Shown here: in pieces, positions 1 to 64,000 of the stretch
Layout of the letters: each line of letters starts with the position of its first letter
Position numbering within the stretch: position 1 is the stretch's first letter
Assembly (NCBI GenBank): GCA_964388275.1
Contig: CAYLZD010000010.1
Coordinates: 8,023-72,022, forward strand
Origin: an uncultured Chromatiales bacterium
Lineage (GTDB): Bacteria > Bacteroidota > Ignavibacteria > SZUA-365
Direction: 5' to 3'
DNA: 64,000 bases
Program-made: the position numbers and the translations under genes
Notes under the pieces: generated by a model
Seen by the model: the letters and a program-made list of their open reading frames with translations, nothing else
Told to the model about the DNA's origin: nothing
The model's database searches: none

Positions 1-1284
1 GTTCTCCATGTTCGCGGCCGTCGCCGCGTCGTTCTTGTAGTATCCCTTCATTACGCTCGGCCCTTTCGCCCATATCTCGCCGATGCCGTCCGCGTCGGGC
101 TCGTGGATGGCGATTTCCACGTTGCGCAGCGGCAGTCCGGCCGCATCGTCCTTGAATTGCTTCAACCGGTTCAGCGCGAGTATGGGCGAGGTCTCGGTGA
201 GTCCGTAACCCTGTATGAAGGTGAAGCCGAATTCGCGCAGGCCTTTGGCCACGAGCGGATCCGGCGCGGCGCCGCCGGCGATGAAAATGCGCACGGATCC
301 TCCGAAACGCTCGTGCATTTCGCTGAAGATGCGCCGCTTGGCGCCCTTCCATCCGATTTTCTCGAGCGCGTTGGTGATGCGCACGAGGGGCGGGACGATC
401 ACGGACTTGACCCTCTGTTCCTTGATCGATTTGTTTATGCGTCTGAACATCTTGTCGTACAACAGGGGAACACCGAGCATTATGGTGGCCTTCACACGCT
501 GTATGTCGTCCACTATGGTTTTAAGGGAACGGGCGTAATGCACGGACGATCCCATGTACATCGGGCATAGCAGCCCGCAAGTGCATTCGTATGTATGGTG
601 TGTGGGCAGAACGGATAGAAACCGGTCTTCCGGGTGTATCATGATCATGCTGACCATGCCCATCAGGTTAGAGACGAGGTTGCGCTGCGTCAGCTCGACT
701 CCCTTGGCGCGGCCCAGGGATCCGGAAGTGAAGACTATCGCCGCCGTGGCTTCGGGATCGACGGGCGGCAGAGCGTCCTCGCCGCTGCCGGTCTCGGGCG
801 CGATGAGCTGCGTCATGGAGTGGAAACCGTCGCGTTCGGCCGGGAGGTCCATGCTTATGTAATGCTTCAGCTTTTTCAGACCAGAGGCGCGATCGCGCAG
901 CATGTGCTCGAAGGTATCCGAAAAGACTATGGCTTCGGCGTCGGATTCATGAATGATGTTGAGGATTTCATTCTCCGAGAGATTCCTGTCCACCGGCACG
1001 GCAACATAATTGAAGCACTGCGCTGTGAGATAGGCGAGCGCCCACTGGGCCCGGTTTTCCGATAGCACGGCGATGTGGCTGCGCTCGCGCAGTCCGATGC
1101 CGTGCAGCGCCGCTCCGAAGCGACGAATGTCGCGCAGCAGCTCGGAATACGTGAAGCGCTGCATGGGAGTGTTCGCGAGGTCTTCTATCGCGAGTTTGCC
1201 GGGATAGAGCCGCGCCGTCCGGAGAATCATGTCCTGCAGGGACGTGATGGTCGGTACGTCGAATAAGGGTTCTGCCGTGCGCAT
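1..1284 (-). CDS. Long-chain-fatty-acid--CoA ligase (AMP-dependent synthetase/ligase). The 3' end runs off the window start; the start codon is at 1284.
   Basis: Reverse-strand translation from ATG at 1284 gives MRTAEPLFDVPTITSLQDMILRTARLYPGKLAIEDLANTPMQRFTYSELLRD. Further on it contains TSGSLGRAKGV (AMP-binding P-loop-like TSGTTGxPKG) and GYGLTET. The ORF has no stop before the window edge. The plus-strand ORFs at 103-1266 are antisense artefacts. Confidence 0.8.
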   Translation of the reverse strand, partial: MRTAEPLFDVPTITSLQDMILRTARLYPGKLAIEDLANTPMQRFTYSELLRDIRRFGAALHGIGLRERSHIAVLSENRAQWALAYLTAQCFNYVAVPVDRNLSENEILNIIHESDAEAIVFSDTFEHMLRDRASGLKKLKHYISMDLPAERDGFHSMTQLIAPETGSGEDALPPVDPEATAAIVFTSGSLGRAKGVELTQRNLVSNLMGMVSMIMIHPEDRFLSVLPTHHTYECTCGLLCPMYMGSSVHYARSLKTIVDDIQRVKATIMLGVPLLYDKMFRRINKSIKEQRVKSVIVPPLVRITNALEKIGWKGAKRRIFSEMHERFGGSVRIFIAGGAAPDPLVAKGLREFGFTFIQGYGLTETSPILALNRLKQFKDDAAGLPLRNVEIAIHEPDADGIGEIWAKGPSVMKGYYKNDAATAANMEN

Positions 1285-1560
1285 CGTGACACCCGATTTT
1301 TTTTGTTGGGGTTGCTGTATGTTGTAGAAAATACGTTGAATCATGGATAAAGGGAACCAGTGCCATGGGAATAAAATGCAGGATGCGTGAGTAAAATGCT
1401 AAACGCCGCAACTCTGAGAAAAATAAATCCGCCCGAAAATCAATGCATCTGAAATGGAGTCAGAAGTGAAGATAGGCACCGGGACGAGCGAAATAATTCA
1501 TCGGCATCGGTTGCCTGGAGACGTGCCGGCGGAATCGCGCGGCGACTTCCAGTCGCCGCA

Positions 1561-1629
1561 TTGACAATGAACGGGCTGTGCGTTATTTTGCTGTTGACAT
1601 CCGTCAACAACCCGTTCGTTAACGTTGAC
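1561..1629 (+). promoter_or_regulatory. Sigma70-like promoter (TTGACA-17nt-TATTTT) followed by a nested operator with three GTTGAC/GTCAAC hexamers.
   Basis: TTGACA at 1561-1566, a 17-nt spacer, then TATTTT at 1584-1589. A perfect palindrome GTTGAC-ATCC-GTCAAC sits at 1593-1608, a GTTAAC at 1618-1623 and a third GTTGAC at 1624-1629. GGAG at 1630-1633 is 6 nt before the ATG at 1640. Confidence 0.4.
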
Positions 1630-1639
1630 GGAGAATCGA

Positions 1640-1894
1640 ATGTCCCTTAGATGTCGTCACGAATCGAAAGAGGTGGAGAAAGCCATCAGATACGCCGAGG
1701 CACATGGATGGAGACGGAGGAAAACCGGACATTCGGCGCATGCATGGAGCCGGCTCTTCTGTCCCGGAAAAGGCAGGGATGGTTGTCAGATGTCGGTCTG
1801 GGGCACGCCGCGTTCCCCGGAGGATCACGCGAAACAGATTAGGAGGCAGGTGGACCGATGTCCTCACGCTTCAGGAGGCAGAAGTGACGCTTAA
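1640..1894 (+). CDS. Small HicA-like (YcfA-fold) putative mRNA-interferase toxin, 84 aa.
   Basis: MSLRCRHESKEVEKAIRYAEAHGWRRRKTGHSAHAWSRLFCP matches the HicA pattern of G(W/F)xxxRxxGSHh followed by a hydrophobic stretch and P. Its 3' end overlaps the downstream HTH gene by 11 nt. SD GGAG lies 6 nt upstream. Confidence 0.5.
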   Translation: MSLRCRHESKEVEKAIRYAEAHGWRRRKTGHSAHAWSRLFCPGKGRDGCQMSVWGTPRSPEDHAKQIRRQVDRCPHASGGRSDA

Positions 1895-2495
1895 TGATCG
1901 ATCAGAGCATCGGAGCATGAGAATGACCGGGAAATATGAATTCACGCTTGTACTGGCAGGCGTTGCCGATATCACGGAAGAATTGGAGGATTCGCTGTAC
2001 GAGGCAGGATGCGATGACGCTCTCCTGGGAAAAAGAAACGGAGCAGTATTTCTTGACTTCATTCGCGCTTCGACTTCATTCGAGGACGCAGTCATTTCGG
2101 CGATAAATCAAGTCGAATCATGCGGTGCCGGACTCGAAGTAGCCGGCGTCGAACCAGCCCTCCTCGTCAACCAGTCGGAAATCGCAAGACGCCTCGGAAT
2201 AACTAGAGAAAGTGTGAGGTTGATGTCTGAGGGAAAACGCAGGGCGGGAATGTTTCCTCCTCCCGTGACAGGCGTTAAGTCGAATTCCCCGCTTTGGAAT
2301 TGGGCTGTTCTTCTGACGGACATCGGGGAGGACATGGGAACGGATTTCACCGAACAACAGAAAGCCGCAGAACTGTCCGACATTATTCTTGCGCTCGATA
2401 TCCGGCGAAACAGGAATCGCCTGCATAGAGTCGCCTCGGTGCTTAAACGACTCGGCGTCCCAATCAAGCTACGGATTCATGGTGAACGGCTTTGA
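1884..2495 (+). CDS. HicB-like antitoxin / HTH DNA-binding protein. GTG start at 1884 with an AGGAGG SD 5 nt upstream; the alternative ATG is at 1917.
   Basis: AGGAGG at 1873-1878 and an in-frame GTG at 1884. The N-terminal about 100-aa domain reads YEFTLVLAGVADITEELEDSLYEAGCDDALLGKRNGAVFLDF. A helix-turn-helix follows (NQSEIARRLGITRESVRLM). The start overlaps the upstream toxin-like gene. Confidence 0.5.
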   Translation: MTLNDRSEHRSMRMTGKYEFTLVLAGVADITEELEDSLYEAGCDDALLGKRNGAVFLDFIRASTSFEDAVISAINQVESCGAGLEVAGVEPALLVNQSEIARRLGITRESVRLMSEGKRRAGMFPPPVTGVKSNSPLWNWAVLLTDIGEDMGTDFTEQQKAAELSDIILALDIRRNRNRLHRVASVLKRLGVPIKLRIHGERL

Positions 2496-2552
2496 GCAGG
2501 TCAGCCTGTTCACAGTGATCGAATGCAGGTGAACGGCGACTTGTCCATGTGC

Positions 2553-3275
2553 TCAGAGCATCGCAGTCGACGCTCCCAGTATGAAGAGCAATCCCAGGGT
2601 CACCCGGCGGAAAAGAACCTCATCGATATGCCTGCTGATGCGGACGCCGGCCGCGGTTCCGAGCACGAGCGCCGGAAGCAGGCCCGCCGAGGTCAGGACC
2701 TCCTCGGTTCCACACAAGCCGGCGGGAATCATTCCGGCGAGCGTCACGATGTTGAGCAGGAAAAAATACGCGCTTATGTTCGTGCGGAACGAATCCTTGC
2801 GCAGCCGCTCCATGGAGAAATAAGCGATGATCGGAGGTCCCGACAGCGATACGCTGCCGTTCAGCACTCCGCTCAGAAAACCGAAAACGTAAGGCCGGCC
2901 GAAGCGGGCGTTTCTCATGAATGAAAAATCGGCCGCGGCCAGGAGGGCGAACGCCGCTATCACCGCGCCGGCGGCGGTTTTGAGATGCCCGGCGCTGATC
3001 ACCGAGAGTATCCAGATGCCTGCGGGGACGCCGATGGCGGCGGGCAGAAGTATGGAAACGATGGTCTTGAAACGCAGCTCTTCCACATGATCCTTGGCCA
3101 CCCACAGGTTCGTGACGATGCTCAACAATACGAGCACCGGCACCGCCTCGCGCATGCCCAATATCATTCCCAGCAGCGGAAGAGCGAGCAGCGATATCCC
3201 GAATCCCGTGATCCCCTGAATGCAGGCCGCGGCAAGCAGCACCAGGCTGCCCGTCAGGATCTGTTCGGGTATCAT
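2553..3275 (-). CDS. TauE/SafE family sulfite/anion exporter (DUF81) membrane protein.
   Basis: 240 aa and polytopic. The translation has the internal duplicated halves and GxGxG-like motifs (QGITGFGISLLALPLL; GVLNGSVSLSGPPIIAYF) typical of TauE/SafE. The start overlaps the upstream gene stop by 4 nt. Confidence 0.85.
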   Translation of the reverse strand: MIPEQILTGSLVLLAAACIQGITGFGISLLALPLLGMILGMREAVPVLVLLSIVTNLWVAKDHVEELRFKTIVSILLPAAIGVPAGIWILSVISAGHLKTAAGAVIAAFALLAAADFSFMRNARFGRPYVFGFLSGVLNGSVSLSGPPIIAYFSMERLRKDSFRTNISAYFFLLNIVTLAGMIPAGLCGTEEVLTSAGLLPALVLGTAAGVRISRHIDEVLFRRVTLGLLFILGASTAML

Positions 3276-3772
3276 CCCGGTAAATCGTCGTCATCCCCCG
3301 CTTCGTAATCCACTTCGCGGACGCGTTTGGTGTCGCGCAGAATCTCGACGCTGCGCCTGATCTCGTCGCGCAGCTTCTCCACTTCGGGGATAGCCTGCAG
3401 TGTCACCACCGGTGTCGATCTGTCGGAGGTGTTCATTACGAGTATTCCCCGGCGGACGAGGCGGAGGGAGAATGGCGAGACTATGGAGTAATCCTTCACG
3501 CGGTACAGTTCGAGTTCCTGCGTTTTGCGCGTGAAGACTCCTGTCGAGATAATTATGCGTTGATTGCTGACGCTGTATTTCGTGAATTTCGTTTTGAACC
3601 AGCGCGCGGCCGCGAAAGGCAGAATAAGGGCGGGGATGGCGAAAAGATACCACCAGTATTCGAACCACGGCGAGATCGCGAAAGGCACGATGATGAAAAG
3701 CAGCAGGATGAAGTACCATCCGAAATTCAGCCAATGCGAGGGTGTGCCCGTCCAGATGTTATTTTCTTCCAT
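3272..3772 (-). CDS. Bacterial PH-domain (bPH_2, YdbS/YdbT-like) membrane protein.
   Basis: Two N-terminal TM helices, then LYRVKDYSIVSPFSLRLVRRGILVMNTSDRSTPVVTLQAIPEVEKLRDEI, which is typical of PF03703. The start is chosen at MEENNIW (3772); the longer ORF reaches 3808. Confidence 0.7.
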   Translation of the reverse strand: MEENNIWTGTPSHWLNFGWYFILLLFIIVPFAISPWFEYWWYLFAIPALILPFAAARWFKTKFTKYSVSNQRIIISTGVFTRKTQELELYRVKDYSIVSPFSLRLVRRGILVMNTSDRSTPVVTLQAIPEVEKLRDEIRRSVEILRDTKRVREVDYEAGDDDDLPG

Positions 3773-3989
3773 GGTATTCGGCTCCGATGATCCAGTGTGA
3801 TACCGCAAATGTACGCAACGGCTCGGTTATCGTAAACTGGGATCCCGGATGACCTGTTTTCCCGCAAAACACACGAAACAAGCGAAACAGGCTGGAAAAA
3901 ATGGAGAGTAAGGATGTTTCGTGTCCTTCGCCTGTTCCGCGGGGGATCGATGCGGTTAAACTGCTTGTGGAAGGACTTGTACACTCCCC

Positions 3990-4600
3990 GCGCAAACCAG
4001 CAGGCGTCCTCGCGGCGACCTGCACTGCCACTCGCGCAACCCAGCAGGCGTCCTTTTAACGGCTCGCACAAGTCCTTTTATCGGCTTGCACTGTTTTTCC
4101 GCCGTGCGCAGTGTCCTTCGCGGCGGCCTGCACGGGCGCTCATGACAACTTGCGAGCGTCCTCGTGAGGACCTGCACAGGCACTCGCGCGAACTTCCCGG
4201 CACTTTTTGCGCGCTGACGAGCACCGGAAGCAGACTTTCACGCGCTCTTACATGCTTGCATGGCACTTGATGTATATTCGCAGGCAGCTTTTACGCACTT
4301 GCGGGCGTCCTCGCGGCGGCCTGCACGGGCACTCGTGACAACTTGCGAGCGTCCTCGTTAGGACCTGCACAGGCGCTCGCGCGAACCTCCCGGCACTTTT
4401 TGCGCGCTGACGAGCACCGGAAGCAGACTTTCACGCGCTCTTACATGCTTGCATGGCACTTGATGTATATTCGCAGGCAGCTTTTACGCACTTGCGGGCG
4501 TCCTCGCGGCGGCCTGCACGGGCACTCGTGACAACTTGCGAGCGTCCTCGTGGGGACCTGCACAGTCACTCGCGCAATCTGCCCGGCACTTATCGCGCGC
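3990..4600. repeat. Hierarchical tandem repeat array. A 193-bp unit is present in about 2.5 near-identical copies (4098-4290, 4291-4483, 4484 to about 4595) plus a degenerate leading copy. Each unit carries two about 44-bp sub-repeats.
   Basis: Direct comparison shows 'ttacgcacttgcgggcgtcctcgcggcggcctgcacgggcactcgtgacaacttgcgagcgtcctcg' at 4291 and again at 4484, a period of 193. The sub-repeats have the consensus GCG(A/G)GCGTCCTCG..GACCTGCAC.GGCACTCGCG and contain the hairpin GTCCTC-GT-GAGGAC. Confidence 0.9.
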
Positions 4601-4665
4601 CGACGACGGCTTTTCGTATGGGGTGAGGTCGAATCCGATTCCTTCCGGTCGCGGTTCCGGCCCGT

Positions 4666-5100
4666 CTACAATTCTTTCGCCAGGTCCGCAATCTGCTTCA
4701 GTATCCCCAGGCGTTTTTCGAGCATGCTGATCTCGATCTGCACGGCCTCGAGGGATACGAAACCCGCGCTAGTGTCGTTCGGCGGAAATTCCAGCGCCTT
4801 GTCTTCCTTGGCGATCTTCACCGCATTGGTTACAGCGCTTTTGGGCTTCCTGCCCGGCTTCTTGCGCTCAATGGACGCCGTGGGGGCCGTTCCGCTCTTG
4901 AAACCGTTATAGTAGGATTGTATCGCCGAAAACACCTTGTCCGTGATTCTTTTTGAATCACCCTTGGCGATTTTTGAAACAGTGAGACTGTTGACTCCTG
5001 TGGCCCGCGCTATACCCGCAATGCTCAGCGATCCGCGCAGTTCGTCGACCATGCGTTCAGCCAGGAGAACCCGGTCTTCGTTTGGTTGTTTACTGCTCAT
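4666..5100 (-). CDS. Small DNA-binding protein with an N-terminal HTH, an AT-hook (KKPGRKPK) and a C-terminal coiled coil.
   Basis: 144 aa. SLSIAGIARATGVNSLTVSKIAKG is HTH-like. RKKPGRKPKS is a GRP-type AT-hook. The C-terminal IEISMLEKRLGILKQIADLAKEL is heptad-like. Confidence 0.6.
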   Translation of the reverse strand: MSSKQPNEDRVLLAERMVDELRGSLSIAGIARATGVNSLTVSKIAKGDSKRITDKVFSAIQSYYNGFKSGTAPTASIERKKPGRKPKSAVTNAVKIAKEDKALEFPPNDTSAGFVSLEAVQIEISMLEKRLGILKQIADLAKEL

Positions 5101-5348
5101 TTTTTCTCCAATGATGTGTGATGTTCCGGGATTGAATGTGCGAAATATGCTTATATTCGGAATAAATGCAACTCGATTCTCTGCAATCCGCCGAACGGAA
5201 TCCGGCGCACTCGAAACGAAGCGGTCGGCGTGTTACGATTACGTGGTTGGAGTGTCAACCTGGCATATCGCGCTTGTGCGTATAAATCCATGAGCGGTGC
5301 GCGCGGAACAATATACCGTTTATTACACGTCAAACCACATCCACCAAT

Positions 5349-7619
5349 GTGTGCATCATGAAGCATCTTATGTGTGTCACCATGCCCGCGGTTTTGCTCG
5401 CGTTTCAGGCGGTGGTGTTCCTCTTGCCTTCTCACGACGCCTTGGCTCAACCGACACTTCATTTCAACCGCATCGAGGTCAACTGGCCCCAGGTTGAGCT
5501 ATGGTTCTCGGTGGATTGCAACGGAATACCCAATTTCGACGTTTCGAAATTCGATCTTCACGTCCGGGAGAACGGCACTCCGGTCGGCAACTTCGTCGTT
5601 GATTGCGGGGATTCCAAGCCCCGTTGTCCGCTCTCGGCGGCGCTGGTGTTCGACGCCAGCGGCAGCATGACAGGCATCGGCATATTCGACGCCAAGGAGG
5701 CGGGGAAGGCTTTCGTGGACGCCATGGACCCCGCGAACGACGAGGCGTGCATCATCGCGTTCAGCAGTCAGGTGACGGTGCTGCAGACGATGACAAGTTC
5801 CAAATCGTTGCTCAACGCGGCCATCGATTCGATATTCGCACGGGGCGGCACCGCCTTGATAGACGGCGCCTACGCCGGCATCCACGAGCTTGCGTCGAAC
5901 GGAATCCGTCCATGTAAGGCGGTAATTGTCCTGTCCGACGGTGTGGACAACATGAGCAGGCGCCGAATCGAGGAAGCGACCGATTTTGCCGTGAGCGAAG
6001 GCATACGAGTGTACACCATCGGCCTGGGGGTCCACATCGATACCGCCATGCTTCGCGATATCGCCATGCGCAGCGGCGGGCGGTTCTTCCTGTGTTCCTC
6101 GTCAAGGGAACTCGTCGACGTTTACAGGGCGATCGCCATGCTCGCAACGCGCGACACGTTGGACTGCGTAATCCGCTACACGGGCAGCTGCATCGACGGG
6201 GGGGAGCGTATTGTGGATCTTGCGGTCCGCAATTACTGCGGAGGTTCGGACAGCGCCTCGCTCGTTTTCAGGGCGCCGGACAATATCGGCCGCTACAGGC
6301 CTCTGGCCCTCGGTCTGCGGGGTTCGACGACGGTGGAAACCTCCGCAGCCGGGGCGGCGGTGGACCTGCTCGACACACTGAGCGGAGAGCTCTTTCCGAC
6401 CTTGGATCTGCTCATCTCCTATGATTCGATGCTGCTCGGTGCCCCGGCGCTTTCAGGGGCCGGTTCACTCTTATCGCCGTTCGACGGAAGCGTGGCGCTG
6501 ATGCGGCCCGGATTGGCCCATGTGCGTCTCCTGGGGCCGCGCAGCGTATCGGGCGCAGGTCGGCTCTTCCGGCTGGAGTTCCCGGCCGCCGCGGTGAACG
6601 ACACGGTTTGCGCCGGAGTGGCGATCGCATATGCTTCTTTCGACGAGGGGTGCTTCATCCCTTCTCTCGATTCATCGCAGCTCTGCATTCTGCCCTGTCT
6701 TTTGTCGCCGACTGTCGAACCGTCGGGTCCTGTCGATTTCTGCGAAGGCGACACAGTGTCGTTGCGCACACAGCCGGGACATCCGCGCTATGCCTGGCAC
6801 AGAAACGGCCTGCCGCTTTCCGATACTCTTTCCGAGTTGCGGACCGGTTCGGGAGGCGAATATCATGTTCTGGTCGTCGACTCGCTAGGATGCGTCGCCG
6901 TGTCCGCGCCGGTCGAGCTCAAAGCGTTGTCGCGGCTGTCGGGCAGCGCGGGCAACGGGGACACGATCGTCGCGAAGCAGGGCGACATCATACCGGTTCC
7001 GATAAGGCTTCGACCTTTCATCGGCGCGGGCCGCCGCGTCACGGCCCGAATTACATTGACGTGGGATCCGTCGAAGCTCGAACTACTCGACGCATACAGA
7101 ATGCGCGGAAGCGAGTGGCCCGACAGCTCTTTCGTTCGAGCCGATCCCGGCCGGCTGGATGTCGGCATGTCTGACACCGCGTCGGGAGCTGGGGAGGACT
7201 TGTTTACGGCCGCTTTCCGGGTGAATGCCTCGCGTGTTCCGACACCGGAGCGGATCGTCTGCGAAGCGTCGATTTCCACCGGCTGCGACGGCGAATGGCG
7301 CGTCGAGCACCCGGTGATACTCGTCGACGGCTATTGCGAACCCTTGTTGACGAGGATCTCGACGCCTGCCGTATACAACTCGCCCAATCCGTTTTCAGAC
7401 GAGACCGCGATCACCGTCGAAAATCCTTCCGGCGGATTCTGCTCGCTGCTGCTGACCGACGCTTTCGGGCGTCTGCTCGAATGTCTGTATGAAGGAGAAA
7501 CCGGGAGCCGGGACCGGACAATCCGCTTCAAAGCCGGGTCTTATCCCGCCGGAACATATTTTCTCGTGCTGCGCACGCCGGATTCCGGCGCGGTGCGCGG
7601 CATGCATATTCTTCGTTGA
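5349..7619 (+). CDS. von Willebrand factor A domain protein with Ig-like domains and a T9SS C-terminal sorting domain.
   Basis: Signal peptide. The vWA MIDAS motif is VFDASGSMTG...GGTALIDGAY...LSDGVDN. The C-terminus NPFSDETAITVENP...GTYFLVLRTPDSGAVRGMHIL matches the T9SS CTD pattern. Confidence 0.85.
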   Translation: MCIMKHLMCVTMPAVLLAFQAVVFLLPSHDALAQPTLHFNRIEVNWPQVELWFSVDCNGIPNFDVSKFDLHVRENGTPVGNFVVDCGDSKPRCPLSAALVFDASGSMTGIGIFDAKEAGKAFVDAMDPANDEACIIAFSSQVTVLQTMTSSKSLLNAAIDSIFARGGTALIDGAYAGIHELASNGIRPCKAVIVLSDGVDNMSRRRIEEATDFAVSEGIRVYTIGLGVHIDTAMLRDIAMRSGGRFFLCSSSRELVDVYRAIAMLATRDTLDCVIRYTGSCIDGGERIVDLAVRNYCGGSDSASLVFRAPDNIGRYRPLALGLRGSTTVETSAAGAAVDLLDTLSGELFPTLDLLISYDSMLLGAPALSGAGSLLSPFDGSVALMRPGLAHVRLLGPRSVSGAGRLFRLEFPAAAVNDTVCAGVAIAYASFDEGCFIPSLDSSQLCILPCLLSPTVEPSGPVDFCEGDTVSLRTQPGHPRYAWHRNGLPLSDTLSELRTGSGGEYHVLVVDSLGCVAVSAPVELKALSRLSGSAGNGDTIVAKQGDIIPVPIRLRPFIGAGRRVTARITLTWDPSKLELLDAYRMRGSEWPDSSFVRADPGRLDVGMSDTASGAGEDLFTAAFRVNASRVPTPERIVCEASISTGCDGEWRVEHPVILVDGYCEPLLTRISTPAVYNSPNPFSDETAITVENPSGGFCSLLLTDAFGRLLECLYEGETGSRDRTIRFKAGSYPAGTYFLVLRTPDSGAVRGMHILR

Positions 7620-7664
7620 GGAACGCCAGCCGTTGCGCCTTGTCAAGGAAAAGGACGCGGCATG

Positions 7665-8630
7665 TCAGATTTTGTCCCCGAACAGGCGCCGCACCCTCTC
7701 CCTATGGAAGGCTTTTTTGCGGAGTTCGAGAGCTTCGAGCGTCTTTGAAATATGCGCGGCAGCCGTTGACAGCGAGCAATCCACCGCAATGCCTTCGGCT
7801 CGAGCGAAGTACGAGGCGGCCGTGTCGAGCACTTTTTCGTGCGGATTGCCGGTGAGAATGCGCAGAATGAGCTCATCGGCGAGGCCGGCGGTGCCGGCAT
7901 TGGAGCGGGAGAGCGGGCCGAGTATGGTTCGCGCGGCGTAGTTCAGCATGCCCCGCTCGAGGTCTTCGAGCATATCCTCCAGATCATCGATCATCTGCCA
8001 GGCGACGGCCAGCGCATCGCAGCATTCCGCGAGAGGCGAGGCGAGACGGGGCCGGCCACTGAGCTCGCAGGCGGCCTGAACGCCGATGCGCAGGGCGGAG
8101 TTTGTTCCCGCATAGAGGCGCGGCAGGCGTGACGGCGAGCTCCTGAAATTCCGTCCGGCATCGGCAATCCGCGCTATGCTTTCACAGCTTGCCACGATCA
8201 GCATTTCATAATTCCGCCAGAATGGAGCGCGCGATTCGAACAGCGTTCTGAAAGTCGCGGCGGCTTCCGAGTAGAAAAGTGTGGCGGCGAAAATGCCGTT
8301 TCTGTTCGCCGCCTGCCCGTCGTATACGTCATCCTGAAGCCGCAGCGCCAGGAAAATGCAGGTCTGAGCCCATAGAATCCCCCTCAGTTGTCTTTGACGC
8401 AGAGGCGCCGGCCGGCGTCTATCGTGCGCCGCCGTGTAAACCGCGGCCGGTATCACGGCCCAGTAAGGGCCCAGCCTGCCGGCGGAATCGACTTCTGCTT
8501 CGAAGTCCAGATACGTCCGAAGGCGGCGCAGATACGGCCTTATCGCCTCGCGCAGCGCAGGGGATTGCGCGGCGGTGAATTCCGCCATCCTCTCCAGAAG
8601 CGTCATCGCTCGACCGTGTCCAGGGAACAT
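7665..8630 (-). CDS. Polyprenyl synthetase (trans-isoprenyl diphosphate synthase) family protein, divergent and possibly ComQ-like.
   Basis: There are two aspartate-rich motifs about 130 aa apart: LRLQDDVYDGQAANRNG (FARM-like DDxxD...RxG) and AWQMIDDLEDMLEDLERG (SARM-like FQIxDDxxD). The protein is 321 aa, typical for this fold. Confidence 0.55.
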   Translation of the reverse strand: MFPGHGRAMTLLERMAEFTAAQSPALREAIRPYLRRLRTYLDFEAEVDSAGRLGPYWAVIPAAVYTAAHDRRRPAPLRQRQLRGILWAQTCIFLALRLQDDVYDGQAANRNGIFAATLFYSEAAATFRTLFESRAPFWRNYEMLIVASCESIARIADAGRNFRSSPSRLPRLYAGTNSALRIGVQAACELSGRPRLASPLAECCDALAVAWQMIDDLEDMLEDLERGMLNYAARTILGPLSRSNAGTAGLADELILRILTGNPHEKVLDTAASYFARAEGIAVDCSLSTAAAHISKTLEALELRKKAFHRERVRRLFGDKI

Positions 8631-8761
8631 TTCATTGGAGCCGATAAGCGGGTGTGGTCAACCGCCACGGCTGCGGCGCATGGAGCAGCCCATTTCGACA
8701 TGAACACCGGGACGGCCGCGGACACGGCCGCCCCGGTCCATCATTCCTCTGCAAGGTGAGA

Positions 8762-9040
8762 TCAGAGCACCCAACCGCCCCAGGGTGGTTTCGGCGCCCT
8801 TCCGATGACGATTTCGAGGCCCGCTTCGTTGAGCTGTGTGTAGCGGAACATGAATTTCAATCCGGTTTTCATGTCTTCGGACAGCTTCGGGATCGCTTCA
8901 TTCAGGTAGTTCAGCCCTTCCTCATCCAACTCCCAACCGGCTTTGCCGAGTGTGCCGTGTATGTCTATCAGGAGGTTTTCGAAGAAGGGCGGATTTGCGA
9001 AGCACGCTTGTATCACGTCCTTGAGTTTTACCTGCTCCAT
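8762..9040 (-). CDS. Nif11-like domain small protein (92 aa) with a Trp-rich C-terminal tail; candidate precursor peptide.
   Basis: MEQVKLKDVIQACFANPPFFENLL...LGKAGWELDEEGLNYL resembles the Nif11 leader family (..LKAFLEKV...AKEAGFxxxxEEL). The C-terminus is IVIGRAPKPPWGGWVL. A strong SD AAGGAG lies 5 nt upstream of the ATG. Confidence 0.6.
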   Translation of the reverse strand: MEQVKLKDVIQACFANPPFFENLLIDIHGTLGKAGWELDEEGLNYLNEAIPKLSEDMKTGLKFMFRYTQLNEAGLEIVIGRAPKPPWGGWVL

Positions 9041-9094
9041 ATTGACTCCTTTGTTGTTGCGTTGGTTTTCGTGAGCCGTGTTTCGGCTACTGGA

Positions 9095-11539
9095 TCATCG
9101 GTTTGCTTTCTTGTCCGAGCGTCCGGTTTCCCTGCCGTCGAGGATGAGACGCAGGGCCGCGATGCGTTTCCGGGCCTCGTAAGCGCGGAAGGATGTTGAG
9201 TCTGCCGCGGCGAAGGATAGATAGTCGGCCAAGGCCGCGCCGATCATCTCCTGATTGTTCTCGTAGAGCTGGGCGCGCTCGTAATGCGCCGCCGCATAGC
9301 CGGGTCGCAGCTCGACGGCCCTGCTGAAGGCTGTGTCGGCCTCGGCCGCGCGTCCCTGGGCCGAATATGCGCGGCCCAAACGCAGATAATGATCGGCCTT
9401 GTCCGGTTTCATGGAAACGGCCTTCAGCGCGATCGCTTCGGCTCTCGAGTGAAGTCCGGCGGCCGCGTAATGATCGGCCAGGCTGCCGTACGCCGAGTCG
9501 AGCGAAGCGAATCGTTCGAGACAGGCGGTAACGTATCTTTGTTCCCAGATCTCGGTGGTGTCGGCCCTCGATCGCCTGGCTGCGATGGCTGCTCGAGCCG
9601 CCGAACTGCCCGGGTAGGGGGAGCAGATGTCCCAGTTGTGCTCGATTATGGATGCGGCCTGTTCGACTCGGTCGAGCGCGAGAGCGCAGAAAGCGGCGAT
9701 AGGATAAACCGGCGCATATTTCCAGCGGGCTTGCACGCAGGGCATGGCGAGCCCGAGGGCTTTTTCGTAATCCCCCTGAGCGACCGCCAGTTCGGCGAGA
9801 TTTATCAGCAGCACGTGATTGCCCGGCGAATACTCCAGCGCGATTTCCAGGTACCGCTGCTGTTCCGGCTGTCTGTCGTCGATTAGAGCGCCGACGTATT
9901 GTATCATGGCCCGCTCGAAGGGATTCGCCAGGCGCTCCTGCCGGAGCAGAATTTTATATTGCCTGCGGGCTTCGTTCCGATTCGGTCTGTACAGAAGATT
10001 TGAGATCAGCCATATTCGCGCGCTGATAAACGTCGAGTCGTATCGGAGCGTCCGCCTCAATTCCTTCTCCGCGGATTCGCCGCGGTATATGATGCGTCTG
10101 GCTTCGAGAAAGGCGAGCTGGGCCTGCAGATTCCGCGCCTTGCCCGCGAGCCAGGGCTGTACGCTGCTGTCGGCCCTAACTTGTCCCGCTATCATGAAAT
10201 GATCGGCTATCTGGGACGCCATGCTCCTGACGGCCTCGGGCAGGGCGTTCTCGTTGGCCAGCGGCTGCGCGGCCGCGTATTCCACCTCGCCGTTTTCGTT
10301 TACCACCCTGGTCTGCATCAGATACCCGGTGGTAGTCCGCGATATCGAACCCGTGATCACGTTCAGTATGCCTTCTTCCTCCAGGAAATCCCTGAAACCG
10401 CTTTCCCTGAAATCCGGTTCAGTCGATCCGAAAGCCGCGTGTATTTTCGAGTTGAGACTCAACGGATCTGTCAGGACGAGCGCCCCGCGTCCCGTCAACT
10501 CATGCACAAGCATTTGCTGCACCAGTTCCGGTATGCCGTCGAGAGACGCTTCGCCTGTCTGATTCTCGAACGGGAAAACGGCAAGCCGCATCGAGTCGCC
10601 GCGGCCGGGCTTTACCGGCAGTATGTAAGGTTTCCACAACGGCCAGGCGATCGCTGCCAGGGCAGTCAAGAGCAGCGCGAACAACAAGCGCCGTTTCAAG
10701 GAGCCCGGACCGCCGCCCGCTTCGCCGATGGCCGCCTGCGGGGCCGGTTGTTCGATATATGCCGGCCTGTCGGCGGCCTGCTTCCGAAGACAGGCCGAAA
10801 TTAATTCCGCTGTGGCCCCGGACACATGTGGAAGGCGTGTTTTTACGTCGGCTTCCTCGTACTGGATGGAATAGCTCAATGCCTGCGGATAGTCTCCGGT
10901 GAAGGGCGGCGATCCCCCCAGCATTTCGAAAAGCACAACGCCGAGCGACCAGATGTCGCTTCTTCCGTCGGACGCTTCCCCCCGTATGCGCTCGGGCGAC
11001 ATGTACGACAGAGTGCCGGCCGTCATGTATTCGAAGGTATCCTCCGAATACGGCGCTTTCGCCAATCCGAAATCGAGTATCTTGACGCTTCCGTCGGGGA
11101 GGAGGAACAGGTTTTCCGGTTTTATGTCCCTGTGCACAATTCCTTTCTCGTGAGCCGCTTGCAGTCCCCGGCCCGCCTGGAAAAACATATCGAGGGCCTT
11201 TTTCTCGTCTATCGGTCCCCGGCCGATAAGGTCTCTGAGAGACTCGCCCTCGTGATATCCCATCGCTATGAACAGCTCGCCGTCGTCTGTTTCGCCCACA
11301 GTGTGGATGCTGCATATGTTCGGATGTTCCAGAGCCGATGCGGCGCGCGCTTCCTCCATCAGCCGCCGCCTCGCCGCAGCGTCGAGGCGGTCCCTCGCCT
11401 TGACGAATTTAAGCGCGACTATGCGTCCGAGCGTCTCATCCTCGGCTTTGTATATCTCTCCCATCCCGCCTTCGGCAATCTTCTCCAGCAGTCGGTAACC
11501 GGGAATGCTTCCGCGCGCGCTTCGGTCGTTTGCGTCCAT
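9095..11539 (-). CDS. Ser/Thr protein kinase with a TM helix, a periplasmic sensor-like region and C-terminal TPR repeats.
   Basis: Hanks kinase motifs are present: GxGxxG-like IAEGGMGEIY, VALK, HRDIKPENLFL, DFGLAK and SPE. One TM helix (LLFALLLTALAAIAWPLW). The long C-terminal TPR-like region is rich in A/Y/R repeats. Confidence 0.9.
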   Translation of the reverse strand: MDANDRSARGSIPGYRLLEKIAEGGMGEIYKAEDETLGRIVALKFVKARDRLDAAARRRLMEEARAASALEHPNICSIHTVGETDDGELFIAMGYHEGESLRDLIGRGPIDEKKALDMFFQAGRGLQAAHEKGIVHRDIKPENLFLLPDGSVKILDFGLAKAPYSEDTFEYMTAGTLSYMSPERIRGEASDGRSDIWSLGVVLFEMLGGSPPFTGDYPQALSYSIQYEEADVKTRLPHVSGATAELISACLRKQAADRPAYIEQPAPQAAIGEAGGGPGSLKRRLLFALLLTALAAIAWPLWKPYILPVKPGRGDSMRLAVFPFENQTGEASLDGIPELVQQMLVHELTGRGALVLTDPLSLNSKIHAAFGSTEPDFRESGFRDFLEEEGILNVITGSISRTTTGYLMQTRVVNENGEVEYAAAQPLANENALPEAVRSMASQIADHFMIAGQVRADSSVQPWLAGKARNLQAQLAFLEARRIIYRGESAEKELRRTLRYDSTFISARIWLISNLLYRPNRNEARRQYKILLRQERLANPFERAMIQYVGALIDDRQPEQQRYLEIALEYSPGNHVLLINLAELAVAQGDYEKALGLAMPCVQARWKYAPVYPIAAFCALALDRVEQAASIIEHNWDICSPYPGSSAARAAIAARRSRADTTEIWEQRYVTACLERFASLDSAYGSLADHYAAAGLHSRAEAIALKAVSMKPDKADHYLRLGRAYSAQGRAAEADTAFSRAVELRPGYAAAHYERAQLYENNQEMIGAALADYLSFAAADSTSFRAYEARKRIAALRLILDGRETGRSDKKANR

Positions 11540-11549
11540 GGAAGAATCC

Positions 11550-12893
11550 TCAGGGCGCGCTCCGGCGCCGTATTGCGACCGCTGTGAGGTCGTCGCGCTT
11601 GTATTCAGGACAGGAAAATGAATCCACCGCCGAACATACGGATTTCACGATCCCTGCCGCGGTCGCTTCGCGGGTTTTGTCGAGCAGATCGGAAAGCGCC
11701 TTCTCGCCGAACTGCGTTCCGCGGTCGTCCGCCGCCTCGGTTATGCCGTCCGTGAACATCAGGAGAGCGTCTCCGGGCGCAATAGCGACCGCGAGTTCCC
11801 TGTATTTCTGGTCGGGGAAAATGCCGAGCAGAAGTCCGCCCGGCCTCTCGAGCGATCCGACGCCGCCGCCGGCACTTATTAGCAACGGCACATCATGACC
11901 GGCGCTCGCATATGTAAAACTGTGAGCGGCCGGATCGAGCACGCCGTAAAGGATCGTGATGAACATCGCGTCAGCCGCCTCGCCGCAAAGGGCGTCGTTG
12001 AGCGCTTCGAGGCATGCTCCCGGACCTTTGTCCTTCCGCGCGAGCACGCGCATGAGAGTTCTCGCGACGGACATGAACATGGCCGCGGGAATGCCTTTGC
12101 CCGAAACGTCCGCAACCACGACTCCCCAGCGGCCGCCCGCGAGCGGTATGTAGTCGAAGTAGTCTCCTCCGATCAGTTGAGCCGGCACGTACGCGCCGGC
12201 GATCTCGTAACCGGCAATGCTCGGGGTATCGGCGGGCAGGAGGGACCTCTGTATCCCGGCGGCCATGCGCATTTCCTGCTGCAACAGCCGGAGCTCGGCC
12301 TCCTCCTCGGCAAGGCGCGCGCTTTCCAGCACCTGCGCTGATTGTGCGCCGATGATCGCCAGCAGCCGCTGGTCCTCTTCCGAAAAACCGCGGGCGCCGC
12401 ATTTGTTGTAAAGCGCCAGGACTCCAGTCATAGCGCCTTTGACCAGCAGCGGAACGGCGAGGAGGGAACTCACACCGGCATCCCAGACGATTCCCGGAAA
12501 ACGCGCATCCCCGTTTACAGTCTCGATCCGGAGCGGCGCCCTGTTCTTGATCATCCAACCTATCAATGCCTGATCGATGTGGTAGCTGGGTTGCTCCAAT
12601 TTAGTCAGCTTGCTGCGCACCAGGGTGCGCGAGTCCTGTCCGGTATTCCTCTCGACAAGTGTGATAGCGCCCTGTTCGGCGTTCAATCTCCGAGTCGCCT
12701 GCCGCACTATCACTTCGATGATTTCGGAGGTCGTGTGCATTCCTCCGATCTGACCGGCGAGAGTGTTGAGATACGACAGCTCGTCGAGCGAGCGTTTGAG
12801 GCGGTCGATCTCGAACGCCGCGGGAGTTTCCTGCTTGTCGGCTGCTGAAGGATCCATTTTGTCTTTGATATCCGGGCGATATATCGGCGGCAT
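11550..12893 (-). CDS. GAF domain-containing PP2C-type (SpoIIE/RsbU-like) serine phosphatase.
   Basis: A GAF-like region is followed by the PPM fold with a metal-binding GDYFD motif, VADVSGKG and FTDGITEA. The start is chosen at MPPIYRP (12893); the longer ORF to 13085 has a non-protein-like N-terminus. Its stop is 11 nt from the kinase start. Confidence 0.8.
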   Translation of the reverse strand: MPPIYRPDIKDKMDPSAADKQETPAAFEIDRLKRSLDELSYLNTLAGQIGGMHTTSEIIEVIVRQATRRLNAEQGAITLVERNTGQDSRTLVRSKLTKLEQPSYHIDQALIGWMIKNRAPLRIETVNGDARFPGIVWDAGVSSLLAVPLLVKGAMTGVLALYNKCGARGFSEEDQRLLAIIGAQSAQVLESARLAEEEAELRLLQQEMRMAAGIQRSLLPADTPSIAGYEIAGAYVPAQLIGGDYFDYIPLAGGRWGVVVADVSGKGIPAAMFMSVARTLMRVLARKDKGPGACLEALNDALCGEAADAMFITILYGVLDPAAHSFTYASAGHDVPLLISAGGGVGSLERPGGLLLGIFPDQKYRELAVAIAPGDALLMFTDGITEAADDRGTQFGEKALSDLLDKTREATAAGIVKSVCSAVDSFSCPEYKRDDLTAVAIRRRSAP

Positions 12894-13223
12894 TCCCGCC
12901 CGCCGTCGTCGTCCAAGCGCCTGAATCGTCCGTATCCGGCATGGAAGGAATCCGCCATTGCAATGCGCTCCGGAAAGAGTGTTTGCCGGTCCCGAACAGT
13001 ACGATTGAAACCGCGAAATGATAGGATTTCCGCAAGACAAAAGCAAGAATCGCGACTTTGTTCGGGGATTGCGGAGAGCGGTCAAGCGGCCGCCGTCGCT
13101 TCCACACCGGCCCCGTTACCCGCGCGGCGGACAAGCCGGCTCGTCGGGCGCGCCGATGAGATACGCCGATGTGCCGGGACCGGTCAAGGTTATCGGGAAG
13201 CCGTCAGTACCCGGCGCCTTCCG

Positions 13224-15251
13224 TCAAGGCACTTGTGTATTCCGCGTGTTCCCAGTGTTGACCCCTCCGATATTGCGCAGAATCACGGCGCGGTCGTTTC
13301 CCGCGCCGGAATACTGCGTGACGCCGTTCATGCCCGTGTCTTCGCGGTGGTACCCGGCTGCGGTTGCAGTGATGTCGCCGCTGCCAAGGCGCAGAAGGAT
13401 GAAGGACGGATCGTTGCCGGCGCCGGTGTACTTCAGCTGTCCATCCGCATTCGCATCACCGGACCACATTCCGAAAGGCGCTTGTCCCGCCGACAAACCT
13501 GTCATCGGCTCCGTGCCGTACGCCTGCGCCTGCGCCGTGGTGAAGTCGTACAGCGGTGTGGCCGCGTCGATGCGGATGGTATCGGAGCTCATGACGGCCA
13601 GGTGATTTCTGTGCCGGATCACCAGGTAATACGGTCCCGGGGTCAGCGCGGGGAAGGACACGGGGCTGCTTCCGTTCAGGTCGGTGATGCGGCCGTTCGC
13701 GTGCAGGAAGGCGGCCCTCCTCGCCGCGGATGTTCCTCCGGGCGTCGTTCGGAGTTCCAGCAGCAACCAGTCGACGATGGTGTTCGCGGGGATGGATCCC
13801 ACGCTTTCGGCGCCTGCGTAATTCCACGGCTGTGTATTGTAAGGTTGTGATAGAGGAAGCAGGCAGCCGCTTCCCAGAGAAACCGACATGCCGCCGGCCG
13901 GACCCGACCACGGGCCCTGCAGGAATATCTTGGCATCGACGATGCAGGCCGTCGCGGCGCCGGCCGAGTAACCCGTGAAATCGCCACCGAGCTGAACGCC
14001 GGTTGCGCTCAGTAGATTCGCGGCCGTGTCCGCTTTGTTCCGCTTGAACCACTGCGAGGCGATCCATTGGCCCGTGTGCATGTTGTCCTCTGGTCCGACA
14101 ATATCCGCATCCGTGTATTTGAATTGCGCGCTGCCGATACCGACGGAAGTGGACAGCACATCCACCGCCCAGTATCGATTGATGTAGGATGCCTGGCTCG
14201 TGTTCTGCGGGTGCTTGGCGTTCGCCACCCTCACGCCGGCGCCGTAGGTCCCGCTGATGTTGGTGAACTGAAGAACCGCAGGAGAATACTCGGCCGTTCC
14301 CGTCAGGTCGCCCAGCGGGTAAGTGTAGGCGCCGGCCGCGCTGAAACGTCTGATCAGCATGCCGGCGCCGGTGGTGGCTATCATGTCGTTTGCCGAGAAT
14401 CCGGCCGAAGTAGTAATTATCGAACCGGTGGTCCCGATTATAGCGTTCGAATCGCCGATCGAGAGAATCGCGCCTGACAGAGTTAAAATGCCGTTGGAAT
14501 TCAAGACTCCGGTCAGCGTCTTGGTGCTGGCGGACAGTATCAGATCGTCGTCATACGTGCCGCCCGGCAGATACTGTGCAGTTGTGGCATAGAATTCCAC
14601 GGCCCCCTGCCGCATCGGGAGATTCGAATACCAGCGCATCCCGGAAGGGAGCGGAGTCGGGCTCGTATTGGCGGTCCGCAGCTTGCCGCTCACCCAGGTC
14701 CAATCCGGCTTTCCCGACAGGCGGTAGACACCGAGATCGAAGACGGACTGATTGACGTTCGTGAAGCCCTCCACGTAGAGTTCGTGCGAGACAGAGATGT
14801 CTCCGCCGGCCGCGACTGTGCGTGTGGCGCCGGTGGCTTCGGTTTTCAACGAGTGATAAGTTCCCGCCGGCACGGTTTGAGCGCCCGCGGCGCTGAAGAA
14901 AACGTAACTTCCCCATGTTTTCCCGGAGGGCAGAGGCGTCGCCGAAGTGTTTTCCGTGTAAATGAAGCCGCTGTTGGCTACGGCGCCGCTGAAGACCAGT
15001 GCATATTGCTTCAGGAAGAGGTTGATGTTTGTGTTGACGGAGAGCGAAGCGAAGGAATATACGCCGATGTTCTCGTCAACGGTGCAATTAGCCGCGATCA
15101 CCACATCGTCTCCGTTGCCGGGTTTCTGGGCATTCTGCCAGTTCGTCGCGGTGCTCCAATTTCCGGCCGTCATGAAGGTGCGAACGGCGGCGTCGACGCG
15201 TACGGTCGTTAGTGCCGCGAAGATGGCGCAAATAAGCAAGCTTGTTTTCAT
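13224..15251 (-). CDS. Secreted repeat protein with a signal peptide and internal ~45-aa repeats; hypothetical.
   Basis: The signal peptide is MKTSLLICAIFAALTTVRVDAA. A repeated unit reads SATPLPSGKTWGSYVFF.AAGAQTVPAGTYHSL / TSPTPLPSGMRWYSN...AQYLPGGTYDD. A C-terminal Ca-binding-like GDANADGQLKYTGAGND is present. No canonical T9SS CTD. Confidence 0.65.
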   Translation of the reverse strand: MKTSLLICAIFAALTTVRVDAAVRTFMTAGNWSTATNWQNAQKPGNGDDVVIAANCTVDENIGVYSFASLSVNTNINLFLKQYALVFSGAVANSGFIYTENTSATPLPSGKTWGSYVFFSAAGAQTVPAGTYHSLKTEATGATRTVAAGGDISVSHELYVEGFTNVNQSVFDLGVYRLSGKPDWTWVSGKLRTANTSPTPLPSGMRWYSNLPMRQGAVEFYATTAQYLPGGTYDDDLILSASTKTLTGVLNSNGILTLSGAILSIGDSNAIIGTTGSIITTSAGFSANDMIATTGAGMLIRRFSAAGAYTYPLGDLTGTAEYSPAVLQFTNISGTYGAGVRVANAKHPQNTSQASYINRYWAVDVLSTSVGIGSAQFKYTDADIVGPEDNMHTGQWIASQWFKRNKADTAANLLSATGVQLGGDFTGYSAGAATACIVDAKIFLQGPWSGPAGGMSVSLGSGCLLPLSQPYNTQPWNYAGAESVGSIPANTIVDWLLLELRTTPGGTSAARRAAFLHANGRITDLNGSSPVSFPALTPGPYYLVIRHRNHLAVMSSDTIRIDAATPLYDFTTAQAQAYGTEPMTGLSAGQAPFGMWSGDANADGQLKYTGAGNDPSFILLRLGSGDITATAAGYHREDTGMNGVTQYSGAGNDRAVILRNIGGVNTGNTRNTQVP

Positions 15252-15270
15252 CCTGTCATCTCGCTCGATG

Positions 15271-16389
15271 TCATTTCGAAAATGCAGATCCGCGCCGACC
15301 GCCCGCCTCCGCTTTGAAACGGGTCACGGCCGTCGCTTCCGGCGTTCGCAGAAGCAGGAAATACACCCCGGGCACGAGACTTCCCGCATCGAAACCGAGA
15401 GTGTGAAATCCGGCGGGAAGTTCATGTCTCGCGATGATGTTGCGCACGGGCATCCCGAGAAGATTGAAAACGGCGGCCGAGACCGTGCCGGGCGCCGACA
15501 GCGAGAAGGAAAGGACCGCGCGTCCGGCGGCGGGATTCGGATGCACTGAGCAGTGTAATACCGGGGGCGGCCCGCCGACGATCATCACTTCCACGGTTTG
15601 TGAATATTCGAAAAGTCCGCCGGCGCCGCCGAAGCGCAATCTGTAGGCTACGATCGAGGCATCGCGGTCGCTTGCGACAAATGCGGCGGGGAAGGGATCG
15701 AGGAAACGGAAGTCCCCATGTTCGTCTCTGTCCATGCCGTCCACCGTGCCGACGCGTTTCCAGCCTTCGCTGTCACATCGGCGTTCTATCTCGAAGCCGA
15801 GTGGAGGCGCCGTGCCTTCGTATTTCCAGACGAGCAGCACCGCGCCGTCGTCCGGCACGGCAGAGAGCGACGACAGGGCGACTGGAAGCGGCACACTGCC
15901 GGCGTCCGGCTGGAAAAGGCTGCCGGTCTTGTCGAGACCGGCGATCTCCGCGTAGTATTCGCCGTTGTTTGCGGCGGTCCACGAGTCGTCGGCAAGCTCG
16001 AAGACGCCGCTTCCGCTTCCGGTTTGTCTGACGGGCACGGTGACGACGGATATCTGGGTGTTGGCGCTCCAATTGATGGTTTGCGCCGTGGCGGCTGCGA
16101 ATTTCTGGTATCGGTATACGCCGGAAGTCCGCTCGATGCCCTGCTTCTCTATCGAGTACGCGGCGGATGACGGATCGCCGAGACCGACGCCGTAAGCGTC
16201 GAGCCAGCGCACCGTGAAAACGATGTTCGAGAGCGGCAAGGCGGGCACCGTGTCGGAAGCCCGCAGCCGCACTTCGAGAGTGGAATCGCCGGCGTGGAAT
16301 ATACCGGCGGAGATCTGTTGCGCTTTCGAACCGGGAATCATCGGGCAGAGCAGGAATACTCCCGCGGTCACAGCGGCGATCGTTTTCAT
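15271..16389 (-). CDS. Secreted protein with a T9SS C-terminal sorting domain; hypothetical.
   Basis: The start at MKTIAAVTAGVFLLCPMIPGSKAQQ is a signal peptide, with GGAG upstream. The C-terminal HPNPAAGRAVLSFSLSAPGTVSAAVFNLLGMPVRNI...GVYFLLLRTPEATAVTRFK fits the T9SS CTD. Confidence 0.75.
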   Translation of the reverse strand: MKTIAAVTAGVFLLCPMIPGSKAQQISAGIFHAGDSTLEVRLRASDTVPALPLSNIVFTVRWLDAYGVGLGDPSSAAYSIEKQGIERTSGVYRYQKFAAATAQTINWSANTQISVVTVPVRQTGSGSGVFELADDSWTAANNGEYYAEIAGLDKTGSLFQPDAGSVPLPVALSSLSAVPDDGAVLLVWKYEGTAPPLGFEIERRCDSEGWKRVGTVDGMDRDEHGDFRFLDPFPAAFVASDRDASIVAYRLRFGGAGGLFEYSQTVEVMIVGGPPPVLHCSVHPNPAAGRAVLSFSLSAPGTVSAAVFNLLGMPVRNIIARHELPAGFHTLGFDAGSLVPGVYFLLLRTPEATAVTRFKAEAGGRRGSAFSK

Positions 16390-16948
16390 TTTCGACTCCT
16401 GTGCATATGGAACATACGTCCGGTATATCAGTGATCCCGACCGTTTTCCGTTTCCTTTGGAAGAAACAACAGTTGTTGGTAATAATAGAATTTGCGCCGG
16501 CCAAAAGCAATGAAAAATCAAATGGATTTTCCGATTCGTGGATATGGACTGCCCTAGTCCGCCAGAGATGGCGGTGTCGTCGGATGTAAATGTACGCCGC
16601 TGTTCCAGGAAGAAATCATCAGGAATCCGGCGCAGGGAAATAGGTTGAAAAATATCCGAATTTATATTGACTTTGTTCGCGGGGAAGAGTAGCTTTGATC
16701 TTCGTTTTTCATCAGCCCCACAAATCCTTCGAAAGGAAAATTATCGGTTTCACGAACGTGCGCACCTGACAGCTTCGGATGTCGTAGCAGGAGCAGTTGT
16801 ACCGCGGCTGCTTGTCTGTAGCGGAAGGATGACGCAAAAAGGCACGAATTCGGTTCGATGTGAACAACGAAGAGAATATCGCAGCGTCGCAAGGCGCGCG
16901 GTTGGAAGTCACTATACCATTCATCCCAATAATCAGGAGGACTGATTC

Positions 16949-17626
16949 ATGAAGTTAACCACGAGATTTCTCTCGTTCTTATCCCTGGTGGTCTTCACGG
17001 CAGTCGCATTGCAGGCGCAGTCGTTCACGATCCAGCCTACCGCATTGACGATAGCGCAGGGCGGTTCCGGGCAGATCACTCTGGAGAGCACGGTGGGCGA
17101 GCCGCAGGAGTGGAAAGTTGTGCAGCCGGTTTCGCCGAGCATAGCGGTGGCCCCGATGCAGGGCGCGCTTCCGGGCCATGCTCATGAAGCGGTGACGATC
17201 AAGGCGCTGGGCAAGCCGGGCGAGCGCGTAGGCCTTACCTTCACGAATGGAAAGGAAAAGGTCGGCGTGCGCGTGACCATCGGCAAGCCGGGAAGCGACG
17301 GAGTTGTGACAGGCGGCTGGAGTCTGTCTCCCATGGAGGGAGTATTCAGCGGCAAACCGGTTCAGGTGATTGTGAAGAACAGCACGAACAAACCGCTCAA
17401 TTTCACGGTCGGACGCATTCCCAAGACCATCAACGTCGCTCCGATGAGCGGCAATGTTCCGCCTATGGGCGAATTTCCGGTGAATATCGACGTCAAGATC
17501 GAAGGTTCGGTCTCGTCCACTCCGATATTGATTCCGTTCAACGCCTTGAAGGAGACGAAGAACTTCAAACTGACCATCAAGCCGCCTCCTCCTCCGCCGA
17601 ATCCGACGGATATCAAACCGAGATAA
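16949..17626 (+). CDS. Secreted protein with a proline-rich C-terminus (signal peptide MKLTTRFLSFLSLVVFTAVALQAQS); hypothetical.
   Basis: 225 aa. Two internal beta-rich repeats contain ...VAPMQG.LPG... / ...VAPMSGNVPP.... The protein ends KPPPPPPNPTDIKPR. Confidence 0.6.
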   Translation: MKLTTRFLSFLSLVVFTAVALQAQSFTIQPTALTIAQGGSGQITLESTVGEPQEWKVVQPVSPSIAVAPMQGALPGHAHEAVTIKALGKPGERVGLTFTNGKEKVGVRVTIGKPGSDGVVTGGWSLSPMEGVFSGKPVQVIVKNSTNKPLNFTVGRIPKTINVAPMSGNVPPMGEFPVNIDVKIEGSVSSTPILIPFNALKETKNFKLTIKPPPPPPNPTDIKPR

Positions 17627-17788
17627 ACCGGTCTTAAATTTTGCAGGCTGTTGTCGAAATATGTATTATCGACTTCGCCGGCTGTCTCAATCCGGCGAAG
17701 AACACCCGCATATTTCCTGAATCCCGGTCTGTCGATCGATATCCGCCGATAGATTTCTCCGGACGAGATCCGGAGTCATCTTGATCAT

Positions 17789-17842
17789 GGAACGCATCAC
17801 CGTCCGCGGAAAAGGCGGGCGGTGATGCGTTCCGATTTTTTA
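17789..17842 (+). terminator. Rho-independent terminator-like hairpin (13-bp stem) followed by a T-run, immediately upstream of the OMP gene.
   Basis: ggaacgcatcacc (17789-17801), an 19-nt loop, ggtgatgcgttcc (17821-17833), then GATTTTTTA. Confidence 0.5.
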
Positions 17843-17907
17843 TCCTCATCAATTCCCAAAATATGAAATGGACGAGCTTGCCGAAGCGGAACACGGCGTC
17901 GGCGCGT

Positions 17908-19632
17908 ATGCGATTCTTCCGGATTGTCCTCCCCGGGATGACGTTGCTTTGCTCTTTTTGCGTCTCCCTCTCTTACGGCCAGGAATTGGATAGACTGGAA
18001 GAAATACAGCCGTTTACATTGCAGGGCAATGTGAGCGGCACAACGACCGGCTACTCGATGTCGGGCATCGAGCGCAGGCAGACGCCGTTTTCATGGATGT
18101 TCAACGGCGCCGCGACGGCCACCGTTTACGACGTGGAAATGCCTTTCAGTTTCATGTTCGCCGAACGCGAGCGCGAGTTCCATCAACCGTTCAATGAATT
18201 CGGCATTTCCCCGAGTTACAAGTGGGTGAAATTGCATCTCGGATACAGGTCTCTTTCCTGGTCGCGCTACACGATGGCCGGGATGCGTTTCGCGGGCGCC
18301 GCCCTGGAACTGATGCCGCAGGACTTCCAATTCGCCGTCATGTACGGCCGGCTCGCGCGCGCCGTGGAGGAGGATCCCGACAACCCGCTGGCAGTGCCGG
18401 CTTACAAGAGAACAGGCGGCGGCGCCATGGCCAAGATCGGCAATGAAAACGGTTTCTTCCAGGTGTCTCTTTTCTGGGCGCTGGACGACACCGCCTCGCT
18501 CGCCCGTCAGCCGTCGTACATACTTCCGCAGGAAAACGTGGCCGCAGCCTTCGGCGCCTACTTCGTCGCCTTCGATTGGCTGACGGCGGAACTCGACGTC
18601 GGCGCCTGCTTCCTCACGAACAACCTTTTCTCGCCGGAACTGTCGGGCAGCGGACTCAGCGGCGGAAAGCAGCAGAGCCGCGTCAGGCATTTCAAGCGTT
18701 TCTTCGACTTGCGCACTTCATCCACGCTGTCTTTCGCGATGAAAACAGGCCTGCTGTTCCGCTTTCCCTGGATGAACGCGCGACTGGATTACGAAATAAT
18801 CGAACCGGAATTCACCGCCTTCGGCGCCTATTATTTCAACTCCGACATACAGAATCTCACGCTGGCCCCGAGTTTCCAACTCTTCGACGGCGCCGTGAGG
18901 GTGACGGCCTCCGGCGGCGTGCAGAGCGACAACGTGGGCAACACAAAGACGGCGACAACGACGCGCTTGATAACCTCGGCAAACATCGGCTGGTCGCCCA
19001 ACAACGTCTGGAATATCGACGCCATGTTCTCGAATTACGCCACCAGCCAGGCGGCCACACGCGAACCGCTCAACGATTCCATCAGGGTGCGGAACGTCAA
19101 TACATCCATCTCGCTAACACCGCGCATGATGCTGGAATCCGACGCGTTGAGGCATGTAGTGACACTCGCGGCCGGCACGATGGTCTACGACGACATGAAC
19201 ATCGTTACGGGCCGTTTTTCCGGATCTTCCACCACGACAACCTCGTTGTCGTACAACCTGGGATTCAAGGAAACCCCGTGGACCACCGGCGCCGCTATCA
19301 ACTGGTCCAACACCGAAACGGCGTTCGGAGTGACGAAAAATGTGGGCTTCGCAATCAACGGCGCCACATCATTTTTCGAAAGCGCGCTGAGTCTCAGCCT
19401 CACTATCGGATACTCCAGCATCACCGTCGGATCGGCGGACGCCTCGGGTGTGCTCACGCAGACTCTCGGAGTAGGATACCGGGCGTCGAACGACGACCAG
19501 TTCACGTTCTCACTTACCGGAAGCCAAAACGGAGGCGGTTCGGAAATCAATCCGGCCTATCGTGAATACACCGCCACCGTGAATTACAACAGAGCGATTT
19601 CCTGGACTCCCTCGGGGGCCGATACTCCATGA
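17908..19632 (+). CDS. Putative outer-membrane beta-barrel protein; hypothetical.
   Basis: The signal peptide is MRFFRIVLPGMTLLCSFCVSLSYGQ. Alternating hydrophobic beta-strand-like segments are rich in aromatic residues and G/S/T/N. The start is ambiguous between 17863 and 17908. Confidence 0.6.
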   Translation: MRFFRIVLPGMTLLCSFCVSLSYGQELDRLEEIQPFTLQGNVSGTTTGYSMSGIERRQTPFSWMFNGAATATVYDVEMPFSFMFAEREREFHQPFNEFGISPSYKWVKLHLGYRSLSWSRYTMAGMRFAGAALELMPQDFQFAVMYGRLARAVEEDPDNPLAVPAYKRTGGGAMAKIGNENGFFQVSLFWALDDTASLARQPSYILPQENVAAAFGAYFVAFDWLTAELDVGACFLTNNLFSPELSGSGLSGGKQQSRVRHFKRFFDLRTSSTLSFAMKTGLLFRFPWMNARLDYEIIEPEFTAFGAYYFNSDIQNLTLAPSFQLFDGAVRVTASGGVQSDNVGNTKTATTTRLITSANIGWSPNNVWNIDAMFSNYATSQAATREPLNDSIRVRNVNTSISLTPRMMLESDALRHVVTLAAGTMVYDDMNIVTGRFSGSSTTTTSLSYNLGFKETPWTTGAAINWSNTETAFGVTKNVGFAINGATSFFESALSLSLTIGYSSITVGSADASGVLTQTLGVGYRASNDDQFTFSLTGSQNGGGSEINPAYREYTATVNYNRAISWTPSGADTP

Positions 19633-19686
19633 TCTGTTTCCAAACCCTGCCGACGGACACCCGCATATTGTAAAAGGAAGCACCCC

Positions 19687-22600
19687 ATGAAAAGCATATC
19701 GAAGACTCGGCGCGCCTTGTTCGCACTGCTGTTTGCAGCTTCGCTGTCCGCACCGGCCGTTTCCCAGCCTTATCCGCTGCAGGTGACAGTGACTATTGTG
19801 CCGCCATACAGTCCTCTTCTGTCCGACTGGGAGGCGAATCCTGACCGCATACAACTCACGGTGCGCAATACGAGCGCGGGCACTCTTCAATTCCGGCTTT
19901 CCGGCACTCTCGAAAACAGCGACAAGTCCATACGCATCTGGACCAAGAACAACGCTCCGATGCAACCGTTCAACATCGGTCCGAACGGCATGCTTAATCT
20001 CAGCGGCCGCGATTACAACCTGTTCAATCAGAACCAGGTGGACGGGACAGGCGTGGACAGGGATCAGGTGGCGCGCAGCGGCCGCCTTCCCGAGGGATCG
20101 TACACGATCTGCGCGCAGGCGTTGGACTACGTGACTCTGGCGCCCCTGTCGGCGCCACCGCCCACGGGCTGCCAGTTCATCAACATACAATACGCGGAAA
20201 TTCCCCAGCCGATATCACCTCAATGCGCTTCCACAGTGCCGATGCGCACTCCGCAGTTGATCATGCTGCAGTGGACGGCGCCGGTGGCGGGCGTGCCGCC
20301 GGCCGAGCTCGGCAACATCCGCTACGAATTGATGCTCGTGCCCGTGGCGCCGGGCAAGACGCCTGAAGCTTCGATCGAGGCGCCGGGAGACCCGGCGCTG
20401 TTCGTTCGCCGCGATCTGACCTCGACCCTGTTCCAGTACGACGCCATGCTGCCCTTGCTCGTCAAGGGCAAGACTTACGCCTGGCGTGTGCGGGCTTATG
20501 CCGTCGGAGACAGGGTAGCATTTCGCAACGCCGGTAAAAGCATAGTCTGCTCATTCCTCTACGGCGAACCCGACAAGCGCACCAGCGCCCTGTGTTTCAC
20601 CTTGGATCCGGTGGAACCGAGGAGCGGCGGGGTGCTGACAAGCAGTCCCGTGCCGGTGTTCAAGCTTAAAGCGGCCCCGGACATTTCGAAACAAGGCATC
20701 AAGGGAGGGCGTCTCCGCATATGGCGCATGGTGAACAAGGACGAGAGCCTTGCCGCCGTGACCGTGCGCACGCCGGTGCACGACAAGGAATTCACCGGCA
20801 ACGCAGAAACCGATATCGCGTTGTCGCCCATGACCGGCGATTCGACGGCGATGGAGCTGAAATTCGCCGCGAAGGAGGATGCCAAATTCACCGCGACCAC
20901 GGAAATCTGGTATGCCTGGCGTTTCGACCTGCGGCACGACAGCGCCTCCATCCGCGCCGATTCGCTCGAATGTATACGCGGCGAAACCGCCAGCACACTG
21001 GGCACATTCAGCTGGGCGCCCTGCTTCGCCATGACAGCCGAGCAGCCAGTCCACAACGGGCGCTGGACGAGCGGACCGAAGCCCCTTTTTTCCGTGAAGG
21101 TGACTCCCGGCATCAATCACCTGTCCATCACCGGCGGCACACTCAACATTTGGAAGATAGACGATTCCACGAAGACGGAAATCGGAACCCGCTTCCCTGA
21201 CAGGCGCATCGTTTTCTCCGGAACTCCGTCCACCAATCTCGCACTCCGCACGGCGGCCGGAAGCGATACGATACTTGATCTGAAATTCGTCAATCACCCC
21301 GGGGCGACAAAGGAATGGCTGCCCGAGAACGGTGCGTGGTATTTGTGGGATTTCACGGCGGACTTCGACCAGTACGCCGTCCGTCAGGACAGGCAGCCCT
21401 GCACGGTGTCGAAAATCGTCAGCAGCAGAGGCGTCTTCCGTTATGATTCGACGGCCGCGAGGGATACCTCGAAACCCGCGGCCTGCGTCGGTCTCGAACC
21501 GGTCTCGCCTGAACAGAAAGGCGTCTGGTACAAGAGCAACAGGCCGCAATTCCGGTTGCACGCGTCGCCGGCCGTCGCGCAGGCGGGCATCAAAGGCGGC
21601 AACCTGAAAATCTGGGAAATGAACACCGCGAGCGAGGACACCTCCGTCGTGTTCGCCCGAGCGCCGGTGTACGACCGCAAGTTTTCCGGCAACAACACGA
21701 TCCATATCGAGACGAAACCCGATTCCGCCGGGGGCACTCCGGTGAACCTCGTGTTCATCAACGAGAACCGGAGTTCATCGACCGACATTTACAAACACGA
21801 CTTCACACAGGGCAAGTCCTATCTCTGGCGCTTCACGATGGGAGTGGACAGCGTGAAGATCCGCAAGGATTCCGTGCATTGCGCCGTGGCCGAGGTAGTG
21901 TCAACTCCCGGCATTTTCACTTTCGACACCACGTACAGGCCTGGCGACGTGCCGATCGCCGAGTGCGTGCGGCTCACTGCCCAGCAGCCGCCGGACCGCG
22001 GTTTCTGGAAAAAGGACTCCCTGCCGCTGTTCACGCTCAAGGCTGTGCCGGAAATAGTCACATCCGCCGTGCGTGGAGGCCGGCTGCAGGTCTGGCAGAT
22101 GAACAGTTCGCGCGAGGACACGACTCAGGTGCTCAAACGCGCTCCGGTGTTCGATCAGAGCTTCTCGGGCAGCGCGGCGGCTAACTTCGTTCAGAGGATG
22201 GATTCTACGGGCATGCCGCTGCTCGATCTCAAGTTCGTGAACTTCCCGGGAGCTGCGAAGCGATTCATTGCAATACAGAAGAAGAGCTATTTGTGGCGCT
22301 TCACGCTGGCGTTCAATCGTGCGACCATCAGGCGGGACAGCTCCTGCACGCGCGACACGGTTCGAAGCGTACTCGCCGTGTTCACCGCGGATTCCACCGC
22401 TACCGAGGGTTGCCTGGACGTCTGTTCCATCGCCGCGCCGGTGCTGCAAACGCCTGGAACGCAGCAATTCAAACCGAATGATTCGCTCCGCGTGGGCCGC
22501 TTCAGCATGAAACTGGTCACCGTAAGCGGTTCGCCCGCGGCGCTGAGCGGCACCGGACTGATACCGATTCCGTTCATGAGAACCGTGAAGATCGCGGTGG

Positions 22601-25569
22601 AATTTTTCGACATAAAGGTCAATGCCAACAACGAAGTCTACGAAGGCGATATCACGGCCCAGCAGGCCGAAGACGCCACGCTCACGAAGGAACTCGCCAA
22701 CGGACTCGGCGACGCCCTCGGCCTGACGGAAGAGCAGCTCAAGACGGTCTACGGCATCACAACCGACGCGGCGCGGCTGGTCAGCGCTCTGGCCGGACAG
22801 CCGGCGAAAATGCCTCTCGGTTTCGACAACGAGATCATGGGTCACAAGGTGGTGCTCGGCATAATAGGCATGGTGTTCAAGCCCACGGCGGCGTACATGA
22901 ACATGGTCATGTCCTACGCCATACCGGAATGGGGGCCGGAGATTGCCGTGGGCCTCGGCGCCCGCAAGATTTGCGTTTCGCCTTCCGGCATCGGCGGCGA
23001 CGGCAACGTGGAACTGTATCTGCCCGCCGACCTCGGCTACACGGCCAGCACAACCTGGAGCTTCAAATTCCTCGCGCCGAAGGGCGAGGAGCCCGGTTGT
23101 TATCTGGCGCTGGACTGCAAGGGCTTCAAGGAGCTGCATCTCAGCGCGCAGGTGGAATTCCCGCGCGCCTGGCTGAAACCCTTCCCGACCGACGACGGCA
23201 CGTCCAAAGTCAAGGCCAAGTTCCGCACTGCAATTTCCCGGGGAGGAAACTTCCTCGCCGCGGCGAGTCTCGACCGCTGTGAAATCGCGGGAGTTCCAGG
23301 CCTGGTTCTCGAAGTGCAGGAAATGAGCATAGACAAATCCATCGAGGCGAACCCCAACGGCATCTTCTTTCCTGACGGTTATGTGGGTGTGAAGGACAAC
23401 ACCTGGCAAGGCTTCTTCATCAAAAGGGCGAGCATTTCGCTGCCGCCCGCCCTGCGCACCTTCGACGCGAGCCAGCCGCCGCAGTTGGCGGTTCAGAACC
23501 TCCTGATCACGAAGGCGGGCATCACCGGAAGCTTCAGGGGCGAGAACGTGTTCCAGTATCCGACCGGCAACTTCGGATCCTGGGGCGGCAGTCTCGACAC
23601 GATCGGCGTGGAGATCGTCAGCAGTTCGCTCAAATCCGGCTGGTTGAAGGGTAGAATTCAGATGCCGATATCCGATTCCCCCTTCAAATACTCCGCCACG
23701 CTGTCGCGTCCTCTCGCAACCGACACGGCGAAGTCTCTGCGCATGGCCTTCGTCATACAGCCGGCCGACACTTTCCAGGCCAACATCTGGATGGCCTCGA
23801 TCAAGCTGTTTTCGACGTCCAGCATAACTCTCGGCAACGACAATCCGCAGCGCCAGTTCAGGGCGGTCGCCATACTCAACGGGAGCGTGTCCATAGCGGG
23901 GACGGTCGGCAACGTGCCCGGCGTGAACCTGCTCGGCATCGGCTTCCAGAACATGAAGCTGCAGAGCGTCAAGCCCTATTTCACGAAAGGCACGTTTAGC
24001 TTCGCCAGCCCGCAGAAAGGCCTGGCTGGATTCCCGATCTCAATATCCAACATCAACATGGAGAACAAGACGGTCTCCAACAAGGACCTGACGGGAATCA
24101 AGTTCACAATAAGCGTCAACTTCGCTCCGGGTTCCACGGCCATTGGAGGGAGCACGACGCTCACAATCTGGGGTGAACTGGATGTTAGCGGGGGCGGACA
24201 GAAGTTCAAATACAACAGCATCGAACTGAACCAGATCACGGTGAACGCCGACCTGGGGCCGGTTTCGATAGTCGGGTCGATCACCTTCTACAGGAACGAC
24301 CCGGTGTTCGGAAACGGCTTCCGTGGGGCCGTGCAGGCGAAAATCATCCAGATGATAGACGTCACGGTGACCGTGCAGTTCGGCAAGGTCAGCACGTACC
24401 GGTACTTCTACATTGATGCCAAGGCCATATTCAGCCCCGGCATCCCGATCGGCGCGGGACAGTTCCAGACGGGAACCGCATTCTACGGCTTCGGCGGCGG
24501 TTTCTGGTGGAACATGCGCAGGGAAGGACCGGGAACGCCCGGAGTGCCGACTTCCTCGGCCGTCGCCGGATCGACCCCCGGCGCGACGGTCTCCGGCTTC
24601 CGCTTCGTGCCGTCCGAGGGCGTTTTCGGCTTCAAGGCGATGGTGGTGATGGGCACATACCCGTCGTCCGCCGCTTTCAACGCCGATGTCATTCTTGAAA
24701 TCGAGCTGATTCGCAACACGAGCACCGGCGGCATTTCCATGGGCCGCATCACGCTGCAGGGCAACGGTTACATGATGGCGGAAGTGACCGCGAGGCAGAA
24801 CGCGAAAGTGACGATGTTCTGCGATCTCACCTTCTATTTCCCGCAGAAGATGTTCCACGGGATATTCACCGTGAGCATAAGCGCCACACCGGTGACGGGC
24901 GGCGGCACTGCCGTGCTTCATATCGAGGCGGGCAACTGGTACTTCAAGATCGGAGAACCGAGCAGCCGCATGCAGATCCGCCTCGCCTCCTGGCTCGGGC
25001 AGGTGGGCGCTTATCTGATGATGGGCAAGAATCTTCCACCGCCACCTCCTCCGCCTGAAAACGTGCGCCGGATAATCGGTTCGCCCACGTCGAGCCGCAA
25101 CACGAACATCGCGGCCGGGAACGGTTTCGCCTTCGGAGCGGATATCTCCTTCGATACGGGACGGCAGACTTGGGGAATCTTTTACGGGCGCTTCGCCGCC
25201 GGCGGCGGCTTCGACATAGCGGTGCTGAAACAGAATAATTGCACCGGCATCAACAAATGGCAGGCGCAGGGACAGCTCTATGCCTATGTGTCCGGCTCTG
25301 TCGGCTTGTACGTCGATATCAGCGGCCATCTTTGGAAGCCCTGCGGGCCTTGGTACTGCAAGATTTGCAAGTGGTGCAAGTGCTGTTACTTCGGTTACAA
25401 GGGTGAATTCCAGATCCTCGGCATCAACGCGGCCATGCTGCTCGAAGCCGGAGCTCCCAATCCGCTCTGGGCGAAGGGAACGGTGAGCGGCAATTACAAT
25501 ATCCTGGGGGGTTTGGTCAAGGGACATTGCACTTTCAAGTTCTCCAAGGGCACGGAGTGCAGAATATGA
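19687..25569 (+). CDS. Giant (1960 aa) secreted protein with 4-5 tandem ~160-aa N-terminal repeats, a large beta-rich C-terminal region and a Cys-rich tail; hypothetical.
   Basis: The signal peptide is MKSISKTRRALFALLFAASLSAPAVSQ. Repeats start at CFTLDPVEP, CFAMTAEQP, CVGLEPVSP and CVRLTAQQP. Each contains (L/F)KaxPxIxxxGIKGGxLxIWxM. A PPPPPPPE linker is present. The tail reads CGPWYCKICKWCKCCYFGYKGEF. Confidence 0.85.
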   Translation: MKSISKTRRALFALLFAASLSAPAVSQPYPLQVTVTIVPPYSPLLSDWEANPDRIQLTVRNTSAGTLQFRLSGTLENSDKSIRIWTKNNAPMQPFNIGPNGMLNLSGRDYNLFNQNQVDGTGVDRDQVARSGRLPEGSYTICAQALDYVTLAPLSAPPPTGCQFINIQYAEIPQPISPQCASTVPMRTPQLIMLQWTAPVAGVPPAELGNIRYELMLVPVAPGKTPEASIEAPGDPALFVRRDLTSTLFQYDAMLPLLVKGKTYAWRVRAYAVGDRVAFRNAGKSIVCSFLYGEPDKRTSALCFTLDPVEPRSGGVLTSSPVPVFKLKAAPDISKQGIKGGRLRIWRMVNKDESLAAVTVRTPVHDKEFTGNAETDIALSPMTGDSTAMELKFAAKEDAKFTATTEIWYAWRFDLRHDSASIRADSLECIRGETASTLGTFSWAPCFAMTAEQPVHNGRWTSGPKPLFSVKVTPGINHLSITGGTLNIWKIDDSTKTEIGTRFPDRRIVFSGTPSTNLALRTAAGSDTILDLKFVNHPGATKEWLPENGAWYLWDFTADFDQYAVRQDRQPCTVSKIVSSRGVFRYDSTAARDTSKPAACVGLEPVSPEQKGVWYKSNRPQFRLHASPAVAQAGIKGGNLKIWEMNTASEDTSVVFARAPVYDRKFSGNNTIHIETKPDSAGGTPVNLVFINENRSSSTDIYKHDFTQGKSYLWRFTMGVDSVKIRKDSVHCAVAEVVSTPGIFTFDTTYRPGDVPIAECVRLTAQQPPDRGFWKKDSLPLFTLKAVPEIVTSAVRGGRLQVWQMNSSREDTTQVLKRAPVFDQSFSGSAAANFVQRMDSTGMPLLDLKFVNFPGAAKRFIAIQKKSYLWRFTLAFNRATIRRDSSCTRDTVRSVLAVFTADSTATEGCLDVCSIAAPVLQTPGTQQFKPNDSLRVGRFSMKLVTVSGSPAALSGTGLIPIPFMRTVKIAVEFFDIKVNANNEVYEGDITAQQAEDATLTKELANGLGDALGLTEEQLKTVYGITTDAARLVSALAGQPAKMPLGFDNEIMGHKVVLGIIGMVFKPTAAYMNMVMSYAIPEWGPEIAVGLGARKICVSPSGIGGDGNVELYLPADLGYTASTTWSFKFLAPKGEEPGCYLALDCKGFKELHLSAQVEFPRAWLKPFPTDDGTSKVKAKFRTAISRGGNFLAAASLDRCEIAGVPGLVLEVQEMSIDKSIEANPNGIFFPDGYVGVKDNTWQGFFIKRASISLPPALRTFDASQPPQLAVQNLLITKAGITGSFRGENVFQYPTGNFGSWGGSLDTIGVEIVSSSLKSGWLKGRIQMPISDSPFKYSATLSRPLATDTAKSLRMAFVIQPADTFQANIWMASIKLFSTSSITLGNDNPQRQFRAVAILNGSVSIAGTVGNVPGVNLLGIGFQNMKLQSVKPYFTKGTFSFASPQKGLAGFPISISNINMENKTVSNKDLTGIKFTISVNFAPGSTAIGGSTTLTIWGELDVSGGGQKFKYNSIELNQITVNADLGPVSIVGSITFYRNDPVFGNGFRGAVQAKIIQMIDVTVTVQFGKVSTYRYFYIDAKAIFSPGIPIGAGQFQTGTAFYGFGGGFWWNMRREGPGTPGVPTSSAVAGSTPGATVSGFRFVPSEGVFGFKAMVVMGTYPSSAAFNADVILEIELIRNTSTGGISMGRITLQGNGYMMAEVTARQNAKVTMFCDLTFYFPQKMFHGIFTVSISATPVTGGGTAVLHIEAGNWYFKIGEPSSRMQIRLASWLGQVGAYLMMGKNLPPPPPPPENVRRIIGSPTSSRNTNIAAGNGFAFGADISFDTGRQTWGIFYGRFAAGGGFDIAVLKQNNCTGINKWQAQGQLYAYVSGSVGLYVDISGHLWKPCGPWYCKICKWCKCCYFGYKGEFQILGINAAMLLEAGAPNPLWAKGTVSGNYNILGGLVKGHCTFKFSKGTECRI

Positions 25570-27752
25570 AGCAGCGCACGATACTCCCAATCGGATCGAC
25601 GAAAACGAAAATGATGAACAACTCCTCTTTCTTCGTGAAGCGCGGGAAGTCGCTCCGCCGCCTGCTCGGCGTGCTGCTTCTTTCCGGGCCCGTGCTGCCG
25701 GCGCAGACGACTACGGAAGCGCCGTCGCGCACCGTGCCGCACGATCCCGGCTTCGCCTCCATACACCTGCTCGCCCGCGCTTCTTCTGATTCCATAATAC
25801 TGCGCTGGGCGCCGGGCACACCTCACGCATGGCGGCTCTGCAACCGCATCGGATACACCGTCAAGCGGCGCTCCGCCTCGGGCGGGACCGTGACCCTGAC
25901 GCAGGAACCCCTGCTCCCGTGGGATCCCGATCAGCTGAAGGACGCGTTGGACGCGGCGCCTCAAAACCGATATATCGGCGTGGCCGCACTCGCTCTCTGG
26001 AGCGACACGACTCTGATCGGCATCTCCGACAGTCTCGGCCTCGATACGCTCGAAGCCAACGCCGAGCGCAACACGCTGCTCTACGGCTACGCGTTGTTCA
26101 GCGCCGATAACGATCCGAGCGTGGCCGGCATGACGGCGCTGCGTTTCGTCGATCGCTCCGTGCGAGCCGGCGAGACCTACACGTACATCGTCTCGATGAG
26201 CGAAGCGCGGGATTACCGGATCATCCCGGGCGAGGTGACGGTAGTCGCGGGACCGGACGCCACCGTCCTGCCGCCGCCGAAGGATTTAACCGCGGAGGGA
26301 TCCGACGGCCGCATCGACCTGGTCTGGTCGGCCCCTGAATACCCGTACACGGGATATGAGGTGCTGCGCTCCGACGACGGAGGCCGAACCTACCGGGCTC
26401 TCACCGTCACTCCCATCGTCATTCTTCGCAACGAGAGCGGAAATCCGACGCCCGGGTCGTTCCGGGATACCGCCGTCGTCAATTACCGGGTTTACGGATA
26501 CAGGGTGAGGGGCATCGATGCTTTCGGCATGACCGGCCCCCATGCCGAGGCGAGCGCCTCGGCCCGCGATCTGACACCGCCGTTCACCCCCTTCGTGCGG
26601 AATCCCGAACAACTCGGCAGCGACAGGATCAAGCTCTCCTGGGAGGTGCCGGAGGCGGTTCCGGATCTGGCCGGCTTCCACATCTCGCGCAGCGCCTTGT
26701 CGGACAGCGGATTCAGACGCATAACGGACAAACCGCTCCCTAAATCGGCGCGTTCCTTCACCGATGACAAGCCAGACGAAGCCGAGCCGTTCTACATCGT
26801 TTCCGCTATCGACACGGCGGGAAATATCGCGAATTCGCTGCCGCTTTTTGGTTTTGTGCTCGACACGCTGCCGCCGGCCGTCCCGACAGGCCTGACGGGC
26901 GTAATCGACAGCAGCGGCATCGTCACGCTGCGCTGGAACGCGAACCGCGAGCGCAACCTGCTGGGTTACAGGGTCCTCTGGTCGAATGCGCTCGACCACG
27001 AATTCTCGCAGCGCACCGGGCAGGTGTGGAAAGACACGGTGTTCACGGATACGGTGGAGGTGAACACTCTGACTAAGCATGTGTATTACCAGGTTGCGGC
27101 CCTGAACTGGAACTACAACCACTCGCTGCCTTCCGAGCCGCTGGAAATCCGCAGGCCCGACGTGGTCCCGCCCGAAGCGCCGGTGTTCACGGACGTGCTC
27201 GCCAGCGACTCGTCGGTGCTTCTCCGTTGGGTGCCTTCCGGCAGCGGCGACCTGCGCGAGCATGTCTTGCTCAGGCGCGTATCCGGCGAAGACAAGTGGA
27301 TGCCGCTGGCAACGCTCGCACGCGGTTCGGATATGTACGAGGACCGGTCCGCGCGGACGAGCGTGATGTACGAATACCAGATCGAGGCCGTTGACAGCAG
27401 CGGACTGCGCGCCATGGCCGATGTGCCGGTGCAGGGCCGTCCTTACGATACCGGGCTGAGGCCGGCGCCTGCCGGCCTCCGGGCCGTCTACGATGAACGC
27501 AGCGGCGCCGTCACTATCGAGTGGCGTTACTCTCCGCGGCCGGATGAAGCCGTCTATTACGTGATTTACAGATCGTTCGAGGACGCTCCCATGATCGCCC
27601 TCGTCTCGGCGGAACTACCGGAAAACCGCTACACGGACAAGATGCTGGTGGGCGACGGCGATTATTCATACGCCGTCAGAGTGATGACACGCGGCGGCGC
27701 GGAGTCTCCGATGAGCGGCCGGGTGTCGGTGAAGGTGGGCGGATCGCGTTGA
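25566..27752 (+). CDS. Fibronectin type III repeat protein, translationally coupled (ATGA overlap) to the giant protein.
   Basis: A signal-like N-terminus. At least four FN3-like modules carry PP.xP..L signatures (LTPPFTPFVRNPEQLGSDRIKLSWE; LPPAVPTGLTGV...LRWNAN; PPEAPVFTDV...LLRWVPS; PAPAGLRAVYDE...IEWRYSP). Confidence 0.8.
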   Translation: MKQRTILPIGSTKTKMMNNSSFFVKRGKSLRRLLGVLLLSGPVLPAQTTTEAPSRTVPHDPGFASIHLLARASSDSIILRWAPGTPHAWRLCNRIGYTVKRRSASGGTVTLTQEPLLPWDPDQLKDALDAAPQNRYIGVAALALWSDTTLIGISDSLGLDTLEANAERNTLLYGYALFSADNDPSVAGMTALRFVDRSVRAGETYTYIVSMSEARDYRIIPGEVTVVAGPDATVLPPPKDLTAEGSDGRIDLVWSAPEYPYTGYEVLRSDDGGRTYRALTVTPIVILRNESGNPTPGSFRDTAVVNYRVYGYRVRGIDAFGMTGPHAEASASARDLTPPFTPFVRNPEQLGSDRIKLSWEVPEAVPDLAGFHISRSALSDSGFRRITDKPLPKSARSFTDDKPDEAEPFYIVSAIDTAGNIANSLPLFGFVLDTLPPAVPTGLTGVIDSSGIVTLRWNANRERNLLGYRVLWSNALDHEFSQRTGQVWKDTVFTDTVEVNTLTKHVYYQVAALNWNYNHSLPSEPLEIRRPDVVPPEAPVFTDVLASDSSVLLRWVPSGSGDLREHVLLRRVSGEDKWMPLATLARGSDMYEDRSARTSVMYEYQIEAVDSSGLRAMADVPVQGRPYDTGLRPAPAGLRAVYDERSGAVTIEWRYSPRPDEAVYYVIYRSFEDAPMIALVSAELPENRYTDKMLVGDGDYSYAVRVMTRGGAESPMSGRVSVKVGGSR

Positions 27753-27860
27753 TACGAAGCAAAAAAATCCGATAAATTCATCTGCTGTTTGCGGACAGCC
27801 GGGGGCGCTGTCGCGTCGCCGGCTGCAGCCCTTGTGTCCGGCAGTGGAACGCGAGACCGC

Positions 27861-29165
27861 TCAATGACCGGCCGGTGTCGGCTTGGCGTTCCAGAGCTTG
27901 AGCATTAGCACAGCGCCTATCACCGAAAAGCCGATCATGCTTGGACCCCATGCGCCCCAGCCGAAATTATCAAGCAGCCAACCCATGCCGATGCCGACAG
28001 CCGCGCCGCCGATATACTGCATGCCATCGAACATTCCCGCCGCCGTCGCTGCCGCCTTCTGGCCGCCGAAATCCATGGAGGCCGTGCCCGACAGCATCGA
28101 GTGAACCATGGATATGGCAAGGGAATTGACGATGAAAGCGGCTATCACGAAGTTGAGATCCAGCGACAACCAGACCACCGCCAGCGCCGCTATCTGCAGC
28201 ATGTAACCGATGAAGGCCACGGGCGTGCGGCGTGACGAGAAGAGCCAGTCCGACATGGTGCCCGCGAGGAAGGCCCCGGCTATGCCCGCCGCCACCACCG
28301 CGAAAGCTCCTTTCTGAAAGACTCCCGAGTCCAGAGGAAGATGCTGCGCTTCCTGCATGTACCGCGGGAACCACTGCTCGAAACCGTGCCGCACGAAGCC
28401 CGTGCAGAACTCCGCGACGGCTATGGTGATCGTTACAGGATTCGTGAACACCCTTTTGAACACGAAGCGGAAATCCACCTTCCCCTTGTAGTCGCTCGTC
28501 GCGTCGGCCGTGTTCAGCGGGGCCAGTCCAGCTTCCTCCGGCACATTGCGCACGTACAGGTACGTGAGCAGCGCCATTATGCCCACTATTCCGGCGGGTA
28601 TGAAGAAGACCCATTGCCACGGGAGCAGCGTCACTATGACTCCGCCGATGAAAAAGATCAGCGCCCGGCCGCTTTGAATCATCGAGCCGAAAATCGCGGA
28701 AAACACCCCCCTTTCCCTGACGTGGAACCAGCCGGAATTCACCTTTATCAGAGCCAGCGCGCTGAAGGACTGGAAATAACTGTTCAGCGCCCAGACGGAA
28801 GCGAAATATGCGAGCAGAAAAGGTCCCGTTCCGAAAAATCCGAGATAAGCTCCCAGACCGAAAAACACGTTGAAGATCATTGCGCCGGTGGCGCCGATTA
28901 TCATGGCGCGCCTTCCGCCTATACGATCAGCGATAGGGCCGTTGAATAATGCCGCGAAACCGTATAGCGTGAGTGCGGCTGTGATTATGGCGCCTATCTC
29001 GGTCTTGTCCCAGCCATAGGAGTCCGACAGCGATTTGTTGGCGAAGGACAGGTTGTAGCGCGCCATGTACATCACCGCGTATGTAAATCCCAGAGTCAGC
29101 CAGTTGACGCTTCGTCGCCTGCGGAATTCAGGCGGGTGATTCAACGGATTGCGTGTGAATTTCAT
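27861..29165 (-). CDS. MFS transporter, organophosphate:Pi antiporter (OPA; GlpT/UhpT-like) family.
   Basis: 434 aa with 12 predicted TM helices. The OPA signature YMARYNLSFA near TM1 matches the GlpT-type YxxRxNxxxA. Confidence 0.8.
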   Translation of the reverse strand: MKFTRNPLNHPPEFRRRRSVNWLTLGFTYAVMYMARYNLSFANKSLSDSYGWDKTEIGAIITAALTLYGFAALFNGPIADRIGGRRAMIIGATGAMIFNVFFGLGAYLGFFGTGPFLLAYFASVWALNSYFQSFSALALIKVNSGWFHVRERGVFSAIFGSMIQSGRALIFFIGGVIVTLLPWQWVFFIPAGIVGIMALLTYLYVRNVPEEAGLAPLNTADATSDYKGKVDFRFVFKRVFTNPVTITIAVAEFCTGFVRHGFEQWFPRYMQEAQHLPLDSGVFQKGAFAVVAAGIAGAFLAGTMSDWLFSSRRTPVAFIGYMLQIAALAVVWLSLDLNFVIAAFIVNSLAISMVHSMLSGTASMDFGGQKAAATAAGMFDGMQYIGGAAVGIGMGWLLDNFGWGAWGPSMIGFSVIGAVLMLKLWNAKPTPAGH

Positions 29166-29369
29166 CGTGCTCGTTGTTGGAATGTATGGTCAGGTGGCGG
29201 ATGAGGGAGAAGAGGCTGCGATGAAAATAGGATTTTATGGAGCAACGAGGAAAATCCCATGCCATTCTCACGGCGGGAATCACGATGACCAGAGCGGGAA
29301 GCATTCGCGGGACTAACTTCACAAACGGTGGACGAGGGATGCGTCACCTGTCCATTGACCGCCTGCTGC

Positions 29370-29398
29370 TTGACAGTGATGTTCCCGCAATGTAGTTT
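29370..29398 (+). promoter_or_regulatory. Sigma70-like promoter candidate for rsgA (TTGACA-17-TAGTTT).
   Basis: TTGACA at 29370-29375, a 17-nt spacer, then TAGTTT at 29393-29398. It lies 34 nt upstream of the rsgA ATG. Confidence 0.35.
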
Positions 29399-29431
29399 GT
29401 CCCCGAGGATGCAATTCGACAACGCAAGACG

Positions 29432-30559
29432 ATGAACAAGTCCGACGACCCGAATTCCGGCGATGCTCCACAGGACGCCCGGCAGGACGACGACGCGCCT
29501 CGGCGGGTTGAAAAACGCAAAAACCTGGAGAAACTTTGGCGCAAAGGGGATCTTCGTTGGCGTTTCAGCGGTGAGGAAGAGGGTGAGCACGATTTCATCG
29601 CGCGCAAAAGGGGAGGTCCTCGGAGGCATCAACTCGTAAGACCCGAAAACGAGAGAGACGCGCTTGTGGTTGAAACCGGCGGTCCCTCGGTCGTCCTGCT
29701 CGATGGAGACGAAGAGCTGCGCGCCCGCCCGAGACGGTCAACGACCACCGAAAATCCGAATTCCACACTTCTTGCCATCGGCGACCGAGTCAGATATATC
29801 GGCGCGGGGCCGGGTGACGCTGTGATATCGCATGTATATGAAAGGCGCACGGCCCTGCTGCGCAGTTCGGTGTCGTCGCGCGGCGCTGCCGCCGTGCTGG
29901 TCGCGAATCTCGACCGCATCGTCATCGTGGCCGCCGCCACGAACGAGCTTCTCAAACCGGGCCTGATAGACCGCTACCTGATCGCCACGGTCATGGGAGG
30001 CATGGAACCGCTGATCTGCATAAACAAGATGGATCTGGTGGATGAAGAGGACTTGGCGTTGGTGGACGATACGGCCGGCATGTACAGGACAGCCGGCTAT
30101 GAAGTGATCTATACGAGTTGCGTGAGCGGAGAAGGTCTGGACGAACTGGCCAATATGCTTCATGATTCCATATCCGCTTTCTCGGGTCATTCCGGCGTGG
30201 GAAAAACCAGCCTGCTGAACATCCTCGTCCCGCTGGCGGGCGGCAAAATAGACGAACTCAGCGAGCAGAGCCGGCGGGGCATGCATACGACCACCAAGAG
30301 CGTTCTCTATGATCTTCCCAACGGCGGCTACCTCGCGGATACGCCGGGCATCCGGGAATTCGGGCTCTTCCATTTCGATCCCGCCGGACTGCGCGCCTAT
30401 TACCCGGAATTCGTGGCCGTCGCCGACAACTGCCGCTTCCCTTCCTGCACGCATGTCCACGAACCGGGCTGCGCCGTGATAGAAGCGTTGGAAGCGGGAG
30501 CGATTCATGCGGTGCGGTACAGGAATTACCTTCAGATACTAGCCAGCGAGGACGAGTGA
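29432..30559 (+). CDS. rsgA: Ribosome small-subunit-dependent GTPase A.
   Basis: A circularly permuted GTPase: NKMDL (G4) precedes GHSGVGKTSLLN (G1), which precedes DTPG (G3). The C-terminal zinc-finger-like CRFPSCTHVHEPGCAV is present. The N-terminal extension is charged. Confidence 0.85.
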   Translation: MNKSDDPNSGDAPQDARQDDDAPRRVEKRKNLEKLWRKGDLRWRFSGEEEGEHDFIARKRGGPRRHQLVRPENERDALVVETGGPSVVLLDGDEELRARPRRSTTTENPNSTLLAIGDRVRYIGAGPGDAVISHVYERRTALLRSSVSSRGAAAVLVANLDRIVIVAAATNELLKPGLIDRYLIATVMGGMEPLICINKMDLVDEEDLALVDDTAGMYRTAGYEVIYTSCVSGEGLDELANMLHDSISAFSGHSGVGKTSLLNILVPLAGGKIDELSEQSRRGMHTTTKSVLYDLPNGGYLADTPGIREFGLFHFDPAGLRAYYPEFVAVADNCRFPSCTHVHEPGCAVIEALEAGAIHAVRYRNYLQILASEDE

Positions 30560-30698
30560 GCGATCCCTTCCGTTCGCGTCGCGCTGTCTCGTAGCCAGCC
30601 TGTCGGCATCCGGAAGCAATTCTTTGCACCGTCGCATAGCATACCATTTCCTGTATTCGTACATTTCCGGAGTAGTTATGCCATAACCCGGAGGGTAT

Positions 30699-33600
30699 AT
30701 GTTCACCCGAATCTCCGCGCTTCTTCTGTTCATTTCCATTTCGCTTCCCACCGCGGGCAACGACGCGGCCGGACGAGCGGGAAACAGCGGAGCGCCGAGT
30801 TTGTTGATGAATCCTTCATGGTCGCGATCCGGCGCGGCGCCTGCCGCCGACAGTATCTCCGGAGTCATCAACATATACGCGCGGCTTCTTGCATTCACAC
30901 CCTGCCCGGAAAAAGTGATCGTGTCGAGCAGCGCCGGCTTCCGTCCCAAGGATCTGGCATTGGTGATGCAGATGACCGGCGCGAAGGTGCGGAGACCCAA
31001 CACCACGAACTACGGTCAGATCACAGACACGGCCTCGGCCGGAGTCTTCGAATTCGTCCGAATCAAACGCGTCGAGACGCAGGAATTGGTGTTCGAGACG
31101 CCGCTGCAGCGCGTCTACGATCTTCGCGAAGCAGTGCAGGTGATACGCGTGCCCGAATACGGTGATGTGACCATAACTTCGGACGTGACCGCGCCGCCAT
31201 GGGACGGGTCGACGGGCGGCGTGATCGCGCTGGTGAGCAACGGGACTGTGACTCTGCGCGCCGACATAGACGCAACCGGCACGGGTTTTCCGGGAGGAGA
31301 TCCATCGGTCAATGCCAGTTTCAACAGTGTCACCGATTATGTGCATGCGACCCTTTCCGGCAGATCCGGCTTGAAGGGCGCCGGCATTGCCGCGGCCTTG
31401 CCCGACTCCAACGCGGGCCGGGGCGCTCTGGCCAACGGCGGCGGCGGCGGCAACGGCCACAATGCCGGCGGCGGCGGCGGAAGCAACGCGGGCACAGGCG
31501 GCAGAGGCGGCAATCAGCATAACGGAGCTTCACCAATGGAAATAGGAGGAATCGGCGGTTGGGCGCTGCCATACGGAGCGCAGCCGCCGCGCGTGTTCCT
31601 AGGCGGGGGAGGCGGAGGCGGTCATCAGAATGACGGGCTCGGTGTTAAGGGAGCTCCGGGAGGCGGCATCGTTATGATCAAAGCGGACAGGATCCTCAGT
31701 CCGCTCGGAAGAGTCATCAAAGCCGACGGCGCGGCCCAGACACGCCGCGCGGGCAATGATGGAGGCGGCGGCGGGGGCGGCGGAGGCGCCATCCTGACTG
31801 ACGTGCGCGAATTCGGAAACCGCGTCACATTGTCGGCCAGGGGAGGCAAGGGCGGCGACGTCGACAACGCGGGAAACAGAACTCAATGCCATGGATCGGG
31901 CGGCGGGGGCGGAGGCGGTGTCGTATGGATTTCCGGCGCGGTCTTCACTCCCAACATGCTGCCCATTGTCACAGGCGGAGCTCCGGGACTCAATGTAATT
32001 ACCGGACCTTGCCGCGATCAGCCATACGGTGCGCTGGAAGGCGATACCGGTCTAACGCTCACCGAACTGCGAATCGAGTGGAACGGCGGGACTCCGCGCA
32101 GCTTCACGGCCACTTTGCCGGATACCATAAGAATCTGCGAAGGCGACTCCGTCTGGTTGAATCCTCGCGTCAACGGCGGCTTCCGGCCGCTCCGCTATGA
32201 ATGGCGCCCTCCAATCGATCCTTCTGCCGTGGTCCGGCCGCCTGTCTCCACGACATACACGCTGATCGTCACCGACATCTGTGACGACACCGCAATAGCA
32301 TCGGTGCGGGTGGAGGTCATTCCGCTGCCGACCGCTGCCCTCCAGAAAAAATGCGACTCGCTTTTCGCCGAGCCTCCAGGGCTCAAGTACGAATGGTACC
32401 GCGACGGTTTCAGGCTCTATGGCGATTCGCTCGACCGCATCGAAGCTCGTATCGACGGCGTGTACTCGGTGCGTGTGGAAACTCCCGAGGGCTGCGGCTC
32501 GTTGTCGCCATCGCTCGAGGTACGGCTTCTCTCGGCCACTCCTCCACCCGGTCCCATCACAATTTGCGAGGACTCCTGCGTGACGTTGAGGCCTCTTGTC
32601 GGCGGCGGAACGGCGCCGTACACTTACTCGTGGATTCCGCAGGAAGGGATGATCCCTCCGCCGCATGCGCCCACGGTGTGCCCCGACAGCAGCACTACGT
32701 ACGTGCTGACTGTAGTGGACGCATGCCTGGATACGGTGAGACTGCAGATCCCGGTCACCGTATTCCCGCGTCCTCTCGCGGCGATCAGCCGGTCCGGCGA
32801 TACTTTACGCGCCGAACCGCCCGGCATGACGTACCAGTGGTTCAGAAACGACACGCTGCTGCCGGGCGCCAGGTCAAGGACTATAGTGCCGGACATTCCC
32901 GGCTTCTATTCAGTGGAAGTCACAAGCCTGGAAGGATGCCGGGCGATGTCGCCTCCCGAGAGGATCTTCCGCTTCGCGGCTTTTCTGCCTGCTTCATTGG
33001 CCGTCTGCCCTGATTCCTGCACAGTCTTGCCCTTGCTGGTGGCCGGAGGCCGTAAACCGTTCAGCTTCGCCTGGTCTCCCGGCGGTTCGCTGACGCTGCC
33101 GTCTGATTCGACTCCCGTCGCCTGTCCGGACAGCACGACCCTGTACACGGTGATAATCACCGACAATAATGGAGATACCACATCGGCATCCGTCAGGGTT
33201 CGCGTTCATCCTCGAATTTCCGCGATCATTCACAGAAGCGGCGACACGTTGACCGCCGATCCGGAAGGAGCGTCCTACCGCTGGTTCAGGGATGGAGTCC
33301 CTATCCCGGGCGCGGACCGCCGGCAGCTGATTACAGATGTCGACGGATTTTACACGGTCGAGATCATATCTTCTGAAGGCTGTCCCGCGCTGTCCCCGCC
33401 CGAGAGGCTCAAGAAGTACCTGTTGAGGATGCCCGGTGCTCCCAGTATCTGCCGTGATTCCTGCGTTTTATTGAGCCCCGAGGTTATAGGCGGCTCAAGA
33501 CCTCTGAGCATGTTCTGGCGGCCGTCTGCGGGATTGAGTTTCCCGAGCGACTCCACGGCGCTGGCCTGTCCCGACTCCAGCACGACCTACATGCTCACCG

Positions 33601-34988
33601 TTATCGACTCGGAAGGGGATACGGTCGCTTCCGCGGTCGCGGTGCGAGTGGTTCCGCCGCCGCCGGCCGCAATTCGGAGAAGCGGAGACACGCTTATTGC
33701 GTCTCCGCCGGGCATGTCGTACCGTTGGTACCGGGATGGCCTGCTGTTGCCCGGGGAAAACGCGGACCGTCTTCTTGCACCGGCCGCCGGCGCTTACACG
33801 GTGGAAGTGACATCGCTCGAAGGTTGCCCGGCACTCTCGAATCCGCTTCGAATAATCCGGATCGTGCTGCCTCCGTCCATCGGCGTCTGCCCTGATTCCT
33901 GTGTGCTGCTTCAGCCCTCGATCATGGGCGCGCAGGGACCCAGCACTTTTCTATGGACTCCGGCCGCCGGACTCTCCTCGGACGCCGACTCCACACCGGT
34001 CGCCTGCCCGTTGTCGACAACGAGGTACCGGCTGCTGCTCATCGATGCGCTCGGCGACAGCGTTTCGGCCGAAATCGAGGTCGTGGTCCACGCTGTGCCT
34101 GCTGTGACGATAAACCGCATTGGCGACACGCTGTACGTTTCGCCGCCCGGTCTGCGGTGCAGGTGGTTTCTCGACGGGAGCGAGATTCCCGGCGCAACGG
34201 AGGAGCGCATTCATGCGCATGCCGACGGCATCTACACCGTTAATGCGCTTACACCCGAGGGATGTCCGGTCGAAAGCTCTCCTTACGACGTCAGGCGTCT
34301 GCCAGCCCTGGTTTCATTGCGTTGTCCGCCGCCGCGCCGTTACCGTCCGGGCGAGAGAGTAGAGGCCGTGTTGTCGCTGACTCTTCCCGAGGGGCCGCGT
34401 GTTGAAGGACCGGGCTCCGCCGCGGCGCACTTGCGGCTGAAGGCCGGCGTATTGGCCCCGTTGCCCGGCACTGCCGACAGCGTGATCATCGAGCGGCCCG
34501 ATATGCTCATAGTGCGTTCGATCGGCGGCATCCCCGCCGGCGCGGCCGAGCTTTCGCTGCCCTTGAACTTCATAGCCACACTCGGCAGCGGCGAGTGCAC
34601 CGAAATCGCTCTCGACTCCCTCAAATGGATAGGCGGCGATATGCCCATTCTGTACTCGGGGATATCCTGCGAAGTCTGCGTCGAGATCTGCCGCGAGGGA
34701 GGCGAGCGGTTATTCGACGACGGCGTCGGACATGCATATCTGCGCAATCACCCGGATCCATTCAACTCGACTACGATAATCGAATACGGTCTGATCGAGG
34801 ACGGCCCGTATGATCTCTTCGTCGTGGACGTTCTCGGCCGGCGCGTTGCGGATATTGCAGGCGGCCGGGGTGAAAGAGGCGGGCACAGGGTGGCTTTCGA
34901 GCGGTCCGGCCTCGGATCCGGAGTATATATCGCCGTTTTGGCCACGGAGAACATTTTCCTGCGCAGCAAGATGATAATCGTGGAGTGA
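30699..34988 (+). CDS. Giant (1429 aa) T9SS-secreted adhesin-like protein with a glycine-rich beta-helix-like region and about 8 tandem Ig-like (CxDSC... SprB/CHU_C-type) repeats.
   Basis: Signal peptide. Gly-rich tracts (GGGGNGHNAGGGGGSNAGTGGRGGNQHNGAS; NDGGGGGGGGGAIL). A repeated module reads ICxDSCV.L.P...GG..P..(F/Y)xWxP...L / RSGDTLxAxPPGMxYxWxRDG.LLPG...R. The C-terminal T9SS CTD is HPDPFNSTTIIEYGL...GVYIAVLATENIFLRSKMIIVE. Confidence 0.85.
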   Translation: MFTRISALLLFISISLPTAGNDAAGRAGNSGAPSLLMNPSWSRSGAAPAADSISGVINIYARLLAFTPCPEKVIVSSSAGFRPKDLALVMQMTGAKVRRPNTTNYGQITDTASAGVFEFVRIKRVETQELVFETPLQRVYDLREAVQVIRVPEYGDVTITSDVTAPPWDGSTGGVIALVSNGTVTLRADIDATGTGFPGGDPSVNASFNSVTDYVHATLSGRSGLKGAGIAAALPDSNAGRGALANGGGGGNGHNAGGGGGSNAGTGGRGGNQHNGASPMEIGGIGGWALPYGAQPPRVFLGGGGGGGHQNDGLGVKGAPGGGIVMIKADRILSPLGRVIKADGAAQTRRAGNDGGGGGGGGGAILTDVREFGNRVTLSARGGKGGDVDNAGNRTQCHGSGGGGGGGVVWISGAVFTPNMLPIVTGGAPGLNVITGPCRDQPYGALEGDTGLTLTELRIEWNGGTPRSFTATLPDTIRICEGDSVWLNPRVNGGFRPLRYEWRPPIDPSAVVRPPVSTTYTLIVTDICDDTAIASVRVEVIPLPTAALQKKCDSLFAEPPGLKYEWYRDGFRLYGDSLDRIEARIDGVYSVRVETPEGCGSLSPSLEVRLLSATPPPGPITICEDSCVTLRPLVGGGTAPYTYSWIPQEGMIPPPHAPTVCPDSSTTYVLTVVDACLDTVRLQIPVTVFPRPLAAISRSGDTLRAEPPGMTYQWFRNDTLLPGARSRTIVPDIPGFYSVEVTSLEGCRAMSPPERIFRFAAFLPASLAVCPDSCTVLPLLVAGGRKPFSFAWSPGGSLTLPSDSTPVACPDSTTLYTVIITDNNGDTTSASVRVRVHPRISAIIHRSGDTLTADPEGASYRWFRDGVPIPGADRRQLITDVDGFYTVEIISSEGCPALSPPERLKKYLLRMPGAPSICRDSCVLLSPEVIGGSRPLSMFWRPSAGLSFPSDSTALACPDSSTTYMLTVIDSEGDTVASAVAVRVVPPPPAAIRRSGDTLIASPPGMSYRWYRDGLLLPGENADRLLAPAAGAYTVEVTSLEGCPALSNPLRIIRIVLPPSIGVCPDSCVLLQPSIMGAQGPSTFLWTPAAGLSSDADSTPVACPLSTTRYRLLLIDALGDSVSAEIEVVVHAVPAVTINRIGDTLYVSPPGLRCRWFLDGSEIPGATEERIHAHADGIYTVNALTPEGCPVESSPYDVRRLPALVSLRCPPPRRYRPGERVEAVLSLTLPEGPRVEGPGSAAAHLRLKAGVLAPLPGTADSVIIERPDMLIVRSIGGIPAGAAELSLPLNFIATLGSGECTEIALDSLKWIGGDMPILYSGISCEVCVEICREGGERLFDDGVGHAYLRNHPDPFNSTTIIEYGLIEDGPYDLFVVDVLGRRVADIAGGRGERGGHRVAFERSGLGSGVYIAVLATENIFLRSKMIIVE

Positions 34989-35116
34989 AGCCGCCGCGCG
35001 GGGGTGTAAGAATCGCGTAAGTTTTTAGTGAGCGCCGCGTTTGCTAGATTGCGTTAACGGGAAACAGGCCAGCCTGATCCCGACCCGCCATCAAAAACAA
35101 GCTCAAGGCCGTCACT

Positions 35117-35740
35117 ATGAAATTCCTGCGGAATATACTGCCAAAGGAAGAGAAGTATTTCGAGCATTTCAACGACATCATCTCCCATATCGGTGAGATG
35201 GCGAAATTGACCCATCAGTACTTCTCCGAGCTGCCTTACGCCCCCGACATACTGTTGACACTGAAACCGCTGGAAAAGCGCTGCGACGAAATAACCAACA
35301 AGGTCGTCAAGCAACTCAACAAGACTTTCGTGACGCCGTTCGACCGGGAAGACATTCTGCAGCTCATTCAGCGGCTCGACGACATCAGCGACACCCTGCT
35401 GGGCGCCTGCCTGCGGGTGGAGATATTCAAGCTGAACGATCACATCGACGGCGCGGAGAAACTCATGCGCATCGTTTCACTGCAGATCCAGGAATTGGAG
35501 AAGGCCATACGCGGCATCAAGGAAAAACGCGACACGCTTGCCGAATGCAAGGCCGTCAAAGACCTGGAACGGGAAGCCGACGTGGTTTACCAGACGCATA
35601 CGACGCGTCTTTTCGAGGAAGAGCGCGACGCCATCACATTGATCAAGAAAAAGGAAATACTCGAGATACTCGAAAATGCCTCCGATCGCTGCCAGGTCGT
35701 GGCGAACATGGTGATGTCCATCGTAATCAAGAACGCGTGA
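35117..35740 (+). CDS. DUF47 (PhoU-like, TIGR00153) protein partnering the PiT transporter.
   Basis: 207 aa and helical. MKFLRNILPKEEKYFEHFND...CDEITNKV is characteristic of the DUF47 family found upstream of pit genes. Confidence 0.8.
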   Translation: MKFLRNILPKEEKYFEHFNDIISHIGEMAKLTHQYFSELPYAPDILLTLKPLEKRCDEITNKVVKQLNKTFVTPFDREDILQLIQRLDDISDTLLGACLRVEIFKLNDHIDGAEKLMRIVSLQIQELEKAIRGIKEKRDTLAECKAVKDLEREADVVYQTHTTRLFEEERDAITLIKKKEILEILENASDRCQVVANMVMSIVIKNA

Positions 35741-35745
35741 TAGCC

Positions 35746-36747
35746 ATGGCGGCGGTTATAGTCATCATCGCGCTGGCACTCATATTCGACTTTTACAACG
35801 GGATGAACGACGCGGCGAATTCCATTGCCACCGTCGTTTCAACCCGCGTCTTGACTCCTCTGCAGGGTGTCATCTGGGCCGCGTTTTTCAACTTCATCGC
35901 GGCCTTTTTTTTCGGCGTTCACGTGGCGACGACCATCGGCAAAGGGCTCGTGGATGTTTCCATAGTCGACAACACCGTCATACTCGGCACCCTGCTCGGC
36001 GCGATCGCGATGACCGCCGCGGCCACGCATCGCGGCCTGCCCATCAGCGTTTCGCACGCCATCATCGGGGGTTACGGCGGCGCGGCAGTGGCGAAAGCCG
36101 GACCCGGAGTCCTGATTGTGGCGGGCTACACGAAGGTGCTGGCTTTCATCATCGCCGCGCCTTTTCTCGGCCTTTTAGTCGCCTACCTGTTCTCGGTCGT
36201 TACAATGTGGATAGTCAAGGACAAGGCTCCTCGCGGTGTGGACCGCTGGTTCCGGCATCTGCAGCTCGTTTCCGCGGCGTGGTACAGTCTGAGCCACGGC
36301 GCCAACGACGCGCAGAAAACCATGGGGATAATCGCCCTCGTGCTGTTCACAAACGGCCTGCTCGGCACGGAATTCTACGTGCCGTTCTGGGTGATAATGA
36401 CCTGTTATGCGTTCATCGCGCTCGGAACACTGGTGGGCGGATGGAAAGTCATCAGGACGCTGGGCATGCGCATGACCAAGCTCACTCCTTTCGGAGGATT
36501 CAGCGCGGAGTCCGGAGCGGCCATTACCATAATCGGCGCCACCTTGTTCGGCATACCGGTGAGCACGACGCACACCATAACCGGCGCGATAATCGGAGTC
36601 GGCTCGGTGCGCGGCGTTTCCGCGGTCCGCTGGGGCGTCGCCCGCAACATCATGTGGGCCTGGATACTCACGATTCCCCTTTCGGCGGGCTTCGCCGCGT
36701 TGGCGTACACGCTCGTGGACATGATCAACAAGGCGTTTTTACTCTGA
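35746..36747 (+). CDS. pit: Inorganic phosphate transporter, PiT family.
   Basis: GMNDAANSIATVVSTRVL (GxNDxAN) is at the N-terminus and HGANDAQKTMGII is the second repeat signature. Polytopic. The start is 5 nt after the DUF47 stop. Confidence 0.9.
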   Translation: MAAVIVIIALALIFDFYNGMNDAANSIATVVSTRVLTPLQGVIWAAFFNFIAAFFFGVHVATTIGKGLVDVSIVDNTVILGTLLGAIAMTAAATHRGLPISVSHAIIGGYGGAAVAKAGPGVLIVAGYTKVLAFIIAAPFLGLLVAYLFSVVTMWIVKDKAPRGVDRWFRHLQLVSAAWYSLSHGANDAQKTMGIIALVLFTNGLLGTEFYVPFWVIMTCYAFIALGTLVGGWKVIRTLGMRMTKLTPFGGFSAESGAAITIIGATLFGIPVSTTHTITGAIIGVGSVRGVSAVRWGVARNIMWAWILTIPLSAGFAALAYTLVDMINKAFLL

Positions 36748-36852
36748 GGCCGGAAATCGCCGCCTGACGCCGTCTCGCGCGGCAGCATGCGCGGGGCGGC
36801 GATGTTTCGTATGTTGCAGCCGGTACGTACGACAATTAAGGAGACGGATGCC

Positions 36853-38706
36853 ATGTTGAAGAAAGTCGCTTTCTTCGGAATCACCATTCTCACATTCCTT
36901 CCCGCCGTGGAAACAACCGCCCAGGATGCCCGGCGGCAGGCCGGCGAAGCGGTCAGGGAAATCATCAGGGAGAAACTGAAGATTCCTGAAGCGGATTTCG
37001 CGCGATTGCTGGCAGGCGAAAATCCCGGTGTCCGGCATCGGCCGCTTCCAGACGCATCGGTGAATGCGCCGGATGAAACGACGGTCAGCGGGGATCCTCT
37101 TCCGGAATCGGAAGTCCACGCGCTCATCAATCCCGCCGATCCTTCCAACATCGTTGTCTCGGCCATGCGCCTGAACTCCGGAAATCCCCAGGAAGCTTTG
37201 CTCTGCCCGATATATGTGTCCAAGGATTTCGGGCGGACCTGGATGAAAAGTTCCTTCCGCAACCTCCCGACCGAACCCGGCGCCATGGTGGCGGGCGGCG
37301 GCGATCCCATCTTTGCCGCCGACGCGGACGGAAAACTGTATTTCTCCTGGATAAATCTTTACCTCGCCGGCGGTTTCCGCCTGTACATGGCCATGTACTG
37401 GGCATGGTCGACCGACGGCGGCATCACCTGGCAGAGGGAGAAGAACGACGCGATAGGGAAGGTCGTCATGACCGATCCGATGACGGTCGAGGAGGCCTTC
37501 GACAAGCAATGGCTGGCGGTCGACCGGTCTGCATCGCAATGGCGCGGCACCCTCTACGCGGCTATGTTCCATCCGGATACCGCGGGTATCAAGGTGGCGG
37601 TCAGGCGCAAACCGCCGGACTCCGCAGCGTTCATTCAACAGTCCGTCCGCGTTTCTCCACCCGGACTCAAGCAGGTGCAATTCACGAGCATAGCCGTCGA
37701 CGGCGAGGGGGGCGTGCATGTGACCTTTTTCGCTTCCGAGGACAGCGCCGTGTATGCCATGTATCATGCCCGGTCCACGGACGGCGGTGTTTCCTTCGCC
37801 GCGCCCGTGAAGGTGTCGGACATCAACGTGCCGCGCTTTTCCGCGAACGACCGCAACGGCGGCATACCGGGCATTCAGGACAGACGGATTTACCCGGCCC
37901 CTCATCTCGTCGCCGATGTTTCCGGAGGATCCCGCAACGGTTGGCTCTACCTCGTCTGGGCCGCGAACGGAATAGCGGAGAAGGGCGCGAGCGGCATGGA
38001 TGTTTGGCTCAGCGTATCCTCCGACAATGGCGCGACCTGGCGCAATCCGAAGGTGGTCAACGACGATCAACCCGGCCTTCCTGTGGATCAGTTCCATCCC
38101 AGCATCGCGGTTAACGAGGACGGCATTCTCGGAGTGAGCTGGTACGACCGGCGCGAGGATCCGACCAACATCAGCGGGCGCTATTACTTCGCGGTTTCCA
38201 CGGACGGCGGGGAAACATTCTTTCCCAACAGACCGGCCGCGGGCATGCCCATGGATTTCACGCGGGCAGGCGCAGCCAACGGCGGTTTCGCCATCGGCGA
38301 ATACAATCAGCTCCTAATGAACAAGGAATACCTGATACCCGTCTGGGCCGACGGGCGGAACGACGACGGCAATCTCGACGTGCTCGCGGCATTCATACCG
38401 ATCTCGTCGGCCGCCGGCGCCGAGCGGGTGTGCACGGTCACGCCGTCGTTCTCCCTGGGCGCCAATCACCCGAATCCTTTTTCCGCCTCCACTCTGATTC
38501 CTTACAAACTTGCAGCGCCCGATTGGGTCCGCATCACCGTCTCAGACGCTCTCGGGCGAATCGTCGCCGAACTTGAGGACGCCAGGCTGGAGGCCGGCGA
38601 GCATACGGCGACCTTCGATGCCTCGGCGCTTCCGAGCGGGACGTACAACGTCGCGATGCATACCGGCTCGGGCAGAGCGATGCGCGCCGTCACAGTGGTG
38701 AAATAA
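36853..38706 (+). CDS. BNR/Asp-box repeat (sialidase / glycosyl-hydrolase-like) beta-propeller protein with a T9SS CTD.
   Basis: The SD AAGGAG lies upstream. Asp-boxes are WSTDGGITW, STDGGVSF, SSDNGATW and STDGGETF. The C-terminus NHPNPFSASTLIPYKL...SGTYNVAMHTGSGRAMRAVTVVK is a T9SS CTD. Confidence 0.8.
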   Translation: MLKKVAFFGITILTFLPAVETTAQDARRQAGEAVREIIREKLKIPEADFARLLAGENPGVRHRPLPDASVNAPDETTVSGDPLPESEVHALINPADPSNIVVSAMRLNSGNPQEALLCPIYVSKDFGRTWMKSSFRNLPTEPGAMVAGGGDPIFAADADGKLYFSWINLYLAGGFRLYMAMYWAWSTDGGITWQREKNDAIGKVVMTDPMTVEEAFDKQWLAVDRSASQWRGTLYAAMFHPDTAGIKVAVRRKPPDSAAFIQQSVRVSPPGLKQVQFTSIAVDGEGGVHVTFFASEDSAVYAMYHARSTDGGVSFAAPVKVSDINVPRFSANDRNGGIPGIQDRRIYPAPHLVADVSGGSRNGWLYLVWAANGIAEKGASGMDVWLSVSSDNGATWRNPKVVNDDQPGLPVDQFHPSIAVNEDGILGVSWYDRREDPTNISGRYYFAVSTDGGETFFPNRPAAGMPMDFTRAGAANGGFAIGEYNQLLMNKEYLIPVWADGRNDDGNLDVLAAFIPISSAAGAERVCTVTPSFSLGANHPNPFSASTLIPYKLAAPDWVRITVSDALGRIVAELEDARLEAGEHTATFDASALPSGTYNVAMHTGSGRAMRAVTVVK

Positions 38707-38824
38707 TAAGAAGCGTACCCGGATCCCGGCTCCCGCTTTCAAAGCGGCGCGGTTTTGCACTGTGCCGCTTCCGCATTATCTTAAATGCAAACATCTGTCG
38801 CACACCTGCACATCGGAGGTTCCC

Positions 38825-39289
38825 ATGCCCGCACAGCGGTTGAAGGAATATCTCGACGACAACGGCGTAAAATATGTCGCCATCAAGCACTCGCCCGCAT
38901 TCACCGCCCAGGAAGTGGCGCAGACGGCTCATATACCGGGCGACGAAATGGCGAAGACCGTCATCATCAGGATTGACGGCGAACCGGCCATGGCTGTTTT
39001 GCCTGCATCCTATCTCGTGGACTTCGAGTCGCTGAAATCCGCGATTGGCGCGTCGTCGGTGTCTCTCGCGACGGAGAGCGAATTCCGGAGTCTCTTCCCA
39101 GAATGCGAGCTCGGAGCGATGCCGCCTTTCGGCAATCTTTACGGCATCGATGTCTACGTCGCCGAACGCCTTGCCTCGGACGAGATGATCGCGTTCAATG
39201 CATGTTCGCATCACGAGGTCTACCGCCTGGCTTACAAGGATTTCGCACGGCTCGTTCAACCGAAAGTCATACGCTTCGCGACGCGCTGA
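38825..39289 (+). CDS. YbaK/ProX-like aminoacyl-tRNA deacylase domain protein.
   Basis: 154 aa. AIKHSPAFTAQEVAQTAHIPGDEMAKTVIIRIDGEPAMAVLPASYLVDF...GAMPPFGNLYG is the YbaK-like editing-domain pattern. GGAGG lies 5 nt upstream. Confidence 0.7.
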   Translation: MPAQRLKEYLDDNGVKYVAIKHSPAFTAQEVAQTAHIPGDEMAKTVIIRIDGEPAMAVLPASYLVDFESLKSAIGASSVSLATESEFRSLFPECELGAMPPFGNLYGIDVYVAERLASDEMIAFNACSHHEVYRLAYKDFARLVQPKVIRFATR

Positions 39290-39369
39290 AATCGTTCCAT
39301 AGGCCGCTGCCGGTTTTCACGAAGTCATCCGGCGGCTTACATTTGGGGACATTCAAGAAGGGTCCACCG

Positions 39370-40305
39370 ATGCCGAGATATTTTACACATTACTGGAACA
39401 ACGCGATCGTCGAGTATGCCATGGACTCGGAAGAGGAGGAGTCGCCGCTCGAGGTTACAGCCGGCGACGGTCTCACCCACTCCGGCGTCGCGGTAGGCGA
39501 CGTCGTTTACATTATCAACGTCTTGAAAGGCGACCTGTTCCTGATCGGGCGCATGCGCGTGGGAGAGATCCTGCGCGGCCGCAGCAGCGCGTGGCGGCGG
39601 TTGAAGCATCGCGCGTGGGCGGCCGAGGAACATCTTGTAGCCGCGCGGGGCTCCGGAACTCCGCAGTATTTCTCGCGCGCCGTGACGGCGGCGGCACTGC
39701 GCAATCTCAGTTTCCTGGATCCCAACGGCCCGGTTCAACCGACATTTTCGGCCGGAGAACGGGTGGAGAAAAGGTCCGTTCGCGGCTTCCGTGAAATCGA
39801 CGATGCTACGGCGCGGCTGTTCGACGAAATCCTTGCGCAGCCCATTTCCGACGATCGAGACTACGACGATGAAGAATACGATGAGACAGAGGACGGCGAC
39901 GGCCTGTCGGACAGCGATCTGAAGGATATTCAGGAAAAATACGACAATGCCGAACTGGTCGAACGCGTCGCGGATGCGGCCGCGGCTGCGACGGCGCGCG
40001 AACTCGAGGCGCAGGGTTACCGCTTCATCGGCAAGACCGATTCCTCCTCCGCTGGTTTCAACCTGCGCTTCCTGGACGGGGAGGACGTGGCGCATGTGAT
40101 AGTGAAGGGCGTCGTAGACAGCGAACCCGCCTTCCTGATCACCGAACGCGAGATCGCCACCCTCGAGTCCGAGCACTCCGCGATGCTTTCAGTTGTTTCA
40201 TCCGCTCTCTCGCGTTCGCCTGCCGTCGCAATCTGGACATCGGAGGATTTCTTCGACGAATTCGCCGTGCGGCCGGTGTTGTATGCCGCCAGGCGTGTGG
40301 ATTGA
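39370..40305 (+). CDS. Hypothetical protein with an N-terminal PUA/EVE-like beta-barrel region, an acidic linker and a C-terminal DUF3883-like domain.
   Basis: The N-terminus is MPRYFTHYWNNAIVEY...GDVVYIINVLKGDLFLIGRMRVGEI. An acidic tract DDRDYDDEEYDETEDGDG follows. The C-terminal GYRFIGKTDSSSAGFNLRFLDGEDVAHVIVKGVVDSEPAFLITEREIA resembles DUF3883 (GxDI...IEVKGT). Confidence 0.5.
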   Translation: MPRYFTHYWNNAIVEYAMDSEEEESPLEVTAGDGLTHSGVAVGDVVYIINVLKGDLFLIGRMRVGEILRGRSSAWRRLKHRAWAAEEHLVAARGSGTPQYFSRAVTAAALRNLSFLDPNGPVQPTFSAGERVEKRSVRGFREIDDATARLFDEILAQPISDDRDYDDEEYDETEDGDGLSDSDLKDIQEKYDNAELVERVADAAAAATARELEAQGYRFIGKTDSSSAGFNLRFLDGEDVAHVIVKGVVDSEPAFLITEREIATLESEHSAMLSVVSSALSRSPAVAIWTSEDFFDEFAVRPVLYAARRVD

Positions 40306-40405
40306 GGCGAAACGACCGGCTTCCGCCTCTCCGGGCACATTCCTGCGCTCGCACCGTAACGGATGCAGGTCTTATATTCGCATGGCACATAGAAAAAGGA
40401 CCGGC

Positions 40406-42289
40406 ATGTTTAAAATTCCAATCTCGATCAGCATCTTCTTCGTGATTTCTCAGTGCGCCGGCGCGGCGCCGAAATCGCTCGCGACGTTCACCCCCGACAA
40501 ACCCGAACGCGGCGCCGTCATCAAGGTCGTATATAATTCCACGCATCCTAAGGCGAAACTTCTCGGCGCCGGGACGGCCACGCTCGAAGTCCTAATCATG
40601 AGGAATGGCGAAGAACCTTTGCTCAAGGAGCTTCCACTCGACCGGAAAAGTTCAGCATGGACCGCATCCTTCAAACTCGAGGAGAGCGAGGCGCTCGTTT
40701 TGCTTTACAGGTTCGTATCGGATGACAAAACCGACGACAACGGACAGAACGTGTGGGCAGCCATGGTGCATGACCGTGGGAAGCCCGTTCGCGGAGCAGG
40801 ACTCAGGATGGCTCAGCTGTTGCGCAGCGGCGGTTGGAGCGATTTTATGCTGAAGAAGAACACTGATGAAGCGAAGAAACTTTTGGCGAACGAAATCCGG
40901 AACCACCCGGACGACTGGGAAGCCCGCGCGGCTTTGTGGTCCATGCGTCTCAGAGAGGAACCGGGAGAGGAGACTCGCCGGCTCATCGCCGAGGAAGTCG
41001 AGAGTGTTTACGCCGCTCACACGGGAGATGAAAAAACAGTGGCCGCCCTGCTGCCCTGGTTCGAGCGGGTAGAAATGAAAGAACGGGCGGAAGCCATACG
41101 CGCAGAGCACATCGGCGCGAATCCGCGCGGGAAAGTGGCCGAGGCATTGTGGCGCGCCGAACTGTCGAAAGAAAAGGACCAGGCGAAACGGATGGGGCTC
41201 ATCGACGGTCTATTGAACCAGTTCGACCTCGCGGAGAAAGACCGCGCTGCGCTGCAGGCGATGTACATAAACGCATGCACGCAGGCCGGGCAATTCGAAA
41301 TGGCGATTCAACTCATCGAAACGGCCCGCATCCCGGATCCGGCTCAGATGAATTCTGTCGCCTGGAAAATGATCGAAAGCGGATTCGACCTGGAACGCGC
41401 GATTGAGATATCCCGCCGCGCGGCGGATTTCGCAAATGCGCCGGAGCCTGAGAGGAAGCCCTCGCACATGAGCGAGAGGGCATGGAAAAAGCAAACCATT
41501 TCACAGCTCGCGGCAATACAACACACGCTCGGCACGGGCCTGTTGAAGGGAGGACGTCCTGAAGAAGCCCTGATGGCCATGGAGGAGGCCTACCGTAACT
41601 CCCGAGGAGAAAACGCGGAAATAACCGAGGGCTACCTTGAAGCGCTGGGCAAATCCGGGCGTCTCACGGAAGTGCCGGACGCCGCGGCCGAAGCAGTGCG
41701 CAAGGGAAAAAGCAGCGAAAAGATCATCGAACTATATCGCGGCGCTTACAAGGAAATACACGGGTCGGAAGACGGATTCGAAGCGGAACTGGCCTCCGCC
41801 CGCGAAAGCGCGCGACTCGCCCTGCGAAAAAAACTCGAAACCGAAAAATTGGATCTGCCGGCGCCGGCCTTTAAACTCAAAGCTCTCGACGGCTCGACGG
41901 TGTCCCTCGCCGATCTGAAAGGGAAAGTCGTGGTCGTAGACTTCTGGGCTACCTGGTGCGGGCCCTGCAAGGCGTCCTTCCCCTCGCTGCAAAAAGTGTA
42001 CGATGCATGGAAGAACGATGGCCGCGTCAGCATACTTGCCCTGAATACATGGGAGAATGAAAAGGGCGAAAAACGGGAAGAGCTTGTCCGGAAGTTCATG
42101 CAGGACAATTCGTACTCCTTCCCCGTGCTGTACGATGAAAGGACCGTGGATGCTTACGGTGTAGCCGGCATACCAACGAAATTCGTAATCGGTCGGGACG
42201 GCCGCGTGCGCTTCAAGAGCGTCGGTTTCAACAGCGCCGGGGAAATGGAAACGGAACTCGACCTCCAGATCCGTATGCTGCTGGAGTAG
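40406..42289 (+). CDS. TlpA/ResA-like thiol:disulfide oxidoreductase (redoxin) with a long N-terminal helical/TPR-like periplasmic domain.
   Basis: The signal peptide is MFKIPISISIFFVISQCAGAAP. The C-terminal thioredoxin fold carries FWATWCGPCKASFP (CxxC) followed by the LNTWENE...YSFPVLYDE pattern. Confidence 0.75.
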   Translation: MFKIPISISIFFVISQCAGAAPKSLATFTPDKPERGAVIKVVYNSTHPKAKLLGAGTATLEVLIMRNGEEPLLKELPLDRKSSAWTASFKLEESEALVLLYRFVSDDKTDDNGQNVWAAMVHDRGKPVRGAGLRMAQLLRSGGWSDFMLKKNTDEAKKLLANEIRNHPDDWEARAALWSMRLREEPGEETRRLIAEEVESVYAAHTGDEKTVAALLPWFERVEMKERAEAIRAEHIGANPRGKVAEALWRAELSKEKDQAKRMGLIDGLLNQFDLAEKDRAALQAMYINACTQAGQFEMAIQLIETARIPDPAQMNSVAWKMIESGFDLERAIEISRRAADFANAPEPERKPSHMSERAWKKQTISQLAAIQHTLGTGLLKGGRPEEALMAMEEAYRNSRGENAEITEGYLEALGKSGRLTEVPDAAAEAVRKGKSSEKIIELYRGAYKEIHGSEDGFEAELASARESARLALRKKLETEKLDLPAPAFKLKALDGSTVSLADLKGKVVVVDFWATWCGPCKASFPSLQKVYDAWKNDGRVSILALNTWENEKGEKREELVRKFMQDNSYSFPVLYDERTVDAYGVAGIPTKFVIGRDGRVRFKSVGFNSAGEMETELDLQIRMLLE

Positions 42290-42314
42290 ACGCGGCGGAA
42301 CGAGACGTCCCGGA

Positions 42315-43172
42315 TCAGCCGCGGTAGTTTCTTAAACTGCCCTCGGCGATGGCTATCACCTTGTCCCGCAGCGCCTCCGGCGAGATCACGGCGACCCCCT
42401 CTCCGCGGCTCACGACCCAGGTGGCTATTTCATCGAGCGAGTTCACGGTGGTCTCGAAAATCACACCGCCGTCCCTTTCCTCGCCGACAATCTGCGACTC
42501 GAAAAGCAGATGCGGTTTGAGACGCTTCACCCATGTCGCCGACAGGCGTATCCGCACCCTGTGCGTTTCCGTGCCTATCCAACTCCTGAACGAGTGCCTG
42601 AACATCGCGTCCCTTTCCTCCGACGTCGGTGGAGCGAAGGTCTTCGCAGTGGCCCGGGCGTCCTGTATTTTATTGAGGTGATACTGTTTGATGATCCCGT
42701 CGTTGACTGCCAGCACGCGCCACAGCCCTTCGCTTTGAAAAAGCATCAACGGGCATATGGCGCGGTTCCGCTCCGTCTCGCCTGCTTCCTTCTCGTAATC
42801 GATCACGACCATCCTTGAGTCCTCGACGCAGCGCTGCAATGTGACCACGAGCGTGAGGGCGCGGTTTCGGAGCCGGCGCACCATGGCTGCGGTGGCTTTG
42901 TCCACCATCTTGTCGGATACCGTCATGCCGAGGTACTGCATAATGTATTCCTGAAGCCGCTTATTGTCGGGCTGTGTCGAGACCTGCACGCCGCGGCCCC
43001 TGCTCGAGTGTATGTCTATTCCTGCGGCCCTGAGCTCTTTCAGGTCGCGTTTTATGGTCAATTCCTCGCAACCGAACATGTCCGCCAGCTCGACGATCGA
43101 AGGCCCTTTCTTGCCAGGGCAGAGCCCGAGAATTTCTATTTGCCTCTTGAATTTGGACAGTTGTTCGAGCAT
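42315..43172 (-). CDS. WYL domain-containing transcriptional regulator (N-terminal DeoR/HTH_11-like wHTH, then WYL, then a WCX-like C-terminus).
   Basis: The HTH is SIVELADMFGCEELTIKRDLKELRAAGI. The WYL-like core is RAICPLMLFQSEGLWRVLAVNDGIIKQYHLNKIQDARATAKTF, matching R.i.P........yl.a.......r.frl.RI......F. Confidence 0.75.
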   Translation of the reverse strand: MLEQLSKFKRQIEILGLCPGKKGPSIVELADMFGCEELTIKRDLKELRAAGIDIHSSRGRGVQVSTQPDNKRLQEYIMQYLGMTVSDKMVDKATAAMVRRLRNRALTLVVTLQRCVEDSRMVVIDYEKEAGETERNRAICPLMLFQSEGLWRVLAVNDGIIKQYHLNKIQDARATAKTFAPPTSEERDAMFRHSFRSWIGTETHRVRIRLSATWVKRLKPHLLFESQIVGEERDGGVIFETTVNSLDEIATWVVSRGEGVAVISPEALRDKVIAIAEGSLRNYRG

Positions 43173-43341
43173 GCCTACCCCGCTGAATGTTCTTGATAAT
43201 GCCGGCTGAAACGGGGTTCACTTCCGGTCCGCGTTGCCGGGATCCGATAAACATTTGTACGGATTGAAAAAGTATCATCGGATGATACCGATAGGAGAGT
43301 CGCGGACCCGTAGATTGCCGGGGAATAAAAAGGAGGAACGC

Positions 43342-44268
43342 ATGAACATCACGCCCGTCGATTTCCGTTGCATCCGCGCTCTCGGTGTGGCGCAGTTCTC
43401 TACGGAATCGCACGACACTTTTCAATATATCAGCGTCGGCGTTGCGATGAAAGACGAACTGATCAAATTGCGCGAAGTCGGGGACGCCGGAAGCGTCAAC
43501 CACATCCTGGTGCTCAACGATTCGGAGTTGCCGGTGTTCATAATGGACGGCGATATACTCCTGGGCGCAAAACAGAATCGAGTGGTCAACACATCCATCC
43601 TCCTGACGCCGAAATCGAAGACGACCATTCCGGTGAGCTGCATAGAAAGCGGCCGCTGGCGGAACGTGTCGCCTTTCTTCAGCCCGTCGTATTTCGCCGC
43701 CCCGATGTCCCTGCGGTCCTCCAAGTCCAGACAGGTGTCGGACAATCTGTACCGCCGCCGCGGGCATACTTCGGATCAGGGCATGATATGGAACATGGTG
43801 TCCGAACTGCACGAAACGCATAAGACCAGTTCTCCCACCGAATCTCTCAGCGATCTTTTTGACAGCCGGGAAAGCGAGTTCACGTCCTTCGTGGAGGGAT
43901 TCACCGCCTCGGCTGACGCCAACGCCCTTGCGATTTTCGAGGGACATGAACTGCTCTCCTTGGACATATTCAACCGCAGGGAAGTTTACGCGGAGTATTT
44001 CGGAAAAATTCTGCGCGGCGCGGCGGTGGACTTGTATTCGGCTAAACGGGAAGGAGCGGCGCCGGGAGAGGCGGAGGCGTTCTATAAAGCCGCGGAGAAT
44101 CTGGACACGCTCGAAGCCCTGCCGCGCGACACCCACGCGGGCGTCTCGATGGGCACTGAACATCGCTTCTCCGATGACGCGCGGGTCGGCTTCTCGCTGT
44201 ACTGCGAAGAGCACCTGATTCACTTCAGCGCAGTCCGCAATGAAAAGGACAAACACATCTGCTCGTGA
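43342..44268 (+). CDS. Conserved hypothetical cytoplasmic protein (309 aa), divergently transcribed from the WYL regulator.
   Basis: A perfect SD AGGAGG lies 5 nt upstream. No signal peptide. A conserved-looking block reads HILVLNDSELPVFIMDGDILLGAKQNRVVNTSILLTPKSKTTIPVSCIESGRW. I cannot assign a family by eye. Confidence 0.7.
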   Translation: MNITPVDFRCIRALGVAQFSTESHDTFQYISVGVAMKDELIKLREVGDAGSVNHILVLNDSELPVFIMDGDILLGAKQNRVVNTSILLTPKSKTTIPVSCIESGRWRNVSPFFSPSYFAAPMSLRSSKSRQVSDNLYRRRGHTSDQGMIWNMVSELHETHKTSSPTESLSDLFDSRESEFTSFVEGFTASADANALAIFEGHELLSLDIFNRREVYAEYFGKILRGAAVDLYSAKREGAAPGEAEAFYKAAENLDTLEALPRDTHAGVSMGTEHRFSDDARVGFSLYCEEHLIHFSAVRNEKDKHICS

Positions 44269-44329
44269 CCGGGACTTCCGTCAGTCCGGCCGCAGCTCCG
44301 GCGGGGAGGCAACGGAGCGGCTCGGCCGG

Positions 44330-44420
44330 GTTCACGAACCGGCCCGCGTTTCCCGTGAACTTTCACAACATGTTTGTGAATCGAATTCACGCACCGACAT
44401 CCGTGAACCGGTCCTGCCGG
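44330..44420. promoter_or_regulatory. Cluster of GTGAA/TTCAC-type palindromes in a 525-bp untranslated gap upstream of the membrane-protein operon.
   Basis: GGTTC-ACG-AACC, GTGAA-CT-TTCAC, GTGAAT-CGA-ATTCAC and a further CCGTGAACCGG lie within about 80 bp (cccgtgaactttcacaacatgtttgtgaatcgaattcacgcaccgacatccgtgaaccgg). Confidence 0.3.
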
Positions 44421-44794
44421 ACGGTTCCGGATAAAAAAGGGAATTCCGCATCAGTTTCGGATGTTAATATGGATATAGACCGGACTTCAATTGGCACGCT
44501 TATTGGAGTTAAATATTCAGACACAGGAATTCCGGCGGATTTTCGGTACACGATTACGGACGCCACGAAGCCGGCCGGGCCATTTCTCAACAAAGACGAG
44601 AGTCTCATGAAAACTTGACACTTCCCGATACTGCAGCCGCATTGCGGTGCGGGAGCGGCGCGCGAAGCGTCGTATCGAACCCGGGATGCGCGGAGAGCGG
44701 CTCCCCGGCATCCGACAACCGCTGAACGACCGGCGCCCGGCAAGGGCGACCGGGGAAACAGATCCCGGAATGCAGTATCAAAAAGGAGGTCGTC

Positions 44795-45655
44795 ATGAAA
44801 ATCCTACCCGCCGCGTTTGCGGTATTGCTCTGTTGCGCAGCGGCAGCCGCGCAGCAAACCGAGACGCTTCCGACACTCAAAGCCCGCATAGCCGCCGAAC
44901 AGCCGCGGCGCGACCTCAGCCGCCTGAACGTGGATGAACTCGAACGGCTTCAGGCCTCGCCCGGCGGCGTGTCCGGCAATCTCTGGTCGCCGGAATTCGT
45001 CCTCAAAGTCGGCTCCTCCACTTTCATTGTGAACATGAGGCGGATCTCCGCCGTCGCGGCCGTCTGCGCGGCTGTAGTGCTGCTGTATTTCACTCCGCTC
45101 GGATTCGTGCTTTTCAGAGGACGCGCCCATACGCTGCTCGGGAACATACTCGCCGGCACGGGCCTGGCCCGCGAATTCGGCGAACACTTGAAACGTGAAC
45201 CCAAGCTGTGCCTTTCCCGCGCCGGCGGCGCACGCATGGCGTTCGTCATGTACATGCGCTCGCATTTCATCGCCGAGTATAAAAACAACGTGACCGCCGC
45301 CGCGTTTCTCGGAACAGCCTTCCTCATCATGGTGATCGGACTTCGCGGGATCAAATTTCTGACTCCGCATCAACCCGATCTGGTGATCATCGCCATCATG
45401 GTGGAAATGTCGGTGCTGTGCCTGCTTGGCCTGACGACTTGGTATGAGAAGTCCGGCTCGCCTGCCGGCACGACGGCCGTCGCAGTGGAAACAATCGGCG
45501 AGCTGAGCTTCGATCAGTTCAAGCAAACTCTGCTGCAGTTCATCGACGAGTGGGAGACCCGGCAGCGCGCCGCGCAGGGACCCGGCGCGGCGACGGCCGG
45601 ATTCACCGGACGCTCGACATCGGATTTGTTCGGGTCCGGGAGGGAACGGTCATGA
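44795..45655 (+). CDS. Membrane protein with ExbB/TolQ/GldL-like topology (TM1, a cytoplasmic loop, then a TM2-TM3 hairpin) and a Glu inside the last helix.
   Basis: Hydrophobic segments are 4-19 (signal-like), 85-107, about 165-182 and about 194-214. The last helix is IIAIMVEMSVLCLLGLTTW, with an embedded acidic residue. Its stop overlaps the next gene's ATG (ATGA). Confidence 0.6.
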   Translation: MKILPAAFAVLLCCAAAAAQQTETLPTLKARIAAEQPRRDLSRLNVDELERLQASPGGVSGNLWSPEFVLKVGSSTFIVNMRRISAVAAVCAAVVLLYFTPLGFVLFRGRAHTLLGNILAGTGLAREFGEHLKREPKLCLSRAGGARMAFVMYMRSHFIAEYKNNVTAAAFLGTAFLIMVIGLRGIKFLTPHQPDLVIIAIMVEMSVLCLLGLTTWYEKSGSPAGTTAVAVETIGELSFDQFKQTLLQFIDEWETRQRAAQGPGAATAGFTGRSTSDLFGSGRERS

Positions 45656-47121
45656 ACGCCCCGGCTGCTTCGAGGTATCAGGTGTATTTCTTCCTGTATC
45701 TCGCCGTCATCTGCGAATTGCTCATCATCATCGTCGAACGCGATGACGCGGAGTCGATTCTTCTCCGCGAACAGATCCGCCTGAAAACCCTGAACGAAAA
45801 AGTTCTTCACGAACTTGTCAACAGCCTGCCCACCGCGGCTGCCGCAGGGAGCACTATGATGAAAACCGGCGAGACCCGGACCTTCACGTTCACGATCTCC
45901 GGTCTCAATACGGCGGATGAGGTGACCACGGGACCTTATGTGCGCGTGCTGCGCGGCGGCGATACGGTGATGCGTCTCGCGTATCCGGCCACCATACGAG
46001 ATTCGGTGCTGAGAGACGAGCACGGGCGCCGTATCTTTGCTTTTGAATTCAGCGCTCCCGCGCCGGGGAGCTACCGCTTCGTCGGACAGACGGGCACGGA
46101 TTTCGTAAACGTGGTCAACCAGGATTCGATTAAAATCGGACACATGCTGATTTCCATCAGGGATTTCGAGTCGATCACTCAACGGCCGATGGAGGACTTC
46201 CTCAAACAAGGGGAGGATATAAGCAGCAGCATGACCGTGGAAGTCGTATCCGACCTGGATCCACTCGTCCTGCGTGTGCCGAACGTTGAAACCGCCGCCG
46301 GATATGAAGCCGCCGCGCCGGTGCAAGTTTCCGGCACGACGTTCGACAGGGTCAGCGCCTTTGCCGACATCGGCGCTGTCGGCGTCCGCGAAGGCGGTTT
46401 GCTATGGACCGGCTCCTTCAGCGAGGCCGGCGTTTATACCGTCACAGTCAGCGCCCGCGACAACAGGGGCGCGGGCGCGCGGAGTTCGGCATCCACCTCT
46501 TTCACGGTGACCGTGCGTGACGGAGCGGCCGGCCGAATTCCCGCTTCAGTCTACGCCAACGAGACGTTTCGCTTCAACGTGTCGGTGACCGGACTGCCGC
46601 GCGTCAACCTCTACAGCTGGAGGATAACGCAGGGCGACCGGACGCTGGAATCCGGAGACGGTCCCGTAGTCGAATACAAGCCCGCCGGGACGGGCCGTCT
46701 CACCGTGCACGCCGCCTATGACGGAAAGCCCTATGCTGTAAAGGGAGGTGCTCCCTCCGTTTTCAACCTGGCCGTGGAAGCCGTTCCTTACCGGATTGAC
46801 GAAAGGTCGTTCGCGAATGGCGGTGAATATCCAATATCGCATAAATTCGAAGTTGAGATCTCGCGTTACGGAAGACGGCCGAGCGAGTACTCGATGCCGG
46901 TGCAGCCGGGCGAAATCCGCATAGACGCGGAGGACGAAAACGGCAGAAACCTGCTGGAAGGTCTGGATGTGCGAACGGTTTCGGATCGCACTATCGCCGC
47001 ATTCCACCTGCGCGGGATAGTGCGTGGAGACGGCATGCCGGTCGATATCAGAGTCGCGGCAGGTCCTGTCGTGCAGCACTATAAGATCACACTGTACAAA
47101 GATGAAGGAGTGAACAAGTGA
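45652..47121 (+). CDS. Single-pass membrane protein with a large Ig-like periplasmic domain, GldM/PorM-like or ExbD/TolR-like, with an acidic residue in the TM helix.
   Basis: The N-terminus SRYQVYFFLYLAVICELLIIIVERDD aligns by eye with GldM PRQKMINLMYLVFIAML; both share the R and the YL.(V/A)(F/V) pattern. The helix contains Glu (CELL). The periplasmic part has Ig-like repeats (YTVTVSARDN...SFTVTV). GGAGGG SD. It is coupled to its neighbours by ATGA and GTGA overlaps. Confidence 0.6.
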   Translation: MNAPAASRYQVYFFLYLAVICELLIIIVERDDAESILLREQIRLKTLNEKVLHELVNSLPTAAAAGSTMMKTGETRTFTFTISGLNTADEVTTGPYVRVLRGGDTVMRLAYPATIRDSVLRDEHGRRIFAFEFSAPAPGSYRFVGQTGTDFVNVVNQDSIKIGHMLISIRDFESITQRPMEDFLKQGEDISSSMTVEVVSDLDPLVLRVPNVETAAGYEAAAPVQVSGTTFDRVSAFADIGAVGVREGGLLWTGSFSEAGVYTVTVSARDNRGAGARSSASTSFTVTVRDGAAGRIPASVYANETFRFNVSVTGLPRVNLYSWRITQGDRTLESGDGPVVEYKPAGTGRLTVHAAYDGKPYAVKGGAPSVFNLAVEAVPYRIDERSFANGGEYPISHKFEVEISRYGRRPSEYSMPVQPGEIRIDAEDENGRNLLEGLDVRTVSDRTIAAFHLRGIVRGDGMPVDIRVAAGPVVQHYKITLYKDEGVNK

Positions 47122-47999
47122 CGGGTCCGGATTTCCAGAGGACTGCGGCGCTCGCATGTCCGAGCGCGGCCGGAAACGCGGATGCGGCGGGAAGCGGACG
47201 CGTGTTTCCGCCGCGTCCGGTATTGTTCTCGCGCGGATGCGTGGCATTTCTGATATTGGCGGCCGTCGCGACGGCGGCCGCCGAATCGACTGCGCAGACG
47301 CTGCCTCCATGTTCCGCGGGCCTTCTCTCTCCGTCACGCGTCCGCGCCGCGTATTCGAAGAAGGACACCACGCTCAGGAGACTGTGCGCAGAGGCCGCTG
47401 TTGCATACCCCCCGCGTTCGGTTTTTCTGCGCATTTTCAAATACGAGGGTCAGCTTGGAGAACTTGAACTGTGGGCAGGCGACGGCGGGGGATACAAGCT
47501 TCTCGCCACGGTCCCTGTCTGCGGCTCATCGGGAGGACCCGGACCGAAATCCTCCGAAGGGGACGGGCAAATCCCCGAAGGCTTCTATCGAATTGCGCGC
47601 TTCAACCCCTGGAGCAGTTATCATCTTTCCATGAAAATCGACTATCCCAACGCGGCGGACCGCGCCCGCCTCGGAAGAACCCGCGGCCTCGGCGGCGACA
47701 TCTTCATACACGGTGAATGCGTTACGATCGGCTGCATCACCCTCTCCACCGACGACATAAAACTCGTTTATCTGGCCTGCGCTCTGGCGTACTGCAACCG
47801 CGGAAGTGCCATCCAGGTCCACATTTTTCCGGCGCGGATGGACGGCGACCGCTATCGCGTGCTGCGACAGCAGTTGATGGATGACAAGGAACTGCTCAGA
47901 TTCTGGGACAACCTCGAAGAAGGGCACAAGGCGTTCGAGAGCACGCGGAGGATTCCGAGAATTACGGCGGGCAGGAATGGGAGGTATGTGGTCGGGTGA
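47118..47999 (+). CDS. L,D-transpeptidase (YkuD-like) domain protein; GTG start overlapping the upstream stop.
   Basis: The catalytic motif is GGDIFIHGECVTIGCITLS (H...G.C). A hydrophobic N-terminal anchor is present. Confidence 0.7.
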   Translation: MTGPDFQRTAALACPSAAGNADAAGSGRVFPPRPVLFSRGCVAFLILAAVATAAAESTAQTLPPCSAGLLSPSRVRAAYSKKDTTLRRLCAEAAVAYPPRSVFLRIFKYEGQLGELELWAGDGGGYKLLATVPVCGSSGGPGPKSSEGDGQIPEGFYRIARFNPWSSYHLSMKIDYPNAADRARLGRTRGLGGDIFIHGECVTIGCITLSTDDIKLVYLACALAYCNRGSAIQVHIFPARMDGDRYRVLRQQLMDDKELLRFWDNLEEGHKAFESTRRIPRITAGRNGRYVVG

Positions 48000-48045
48000 A
48001 GGGTGAAGGGTGAAGGGTGAAGAGTGAAGAGTGAAGAGTGAAGAG
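47994..48045. repeat. Heptanucleotide microsatellite: (GGGTGAA)x4 then (GAGTGAA)x3 plus GAG, beginning inside the stop codon of the L,D-transpeptidase gene.
   Basis: Read directly: gggtgaa gggtgaa gggtgaa gggtgaa gagtgaa gagtgaa gagtgaa gag. The TGA stop at 47997-47999 lies in the first unit. Confidence 0.9.
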
Positions 48046-48287
48046 ACATGCCTCTCGGTGGCTTTGAACGGCGCGGAGCATAGAGGGCTCGTACTTACCG
48101 CCGGGTCGGCCGGTTCGGATTTCCGGTAGTGTATCGTAATTTGTGCGGGCAGAGAGGTGATTCGTTCCGGAGTGTGTATTCACGCAGTGCCCGTCGAATC
48201 GCAGAGGCAATGGGGCGCCGCGGATAAGCCCCCGGAAACAGACTTCCTAAACCATTGGCCGAGCGCCGTTTACAAGGATTTGCGCAA

Positions 48288-48695
48288 ATGTTGATCAGAT
48301 ATTTTCTCGCATGGTTCGGTCTTATGATACTGGCCGTTTTGAACGGAGGTTTCAGGGAACTGGTCCTTAAATCGGCCATCGGTCCGCGCGCCGCACATTT
48401 GGCATCCACGGCTCTGCTTCTCTTGCTGATCGCCGTTTATCTTTATTTTCTCATTCGTCGTTGGAGCATCCGGTCGATTGGAAAGGCGTGGATGATCGGC
48501 GTAATGTGGCTCCTGATGACGCTGGCTTTCGAAACCATAATGGGCCGCTGCATCAACGGCCATCCCTGGCCGGTCGTATTCGCGGACTACGACATCACTT
48601 CAGGAAGGATGTGGGTGTTGATTCCGCTCTGGACGCTCTTTGCGCCGGTACTGTATTTCAAATCCGGTATCGGAAAAAGCCGACTGCGCGCTTGA
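48288..48695 (+). CDS. Small integral membrane protein (136 aa); hypothetical.
   Basis: Four hydrophobic helices (MLIRYFLAWFGLMILAVL...; ALLLLLIAVYLYFLI; MIGVMWLLMTLAF; MWVLIPLWTLFAPVLYF). Confidence 0.5.
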   Translation: MLIRYFLAWFGLMILAVLNGGFRELVLKSAIGPRAAHLASTALLLLLIAVYLYFLIRRWSIRSIGKAWMIGVMWLLMTLAFETIMGRCINGHPWPVVFADYDITSGRMWVLIPLWTLFAPVLYFKSGIGKSRLRA

Positions 48696-48792
48696 TCCGT
48701 CCAGCCGATTCAGTCTATTCCGCTTATTTGTCTGTCAACAAATATTCCCCATAAATGATCCATTTCTCGAACCATCCAGAGTCCACTTGTCC

Positions 48793-50079
48793 ATGAACAT
48801 CCTCGTCATCGGCGGCGGAGGCCGCGAACACGCCATCTGCTGGAAGCTCGGCAAAAGCCCCACGGCCGGCAAAATTTATTGCGCACCCGGCAACGGAGGC
48901 ACGGCCCGCGTTGCTGAAAACATCCCGATACAGGCCACCGACGTGCCGGCTTTGCTGGACTTCGCTCTCACGCATGGAATCGCGCTCACGGTAGTAGGAC
49001 CCGAAGCCCCGCTGGCGGCCGGACTTGCGGACGTTTTCCGTGAGCACGGGCTGCGCGTCTTCGGTCCGTCACGGACGGCCGCGCAGCTCGAGACGAGCAA
49101 GGCCTTCGCAAAGGACTTCATGCGCAGGCGGCGTATCCCGACGGCGGAATACAGGACTTTCAACGCTGAACAGGTCGATCTCTTGCGCGATTTCCTCCGG
49201 GACGCGCGATATCCGCTTGTGCTCAAGGCCGACGGTCTGGCGGCAGGCAAGGGAGTGCTCATCGTCAACGAATACGGCGAGGCGTTCGCGGAGGCCGAAT
49301 CGATGCTCAACGGCGACGCTTTCGGCGAAGCCGGGCGCACCGTCGTCGCGGAGGAGTATCTCACCGGCATAGAGGCCTCGGTTTTCGCGCTCACCGACGG
49401 AAAACGCTTCGCCACGCTGTCTCCAGCACAGGATCACAAGCGCATACTCGACAACGACGAGGGCAGAAACACCGGCGGCATGGGCGCCTATGCGCCCACT
49501 CCGTTCGTTGGTACCGAGGTGCTGGCGGAAATCAAAATCAGGATCATCAAACCCGTCATAGACGGCATGCTGGCCGAAGGAAATCCGTACAACGGAGTTC
49601 TTTACGTCGGCGTCATGCTTACCGGCGACGGTCCGAAAGTGCTGGAGTTCAATTGCCGTTTCGGCGATCCTGAAACACAGGTAGTGCTGCCTCTCGTCGA
49701 CGAGGATCTCGCCGCGCTCCTCCACGATATAGCGGGAGGAGAACTTCGCAGCACACGTATTAAGCTGCATGATGCGAATGCAGTTTGCGTGATCATGGCC
49801 TCCAGCGGGTATCCGGATTCCTATGAAACCGGGAAAGTGATATCAGGATTGGAGAGCATAGACGAAGAGAACGAGGGAGTGCTGGTATTCCATTCAGGAA
49901 CGCGTCACAGTGGAAACTCGGTGCTTACCGCCGGCGGACGCGTGCTGGGCGTGACCGCGCTCGGCGAAGGACTCGACCTGCGCCCGACCATCAGCCGCGC
50001 ATACAGCGCCATTCAGCGCATACGCTTCGACGGAGCATATTACAGAACGGACATCGGAAGGAAAGCGCTGGAATACTGA
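48793..50079 (+). CDS. purD: Phosphoribosylamine--glycine ligase.
   Basis: MNILVIGGGGREHAICWKL...APGNGG is the PurD N-terminus. The ATP-grasp middle has KADGLAAGKGV and the C-terminus has VFHSGT...LTAGGRVLGVTALG. Confidence 0.9.
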   Translation: MNILVIGGGGREHAICWKLGKSPTAGKIYCAPGNGGTARVAENIPIQATDVPALLDFALTHGIALTVVGPEAPLAAGLADVFREHGLRVFGPSRTAAQLETSKAFAKDFMRRRRIPTAEYRTFNAEQVDLLRDFLRDARYPLVLKADGLAAGKGVLIVNEYGEAFAEAESMLNGDAFGEAGRTVVAEEYLTGIEASVFALTDGKRFATLSPAQDHKRILDNDEGRNTGGMGAYAPTPFVGTEVLAEIKIRIIKPVIDGMLAEGNPYNGVLYVGVMLTGDGPKVLEFNCRFGDPETQVVLPLVDEDLAALLHDIAGGELRSTRIKLHDANAVCVIMASSGYPDSYETGKVISGLESIDEENEGVLVFHSGTRHSGNSVLTAGGRVLGVTALGEGLDLRPTISRAYSAIQRIRFDGAYYRTDIGRKALEY

Positions 50080-50444
50080 GCGGCGCGCCGGATCGCACAT
50101 CGACCCGGCGGGGCTGCGCGGGTATTTGCCGCGATTGCCGGCTTTGCCTGACTTTATTCGGATAAATGTCTATACTCGCTCCATAGTAGGCCAAACCTTC
50201 ACAAAATGGAGGAAAAAGGAAGGTATGTGTATCCTGATTACAGGTATTCATTCCTGCACGGACGTTTAACCGTCCGGATGAAGCAAGTAAAAGTCAGTTA
50301 ATCCGGCATAGCCGGGAAGTATTCCCGAATTGATAAAACAGTCGATTCAACGGGGATATGAAATCAGACAATGAACATTGCTCATTGATCGAGGAAAAAC
50401 AGCGGCATGTACGTCGCTAAGAAAAGGCGCCGAAGAAATGCTAA

Positions 50445-51547
50445 AATCGGCTGTTCACTATAGGTTACGGCAGCGCCGCGGTTAACGAAGCATTACTGAC
50501 GGAGCTTGCGCGCGAATCAGGGGCAAAATATTTCCGCGTATTCGGCGCTGCACAGCTCGCTGAAGTATTCGCGTCGATTGCATCCGAAATTACCTTTCCC
50601 GGCTGCATAATTCGATGGCAGGCGCCCGACTGCATGGACAGTGTGCGATTCATTCATATGGAGGCCTTGGTATGGCGAAATACGGTTGTGTGGGATAGTC
50701 TCGTTCGCTTTCCCAACAGGCCGGACACTCTGGAACTGCGCGTAGAAGCGCCGTCGGAAATAACGCCCGGCGGTTTCGCGATAGCATACATCAGACTGCT
50801 CCCGCGTATCCATACCGGTCTCCTGGTATCCTTCAGCTTTCTGTTCCGATCATAGCGTGGATTGCGGCGCCCTCAGAAGTTTCAACAGGGAATGACTTCC
50901 AGTGCGATGTCTATTTACTCGATACTGCAAATTCCACTATTCCGATGGTGCGATGCGTCTTTGGACTATGATGCCTCGTTGCTGGAGGTTGCTTCGGTAA
51001 GCGTCGGCAACGCGGACGCAGCGCGTGCAGGTCTGCTTTGGGACCTGCCTCACGGCGGTCGTTTGCGCATTCGGTCGTCGGTATCGTTCCCTGCTCTTAC
51101 TCAACCGGTAGCCCTTCGTGTGCTGTTCAAATCACGAATGAAAAAGGACCCGCGCCGATCGAATTGATCCTGCCTCACGTCAATGCATGGTCGCGCTGTT
51201 GCACCGGTCAACACTCCGATACGGCGGCGCGATTTCTGTTGGACGGGTACTGCACGAAAGTGATGACGCGCCTCGGATCTCTATGGCTCGACGGGAGCAT
51301 ACCGCATCTCATGAAGGACCGGGGCAACATACGGTTCCGCATTCCTGAAGTCATGGACGGCGGCGAGGCCCTGCTCATCCTGTACGACCTGCGCGGCGCA
51401 GCACAGCGCGTCCTTTACAGAGGAGCTGTTTCGGCGGGCGAGTATATAGCCGAATTCGACGCTTCCTCACTCGAACCCGGCGCCTACGTTTGCGCCCTGC
51501 ACGCCGCTGGTCAGACAACAGCGCGCATGCTGTTGATTCGACGATGA
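50445..51547 (+). pseudogene. Decayed paralog of the vWA-domain T9SS cargo gene (compare 5349-7619). It has a 5' truncation, an in-frame TAG at 50853 and a frameshift before the CTD-encoding end.
   Basis: The frame from 50445 encodes FTIGYGSAAVNEALLTELARESGAKYFRVFGAAQLAEVFASIASEI...C.IRW, homologous to VYTIGLGVHIDTAMLRDIAMRSGGRFF...VYRAIA of the intact gene. The same frame continues after TAG to 51167. A different frame (51038-51547) encodes a T9SS CTD (EALLILYDLRGAAQRVLYRGAVSAGEYIAEFDASSLEPGAYVCALHAAGQTTARMLLI). The N-terminal half of the vWA domain is absent. Confidence 0.55.
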
Positions 51548-51625
51548 AGAAAGGAGGAAAGCAGAAAGTTATATTGAAATCACCAATTCCCTGGTTCCCG
51601 GCGCCCAGGTCCCGATTCCCGGTCC

Positions 51626-52006
51626 CTATTCTCCACCCCCTCTCCTCACGCAATCGAACAAACTGCCGAGCAGCGTTATGACGCCGAGAACCAGCACGGC
51701 GATTATCCAGCTTCGCACGGCCGTGTTGTACTCGTAGTTCCCCCAGATGTGTGCCGCGTGCCACGGCGAATTGAAGCCCAGCCAAATCAGACCGAGAAAG
51801 AGCAGGGCTGTGATCGCGACGTGGAGGCCCATGAGCAGATATCTCGTGCGCCTCGTCAAGCGGGCGGTGATCTGGTACTTGTAGAGAAATATGTAAAAAA
51901 TAATCAAGCCCAGTATGCCGACCGATACCGCTATGAGTCCGTTGATGTCGGGGAAGCCGGCTATCGGCGGGATGAGGGACAGGAGCCGGAGCGCCGCCGC
52001 GGTCAT
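51626..52006 (-). CDS. Small membrane protein (about 126 aa); hypothetical.
   Basis: Three to four TM helices (MTAAALRLLSLIPPIAGF...; LIAVSVGILGLIIFYIFLY; LLMGLHVAITALLFLGLIWLGF; IIAVLVLGVITLLGSLF). The start is chosen at an internal Met to avoid overlap with the convergent ALDH gene. Confidence 0.45.
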   Translation of the reverse strand: MTAAALRLLSLIPPIAGFPDINGLIAVSVGILGLIIFYIFLYKYQITARLTRRTRYLLMGLHVAITALLFLGLIWLGFNSPWHAAHIWGNYEYNTAVRSWIIAVLVLGVITLLGSLFDCVRRGGGE

Positions 52007-52113
52007 CGGCAGAATACCGATAATCACCAAGGGATAATACCCCAGAAGCTTCCCATGCCGGGGATCCCGTCCCGTGCGGGATTGCGGAGTTGATGAAATG
52101 TTATTCACGTCGT

Positions 52114-53478
52114 TCAAGCTATCCAGACCGTCTTTATGTTCACGAACTCGCGTATTCCGTATGTTCCCAATTCGCGCCCGAAGCCGGATTTCCTGATTCC
52201 GCCGAACGGGAGCCGAGGATCCGATTTTACCAGACCGTTGATGAAAACGCTTCCCGCCTCTATGCGCGCGGCCAGCGCCTCGGCGCGCGCCGTATCGGCG
52301 GTCCATATGCTGGCGCCGAGTCCGAATTCCGTGGCGTTCGCGATGTCGATAGCGTGATCCTCGTCACGCGCGCGTATCACGGCTGCCGTTGGTCCGAACA
52401 ACTCCTCGCTCCAGGCCGGCATGCCGGGCGATACTTCGTCCAGCACGGTCGGAGGATAAAATGCGCCCCGGTCCGGCAGGCGCTCGCCGCCAAGCAGCAG
52501 CCGGGCGCCGGAGGCGACGGACGCTTTCACTTGCGCATCGAGCTCGAGGAGCAGATCTTCACGCGCCAGCGGACCGATATCGACGGCCGGATCCAGCGGA
52601 TCGCCCACCCGTTTCGCGCTCATGGCGGAGACGAAGCGATCGATAAAAGCGCCTGCGGCGCCGGGCGTGACTATGAAACGCTTCGCGGCGATGCAGCTCT
52701 GCCCGCCGTTTATGCAGCGGGCCGTTGCGGCCGTCGAAGCGGCCGCCTCCATGTCCGCGTCGTCGAGCACTATGAATGGATCGGCGCCGCCGAGTTCCAA
52801 TACGCACTTTTTGACGACGGAACCCGCGGCGGAAGCCACGGCGGCGCCCGCTGCTTCGCTGCCCGTCAGAGTCGCCGCCGCAACGAGAGGATTGCGGATC
52901 ACAGACTCGACGGCCGCGGACTCTATCGGCAGAGTCCGGAAGGCGTTTTGCGGGAATCCCGCCCCGCTGAAAGTCTCTTCAATGTTCAACGCACAGCGGG
53001 TCACGTTGGACGCATGTTTCAACAGCGCGGTATTCCCGGCCATGAGCGCAGGCGCGGCGAAGCGGAAAACCTGCCAGAACGGAAAATTCCATGGCATTAC
53101 CGCCAGAACTGGGCCGATTGGATCGAAGCGCACATAGGCCATGCTGCCGTCTGATGACGCGGATTCGGGCGCCAGCATGCGTTCCGCATGCTCTGCGTAA
53201 AAATCGCATACCCGGGCGCATTTGTCGATTTCAGCGGCGCCTTGGGCCACGGGCTTTCCCATTTCCTTCGCCATCGTGACCGCATGGCGCTCCCGGTCCC
53301 GCCTCAGCAGATCGGCGGCGGCGCGCATCCTGTCTGATCTCTCGGTGAAAGCCGTCCTCCGCCATATTTTGAACGCCTCGTATGCTTCCTGCACCGCGAG
53401 GGCGATTTCATCCTCATCGTAAGTTCTGAACCGTTCTATTTCCTTGCCGCTGGATGGGTTGATGGAGATGAGACTCAT
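52114..53478 (-). CDS. NAD(P)-dependent aldehyde dehydrogenase (succinate-semialdehyde dehydrogenase-like).
   Basis: ALDH signatures are present: VLELGGADP (the ELGG Glu active site), GQSCIAAKRF (the catalytic Cys) and FGPTAAVIRARDEDHAIDIANATEFGL. AGGAG lies 6 nt upstream of the ATG at 53478. Confidence 0.85.
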   Translation of the reverse strand: MSLISINPSSGKEIERFRTYDEDEIALAVQEAYEAFKIWRRTAFTERSDRMRAAADLLRRDRERHAVTMAKEMGKPVAQGAAEIDKCARVCDFYAEHAERMLAPESASSDGSMAYVRFDPIGPVLAVMPWNFPFWQVFRFAAPALMAGNTALLKHASNVTRCALNIEETFSGAGFPQNAFRTLPIESAAVESVIRNPLVAAATLTGSEAAGAAVASAAGSVVKKCVLELGGADPFIVLDDADMEAAASTAATARCINGGQSCIAAKRFIVTPGAAGAFIDRFVSAMSAKRVGDPLDPAVDIGPLAREDLLLELDAQVKASVASGARLLLGGERLPDRGAFYPPTVLDEVSPGMPAWSEELFGPTAAVIRARDEDHAIDIANATEFGLGASIWTADTARAEALAARIEAGSVFINGLVKSDPRLPFGGIRKSGFGRELGTYGIREFVNIKTVWIA

Positions 53479-53670
53479 GATCTGCTCCTGATACGGCGTG
53501 ATGCGAAGGATTTTCCTGAAAATCCGCATTATCAACAAGCTATGCAAGCGTCTCGCCGCTACCGGTTCTCCCGTAAAGCCGCGGACCGGCCTGCGGGTTG
53601 TCCTTGCGCCTGTATTGCACAGTTTCCGGATTCATGTATTTTCGGTCGATCCTCAACTCGCGCAAGAATT

Positions 53671-55362
53671 ATGACAGATAACCTTTCATTCCATCTCGCC
53701 GGGGACGGCACGCTGGAACGCGTCGAAAAAGCGCGCTCAATGCCCGGGTACGAGCCCGGCCTGCAGCATCCGAACATAGCTTCGCTGCTTCATGACAGGG
53801 CCGCGGAGCACGGCGCCAAATCGTGGCTAATCTTCTACGATGAGAACGGAGAACGCGTCGAAATATCCTTCGGGCGCTTTCACGGACTGGTCCGCCGCGC
53901 GGCGCACCTGCTCGAAACGCGCGGCATCAGCCGGGGCGACCGCGTGTGTATCGTCGCGCACAATCATCCCGGAACCGTGGCGCAATGCTTCGCGGCCTGG
54001 TATGTGGGAGCGGCGGTGGTTCCGGTGAATGTTGGCGAAAACGACAATCGGATCGCTCATATTGTCGAGCATTCCGGAGCAAGGCTGGCATTCGTCCGCT
54101 CCCGCTACATCGAGCGCTTCAGGCACATAGCGAACGCGATTCCTTCGCTCGGGATGATCATAGAGGCCGGGACCGACGTTTCTGGCAGTTTCCCCTCCTT
54201 TCATGAGGAACTGGACCGCGCTGATCCGGATTTTGAACCCCGAGAGCCGGCCATATTTTCGGACGATGCCCTCATCGTGTATACATCAGGCACCACGGGG
54301 GCGCCTAAAGGAGTTGTGCTGGACCAGGGCAATCTTCTCTCCGACGCCTGCGAAATCGCAGTCCGGCACCGCATCGACCAGGACCAGCGCATGATGTGCG
54401 TCCTGCCTCTGCATCACGTCAACGGCATCGTCGTGACACTGCTCACGCCGATGGTCGCCGGAAGCGGGGTGCTGCTGGAACGGAAATTCAGCACCGGAAA
54501 ATTCTTCGAGAGGATCGAGGCGGAGGACGTTCGTGTCGCCAGCGTGGTTCCCACGCTGCTGCAATACTTGTTGCACGACGCGCCGGATCGCCGCGGTTAC
54601 GACCTGTCTCGTTTCCGGCATGTCATTTGCGGCGCGGGGCCTCTGACCTGCGAACTCGCGGCGCGTTTCGAGCAGCGTTTCGGCATACCTGTCATCCACG
54701 GGTATGGGCTCTCCGAGACCACATGCTACTCGTCTTTCCTGCCTGTCGATCTTGCCCGGTCCGAACACGACCGATGGATGCAGTCTTACGGTTTCCCGTC
54801 CATCGGAACTCCCCTTCCATGCAACGAGATGGACATACATGGTCCCGGCGGTGTAACCATGCCAGCCGGCGAGCGCGGCGAGATCGTCATCCGCGGCGCC
54901 AATGTGATGAAATACTATTTCGGCGACCCGGGTGCGAACACTGAGGCCTTCGCACACGGATGGTTCAGATCGGGTGATGAGGGTTTTTTTCTGAACGATG
55001 AAAAAGGCGAAAGGTATTTCTTCATCACGGGACGAATAAAGGAATTGATAATCCGGGGCGGGGTGAATATCGCTCCGCTTGAAGTGGACGAAGTTTTGAA
55101 TTCCTGCCAGGGTGTCAAAGCCGGCATAGCCGTCGGTTTCGAAAACGACTGGTACGGAGAGGAAGTCGGCGCTCTTGTGATCCGCGCGGATCCTTCGATT
55201 ACCGAACAGCAGGTGCTGTCTCACTGCTCGTCCCTTCCAGCGCCGAAACGCCCAAAAGTGGTCCTGTTTGCAGAAGAACTCCCTGTCACATCAACCGGCA
55301 AATACCAGCGCGGCAAGGTGAAGCATCTGTTCGAGCAATGGAAATCAGTACAGTTTCATTAG
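53671..55362 (+). CDS. AMP-dependent synthetase/ligase (acyl-CoA synthetase family).
   Basis: YTSGTTGAPKGV (the AMP-binding P-loop), GYGLSETT, and a C-terminal GRIKELIIRGGVNIAPLEVDEVL...GKYQRGKV. Confidence 0.85.
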   Translation: MTDNLSFHLAGDGTLERVEKARSMPGYEPGLQHPNIASLLHDRAAEHGAKSWLIFYDENGERVEISFGRFHGLVRRAAHLLETRGISRGDRVCIVAHNHPGTVAQCFAAWYVGAAVVPVNVGENDNRIAHIVEHSGARLAFVRSRYIERFRHIANAIPSLGMIIEAGTDVSGSFPSFHEELDRADPDFEPREPAIFSDDALIVYTSGTTGAPKGVVLDQGNLLSDACEIAVRHRIDQDQRMMCVLPLHHVNGIVVTLLTPMVAGSGVLLERKFSTGKFFERIEAEDVRVASVVPTLLQYLLHDAPDRRGYDLSRFRHVICGAGPLTCELAARFEQRFGIPVIHGYGLSETTCYSSFLPVDLARSEHDRWMQSYGFPSIGTPLPCNEMDIHGPGGVTMPAGERGEIVIRGANVMKYYFGDPGANTEAFAHGWFRSGDEGFFLNDEKGERYFFITGRIKELIIRGGVNIAPLEVDEVLNSCQGVKAGIAVGFENDWYGEEVGALVIRADPSITEQQVLSHCSSLPAPKRPKVVLFAEELPVTSTGKYQRGKVKHLFEQWKSVQFH

Positions 55363-55433
55363 ATGATGATTTTCAGCACGTGCGGCCGATCGCAGAATGA
55401 CGAATAGACCCTTCCATTGCTCAGCAACTGAAA

Positions 55434-57011
55434 TCACCTTTTAACGCTCATCATCCTCGTCTCGACCGATCCTCGTGACTCCAGCCGGTACAAGTAAGTT
55501 CCGCTCGCGAGCCGGCCGGCATCGAAGACGGCTTCGTGTGTGCCGGGCGCAAGGTGCGCGTCCAGAACGACAGCCGCTTCACGTCCCAGAACGTCATAAA
55601 CGCGCAGCGACGCGCGGCCGCCCGGCACAGTGAACCTGAACCTTGTAACGGCGCCGGATGCGAGTGAAACGGGATTGGGATGGTTCTGTTCCAGGTTAAA
55701 ACCAAGCGCCGGCGCTTTTCCGCTTCCGGTCGCCTGCTCCTCGAAAATGGACAGGGCCGGCCATTCGCCTTTCAGCACCAAAGAGGCGTCCCCAGCGCCG
55801 GCGCCGAACCATTGCCGCAGGACGCTCGCATAGGCGCTCTTGAAATCGAATTCGTGAGTGATATCGCCCTTCACGAGGTTGGCGAGATCCGGATCGCGCC
55901 CGATCACTCCGCCGCGCACCTTCGGCCCGATGAAGAACATCGGCGCCGCAGTGCCGTGATCCGTGCCTTCCTTGCCTGAACCCATGCTGTTGGCCTGGGC
56001 GCGCCGTCCGAACTCCGACACTGTCATCAGGGCCGTGCGGTCGGCTGCTCCCAAAGCGGCCAGATCCTGGAAAAACGCCGCGATTCCGTCGCTCATGTCC
56101 GTCAACAGTTTCAGATGCCGGGGTTTCTGATCCGAATGCGTGTCATAGCCGCGCTGAGTGATTATGTACAGCGGCGTCTCAAGACCGCCTGCAATTAGAC
56201 GAGCGACGAGCTTGAGTTGAGTTGAAACCGTTCCGGCGGGATAGGTGACGGCATTCGGGAATTTATTGTATGCGTCGCGCACGGGGGTCGCGTAGGATAT
56301 CGCTTCGGCGGCGATGCGTTGAATGTAGTCGAGTTCCAGCCCGGCCGGCGTGGATAGGTCCGGCTGACCGGCGCCGCTGATGTCCGTGCCCGAAATGATG
56401 CGGTAGAATTGTTCCGGATCGTTCACCGCCATTCCCATGGGATAAACCGGGCCTTGCAGCATCAATGCCGTGGTCGTGCCGATCTGAAGCGCCATGGGGT
56501 GCGCCGGCGCTTTGTCCGGATATTCCGGGAAGCGCTGCTCCAGGTAGCGTCCCAGCCAGCCGTCGTAGAGGTAGGTGTCCGCATCGGGCGGATTGCTGTT
56601 GTTGCTCGCGGTGAACCAGATATCCGTTGAGCGGAAGTGAGAGCGGTTCGGATTGTTATAGCCCACGTTTTGCACCACCGCCACATCGCCGGAGTCGTAC
56701 AAGCTCTTGATGCCGCTCATGCCGGGATTCAGGCCGAGCGTCGAATTCAGCGGCAGCGAGTCGTTGATCGCGAGGGCGCCGCGGAATTGATGATACAGCG
56801 GATCGGTGTGCGGAACCACCGTGTTCAAACCGTCGTTTCCTCCGTCCAGTTGCAGAACCACGAGCACCCGGTCGCCGGCTGCCGCTGCAAGACGCGCGAG
56901 CAGGGCCGTCCGTCCGTATGCGCGGGCCGAGTACCTGCCGAGAATGGGTATCACCGCTCCTGCGCAGAGTCCCGCCGCTGCGCTCTTCTTGATGAAAGAT
57001 CTGCGTTTCAT
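55434..57011 (-). CDS. DUF1501 (sulfatase-like) protein with a TAT-type signal peptide and a C-terminal T9SS sorting domain.
   Basis: The N-terminus is MKRRSFIKKSAAAGLCAGA (twin-arginine). The DUF1501 core is SEFGRRAQANSMGSGKEGTDHGTAAPMFFIGPKVRGGVIG. The C-terminus NHPNPVSLASGAVTRFRFTVPGGRASLRVYDVLGREAAVV...GTYLYRLESRGSVETRMMSVKR fits a T9SS CTD. Confidence 0.8.
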   Translation of the reverse strand: MKRRSFIKKSAAAGLCAGAVIPILGRYSARAYGRTALLARLAAAAGDRVLVVLQLDGGNDGLNTVVPHTDPLYHQFRGALAINDSLPLNSTLGLNPGMSGIKSLYDSGDVAVVQNVGYNNPNRSHFRSTDIWFTASNNSNPPDADTYLYDGWLGRYLEQRFPEYPDKAPAHPMALQIGTTTALMLQGPVYPMGMAVNDPEQFYRIISGTDISGAGQPDLSTPAGLELDYIQRIAAEAISYATPVRDAYNKFPNAVTYPAGTVSTQLKLVARLIAGGLETPLYIITQRGYDTHSDQKPRHLKLLTDMSDGIAAFFQDLAALGAADRTALMTVSEFGRRAQANSMGSGKEGTDHGTAAPMFFIGPKVRGGVIGRDPDLANLVKGDITHEFDFKSAYASVLRQWFGAGAGDASLVLKGEWPALSIFEEQATGSGKAPALGFNLEQNHPNPVSLASGAVTRFRFTVPGGRASLRVYDVLGREAAVVLDAHLAPGTHEAVFDAGRLASGTYLYRLESRGSVETRMMSVKR

Positions 57012-57042
57012 GTCGGCCTCCTGTTCGGCGCTCTGTGTGGAA

Positions 57043-58662
57043 TTAAACCAGTTCCGCTTCGTTGCTCCGGAGAATGGCCTTCAGCAGGCCTCGTATTCTG
57101 TCCGCGGCGCCGGGATTTGTGATATCCCATTCATAATCCCGCCATCCATTCAGAAGTTTTTCAAAGAGGATGTTCGTCTGATACTCGTTCAGGGGCAGGT
57201 CGCAGAATAGCTCGATAAGATCCTGCGTGATCCTGCGGGGATCCGCCGGATCGGTTATTTTCGTGACGAAAGCTACCGGATCGAAGGGATATTTGGGCTT
57301 GGATTTCTTGGAGTCGTCCACCATGGTGTCGCAGGCCGACCAGCGGCTGCTCAGTCGACTTGCGGATATCCATGTCCGGTATTCCGGCCAGCCCTTTACA
57401 TTGGGCGGTTGCAAGAGCTGCAATCCCAGCGTGGCGCAGACGTTGTAGACGTCGAGCATGTTTGTCGGATTAATTTCGAGGGTTCCGACGGCGCCGGCAT
57501 AGTATTCGAGAGGCGATGTGATGTGCGCGCCGATATTGACCTCGTCGAAGAAATGGGCGCTTTTCAGCAGCGTAGCCACCACCGGTCTTAGTTCCCAGTT
57601 GCTCGAAACGAGCACTCGCGCGAGTTGGGATACGATCGCCTCGTCGGCGATTTCGTATACGAATTGCCGGTAGAGTTTCCGGCAGATGAATGTGGAAACC
57701 TCCGTCCGTCTCTCATCCAGGATAAGGTCGATGATATCGCCGTGCTTCCAGTTGCCGCTCCGTCCCATGAATGTTTTCTCGCCGGCGTCATGATTGTTCG
57801 AGACGAAAGCTGCTTCGTACGGGTGGTACTGCTGCTTTCCGCTCGGCAGGGGGCCCATAGTCTTGAGCGTCCAACCCGTGAGTCCTCTCGCCGCGGCCTT
57901 GACGTCGTCCTCCGTGTATCCGATGCCTTCTCCGAGCGTGTGGAGTTCCATAAGCTCGCGGGCGTAGTTCTCGTTGGGACGCGATCTGGTGTTGTAGCGT
58001 CCGTCGAGATAGATGAGCATCGCGGGTGAGAGAGTGACTTCAAGCAGCATCTGCCTGAAGTTGCCCAGGTAATTCCTGCGGAAATTGTCCAAAAGCCAAT
58101 AGTTGAAATGCGGCTGCGGAACATCGGAGGCCTCGGTCGACCAGTGATCGTGCCAGAACCACACCATCTTTTCCCGTATAGAAAATCTGCCCGTCAGAAT
58201 CTCTTTCATCCACCACTGCCTCAGGTCGCTGAGCCACTGCCGGTTGTCGGCGTCGTTGTCGTCGTTGCGGTTATACACGTAATTCTCGTTCACCCAGGAC
58301 CCGGGCGGATCAGGCGGTTGAGTCTGCTTGAGCAACTCGTCCACGGCTGCGTCGGGCGTCAAGGACATGGCGCGGTCGACGTCCTCCTTGGTAGCGCCGA
58401 AACATGTGCGCCTCAGCAGGTACATCGCGCGCCGCCTGTTCCATGGTTCGGAGGGGGACGGAGTGTACGGTCCGAGACCGGAGCTGGTGCGGCGTGGAAG
58501 TGCGATCGGCTCTGGAAGGCCTTTCAGGCTGCCCTTTCGTTCCAACAGAGCTTTTTGAATCCGCTCGTCTCCCGCCGCGGCGGCGCGGGGCGGCATGCTG
58601 AAACCGGGCTCTGCATGGGCCACCTTCGGTAGCGTGGACGTCAGAAATCGTCTCCTGTTCAT
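57043..58662 (-). CDS. DUF1800 family protein, the usual partner of DUF1501.
   Basis: A TAT-like start MNRRRFLTSTLPKVAHA. The family-typical length and the WFWHDHWSTE / HTLGEG region are present. It lies directly upstream of and on the same strand as the DUF1501 gene. Confidence 0.75.
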   Translation of the reverse strand: MNRRRFLTSTLPKVAHAEPGFSMPPRAAAAGDERIQKALLERKGSLKGLPEPIALPRRTSSGLGPYTPSPSEPWNRRRAMYLLRRTCFGATKEDVDRAMSLTPDAAVDELLKQTQPPDPPGSWVNENYVYNRNDDNDADNRQWLSDLRQWWMKEILTGRFSIREKMVWFWHDHWSTEASDVPQPHFNYWLLDNFRRNYLGNFRQMLLEVTLSPAMLIYLDGRYNTRSRPNENYARELMELHTLGEGIGYTEDDVKAAARGLTGWTLKTMGPLPSGKQQYHPYEAAFVSNNHDAGEKTFMGRSGNWKHGDIIDLILDERRTEVSTFICRKLYRQFVYEIADEAIVSQLARVLVSSNWELRPVVATLLKSAHFFDEVNIGAHITSPLEYYAGAVGTLEINPTNMLDVYNVCATLGLQLLQPPNVKGWPEYRTWISASRLSSRWSACDTMVDDSKKSKPKYPFDPVAFVTKITDPADPRRITQDLIELFCDLPLNEYQTNILFEKLLNGWRDYEWDITNPGAADRIRGLLKAILRSNEAELV

Positions 58663-58807
58663 GATGAGTTCCTGGCTGCTTCGTGATAGAGCCCGCCTTC
58701 GCCGGCGCGGCCGCGGAATGAATTGCCGGGAATAACTTATACAATCACTGACAATTATCCGAATACCGGCGCCGCTTCGTTCGGATGTCGACAAACGTGT
58801 TCCCTGC

Positions 58808-58840
58808 AAATAAAAAAGGTGTTTCTGTTCGAAACACCTT
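58808..58840 (-). terminator. Rho-independent terminator of the HU gene.
   Basis: On the minus strand: AAGGTGTTTC-GAACA-GAAACACCTT followed by TTTTTATTT. It lies 26 nt downstream of the HU stop. Confidence 0.6.
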
Positions 58841-58865
58841 GTCAGGATTCAGAGCGGGATCGCGC

Positions 58866-59165
58866 TTACTTCTTGACTCCGAGAACTGCGTCCTTCGCCT
58901 GCTTCGCGATGCGGAATTTCAGCGTCTTCTTCGCGGGAATCTTGATGCTCTCGCCCGTCGCCGGGTTGCGGCCGGTGCGCGCCTTGCGGTTGACGATGAC
59001 GAGCTTGCCGAGACCCGGCATGGTGAACGACTTCTTCGCTTCCTTGCATGCCAGCGACGTGTACTCGGTGATGAATTGCTCGGCGACCTTCTTCGGCTGA
59101 TTCAGCTTGTCGGCCAGAAAGTCAACGATCTGTTTCTTGGTCATCGGCTTTGCTTCCTTTGCCAT
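58866..59165 (-). CDS. hup: HU family DNA-binding protein.
   Basis: MAKEAKPMTKKQIVDFLADKLNQPKKVAEQFI...GKLVIVNRKARTGRNPATGESIKIPAKKTLKFRIAKQAKDAV shows the HU/IHF arm motif RNP.TGE. The SD AAGGAG lies 5 nt upstream of the ATG. Confidence 0.85.
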   Translation of the reverse strand: MAKEAKPMTKKQIVDFLADKLNQPKKVAEQFITEYTSLACKEAKKSFTMPGLGKLVIVNRKARTGRNPATGESIKIPAKKTLKFRIAKQAKDAVLGVKK

Positions 59166-59405
59166 GTTTTCTCCTTGTTGTGTGATATGATATTGGAACA
59201 GGAATAATGCCGCGGGAAACATAAGCAAATTTTCGCCAAAGGCAAACGAAAAAATCGCCGTCGACAAGGATTTCGATCAATGTTTGCAGGGCTGTGGGGA
59301 TTCATGCCGCCGGGGCGGAGGCGTGAGGTGAAACGGAAAGCGCGCTGCTCCGGCCGAGGGCGGGAGGCAGCGCGCTCGAAAACGCGCGTCGAATGCGGAA
59401 TCCGG

Positions 59406-59846
59406 TCAGTGTATCGCCGCTGCTATCGCTACCGTATCGGCCTTTTTGCTCCAGCAATGCGCCACGTTCGCGCAATGCCGGGCCACGCGGCAGTTGCCGT
59501 CATAAAGGGCGCGCCTTGAAACGGCGTAACGAGCGATCGCGGAATCGAAACGATACAGGGCGCAAGCGGCCAGTATGCGGATCTCGGGCACTTCGTCGCT
59601 TTTCAGGACTCTCAACAGCGGCACGATGATTTCATCGAGTTCGATGTTTTTGTAGGTGTCTTTGAGTTCCATGACCAACAGTAACGTGGACTCGCGAATG
59701 CCGACCGACCTGTCCTTCAGATTGGCGGTGATGCTGGTTTTGATTGCCCTGAGCTGCTTGGGCGGGAATGGCGCGTTGTCTTGCGCCGATGCCGGTACTG
59801 ATACGGCTGCAAAGAGTAAAACAATCACGGCAAGAGCGGTTTTCAT
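59406..59846 (-). CDS. Secreted HEAT/armadillo-like repeat protein; hypothetical.
   Basis: The signal peptide is MKTALAVIVLLFAAVSVPASAQ. Helical repeats follow (...VPLLRVLKSDEVPEIRILAACALYRF...). Confidence 0.5.
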   Translation of the reverse strand: MKTALAVIVLLFAAVSVPASAQDNAPFPPKQLRAIKTSITANLKDRSVGIRESTLLLVMELKDTYKNIELDEIIVPLLRVLKSDEVPEIRILAACALYRFDSAIARYAVSRRALYDGNCRVARHCANVAHCWSKKADTVAIAAAIH

Positions 59847-60008
59847 AACTCCTCCTTTATTCGGTAATCCGTCGTCTTATGCGCAATACATGGACGTGTA
59901 CGCCGCCGGAGCGCCGGATGTTTCATGCCCTTTGGAAAATATTTTTCTATTGCGATTTTCGATGAAAACGGGAATTTTATGTCATCAGAGAACAACAACA
60001 GGTAGGCA

Positions 60009-60815
60009 ATGTCATACGACGTAAATGATTTCGAAATCGAAGTAATAGAACGCAGCCGGACTTTGCCCGTCGTTGCGGACTTCTGGGCGGAATGGTGCGC
60101 CCCTTGCAGGATGCTCGGACCCGTGCTGGAGAAGCTGGAAGCCGAAAGCGAAGGCGCGTGGATGCTGGCGAAGGTCGACACGGAGAGCATGCCGGAAGCG
60201 GCGATGCGATACGGGGTGCGAAGCATTCCCGCGGTGAAACTCTTCGTGAACGGCGAAGTGACCGCGGAGTTCGTCGGCGCCCAGCCGGAGCATGTCATCA
60301 GGCAGTGGCTGTCGACCAATGCTCCGCCTCAGCGGGCGAAGATCGTGGATGAAGCCGGACTCATGCTTGCACGCGGCGACGTGAAGCGCGGCCGTAAACT
60401 CTTGAGACAGGTGTTGGATGAGGACGCGACAGACGAACGCGCCCGCGTGATGCTCGCACAGTCCCTTGCGCTGGAGTCTCCGTCAGAGGCGGCGGCTCTG
60501 GTTGAGCCGATCGAAGCGGGCTCGAGCTTCGACGACGTCGCGGAAGCGCTGAGGAATTACGCGTCCCTGCTGGCAGTGGATGCCGCCTCTCTGCCGGACG
60601 GCCGCGCCCGCGACCTCTTCGCTTCGGCTCTCGATGCGATCCGGGGCGGGGACTTCGATGCGGCGCTCGGATCTCTGATCGAAGTGATACGCCTCGACCG
60701 ATGGTATAACGACGATGCCGCGCGGAAAGCCTGCCTGGCTCTATTCAAAGCGCTCGGCGAGGGACACGAGGTGACACTGCGGCACCGGAAGGAATTCAAC
60801 AGGGCTCTGTATTGA
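60009..60815 (+). CDS. Thioredoxin domain protein with a C-terminal TPR-like domain (YbbN/CnoX-like).
   Basis: PVVADFWAEWCAPCRMLGPVLEKL (a WCxPC thioredoxin motif), followed by a helical repeat region. Confidence 0.85.
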   Translation: MSYDVNDFEIEVIERSRTLPVVADFWAEWCAPCRMLGPVLEKLEAESEGAWMLAKVDTESMPEAAMRYGVRSIPAVKLFVNGEVTAEFVGAQPEHVIRQWLSTNAPPQRAKIVDEAGLMLARGDVKRGRKLLRQVLDEDATDERARVMLAQSLALESPSEAAALVEPIEAGSSFDDVAEALRNYASLLAVDAASLPDGRARDLFASALDAIRGGDFDAALGSLIEVIRLDRWYNDDAARKACLALFKALGEGHEVTLRHRKEFNRALY

Positions 60816-61025
60816 CGGCGTGAACGCCGCCGGAACGGCGGAGCGGCGAAAAAAAAACTCCGGACTATTGACTCCGGCGCTCCGTACCGTTATATTGCGG
60901 ATAAGTTATATCTTAAAATCTTTTTCCGTCAACGCAGGAGCCGGATTTCCGGAACCGGACTCCGGACGATCCGCAATTCAAGCCCCGGAAGGGGAATCAC
61001 AACAACAACATAATTGGAGGAATCC

Positions 61026-62225
61026 ATGATAAAATACAACCGTATCGCATCCGCGCTGTTCGCGTTCGCGCTGCTTGCGTCCTCATCCGCGGTGTCGCAG
61101 ATCGTATTCGACGGAACACCCGGAGTTTCGGCCCCGCCTTCGACTCTGGGACCATTCACTATGGCGCCCTTCGGAGCTGATCCCGGCCCATTGTTTGTCG
61201 ATGTCACGACGGCGCCGGGTCCGAACGGCGACGTCGTTTTTTCCACTGGGGTGAATCATCGGAAGGTAGGAAGCGGGTGGGCGACCTGGAGCCACGGCTA
61301 TGCCGGTGACGTCTACTTCGCGACGGGCACCCAGCTGGTCATGACAATGCCGGCGAATACCCAGGCATTCTACTTCTATGCCGAGCCGAACAGCCTCAGC
61401 ACGTACACCATCACCGCGACGTCGCAGGACAACACCAGTTCCGGGCCTATCCCGGTGGTCGGCAATGCCGGCGCCAAATATTTCGGATTCTTCTCGACCA
61501 ACGGCGTGGGTCTGGCTACTATCACTGTGGATGTCCCCGCGGCGGCAAGCGGATTCGCGGTGGGTGAATTCGGAATTTTCCAGTGTGAAGCGCCTGGAAT
61601 AGCGGTTTCGCTTTCTCCCTCGATGCTCTGGCCGCCGAATCATACAATGGCAAATATCAGCGCGTCGGTTACGGTGACCGGAAACTGCGGCGGTGAAATC
61701 GTCACGCTCGAGTCCGTTTCTAGCAATGAACCCGACAACGGCGACGACGACGGCAATACCGTCGATGATATCCAGGGTGTAACACTGGGTGTTGCGGACT
61801 ATCAGTTCAAGGTTCGTCGCGAGCGTTCAGGCATAGGCACGGGCCGCGTCTATACGGCCACATACAAAGTGACGGATCAGTACGGCAACTGGTCGACCGG
61901 TTTCGGCACGGTAACGGTACCGCTGAATATGAGCAAGACGGGCCCCGTCGCCTCCGCGCCCGCTATGATCGAACTCGAACAGAATTATCCCAATCCATTC
62001 AATCCCTCCACGACGATCCGTTACGGAGTGCCCGTCGACGGCCACGTGAAACTCGCGGTCTACGACATGATGGGACGTGAAGTGTCGGTCTTGTCCGATG
62101 AGGCGCATCAGGCAGGCACTTACTCCGTGGCTTTCGATGCCGCTGATCAGCCCAGCGGAATGTACATCTACCGTTTGACGATGGACGGAGTGAGCACTTA
62201 CCGCACGATGACCTTGTCGAAGTAA
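61026..62225 (+). CDS. Secreted protein with a T9SS C-terminal sorting domain; hypothetical.
   Basis: A GGAGG SD lies 5 nt upstream. The signal peptide is MIKYNRIASALFAFALLASSSAVSQ. The C-terminus NYPNPFNPSTTIRYGVPVDGHVKLAVYDMMGREVSVL...GMYIYRLTMDGVSTYRTMTLSK is a canonical T9SS CTD. Confidence 0.75.
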   Translation: MIKYNRIASALFAFALLASSSAVSQIVFDGTPGVSAPPSTLGPFTMAPFGADPGPLFVDVTTAPGPNGDVVFSTGVNHRKVGSGWATWSHGYAGDVYFATGTQLVMTMPANTQAFYFYAEPNSLSTYTITATSQDNTSSGPIPVVGNAGAKYFGFFSTNGVGLATITVDVPAAASGFAVGEFGIFQCEAPGIAVSLSPSMLWPPNHTMANISASVTVTGNCGGEIVTLESVSSNEPDNGDDDGNTVDDIQGVTLGVADYQFKVRRERSGIGTGRVYTATYKVTDQYGNWSTGFGTVTVPLNMSKTGPVASAPAMIELEQNYPNPFNPSTTIRYGVPVDGHVKLAVYDMMGREVSVLSDEAHQAGTYSVAFDAADQPSGMYIYRLTMDGVSTYRTMTLSK

Positions 62226-62413
62226 GGCAAATCATCCTCCTGCGCAAAACGGGCGGTGGTGACACCGCCCGTTTTCGTTCGTATGATGCGTGCCTGGGAA
62301 CATAATTCGAGAAAACCTGCCGGCGAGTCGTCGGTCATCGATGCGAGGGCTTCGCATATCCGGCAGAAACATTCATCGGGTCGCATGGAACCCGGCCATG
62401 GCGCGTTTCCTAA

Positions 62414-63436
62414 TCAGAACTCGATGAAAGAGATTGATACCACCTGGGAATCCATCAGTCCGGCATACCGCCATGTGGCGCCGGAGTCCTCGCTGCGGAA
62501 AATGCCTCCCCAAATGGTTCCGGCGTACATGCGGCGGGAATCCGCCGGATCCACGGCCAGCGCATGAACCGTGGGCACATTCAAACCTGTGCTTCGATTG
62601 TCCCAGGTTTCGCCCAAGTCGGTTGAAAGATGCACGCCTGCCTCGAAGCCGCCGATATAAATGCTTGAGTCGGCGTCCGGCACGAATGCAACCGCGTAAA
62701 CGGTTCCGACATCGCCTGACGCGGGGCGCTTTGCCCAGTTCATGCCGCCGTCGGTGGAGACGAACATCCCGTCTTCTTCCGTGCCCGCGGCCAGCAGATC
62801 GGATCTGCGGGGATGGCGGGCGATTGTTCGCACGCCCCGTGGAACGCTCACGGAGAGTTCCCATCTCGATCCGCCGTCCACGCTGATGTATATGCCGTCC
62901 TCCGCCGAACAAAGCAAACGGCCTGGAACTGCAGGGTCGTAGAGAACCGTCGGGGTGAACGGCGGAAAACGGCGGCCGGTGTTGCATTCCAGCCAGTTTT
63001 CACCGTCATCGGTCGAACGGAATACCCCGTACGCCGTTGCGATGGCCATGCTCCCGAGATTGTGCGGATCCAATGCGATCCCGAGCACTTCGGTAACGCG
63101 CCAGCCCGTCAGCAGTCTCCATGTCGCGCCGGCATCCTTCGAGCGGAGCACGCCGTTGCCCGACGCTATGTAAACCGTTTCCCCGCCGCTCCTGGGGTCG
63201 ACCGCAAATCCGTTCGCCCTGATTCTCTGCGGACCAGTATGTATCCACGTCGTATCGTCGGTTTCGGCTTTGTGGAAGAGGCCCGTGCCGGCATTCGCCG
63301 CGCCCACAATGAACTTCCCCGATGATATCACCGACGCGTAAACGCGTGTTCTCTGCGCGACGGACGAGGGCGCGTTTCCCAGCAGCATGATTGCCGTGAA
63401 CAGCAATATCCGCGTCGCGACTGCTTCACTTCTCAT
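62414..63436 (-). CDS. BNR/Asp-box repeat beta-propeller protein (Ycf48/glycosyl-hydrolase-like), secreted.
   Basis: A signal peptide. Asp-boxes are SKDAGATW, STDDGENW, SVDGGSRW, STDGGMNW, STDLGETW and SEDSGATW. Confidence 0.8.
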   Translation of the reverse strand: MRSEAVATRILLFTAIMLLGNAPSSVAQRTRVYASVISSGKFIVGAANAGTGLFHKAETDDTTWIHTGPQRIRANGFAVDPRSGGETVYIASGNGVLRSKDAGATWRLLTGWRVTEVLGIALDPHNLGSMAIATAYGVFRSTDDGENWLECNTGRRFPPFTPTVLYDPAVPGRLLCSAEDGIYISVDGGSRWELSVSVPRGVRTIARHPRRSDLLAAGTEEDGMFVSTDGGMNWAKRPASGDVGTVYAVAFVPDADSSIYIGGFEAGVHLSTDLGETWDNRSTGLNVPTVHALAVDPADSRRMYAGTIWGGIFRSEDSGATWRYAGLMDSQVVSISFIEF

Positions 63437-63442
63437 GGAAAA

Positions 63443-64000
63443 TCATCCGATTGCGATCCGATGTCCGCTTTCAGCCGCTTCCTGCATGGCAAGCACCGCC
63501 TGCAGAGCCTTCAGCGCGCTTTCGCCGTCGGTCTCGGGTCTTGTGCCGTGCAGAACGCAATCGCCGAACTCGCGCATCTGCTCGATGAAACTCGATAACC
63601 CTTCCTCAGGAAACCCGATCGAACGCTTTCTTTCCGTCAGGACGTGCTCTACGGTGAGACGTTCCGCTTCGCAGGTGATTATGCCGTCGGTCCCGTATAT
63701 CCGGAAAAAAAAAGTATCGAGCGTGCTGTACGATGCAAGGATGGAAACGGGAAGACCCGGTTCCATCAACAGGACCGCATTAACGGTGTCGCAGGAGGAC
63801 TCCCGCATCGCGCGGCTCGACGCCTCTGCCTGTAGGTAACGGATATCGCCGAAGAAATACCTCGCCGCGTCCACGAAATGTATGCCGAGCTGCGACATCG
63901 GCAGGAGAATGCACAGATCGGGATCGCCCTTCCAGCCCGGCATGCCGCCTTCAATGCCTGCGCGCCGCGAAAGGTTCGCCTCTGCCCCGACCGGCGTTCC
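63443..64000 (-). CDS. Gfo/Idh/MocA family oxidoreductase, C-terminal part. The 5' end lies beyond the window.
   Basis: The minus-strand ORF is open to the window edge. The C-terminal domain pattern is ...TLDTFFFRIYGTDGIITCEAE...ALKALQAVLAMQEAAESGHRIAIG. Confidence 0.65.
   Translation of the reverse strand, partial: GTPVGAEANLSRRAGIEGGMPGWKGDPDLCILLPMSQLGIHFVDAARYFFGDIRYLQAEASSRAMRESSCDTVNAVLLMEPGLPVSILASYSTLDTFFFRIYGTDGIITCEAERLTVEHVLTERKRSIGFPEEGLSSFIEQMREFGDCVLHGTRPETDGESALKALQAVLAMQEAAESGHRIAIG

Follow-up and report, generated by a model that had tools for sequence, protein, structure and literature searches.

The question raised by this locus is what a nested array of direct repeats represents when it fills the gap between a gene for an orphan HTH protein and a pair of other genes. 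The gap extends from 3773 to 4665 of the window (the whole stretch of DNA analysed, 64,000 nucleotides) and is bordered by a minus-strand HTH gene and by a minus-strand bPH-TauE gene pair. At 893 bp it is longer than the ~850 bp given in an earlier, sequence-only reading, which had rightly called it noncoding and had offered tandem small-RNA genes, partition- or replication-like binding sites, or a satellite-like expansion as its possible content. Our preferred explanation, to which we give even chances, is an intergenic minisatellite of higher-order structure that belongs to one lineage and is unstable through recombination.

The upstream neighbour (4666-5100, minus strand) encodes a protein of 144 aa, and its stop codon faces the array. 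An XRE/Cro-type HTH at the N terminus is followed by a disordered linker, in which PGRKPK resembles an AT-hook, and by a long helix at the C terminus. The AlphaFold2 model of the protein has a mean pLDDT of 75, and a Foldseek search against the PDB places XRE-type proteins on top (HipB, R-M controller proteins; E 0.1-0.8), while the Pfam match to MogR_DNAbind (6e-5) stays below the cut-off. The predicted fold is of the XRE type, and not the WH1-WH2 fold of Rep proteins. The family is small, uncharacterised, and confined to Bacteroidota/Ignavibacteria MAGs; its recognition helix region (T-x-x-x-IAKGDSKR) is well conserved. The downstream neighbour (3272-3772, minus strand) encodes a bPH_2 membrane protein of 166 aa (Pfam bPH_2, 7e-12), with the start codon taken from gene calls on metagenome contigs. 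It overlaps by 4 bases the start of the TauE gene (2553-3275, minus strand; Pfam TauE, 5e-29). The array sits 150-830 nt upstream of the bPH start codon. A putative -7 box, TACATTTG (3806-3813, minus strand), is found 33 nt upstream of this codon and matches TAnnTTTG, which we take to be the Bacteroidota -7 promoter box, as in Bacteroides promoters; this pattern shows no enrichment across the window (6 found vs 11 expected). If functional, the box would mean that bPH is transcribed from a promoter lying outside the array. Other genes around are those of a VWA/T9SS cargo protein, a Ser/Thr kinase and a SpoIIE phosphatase, besides bPH and TauE, and the window also holds housekeeping genes (PurD, RsgA, aldehyde dehydrogenase). 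The context of the array is chromosomal.

The core of the array is a plus-strand tandem repeat at 4113-4606, for which Tandem Repeats Finder returns a period of 193, 2.6 copies, 94% matches and a score of 886; a 22-bp period is also detected at 4050-4091. Minisatellites are made of head-to-tail copies of a unit of at least 10 bp, and the 4113-4606 array displays both features. Its units span ~4118-4310, 4311-4503 and 4504-4606 (partial), with identities of 100%, 97% and 61%, respectively. The two full units, 97% identical, differ at 5 positions. A stretch of 165 bp (4195-4359) is identical to the sequence 193 bp further on, which fits the recent duplication or gene conversion proposed earlier. 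Each unit is ordered as an A sub-repeat, a B sub-repeat and an S segment: two abutting 44-bp sub-repeats followed by 105 bp of unique DNA. The S segment of unit 1 (4196-4300, plus strand) carries TTGCAT at 4256 and TATATT at 4273. It recurs identically at 4389-4493, then truncated and diverged at 4582-4606. The G+C content across the array is 52-69%.

On the bPH-proximal side, an older and decayed portion (3923-4112, plus strand) comprises degenerate copies of the 22/44-bp sub-repeats (d0 at ~3961, d1 at 4000, d2 at 4044, d3 at 4066), together with a remnant, GTCCTTCGC, at 3923. The sequence-only reading had seen a degenerate copy of the unit here; degenerate repeats are indeed present, but they are 22/44-bp copies with less than 60% identity to the 193-bp unit and without the 105-bp S segment. 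Identity among the nested 22/44/193-bp direct repeats drops from right to left, with a single orientation throughout.

The smallest recurring element is a core of the form GTCCT-N10/11-GCAC (20/21 bp). Nine such cores, all in the same plus-strand orientation, occupy 4006-4563; they start at 4006, 4050, 4072, 4113, 4158, 4307, 4351, 4500 and 4544, with start-to-start spacings of 44, 22, 41, 45, 149, 44, 149 and 44. They are restricted to the gap, with none elsewhere within the 64 kb. Six copies of the longer 22-bp motif GCGTCCTCG-N4-G-N-CCTGCAC lie in the array, against a chance expectation of 0.02 for the window, and the rest of the 64 kb has none. The tetramer GCAC is found 21 times on the plus strand of 3900-4660 vs once on the minus strand. 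GTCCT and GCAC are retained in nine of nine cores, including the old d2 and d3 copies with their diverged middle (13/20 identical overall, ends kept 9/9), a count in which the motif was defined post hoc by its conserved ends and in which d2 and d3 form a duplicate pair. To judge from their sequence, these invariant ends look like a two-part binding site under selection, which counts against the minisatellite reading, as does the position of the array directly beside a gene for a DNA-binding protein. They lie ~15.5 bp apart, centre to centre, and hence on opposite faces of the helix. A perfect palindrome, GTCCTC-GT-GAGGAC, is present only at 4158-4171; copies with one mismatch are found at 4351-4364 and 4544-4557, and the A copies have none. 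The two ~44-bp sub-repeats per unit that had been described earlier are confirmed, whereas the hairpin then attributed to every sub-repeat is not.

A hidden coding sequence or pseudogene was considered and rejected: none of the eight ORFs of the gap matches Pfam, and the unit length of 193 is not divisible by 3. The description of a hierarchical 193-bp repeat in an untranslated gap is therefore borne out, with its period of 193, its nested 44-bp sub-repeats and no Pfam-matching ORF. Two origins of the S segment were likewise considered, from decayed sub-repeats or by copying from the promoter regions nearby. Its alignments to A/B, to the bPH upstream region and to the HTH-VWA spacer reveal no similarity, scores being not above those of shuffles, and both origins were rejected.

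Could each 193-bp unit be a small-RNA gene? Such genes would each have their own promoter in the TTGCAT/TATATT region and a plus-strand transcript running through A/B; we judge this very unlikely, and equally so that the transcript of the last unit would be antisense to the HTH gene 3' end. In its favour, each full unit has an AT-richer patch with the octamer TATATTCG (4273, 4466), which is also found upstream of the VWA gene at 5152 (4 found vs 1.0 expected), and a TTACAT-19 nt-TATATT layout slightly exceeds the canonical spacing. The TTGCAT and TATATT boxes previously taken as promoter-like are, however, separated by a spacer of 11 nt, which is not sigma-70 geometry, and no promoter-like site with 16-18-nt spacing occurs in 3700-5400. 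Intrinsic terminators are lacking within the 193-bp units; a scan of 3700-5400 yields terminator-like matches at 3740 and 4069 only, a count not above that of shuffles. Both checks suggested by the sequence-only reading, an Rfam search and folding of the unit, speak against RNA genes. No Rfam family matches the array at E <= 10 (the sole match at this threshold is a chance RsmY inside the HTH gene), and fold z-scores are +1.06 and -0.55 for the two strands of the unit and +1.58 and -0.51 for the gap, not better than shuffles. The sequence is, furthermore, absent from all the collections searched, so that there are no relatives for covariation.

Two other promoter types were rejected. A candidate sigma-54 promoter (CGGCAC-TTTTT-GCGC) has the right GG/GC spacing, but its -12 region reads GCGC and not TTGC, and is unconvincing as judged by eye. 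For an in-unit Bacteroidota promoter of the TAnnTTTG type, TATATTCG offers only a 7/8 match and no -33 element, in a window where this box is not enriched.

The short period of the cores brings to mind plasmid iterons, which are direct repeats of 17-22 bp placed about two helical turns apart; the nine cores, at 22, 41-45 and 149 bp, conform to this description. A mobile element, integrated or former, could then have the array as its replication origin or partition centromere, since the ~20-bp direct repeats with 22/44-bp spacing resemble both iterons and parC-type centromeres. We nevertheless find this reading barely credible. The neighbours include no Rep, ParA, ParM or integrase gene, and PurD and RsgA are in the window. 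No DnaA box (TTATCCACA, with up to one mismatch) was found in 3700-5400, in or near the array, and at 52-69% G+C the array has no AT-rich unwinding segment. There is no GC-skew switch. A blastn comparison of the array with 72,556 plasmids and 50,697 phage records returned no match. An iteron origin would come with an adjacent Rep gene, with DnaA boxes and an AT-rich element, and with a location in a mobile element, none of which is seen here, and the neighbouring ORFs hold no ParA, ParM or TubZ gene as a parC/parS site would have. The partition- or replication-like role proposed earlier thus finds no Rep/ParA gene, DnaA box or AT-rich segment to lean on, in a chromosomal context. A Tn7- or Mu-like transposon end with multiple transposase sites was also rejected, since there is no transposase nearby and only one "end".

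The distribution of the array was examined from both of its neighbours. Homologues of the bPH gene (54-64% identity) have upstream gaps of 84-226 nt with neither HTH gene nor array, and the bPH-TauE pair is kept in L140; the HTH gene and the array are both missing at the relatives of the bPH locus. The loci of HTH homologues (39-56% identity) lack tandem arrays and iteron-like repeats, and their non-coding DNA is free of the core motif. No motif of at least 8 nt is common to at least three of the HTH homologue upstream regions. Motif patterns were also searched in larger collections. A 23-base pattern gave no match in the contigs of the GTDB species representatives, so that either the organism or its array is missing from them, and a 19-base pattern gave three single matches in viral contigs, taken as chance. 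In metagenome contigs, the 17-base pattern GCGTCCTCG-N4-G-N-CCTGCAC, which proved too loose (known contigs are not among the matches listed), returned among the matches listed single, chance-level matches with nothing beyond the motif in common with the array. A pattern search of genome contigs for the bPH protein gave 95 pattern matches, none of which was confirmed. In these collections, the array is confined to one lineage. Absence from close relatives had been named beforehand as the outcome that would point to a strain-specific expansion, and the bPH and HTH homologue loci, devoid of the array, largely bear this out.

Within this lineage, the array is hypervariable. In each of four independent metagenome contigs that match the window at 99.4-99.9% identity, the array is shorter by exactly one 193-bp unit, a difference that short-read collapse may produce. 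Two of them, L001 and L004, keep different B1/B2 variants, so that their junctions differ. Furthermore, eight substitutions inside 45 bp (window 4476-4520) are present in all four contigs, and the substituted bases are found nowhere in the window array, which makes them genuine strain differences. The variant sequence of the strains reads GTCCCCGCGGCGGCTTGGAC. Substitutions amount to 11/490 in the array vs 11/14,200 in the flanks (odds ratio 30, p = 3e-11). A turnover ~30-fold above that of the flanks, together with the restriction to a single lineage, is what is looked for in a minisatellite. Some of these substitutions alter the conserved ends of one core (GTCCT to GTCCC, CTGCAC to TTGGAC), which is evidence against a strong constraint on the affected copy.

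The difference in copy number might be an assembly artefact, either because the extra unit of the window was mis-assembled or because the four contigs were collapsed from 2.6 copies, the repeat itself being real in either case; we think this improbable. All four contigs come from metagenome assemblies, probably of short reads, all lack exactly one unit, and L004 blends variants of the B1 and B2 types as a collapsed consensus would. Tandem repeats are indeed a documented source of errors in assembly (PMC6868369). However, the full units of the window differ at 5 positions, and two B2 variants are independently present in L004, so that an assembler simply looping over one unit would not account for the second. 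Moreover, the eight substitutions at 4476-4520 are unobtainable by collapsing a window-like array, and even the 1.6-copy form still possesses the nested 22/44-bp repeats.

The main rival to the minisatellite reading is that the nine GTCCT-N10-GCAC cores are operator- or iteron-like sites for a sequence-specific protein, which we consider possible, though doubtful. The likeliest candidate binder would be the adjacent XRE-HTH protein, with its AT-hook-like linker and coiled coil, which would oligomerise along the array; this assignment is just as tentative. With the same reserve, such sites might regulate the bPH-TauE operon or titrate the binder, duplication of the unit tuning the number of sites. 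The invariant ends with a variable centre, the uniqueness of the motif to the gap (6 vs 0.02 expected) and the 22- and 44-bp spacings, like those of iteron arrays, are all compatible with such sites. The XRE-type HTH of the neighbour is confidently modelled, with a C-terminal helix suited to dimerisation, and HTH dimers bind palindromes of the sort seen, in perfect 14-bp form, at 4158. In addition, the HTH gene and the array are jointly missing from the relatives of the bPH locus and could have arrived together. Against these points, the recognition helix is conserved, yet the homologue loci carry neither the core motif outside coding sequence, nor a shared upstream motif, nor direct-repeat arrays. 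Even the promoter region of the HTH gene itself (5101-5348) lacks the motif. Only one of nine copies has the palindrome in perfect form, and one core is heavily mutated in four of four other strains. Core ends on opposite helix faces, ~15.5 bp apart, would be unusual for an HTH dimer, and a G+C content of 52-69% makes a poor AT-hook target.

A bolder form of the operator idea, unlikely in our opinion, is that of self-expanding direct-repeat operators: the orphan HTH protein would spread over the 22/44-bp sites, and the number of units, changed by unequal recombination, would set the level of bPH-TauE expression or buffer the free regulator. If true, this would be a heritable, strain-variable "rheostat" made of large repeat units, unlike the short repeats of classical phase variation. 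More generally, if the cores bind the neighbouring orphan HTH protein, they would speculatively provide a DNA target for an uncharacterised regulator family, and perhaps illustrate how regulation can be tuned through the number of large repeat units.

Returning to the minisatellite, a history can be proposed for its origin. Duplication of a ~22-bp motif ending in GCAC would first have given the 44-bp sub-repeats; two of these, joined to 105 bp of unique DNA, would then have been duplicated together as the 193-bp unit, and the oldest copies, on the side closest to bPH, would be decaying. The young units would be kept alike by unequal recombination, by replication slippage and by gene conversion from unit to unit, and the same processes would alter the number and the sequence of the copies at a higher rate than point mutation alters the flanks. 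We infer that the array serves no sequence-specific function of its own, and that it most likely acts passively, through the length and the content of the DNA that separates the HTH gene 3' end from the bPH-TauE promoter region. In practice, the locus may be wrongly assembled in MAGs, and may serve as a strain marker for an uncultured population of Bacteroidota/Ignavibacteria type if reads confirm the variation in copy number.

Several known systems offer points of comparison. CRISPR arrays are also non-coding direct repeats, but the segments between the cores are here mutually similar and of unequal length (2, 21-25 or 129 nt). The sub-repeats abut and the 105-bp S segment is itself repeated, as the sequence-only reading had argued in setting CRISPR aside, and Pfam scans of ~26 of the larger ORFs of the window, including all those adjoining the array, gave no Cas family. 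The iteron arrays of R6K, pSC101, RK2, F and P1 share with this locus ~20-bp direct repeats in one orientation, a spacing of ~22 bp or its multiples, and an adjoining gene for a small DNA-binding protein. In contrast, the neighbour here has an XRE-type HTH and the array is 3' of its gene rather than in its promoter; the locus is chromosomal, with no DnaA box, AT-rich element or plasmid similarity. Parallels can also be drawn with the parC-type centromeres (R1 parC, pSK41, pB171), in which clustered direct repeats are cooperatively bound by a small DNA-binding protein; the array shows such clustering, and might likewise be coated by an oligomerising protein encoded alongside. Here, however, there is no ParM/ParA/TubZ, the candidate binder is an HTH and not a ribbon-helix-helix protein, and the repeats are not only longer but also interrupted by unique segments of 105 bp.

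Closer to the array are the bacterial minisatellites or VNTR loci, such as the MIRU-VNTR of Mycobacterium and the markers used for MLVA in many bacteria. These consist of head-to-tail intergenic units of tens to hundreds of bp, with a high turnover by unequal recombination or gene conversion and usually no known sequence-specific function. The array may share with them whole-unit differences between near-identical strains, on the showing of metagenome assemblies only. It departs from what is typically known of VNTR loci by its nested 22/44/193-bp order with a 105-bp unique segment per unit, and from MIRUs, which form dispersed families, by being apparently single-copy in the 64 kb. Eukaryotic satellites reach up to megabases, whereas the array has 2.6 units in a bacterium, with no centromere role implied. 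It is nonetheless their higher-order repeats that its design recalls: diverged short monomers (A, B) form a longer unit, which is itself repeated at higher identity. The much higher identity of the long unit than of its monomers implies homogenisation at the scale of the long unit, and the locus is a clear bacterial case of higher-order repetition, with 44-bp monomers that have diverged and 193-bp units that are kept alike.

The non-coding gap of 893 bp (3773-4665) extends from the stop codon of the HTH gene (4666-5100, minus strand), which encodes a 144-aa protein, to the start codon of the bPH_2 gene (3272-3772, minus strand). Tandem Repeats Finder detects in this gap a 193-bp tandem repeat at 4113-4606 (2.6 copies, 94% matches, score 886) and a 22-bp period at 4050-4091, and a gapless repeat finder places three 193-nt copies at 4118, 4311, and 4504, with identities of 100%, 97%, and 61%, respectively. 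Each unit is composed, in this order, of the sub-repeats A (44 bp) and B (44 bp), which share the consensus GCGGGCGTCCTCGTGGCGACCTGCACAGGCACTCGCGC-AACTT (alignment A2), and of a 105-bp segment, S. The latter shows no relationship to A/B, to the leftward portion of the gap, to the sequence upstream of bPH, or to the HTH-VWA spacer, the alignment scores all falling in the shuffle range. Older sub-repeat copies without S are located left of the 193-bp array, at ~3961, 4000, 4044, and 4066, with a remnant at 3923. The sequence-only reading had placed a "degenerate copy" before the array; decayed copies are indeed present there, but since they are devoid of S, they form a run of decayed 22/44-bp units and not a decayed 193-bp unit. 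The nested direct repeats display an age gradient, and the array is homogenised at the 193-bp level: the segment 4195-4359 is identical to 4388-4552 over 165 bp, which points to a recent duplication or gene conversion.

The sub-repeats harbor nine cores of 20/21 bp (GTCCT-N10/11-GCAC), all in one orientation, at 4006, 4050, 4072, 4113, 4158, 4307, 4351, 4500, and 4544, with successive spacings of 44, 22, 41, 45, 149, 44, 149, and 44. A stricter 22-bp pattern has six occurrences here (0.02 expected), and the remainder of the 64 kb has none. GCAC is strand-biased, with 21 occurrences on the plus strand of 3900-4660 versus one on the minus strand (window-wide mean 3.9 per kb per strand). A GTCCTC-GT-GAGGAC hairpin, previously attributed to every sub-repeat, is perfect at 4158 only; the two remaining B copies each deviate from it by one base, and the A copies lack it.

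The window has matches of 99.4-99.9% identity in four metagenome contigs of the same species (L001-L004), each from a different sample, and in all of them the gap measures 700 bp, shorter by exactly one 193-bp unit. In an in-register reading, L001-L003 display at 4182 the bases typical of B1, the B sub-repeat of the first unit, L002 differs at 4194, and L004 is of the B2 type (second unit) at both positions. The variants kept differ, and so does, therefore, the junction between contigs, which could reflect independent unequal crossovers or a collapsed repeat resolved differently. A purely artefactual copy-number difference, which would be compatible with the other readings, is nonetheless improbable in our estimate. 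All four contigs also share eight substitutions within 45 bp (window 4476-4520), among them changes in one core that turn GTCCT into GTCCC and CTGCAC into TTGGAC; the substituted bases are found nowhere in the window array, so true strain divergence, and not repeat collapse, accounts for them. Between L001 and the window, 11 of 490 positions differ inside the array versus 11 of ~14,200 outside (odds ratio 30, p = 3e-11). Elsewhere in L004 (6309-8608), gene calling splits the VWA/T9SS gene into ORFs of 372 and 393 aa, the other contigs having a single 753-aa ORF; the segments of L004 aligned to the window overlap at ~6482-6509, suggestive of a minor indel or rearrangement within the gene.

The array was rejected as a coding sequence: 193 bp is not divisible by three, ORFs are unlike between units, and none of the eight ORFs across the gap matches Pfam, even at E <= 1. 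It was also rejected as a structured RNA, as neither one unit (z = +1.06 and -0.55 on the two strands) nor the whole gap (z = +1.58 on the plus strand, -0.51 on the minus strand) folds better than dinucleotide shuffles. Tandem small-RNA genes, each with a promoter-like TTGCAT...TATATT, had been proposed; these hexamers start at 4256 and 4273, with a spacer of just 11 nt, and a consensus scan of 3700-5400 yields no sigma-70-like site. Terminator-like sites are absent from the 193-bp units, and the two matches of the scan (3740, 4069) do not exceed the shuffle count. At gathering thresholds, no Rfam family reaches its score in the entire 64-kb window, those of tRNAs, riboswitches, and small RNAs included; with permissive thresholds, the sole match is a chance RsmY (E 7.9) within the HTH gene. 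Small-RNA genes are very improbable. An origin or centromere, the partition- or replication-like site also suggested earlier, is less credible still: the array has no DnaA box in or near it, no AT-rich segment (G+C 52-69%), no skew switch, and no Rep, ParA, or ParM gene among its neighbours. The setting is chromosomal (PurD, RsgA, aldehyde dehydrogenase, T9SS-sorted proteins), and blastn finds no match to the array in 72,556 plasmids and 50,697 phage records.

The main rival, a tentative one, is that a protein, possibly the adjacent one of the XRE type, binds the cores. Their GTCCT and GCAC ends are invariant in all nine window cores around a variable centre, their orientation is single, their 22/44-bp spacing resembles that of iteron arrays, and one includes a perfect 14-bp palindrome. 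The 144-aa protein matches Pfam MogR_DNAbind at 6e-5 (23.3 bits, under the cut-off of 25), and has no NCBIfam or PDB sequence match. Its family, which has no Pfam entry, is small: an exhaustive HMMER search of 1.84 billion representatives retrieves 29 proteins (E <= 1e-3), those with names coming from "Bacteroidota bacterium" and "Ignavibacteria bacterium" MAGs. An N-terminal helix (...T-x-x-x-IAKGDSKR...) and a C-terminal helix are conserved, and the linker is variable, often with GRKP(K). In the AlphaFold2 model (mean pLDDT 75), four helices at the N terminus are followed by a disordered region (residues 70-116) and then by a long C-terminal helix. A Foldseek search of the PDB with this model gives top matches that are weak (E 0.1-0.8) yet consistent, nearly all being XRE/Cro-type HTH proteins (XRE-family regulators, HipB, ClgR, restriction-modification controller proteins). 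Members of this uncharacterised family combine an HTH of the XRE type with a GRKP linker resembling an AT-hook and a helix at the C terminus. Of five loci inspected, three carry the gene beside those for large secreted, VWA-domain, or T9SS-sorted proteins.

Against binding sites, the recognition helix is conserved, yet nothing comparable lies near the homologues. Their loci (L008-L017, 39-56% identity) have no conserved neighbourhood, tandem array, iteron-like direct repeats, or 8-mers common to the upstream regions, and the core motif is absent save for one copy within a coding region of L013/L014. Moreover, the HTH gene's own promoter region has no site, one core is decayed in four strains, and the conserved core ends are ~1.5 helical turns apart. 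The closest non-self relative (56% identity, Bacteroidota MAG, L008) is flanked by ~2.1 kb (1912-3997) and ~1.2 kb (4433-5602) without called genes or tandem repeats, a DDE transposase gene (5603-6157) and a tmRNA gene (7021-7375, minus strand) being nearby. Loci of bPH homologues (54-64% identity), with upstream gaps of 84-226 nt, lack both the HTH gene and the array, a joint absence that favors binding sites. The comparison with related genomes that the sequence-only reading had recommended finds the array missing from the loci of both bPH and HTH homologues. Motif and gene scans of sequence collections returned nothing useful, the metagenome pattern being too loose, and no collection searched holds relatives of the array other than the same-species contigs; the array is confined to one lineage. 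A more specific proposal, in which the array would serve an orphan regulator family as operators tuned by copy number, seems unlikely.

The bPH gene shares four bases with the start of the TauE gene (2553-3275), and the pair is kept in the bPH-homologue locus L140. TAnnTTTG is the Bacteroides promoter consensus (-7 element), by which we take the TACATTTG box (3806-3813, minus strand) to be a candidate -7 element of the bPH promoter; the consensus motif is not enriched in the window. If so, the array would lie upstream of this promoter and not within the transcript. The octamer TATATTCG (plus strand) is found in each full unit (4273, 4466) and in the HTH-VWA spacer at 5152, upstream of the VWA gene (four in the window, 1.0 expected). 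Alignment of the surrounding sequence reveals no longer similarity, and it could be a common promoter element or a coincidence. Beside TauE, a 263-aa ORF (1704-2495, plus strand), also called in the metagenome contigs, belongs to no family of Pfam or NCBIfam, its sole match being a weak Sigma70_r4-like HTH stretch (E 0.008).

The best explanation, to which we give about an even chance, is a bacterial minisatellite/VNTR with higher-order structure, because of the nested direct repeats with their age gradient, the 193-bp-level homogenisation, the apparent whole-unit length differences, the thirty-fold substitution excess between near-identical strains, the restriction to one lineage, and the absence of RNA, coding, or origin signal. 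Another repeat of the window, GTGAAGA (7-bp unit, 7.1 copies, 97% identity), is located at 47996-48045, at the 3' end of a YkuD-domain ORF (47118-47999) and just past it; such short-unit repeats can vary by slippage. The nested 22/44/193-bp organisation is tidy, is unlikely to surprise a specialist, and makes no open question testable. As the sequence-only reading held, the array is unlike CRISPR arrays, its repeats abutting and its "spacer" recurring too. Tandem repeats of this kind, intergenic and seemingly variable between strains, are well known.

Follow-up and report, generated by a model that had tools for sequence, protein, structure and literature searches.

A conserved cassette of a Hanks-type kinase, an NHLP-type peptide, and a PalQ-like enzyme is a candidate prenylated-peptide signaling system in Gram-negative bacteria

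A kinase-peptide-enzyme cassette is conserved in four phyla

We found a three-gene cassette that encodes a Hanks-type Ser/Thr kinase, a small precursor peptide with a Trp-bearing tail, and an enzyme homologous to the peptide Trp prenyltransferase PalQ. We lean slightly toward reading it as a prenylated-peptide system of the PalPXQ/ComQXPA kind, in which a receptor Hanks kinase replaces the histidine kinase. The cassette lies on the minus strand of the window, which is the whole 64,000-nucleotide stretch of DNA analyzed. A first-pass annotation of this DNA had described four co-directional minus-strand genes, and the phosphatase, kinase, peptide, and enzyme ORFs were all verified. The features are listed below.

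7665..8630, minus strand: PalQ-like trans-IDS-fold enzyme, candidate peptide Trp prenyltransferase; ORF of 321 aa, likely start at 8606 (313 aa)
8706..8737, minus strand: GC-rich hairpin in the precursor-enzyme spacer, 14-bp stem and 4-nt loop, no U-tract
8762..9040, minus strand: NHLP-clan precursor peptide, 92 aa; family placement through syntenic homologues
8765..8797, minus strand: Pro/Gly/Trp-rich C-terminal tail APKPPWGGWVL, candidate core, residues 82 to 92
9095..11539, minus strand: Hanks-type Ser/Thr kinase, 814 aa
11550..12893, minus strand: GAF plus SpoIIE/PPM (PP2C-type) phosphatase, 447 aa; the ORF reaches a TTG at 13085

The peptide gene sits between the kinase and enzyme genes, and the order kinase-peptide-enzyme recurs in relatives. 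In 37 of the 38 related loci whose upstream DNA exceeds 1 kb, an orthologous kinase gene directly precedes the enzyme gene on the same strand. The hosts of the syntenic loci are Ignavibacteria, Bacteroidota, Acidobacteriota, and Gemmatimonadota. The peptide-enzyme pairing that had been noticed in the window is therefore a conserved pair, its link to a Ser/Thr kinase is the rule across these four phyla, and the loss of synteny that would have spoken against the pairing was not seen. The tight kinase synteny shows functional coupling, although it is not proof that the kinase is a receptor. No histidine kinase or response regulator was found in the window module, where the neighbor is the Hanks-type kinase. 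We found no protease or exporter conserved in the cassette neighborhoods, and no immunity, transporter, or extra tailoring genes around the cassette.

The enzyme is a distant, full-length homologue of PalQ

Public gene callers place the enzyme start at 8606, where the family alignments start as well. The enzyme has both of the aspartate-rich motifs first ascribed to it, and both are invariant in 60 homologues: LQDDVYD (D100-D101-x-x-D104) and IDDLEDM (D215-D216-x-x-D219). In the same homologues D223 is likewise invariant and Q212 is nearly so (at least 90%). The homologues do not conserve the "RNG" that had been listed behind the first of these motifs. Further motifs are PYW (55 to 57), PFW (136 to 138), Q212-MI-DDLEDMLED, and N230.

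PalQ of Paenibacillus alvei is encoded together with the histidine kinase PalP and with PalX, a precursor of the NHLP clan that has a Trp at its C terminus (Miyata, Ito & Fujinami 2023, PMC10853753). Profile comparisons identify the window enzyme as a full-length homologue of PalQ. In hhalign, the enzyme family matched a single PalQ with a probability of 97.5 (E 5e-12) and four PalQs with a probability of 98.9 (E 2.9e-17) over 285 columns. A PalQ HMM scored 46.6 bits on the window enzyme (E 7e-13). It picked up no decoys, and it recovered all 47 locus enzymes and 145 of the 151 members of the family. The relationship is distant, with about 25% identity between the window enzyme and PalQ and a pairwise BLASTP E of 1e-6. 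The PalQ residues D89/D93 (FARM), D200/D204 (SARM), and Q197 align with D100/D104, D215/D219, and Q212 of the enzyme. For the Escherichia coli IspA control, the alignment with the enzyme family was confined to 34 columns at the SARM (probability 46). Housekeeping IspA/GGPPS identity was rejected on this comparison of 34 columns with the full length of PalQ; the grouping with housekeeping IspA that had been named as counterevidence did not appear.

The enzyme fold is predicted to be trans-IDS-like, and a terpene-cyclase or SQS-like fold was ruled out by the structural matches. Profile matches in the PDB covered about 50 to 70 residues, at E values of at least 2e-4. PF00348 scored 13.1 bits on the window enzyme (E 0.054), below its cutoff of 27, and matched 10 of the 60 homologues, all weakly. 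An ordinary small-molecule isoprenoid enzyme, either a chain-elongating or a terpene synthase, would be in keeping with the best structural matches, which are chain-elongating synthases, and with the weak, sub-threshold matches of the family to PF00348, PF00494, and PF03936. In this case, the small ORF would be an unrelated regulator and its Trp tail would be incidental. We consider this highly improbable, because every family member stays below the cutoffs of all Pfam and NCBIfam isoprenoid models, no further isoprenoid pathway genes were found near the enzyme, PalQ aligns at full length where IspA does not, and the small ORF, which always adjoins the enzyme gene, encodes a precursor of the NHLP clan in which a Trp is invariant.

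The ComQ family (IPR033965, within PF00348) was also rejected for the enzyme, on the PF00348 score and the true DDxxD second motif. The label "ComQ-like" in the first-pass annotation does not hold in the family sense: the enzyme falls outside the ComQ family, which has a pseudo-SARM, and is instead PalQ-like, homologous to a proven peptide Trp prenyltransferase. All characterized trans-IDS-like peptide prenyltransferases modify Trp (PMC13290415). PalQ requires a C-terminal Trp in its acceptor and favors a GW/GGW motif. Its D200A/D204A mutant remained active, so even for PalQ the roles assigned to the Asp motifs are not secure. When clustered at 50% identity, the enzyme family forms at least 375 sequence clusters. 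Neither Pfam nor NCBIfam has a model for it, it is unnamed in public annotation, and PalQ-type Trp prenyltransferases are currently without an InterPro entry.

The peptide family belongs to the NHLP leader clan and keeps a tryptophan tail

The 92-aa peptide has AAGGAG 5 nt ahead of its ATG, a helical leader-like domain at residues ~3 to 60, and the C terminus ...GRAPKPPWGGWVL. Family profiles assign its family to the NHLP leader clan, the window peptide being placed there solely via its syntenic family. A leave-one-out HMM of 17 syntenic homologues scored 46.5 bits on the window peptide (E 2.6e-16). Among 18 peptide homologues, 8 matched NF038399 (NHLP clan), 7 matched PF14407, and 4 matched TIGR03793 (leader_NHLP), and one homologous peptide clears a curated NHLP cutoff. 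The window peptide alone matched PF14407 at E 0.093 and reached no curated NHLP model. In hhalign, the peptide family matched the PalX family with a probability of 89.7 (E 1.8e-6). The peptide had first been called Nif11-like. However, the Nif11 model (TIGR03798 / PF07862) gave no match to the window peptide at E ≤ 1 and matched 1 of the 18 homologues at E 0.1, and the family-level NHLP assignment replaces it.

The tail contains two candidate prenyl acceptors, W87 (codon 8780 to 8782) and W90 (codon 8771 to 8773). W87 is the sole invariant column of the peptide family alignment apart from M1. A Trp occurs within the last 15 residues in 49 of 53 unique peptide tails, compared with 19% of control ORF C termini; the binomial P of 1e-30 overstates independence, because the sequences are related. 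The Trp tail, which the first-pass annotation had wished to see checked across homologues, is thus kept. The last Trp is mostly followed by 0 to 13 residues and now and then by 21 to 36. It is the very last residue in 3 of the 53 tails, and in the window VL follows W90. Since PalQ needs a C-terminal Trp and these tails mostly have an internal one, either the acceptor rules differ or trimming occurs. W90 stands in a GGW context, which matches the motif preferred by PalQ.

The tails are highly diverse. The tail at L033 is cationic and poly-Lys, and L005 and L012 each have several precursors. This variety would suit a Trp-prenylated RiPP lipopeptide that does not act in self-signaling but as an antimicrobial, surfactant, or membrane-active product, with the kinase (and the phosphatase) regulating production or immunity upon another periplasmic cue. 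According to a review, prenylated Trp peptides acquire membrane and antimicrobial activity. NHLP precursors such as Os1348 are tied to antibiotic activity, and a pheromone pathway is not indicated by export or cleavage genes. We judge such a lipopeptide unlikely. The cassette is almost always (37/38) paired with a kinase of a single orthologous lineage, which resembles the pairing seen with ComP and PalP, and the immunity, transporter, and further tailoring genes that are usual for antibiotic RiPP clusters are absent.

The kinase has a single transmembrane segment and a TPR ectodomain

The first-pass annotation had described a TM/TPR Ser/Thr kinase, and the architecture agrees. The protein matched Pkinase (PF00069) at 169.8 bits, and the catalytic motifs VALK, HRDIKPEN, DFG, and SPE are intact. 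The cytoplasmic kinase domain (residues 15 to 260; 10760 to 11497) is followed by a single predicted TM segment (residues 285 to 303; 10631 to 10687), and a single TM is conserved in the orthologues. The extracytoplasmic region (residues 304 to 814; 9098 to 10630) has a conserved N-terminal part and then TPR repeats, with TPR matches at residues ~560 to 780. The ectodomain profile strongly matched TPR proteins at profile positions ~260 to 490. At L014, the cognate kinase matched at 2e-130, and the paralogous kinases of the same locus matched at 6e-76 or weaker; at L047, the values were 1e-134 for the cognate kinase and 2e-55 for the paralogue.

TPR modules are established binders of peptides. 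To our knowledge, the ligands of bacterial Hanks-type receptor kinases are mostly unknown. The kinase has the topology of the Hanks receptor kinases PknB and Stk1, in which one TM joins a kinase domain in the cytoplasm to an extracytoplasmic, ligand-binding repeat domain, but their ectodomains are built of PASTA rather than TPR repeats. TPR repeats are also shared with the RRNPP peptide receptors, which are cytoplasmic and are not kinases.

The kinase domain, the peptide, and the enzyme are all cytoplasmic. This would suit an uncleaved, unexported NHLP-fold protein, anchored by a prenyl-Trp to the inner membrane on its cytoplasmic side, that serves as an adaptor or regulator of the cytoplasmic kinase domain. 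The peptide N-terminal domain is kept across phyla and looks like a folded module, Os1348, a related small protein, forms a stable dimer, and a conserved protease or exporter appears nowhere in the neighborhood. However, this arrangement would leave the conserved ectodomain of ~500 aa with its TPRs without a role in the module. The leaders of PalX and ComX undergo cleavage, and recognition by the enzyme would explain the conservation of the leader equally well. We find such an adaptor quite improbable. It would be akin to eukaryotic prenylated signaling proteins.

A model of the cassette and its relation to known systems

Returning to the prenylated-peptide system, we infer a route that spans the prenylation chemistry, the Trp that is modified, leader cleavage, export, kinase sensing, and any quorum-sensing role. 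In the cytoplasm, the PalQ-like enzyme would bind the 92-aa precursor through its folded NHLP leader. With an allylic diphosphate as donor, probably C10 to C20, it would prenylate the indole of W87 or W90. The first Asp-rich motif would bind diphosphate-Mg2+, and the indole NH would be held in place by Gln212 and Asp215, as put forward for PalQ and Ord1. The lipidated tail would probably be freed from the leader and arrive in the periplasm or outside the cell, where the tail or a membrane-embedded form of it may be sensed by the single-pass kinase of the cassette through its TPR-containing ectodomain. As a precedent, ComQXPA and PalPXQ both set a sensor kinase beside the enzyme-peptide pair. 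The kinase would then phosphorylate cytoplasmic targets, and the GAF-PP2C phosphatase would undo this phosphorylation.

The cassette shares several features with PalPXQ. The enzymes have the motifs PYW, QDDxxD, PFW, and Q-x-x-DDxxD-x-x-x-D...N in common, the precursors belong to the NHLP clan and have a conserved Trp at or near the C terminus, and both clusters have a membrane sensor kinase gene beside the pair and no dedicated exporter or protease. However, PalP is a histidine kinase, whereas the kinase of the window cassette is a Ser/Thr kinase of the Hanks type whose ectodomain is built of TPRs. The gene order is Q-X with a convergent PalP in one and kinase-X-Q on one strand in the other. 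The PalX Trp is strictly C-terminal, and that of the window family is mostly internal to a Pro/Gly-rich tail. The hosts are Firmicutes in the one case and diderm FCB-group bacteria, Acidobacteriota, and Gemmatimonadota in the other.

In the ComQXPA system of Bacillus subtilis, a Trp in ComX is prenylated by ComQ, and ComP/ComA sense the product. This system likewise has a trans-IDS-fold enzyme, a short precursor with a Trp a few residues from its C terminus, and a sensor kinase beside them, and the strain-level G89R variant in the window peptide tail is reminiscent of its pherotypes. It differs in that ComQ is a PF00348/IPR033965 protein with the pseudo-SARM NDxxx, whereas the window family keeps the complete DDxxD and scores below the PF00348 cutoff. 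ComX also lacks an NHLP-type leader, and signaling is two-component rather than through a Ser/Thr kinase and PP2C. The StheQ/StheX pair of Sphaerobacter thermophilus, put forward as extending such systems outside Firmicutes, also sets an enzyme beside a short peptide with a Trp near the C terminus (bioRxiv 10.64898/2026.08.29.745113). StheQ is set apart by its description as a ComQ-family enzyme with a pseudo-SARM, and the word "kinase" is absent from the text of that paper. Ord1, an all-alpha indole prenyltransferase of Streptomyces (PDB 9v4g), has Q216/D219 matching the Q-x-x-D pair of the enzyme; its sequence similarity is not significant (E 2.2), and its substrate is free Trp. The canonical trans-isoprenyl diphosphate synthases share the fold, but they are IPP-condensing enzymes with no link to precursor peptides.

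The combination of enzyme, leader peptide, and kinase/phosphatase had been thought undescribed. The PalP/PalX/PalQ triad was in fact published in 2023 (PMC10853753), but no description of a Hanks-kinase-coupled version in Gram-negative phyla was found in the searchable literature. Experimentally shown Trp-prenylated peptide signals come from Firmicutes only (ComX and PalX), together with one Chloroflexi enzyme-peptide pair (2026 preprint). The range of this chemistry would be much extended by a cassette conserved in at least four phyla of Gram-negative bacteria. We tentatively raise the further possibility, in which our confidence is low, that this is the first peptide-pheromone signaling in the diderm FCB group, Acidobacteriota, and Gemmatimonadota, with a ribosomal peptide lipidated on Trp by a PalQ-like enzyme and sensed by a receptor Ser/Thr kinase with a periplasmic TPR ectodomain. 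If true, lipidated-peptide sensing would add a new class of ligand and receptor to those of the bacterial Hanks kinases, and a hard-wired candidate ligand gene makes the ligand question for such a kinase directly testable. The enzymes, unlike PalQ, may accept an internal Trp in a Pro-/Gly-rich context, which could be of practical use in peptide lipidation. A family with neither model nor name also gains a function hypothesis.

The phosphatase is an occasional accessory

The phosphatase ORF (11550 to 13085) encodes 511 aa from its TTG, and gene callers start the protein at the ATG at 12893 (447 aa). It matched PF07228 (SpoIIE/PPM) over the full model at 175.7 bits (residues 317 to 508) and also has a GAF domain. 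The protein is predicted to be cytoplasmic. Its gene ends 10 nt ahead of the kinase start, which corrects an earlier count of 11 nt. A phosphatase homologue lies directly upstream in the window and at L005, L014, and L021, and downstream at L010 and L013; none of the long metagenome loci has one adjoining the cassette. On this distribution, the phosphatase is an occasional, lineage-specific accessory and not a conserved part of the module, in which it had first been counted. In the window organism, it is an addition to the three-gene unit.

This distribution also bears on a literal ComQ/ComX orthologue with a Nif11-type leader, organized as a four-gene unit that includes the PP2C phosphatase. 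The general logic is shared, with a trans-IDS-like enzyme, a Trp near the C terminus of a short peptide, and a sensor kinase beside them. However, most loci have no phosphatase, membership in PF00348 and the ComQ type fails, the SARM is true and not the pseudo-SARM of ComQ, and the Nif11 match fails. We give this orthology very little credence.

The precursor-enzyme spacer is 131 to 155 nt long. The terminator scan did not call its hairpin, and the region z-score is just -1.6. The hairpin may be an attenuator or an RNA stabilizer.

Organization of the gene cluster

Four co-directional genes lie on the minus strand of the window, as the first-pass annotation had stated. The cluster contains the following features.

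7665-8630, minus strand: enzyme ORF, 321 aa, with the aspartate-rich motifs LQDDVYD (D100, D101, D104) and IDDLEDM (D215, D216, D219)
8706-8737, minus strand: GC hairpin of 14 bp without a U-tract, in the peptide-enzyme spacer about 25 nt past the precursor stop; the z-score of the region is only -1.6
8762-9040, minus strand: peptide ORF (the putative precursor), 92 aa, with the C terminus ...GRAPKPPWGGWVL
9095-11539, minus strand: kinase ORF, 814 aa, with a Pkinase domain (169.8 bits) and TPR repeats
11550-13085, minus strand: phosphatase ORF, with GAF and SpoIIE/PPM domains (175.7 bits)

The peptide start is preceded by AAGGAG, in agreement with the strong Shine-Dalgarno sequence annotated there. 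The gap between the phosphatase and kinase genes is 10 nt, not the 11 nt given earlier; the kinase-peptide and peptide-enzyme gaps are 54 nt and 131 to 155 nt. Four public contigs carry identical copies of the cluster, in which gene callers place the enzyme start at 8606, for 313 aa, and that of the phosphatase at 12893, for 447 aa. None of the four proteins carries a name in the public records. By analogy with other RiPP operons, the hairpin could have a role in setting the precursor:enzyme expression ratio. Scans for sigma-70 promoters, terminators, and Bacteroidetes-type TAnnTTTG elements found nothing informative.

The enzyme has a predicted prenyl synthase fold but its own sequence family

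Curated libraries did not recognize the enzyme: it reached 13.1 bits with PF00348, whose cutoff is 27, and no NCBIfam model matched. When the enzyme and the peptide were used as queries in word-seeded protein searches, each returned only itself; a single-sequence PDB search found no match, and PHROGs gave no relevant one. We then defined the family by an exhaustive phmmer search, in which 375 cluster representatives passed E<=1e-3 and 219 passed E<=1e-10. All members are about 300 to 320 aa long, with 23 to 40% identity. Across 60 members, Q89, D100, D104, D215, D216, D219, and D223 are invariant, and conservation is 90% or higher at W57, P61, D101, F137, Q212, and N230. Matches of family members to SQS_PSY, polyprenyl_synt, and Terpene_synth_C were weak and below threshold.

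An AlphaFold2 model built from the family alignment was all-helical (pLDDT 91.7, pTM 0.90), and was compared with known structures.

Structural comparison of the enzyme model (comparison figure last)
trans-IDS enzymes (trans-isoprenyl diphosphate synthases): 19-22.6
Ord1, a Trp prenyltransferase: 19.5
MoeN5: ~18
terpene cyclases and squalene synthases: <= 13

These figures, together with the lack of a curated family match, indicate that the enzyme is a separate sequence family with a modeled trans-IDS-like fold.

The enzyme is PalQ-like

PalQ from Paenibacillus alvei, an isoprenoid synthase superfamily enzyme with a similarity-network cluster of its own, attaches a prenyl group to the C-terminal Trp of the NHLP-type precursor PalX; the histidine kinase PalP is encoded alongside (PMC10853753). 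We recovered the pal locus via PalX, along with three more Paenibacillus loci, to give four PalQ sequences. The enzyme-family profile matched the single PalQ (prob 97.5, E 5e-12) and matched the four-PalQ alignment over 285 columns, essentially full length (prob 98.9, E 2.9e-17). For the E. coli IspA control, the alignment was confined to 34 columns surrounding the second Asp motif (prob 46). In the reverse direction, the four-PalQ HMM found 145 of 151 family members, all 47 locus enzymes, and none of about 4,300 decoy ORFs; the window enzyme scored 46.6 bits. A housekeeping isoprenyl diphosphate synthase was rejected because PF00348 is below its cutoff and IspA aligns over so short a region.

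The residues highlighted in PalQ are D89/D93 of the first Asp-rich motif (FARM), D200/D204 of the second (SARM), and Q197, which hydrogen bonds to the indole NH. They align with D100/D104, D215/D219, and Q212 of the window enzyme, and the PYW and PFW motifs are common to PalQ and the window enzyme family. According to a 2026 review, trans-IDS-like peptide prenyltransferases have in common a determinant Gln lying shortly before the SARM, and all those characterized (ComQ, ChrPC-P, PalQ) modify Trp (PMC13290415). The PalQ D200A/D204A mutant retained activity, so the roles of the Asp motifs are not settled. An unlikely rival reading is that the enzyme is unrelated to these and acts on a small molecule. 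The sub-threshold SQS_PSY, polyprenyl_synt, and Terpene_synth_C matches could be read that way; the full-length PalQ match and the aligned indole-binding Gln point to a peptide prenyltransferase.

The enzyme had been annotated as ComQ-like. However, ComQ-family enzymes carry a pseudo-SARM, NDxxx, that the window enzyme family lacks (ComQ and StheQ were compared by description only). Therefore, given its homology to PalQ and its poor PF00348 score, the enzyme is PalQ-like rather than ComQ-like.

The peptide family is NHLP-type, with an invariant tail Trp

Alone, the window peptide matched no Nif11 or NHLP model, and its sole match was to PF14407 at E 0.093. It forms one family with small ORFs that occupy the equivalent position in related loci (leave-one-out HMM, 46.5 bits, E 2.6e-16). 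Among 18 family members, eight matched NF038399, the Os1348 family NHLP clan model (best E 7.8e-12, one above the curated cutoff), seven matched PF14407, and four matched the TIGR03793 NHLP leader. Only one matched Nif11, at E 0.1. The Nif11 leader of the first-pass annotation was therefore rejected in favor of the NHLP clan. The family profile also matched the PalX family along the first two helices of the leader (prob 89.7, E 1.8e-6). A single-sequence structure model of the peptide (pLDDT 51.8) was discarded.

Besides Met1, a single alignment column is invariant: the Trp of the tail, which is W87 in the window peptide. We collected 53 unique tails from 60-odd loci. A Trp occurs within the last 15 residues in 49 of them, compared with 19% of control ORF C termini, which upholds the Trp-containing tail highlighted earlier as a conserved feature of the homologues. 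The tails contain 9.8% Trp and 18.5% Pro; the Trp mostly follows Pro and precedes Pro or Gly. The last Trp is usually followed by 0 to 13 residues; four tails have 21 to 36. As in PalX, Trp is the final residue of three tails, and GGW90 of the window peptide is the GW/GGW context favored by PalQ. The alignment has no conserved Ser/Thr column, and phosphorylation of the peptide at such a residue was rejected.

Some precursors depart from the short tails seen elsewhere. One locus (L033, 1272-1637) encodes PPPPPPPPVW followed by a Lys-rich tail of about 35 residues (DKKKKDKKRKK...), and the L014 precursor has 36 residues past its last Trp. Near-identical metagenome copies of the window precursor (P0165, P0002) carry either G89R in the tail (window 8774-8776, changing WGGW to WGRW) or F65V and L69P in the leader. 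The paired kinase variant, P0167, departs from the window sequence by at least G687R. This micro-variation is possibly pherotype-like.

The kinase-peptide-enzyme order is conserved across phyla

A genome scan found 17 loci in MAGs of Ignavibacteria, Bacteroidota/Cytophagia, Vicinamibacteria/Acidobacteriota, and Gemmatimonadota, and a metagenome scan found 44 more. The gene neighborhood held up: a kinase homologue lies directly upstream of the enzyme gene, on the same strand, in 37 of 38 loci with >1 kb upstream. A peptide ORF positive by the family HMM lies between them in 41 of 52 loci with >450 bp upstream. Inspection of twelve others by eye found a candidate Trp-tailed ORF in 10 (L035 and L053 had none). 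The cognate kinases are orthologues of one another and score far better than paralogues in the same loci (2e-130 versus 6e-76 or weaker in L014; 1e-134 versus 2e-55 in L047).

The window kinase has one hydrophobic segment (residues 285-303). Its VALK, HRDIKPEN, DFG, and SPE motifs are all intact, and it was therefore not considered a pseudokinase. Nearly all cognate kinases have one TM segment past the kinase domain and an alignable ectodomain of about 500 aa, the C-terminal half of which is TPR.

The phosphatase had been counted as part of the module. This GAF-PP2C gene lies next to the module on the upstream side in the window, L005, L014, and L021 and on the downstream side in L010 and L013, and none of the long metagenome loci has it. 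It was therefore rejected as a core component.

The only locus without a Ser/Thr kinase is L020, from a Gemmatimonadetes MAG. Its enzyme gene (2663-3552) appears frameshifted, with the N-terminal PEWLLLPAWL in a different frame from the rest. It lacks a peptide ORF and is preceded by a cytoplasmic REC-PAS-HisKA-HATPase-REC hybrid histidine kinase (539-2623). Elsewhere the module is expanded: six tandem Ser/Thr kinase paralogues surround one module in L014 (4326-20801), L040 (600-6902) has two complete enzyme-peptide modules, and L005 (8370-9399) and L012 (9078-9744) have two precursor genes each.

A possible signaling cassette

The best-supported reading is a cassette of the PalPXQ/ComQXPA type, with a Hanks-type receptor kinase in the histidine kinase's position. 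We suggest that the enzyme prenylates a Trp in the tail of the NHLP precursor. Once lipidated and probably freed from its leader, the tail would be sensed by the periplasmic TPR domain of the kinase, and in the window organism the phosphatase may reset the signal. However, PalQ requires a C-terminal Trp, and the tail Trp here is not C-terminal. A second weak point is how the product would cross the diderm envelope. The neighborhoods contain no conserved protease, exporter, or further tailoring enzyme, as might suit a less likely reading, an uncleaved, prenyl-anchored adaptor that stays in the cytoplasm; that reading would leave the conserved ectodomain of the kinases without a role in the module. 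The product might also be a lipopeptide with no signaling role, a reading to be weighed against the near-constant kinase gene upstream.

The annotation had called the system undescribed. Its enzyme-precursor logic is known from ComQ/ComX, PalQ/PalX (2023), and StheQ/StheX, the last in a 2026 preprint that presents reach beyond Firmicutes as new (bioRxiv 10.64898/2026.08.29.745113). The coupling to a Ser/Thr kinase fared better: our literature search, of incomplete coverage, found no description of PalQ-like enzymes tied to Ser/Thr kinases or present in these Gram-negative phyla.

Surroundings of the module

A T9SS sorting tail is present on a neighboring protein, which scores 23.6 bits with TIGR04183 (cutoff 23). 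This agrees with the T9SS-bearing Gram-negative host named earlier and fits a host of the Bacteroidota/Ignavibacteria type. On either side of the module, at 13224-16521 (minus strand) and 5349-7619 (plus strand), lie genes for large secreted or T9SS-type proteins: one of 675 aa without a family match, one of 416 aa with a Por_Secre_tail, and a convergent VWA-domain protein of 756 aa. In other loci, none of them is conserved beside the module. A 144-aa ORF two genes away (4666-5100, minus strand) matches the MogR DNA-binding domain below threshold (23.3 bits; cutoff 25) and is possibly a small transcription regulator. The window also holds two very large ORFs on the plus strand, 19687-25569 (1960 aa) and 30699-34988 (1429 aa).

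Follow-up and report, generated by a model that had tools for sequence, protein, structure and literature searches.

The window, by which the whole analysed stretch of 64,000 nucleotides is meant, carries four consecutive genes on its minus strand: a phosphatase gene, the gene of a membrane protein with a kinase domain, a small gene designated here X, and the gene of an enzyme designated Q. The features of the locus are as follows.

7665..8630, minus: enzyme gene Q, 321 aa (the gene callers place its start at 8606, which gives 313 aa)
Within Q: FARM D100-D101-x-x-D104, Q212, and SARM D215-D216-x-x-D219-x-x-x-D223
8706..8737, minus: hairpin with a 14-bp G+C-rich stem and a 4-nt loop, 25 nt 3' of the X stop codon
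8762..9040, minus: candidate precursor gene X, 92 aa by ORF translation (ATG 9040-9038, stop 8764-8762)
8873-9040, minus: predicted NHLP-clan helical leader of X, about residues 1-56, followed by a middle region
8765-8797, minus: Pro/Trp core of X, APKPPWGGWVL
8780..8782, minus: codon of W87, the family-conserved Trp and predicted prenyl acceptor
8771-8773, minus: codon of W90, in a GGW context, the second acceptor candidate
9046-9052, minus: Shine-Dalgarno sequence AAAGGAG, 5 nt 5' of the X ATG
9095..11539, minus: putative receptor, 814 aa (Pfam, hydropathy)
10760-11497, minus: Hanks-type Ser/Thr kinase domain of the receptor, aa 15-260 (Pfam Pkinase, E 1e-49)
10631-10693, minus: single transmembrane helix of the receptor, aa 283-303 (hydropathy), with KRR preceding the helix
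9098-10630, minus: predicted extracytoplasmic TPR region of the receptor, about 510 aa (aa 304-814)
11550..13085, minus: GAF and SpoIIE/PP2C phosphatase gene (Pfam; the gene callers give 447 aa, with the end near 12893)

The protein X begins and ends as MEQVKLKD...GRAPKPPWGGWVL, and its full sequence of 92 residues is MEQVKLKDVIQACFANPPFFENLLIDIHGTLGKAGWELDEEGLNYLNEAIPKLSEDMKTGLKFMFRYTQLNEAGLEIVIGRAPKPPWGGWVL. The open reading frame, the AAAGGAG ribosome-binding site and the PKPPWGGWVL tail described in an earlier note on this DNA are all real, as was verified by sequence and translation. The Shine-Dalgarno site of X is conspicuous, because similar motifs precede just 6 of the 32 long ORFs of the window according to a crude count (the window has 59% G+C). 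X occurs as a single copy within the window. Near-identical copies of its locus are carried by three contigs of JGI metagenomes, and among these copies a variant of X has two residue changes, both outside the tail. The ORF is more than a chance one, since at least 30 independent loci have it in the same syntenic position with its protein sequence conserved. A single-sequence structure model of X proved to be uninformative (pLDDT 52).

Pfam and a scan of the neighbours revealed no LanM, cyclodehydratase or radical-SAM genes adjoining X, in agreement with the same note. A lanthipeptide or TOMM precursor was ruled out, since such enzymes are absent nearby and the core is not rich in Cys, Ser or Thr. 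Rfam gave no match in the window, and a scan for promoters and terminators around the module genes yielded no promoter and no minus-strand terminator.

X and Q are separated by a spacer of 131 nt that contains the hairpin, with no U-run after it. Folding of the minus strand of 8631-8765 gave a minimum free energy of -59.7 kcal/mol (z -2.0), and the hairpin may serve as a partial terminator or an mRNA stabiliser. No Shine-Dalgarno-like motif was seen before either candidate start of Q. The strong site of X against none for Q, together with the hairpin, would help to yield more precursor than enzyme.

The X family and its leader

The X family comprises 38 distinct sequences that share a common helical leader, with the pattern L.DV...A..D..F...LL.....AL...G..L...D...L, followed by a variable region. 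In an alignment of 24 of these sequences, only L31, P83 and W87 (in the numbering of X from the window) are nearly invariant after Met1, with at least 90% conservation in the column of W87. The usual cores of the family are PPPPW, PPxW or a C-terminal APPxW, and there is also a sub-type with a Cys-flanked Trp, CPWxDCP. Past the conserved Trp the tail is highly variable and extends for 0 to about 50 residues, so that this Trp is internal in many relatives. The tail is probably disordered.

In order to avoid circularity, an HMM was built from the leader columns only, and it gave 35 distinct matches beside enzymes. All 35 tails following these leaders contain Trp, and 26 of them contain P-x(0-2)-W. 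The share of Trp was 4.0% in the tails, 1.3% in the leaders and 1.7% in the enzymes, and that of Pro in the tails was 12.5%. Within the retrieved set, the leader was found by this HMM solely beside Q-type enzymes. Thus, X and its relatives have the anatomy of RiPP precursors, namely a conserved recognition leader, a variable core and one fixed modifiable residue.

The leader had been assigned to the Nif11 type in the earlier note. This assignment was dropped, since the Pfam Nif11 model (PF07862) matches neither X nor any of its 24 relatives at E<=1. X alone is too divergent to be scored: its sole Pfam match was Frankia_peptide with E 0.093, and no NCBIfam model matched it, including those of NHLP leaders. 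The relatives proved to be more informative. The NCBIfam model NF038399 ('Os1348 family NHLP clan protein') matches 16 of the 24, the best of them with 42.6 bits against a cutoff of 40; this one relative lies above the cutoff and most members lie below it. The NHLP leader model TIGR03793 matches 4 of the 24, and Frankia_peptide matches 10 (best E 3.9e-6). When the family profile was compared with the PDB, matches to nitrile hydratase alpha chains (E ~3e-4), to Os1348 (6lk7, E 0.027) and to an NHLP leader chimera (E 0.17) were obtained. The top PDB match of this profile, an engineered HisF (2w6r, E 3.5e-7), was set aside as apparent helix mimicry.

It may be concluded from the matches of the relatives and of the profile to NF038399, TIGR03793, Frankia_peptide and nitrile hydratase alpha chains that the leader belongs to the NHLP (nitrile-hydratase leader peptide) clan, the assignment of X itself being made through family profiles. 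Haft and colleagues are said to have described NHLP in 2010 as the sister of Nif11 among RiPP leaders, its reported features being cleavage of the leader at a Gly-Gly type site and linkage to an ABC exporter with a C39 peptidase. In the 24-sequence alignment of X, the core is not preceded by a conserved GG. Over 48 loci of the Q family there is no recurrent family of transporters or peptidases, and none was seen among the scanned neighbours in the window.

Enzyme Q and the conserved gene module

The neighbour of X had been called a polyprenyl-synthase-like protein, and its identity as a canonical polyprenyl synthase was dropped, as the match to the corresponding Pfam family is sub-threshold and Q belongs to a distinct family. 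Q scores 13.1 bits against polyprenyl_synt (PF00348), below the cutoff of 27, and weak Pfam matches (polyprenyl_synt, SQS_PSY) were found for 11 of 50 relatives, with the best E of 1e-4. A phmmer search of PDB sequences with Q gave nothing at E<=10, and the family profile gave weak polyprenyl synthase matches only. Word-index searches with X, with Q and with the Q alignment returned the queries themselves or near-identical sequences, plus P0056 in the case of the alignment. An exhaustive HMMER search, in turn, found 375 cluster representatives of the Q family at E<=1e-3, with a length of about 310 aa and about 30% identity. Public names were obtained for three relatives, each of which is entered as 'hypothetical protein'; two of these entries are NCBI records from Bacteroidota and Ignavibacteriota.

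The AlphaFold2 model of Q, obtained with the 50-sequence alignment, is all-alpha (pLDDT 91.6, pTM 0.90) and has the fold of trans-isoprenyl-diphosphate synthases; the closest solved folds are those of chain-elongating synthases, including heteromeric ones. The two Asp-rich motifs of Q read DDVYD and DDLED, and the family consensus around them is RIQDDLFDGQ and AGQIxDDLxDIxEDLxRGRxNYAA. Invariant in the 50-sequence alignment are W57, P61, Q89, D100, D101, D104, D215, D216, D219 and D223, while Q212, located before the SARM, is at least 90% conserved. This Gln is not discriminating on its own, because canonical synthases likewise have Gln before the SARM. Q is predicted to be a peptide tryptophan prenyltransferase.

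Related loci were gathered by their enzymes, through exact-protein look-ups and by scanning the collection twice for degenerate DNA patterns of the SARM. Six-frame ORFs of these loci were scored with the HMM of the Q family, and the distribution of scores was bimodal. There are 70 loci with true members of the family (129-391 bits), which form 48 clusters at 80% identity and have a median pairwise identity of 33%; their named hosts belong to Ignavibacteriota, Bacteroidota and Acidobacteriota. The next-best tier in the retrieved loci consists of about 23 enzymes of Paenibacillus, Cohnella and Thermobacillus with 40-73 bits. Each of them has an NHLP precursor of about 80 aa encoded about 75 nt downstream, with Trp at the end or next to it, for example ...YLVIPPSPSSGILKTDASTQGSW, and one of these precursors passes TIGR03793 with 66 bits. 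Their taxon, gene context and motif spacing suggest that these pairs are similar to PalQ and PalX of Paenibacillus alvei.

A homolog of X detectable by HMM lies immediately upstream of Q, on the same strand, in 30 of the 38 clusters with at least 500 bp of upstream DNA. Further copies were recognised by eye: divergent ones in the loci L250, L203 and L156, a frameshifted one in L039 and an uncertain candidate in L068. Thus, the co-occurrence of X with a polyprenyl-synthase-like gene, which had been proposed in the earlier note as a check, is present in 30 of 38 non-redundant loci. The alignment of homologs also has the predicted form, with a conserved helical leader, a variable tail and one nearly invariant Trp; the opposite picture, a Nif11 protein conserved throughout its length and lacking a modifying enzyme in its vicinity, is not what was found. 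The core idea of that note, a RiPP-type precursor with a Trp core functionally tied to its polyprenyl-synthase-like neighbour, therefore holds. As a whole, its reading stands for the pairing of precursor and enzyme and has to be corrected in two respects: the leader is of the NHLP clan instead of Nif11, and the pairing has a precedent in PalX and PalQ.

The sensor kinase, a third conserved partner of the module, was missed in the earlier reading. A homolog of this 814-aa protein is encoded upstream of X and Q, on the same strand, in 28 of the 31 clusters with at least 1500 bp of upstream DNA; this linkage was counted from the enzyme side, as the loci had been gathered by enzyme search. The single hydrophobic helix preceded by KRR indicates that the C-terminal region of the protein should be extracytoplasmic. 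This TPR region is conserved over the loci (phmmer E from 1e-19 to 1e-88), and the N-terminal outputs vary: a kinase was found in 18 cases, a class III nucleotide cyclase in 3 and a winged-helix domain of the ToxR/CadC-like type in 1, while 10 sensors are cut by contig ends. In each, one transmembrane helix lies between the sensor region and the output domain. If the product of X and Q were the ligand of this sensor, one would expect the sensor region to stay the same and to accompany X and Q throughout, with its outputs exchanged.

The conserved module consists of three genes in the order sensor-X-Q, and it is of greater interest than X alone. No fourth recurrent gene family was found over the 48 loci, and no histidine kinase is conserved in them. 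The apparent fourth genes turned out to be antisense shadow ORFs of Q and unrelated secreted proteins whose positions vary by locus. One of these secreted proteins has a C-terminal end resembling a sorting tail. A GAF-PP2C phosphatase accompanies the kinase in four loci (the window, L014, L170 and L197), where it is located upstream of the sensor. It is likely the partner phosphatase of the kinase and an accessory part of the module, conserved in some loci only.

Proposed function and alternative readings

In our opinion, X is the precursor of a prenyl-Trp peptide made by Q, and together with the sensor these genes form an autoinducer module similar to ComQXP and PalPXQ; the probability of this reading is estimated as roughly 0.6. 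According to it, the NHLP-type helical leader would dock X onto Q, and Q, with its Asp-rich motifs, Mg2+ and the Gln before the SARM, would take a prenyl group (C5-C20) from its diphosphate and attach it to the Trp indole. By analogy with PalQ and ComQ (PMC10853753, PMC13290415), the acceptor would be W87 in PPW, with W90 in GGW as the alternative, and a pyrroloindoline ring would probably form, as in ComX and PalX. The lipidated C-terminal peptide would then be released and reach the periplasm or the outside of the cell, where the membrane Ser/Thr kinase encoded upstream would detect it through its extracytoplasmic TPR region. The GAF-PP2C phosphatase could oppose the kinase and reset the signal.

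Several observations speak against parts of this scheme. X is cytoplasmic and has neither a signal sequence nor a linked exporter, yet the sensor is periplasmic. The module also lacks a conserved leader peptidase and a conserved Gly-Gly motif for cleavage. Action in the manner of PalQ is also called into question by the internal position of the conserved Trp in many relatives, whereas PalQ needs a C-terminal one.

It is rather unlikely, but worth considering, that the prenylated RiPP made from X by Q is a secondary metabolite, such as an antimicrobial or membrane-active compound or a surface lipopeptide, and that the kinase regulates its production or senses something else. Many precursors of the NHLP clan are bacteriocin-like, Os1348, the founder of NF038399, has been linked to antibiotic activity (PMC7726476), and prenylated peptides can be membrane-active (PMC13290415). 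The long Lys-rich or Pro-rich tails of some X relatives also look more like those of effectors than of pheromones, and the lack of an exporter linked to the module has been counted in favour of a metabolite as well. However, the sole conserved partner besides X and Q is a sensor ectodomain with swapped outputs, which fits a ligand and its receptor better than a producer and its regulator. Moreover, no immunity or transporter genes recur in the loci of the Q family, and both characterised analogues of the cluster, comQXPA and palPXQ, have a sensor kinase.

The retention of both Asp-rich motifs by Q, the chain-elongating synthases, including heteromeric ones, as its nearest solved folds, and the weak Pfam matches of its family to polyprenyl_synt and SQS_PSY would all suit a synthase of small-molecule isoprenoids, with X as its accessory subunit or regulator, like the small subunit of heteromeric hexaprenyl and heptaprenyl diphosphate synthases. 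This explanation is improbable in view of the properties of X itself, as its leader is homologous to the leaders of NHLP-clan RiPPs and not to synthase small subunits, and the feature conserved in its family is a single Trp, set in a tail that is variable, rich in Pro and probably disordered. As for the enzyme, Q is much nearer to the presumed PalQ-like enzymes (40-73 bits) than to the ORFs of the same retrieved set with weak scores of about 17-30 bits, presumed to be mostly ordinary synthases, and its invariant positions include no Lys or Arg for a possible IPP site.

That X is an ordinary Nif11/NHLP-domain protein of unrelated function and a chance neighbour of Q is highly improbable: X is indeed single-copy in the window and has no significant family match alone, but the same gene order is repeated in 30 of 38 independent loci of three phyla with enzymes only about 33% identical, which contradicts chance, the leader-only HMM found the leader nowhere in the retrieved set except beside Q-type enzymes, and with sequence identities as low as these, the copying of a single mobile element from genome to genome is not a likely source of the pattern.

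Returning to the autoinducer reading, the third conserved gene, that of the membrane sensor kinase, suggests ComX-like signalling in bacteria for which no example is known. A much broader proposal may be made tentatively, and we consider its chances to be somewhat below even: it is a widespread and unrecognised form of cell-cell or autocrine signalling in diderm bacteria, in which a prenyl-Trp peptide (Pro-Pro-Trp) would be the ligand of a periplasmic TPR sensor with interchangeable outputs, namely a Ser/Thr kinase of the eukaryote-like type, an adenylate cyclase or a DNA-binding domain resembling that of ToxR.

In the searchable literature, which is incomplete, the trans-IDS-like peptide prenyltransferases are represented by ComQ, PalQ, ChrPC and StheQ, with Ord1 acting on free Trp. 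The same literature contains no description of the Q family, nor of Ser/Thr kinase, cyclase or TPR receptors with such a pair. Its Trp-prenylated peptide systems come from Firmicutes (ComX, PalX), from one Chloroflexi pair (StheQ/StheX) and from a few ChrPC natural-product pathways. If the proposed function is true, the Trp-prenyl peptide chemistry extends to three further, mostly uncultured, diderm phyla, and the logic of ComX-type pheromones operates beyond Gram-positive bacteria and without two-component receptors. A class of bacterial Ser/Thr kinases and cyclases, those joined to a periplasmic TPR sensor, would also gain a natural ligand. The Q family, with at least 375 sequence clusters, could be annotated and could yield peptide-lipidating enzymes that, unlike PalQ, accept an internal, proline-flanked Trp. 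The X-Q pair is small enough for direct co-expression and mass spectrometry.

Comparison with known systems

X resembles Os1348 of Pseudomonas sp. Os17 in being a small helical precursor-like protein of the NHLP clan (PMC7726476). The gene of Os1348 is followed by GNAT, peptidase and SagB-type dehydrogenase genes, in contrast to the prenyltransferase-like gene found here, and tryptophan is not mentioned in the Os1348 paper (PMC7726476).

Every characterised trans-IDS-like peptide prenyltransferase acts on Trp, and the Gln before the SARM helps to recognise the indole (PMC13290415). By published description, Q may be likened to ComQ of Bacillus subtilis and StheQ of Sphaerobacter thermophilus, IPPS-fold enzymes that act on a small precursor encoded beside them and prenylate a Trp only a few residues short of its C-terminus (10.64898/2026.08.29.745113). 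In the com locus of Bacillus, a membrane sensor is encoded alongside, as in the sensor-X-Q module, and the Trp modified by ComQ is internal, a position that most enzymes of the Q family would also have to accept. The differences are also clear. ComQ and StheQ have a pseudo-SARM, NDxxx, whereas the Q family has the full DDxxDxxxD; ComX and StheX, unlike X, have not been described as NHLP-type; and reception in the com system relies on a histidine kinase and its response regulator, in place of which a Ser/Thr kinase, a class III cyclase or a winged-helix protein is found here.

The P domain of ChrPC, as far as it is outlined in a secondary source, is trans-IDS-like and prenylates an internal Trp of a RiPP (Hubrich et al. 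2024, via PMC13290415). Proteins of about 650 aa from Flavobacteriia and Patescibacteria match the Q profile with their N-terminal half (hhalign probability 99.0%, E 8.6e-18), and they may correspond to the fused prenyltransferase-cyclases of the ChrPC type. Judging by the same outline, Q would differ from such maturases in being single-domain, with no added cyclase half.

The closest known system is PalP-PalX-PalQ of Paenibacillus alvei. PalQ, which used to carry a terpene synthase annotation, attaches the prenyl group to indole C3 of the C-terminal Trp in PalX, an NHLP precursor, and requires this Trp to be strictly C-terminal (PMC10853753), and a histidine kinase gene is adjacent in the palPXQ cluster (Miyata, Ito & Fujinami 2023, PMC10853753). 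By family profile, both X and Q are homologous to the PalX-like and PalQ-like pairs of the Paenibacillus loci. In profile comparisons by hhalign, the Q family matched the second-tier enzymes, presumably orthologues of PalQ, with a probability of 99.4% (E 3.6e-21, 286 columns), and the X family matched the PalX-like precursors over the leader with a probability of 92.5% (E 4.8e-7). In each system a sensor kinase is encoded together with a trans-IDS-fold enzyme of about 310 aa and with an NHLP-type precursor, about 80-90 aa long, whose conserved Trp lies close to the C-terminus. The residues D89/D93, Q197 and D200/D204 of PalQ have a spacing identical to that of D100/D104, Q212 and D215/D219 of Q.

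At the same time, Q is only about 19% identical to PalQ-like enzymes, and the two form separate families, with 211-391 bits inside the Q family against 40-73 bits for the PalQ-like enzymes. The gene order here is sensor-X-Q, while in the Paenibacillus loci the precursor gene lies downstream of the enzyme gene. PalP is a histidine kinase, whereas the receptor here is a Hanks-type Ser/Thr kinase, a cyclase or a winged-helix protein with a periplasmic TPR region. The Trp here stands in Pro-Pro-Trp and is often internal, unlike the strictly C-terminal acceptor of PalQ, and the hosts are Ignavibacteriota, Bacteroidota and Acidobacteriota instead of the Firmicutes that carry systems of the PalPXQ type. 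Because the precedent of PalX and PalQ exists (PMC10853753), the pairing of X and Q is not unprecedented and represents a variant of it.

Other genes and repeats of the window

The surroundings of the precursor gene contain several features that are listed here by position.

3272-3808, bPH_2-domain gene
4050-4606, tandem repeat with a 193-bp unit (2.6 copies, 94% matches), adjoined by a 22-bp repeat
4666-5100, small gene of a MogR-like DNA-binding protein
5349-7619, convergent gene of a VWA-domain protein
19687-25569, very large ORF (1960 aa)
30699-34988, very large ORF (1429 aa)

Both repeats lie in the gap between the bPH_2-domain and MogR-like genes, and no Rfam match was found anywhere in the window. 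The VWA-domain gene has its counterpart at 10988-13287 of L001, a metagenome copy of the locus; it is called as a single gene of 753 aa in two metagenome contigs and as two genes of 372 and 393 aa in a third, and its product gives a weak match to a T9SS sorting tail. No Pfam family was assigned to the 1960-aa ORF or to several other neighbouring genes, among them 13224-15251, 15271-16521 and 17863-19632.

Variation of the precursor and the upstream sensor

In a sub-type of the precursor family (loci L148, L141, L195, L177 and L156), the usual Pro-Pro-Trp at the end of the precursor is replaced by a Trp motif flanked by cysteines. Examples are GQCPWPDCPDSTT and SACPWMDCPP, encoded by small ORFs directly 5' of the enzyme gene, and the core may be looped by a disulfide. 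The precursors of L144 and L193 end in CHWDD. In the Ignavibacteriota-like locus L014, two precursor genes (5154-5465 and 5526-5891) stand in tandem ahead of the enzyme gene, both products having PPPW/VPPW and then SN..G.F..W; genes of GAF-PP2C and the kinase are also present there, as in the window. The precursor gene of L039, from an Ignavibacteriota MAG (contig_28385, 5950-6530), seems to be interrupted by frameshifts. Pieces that resemble the leader and pieces with RPWP lie in separate frames, and the break is probably an assembly error and not the mark of a pseudogene.

When the profile of A3, the alignment of 24 precursor relatives, was compared with PDB, the top match was an engineered symmetric HisF (2w6r_A, E 3.5e-7, two stretches), ranking above nitrile hydratases. 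It was taken as helix mimicry and set aside.

In an Acidobacteria MAG (L068, 1565-3226), a winged-helix OmpR/CadC-like DNA-binding domain is fused to the conserved sensor region in place of the kinase. The module takes a ToxR-like one-component form here. The 74-aa ORF that lies upstream in this locus (...SFIWKTGTPGIPAPEGAR) is too divergent to be detected by the precursor HMM.

Comparison with related enzyme groups

Proteins of ~620–670 aa, whose N-terminal half matches (hhalign 99.0%) the profile of the Q enzyme family, the predicted Trp prenyltransferases, were found in Flavobacteriia and other Bacteroidota (L035, L021, L028, L073, L030, L103) and in Patescibacteria (L027, L041, L113, L119, L125). 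Possibly these are ChrPC-type fusions of a prenyltransferase with a cyclase. Some of their genes have small ORFs close upstream, for example ...LEQRLEMREWDLPTEEE.

Enzymes similar to PalQ, the Trp prenyltransferase of Paenibacillus alvei, are encoded in L124, L087, L079, L026, L060, L022 and ~17 more loci of Paenibacillaceae, with the NHLP precursor gene ~75 nt downstream. In the precursors of these loci, of which ~22 distinct ones were gathered as a by-product of the pattern scan, Trp is terminal or stands a few residues from the end.
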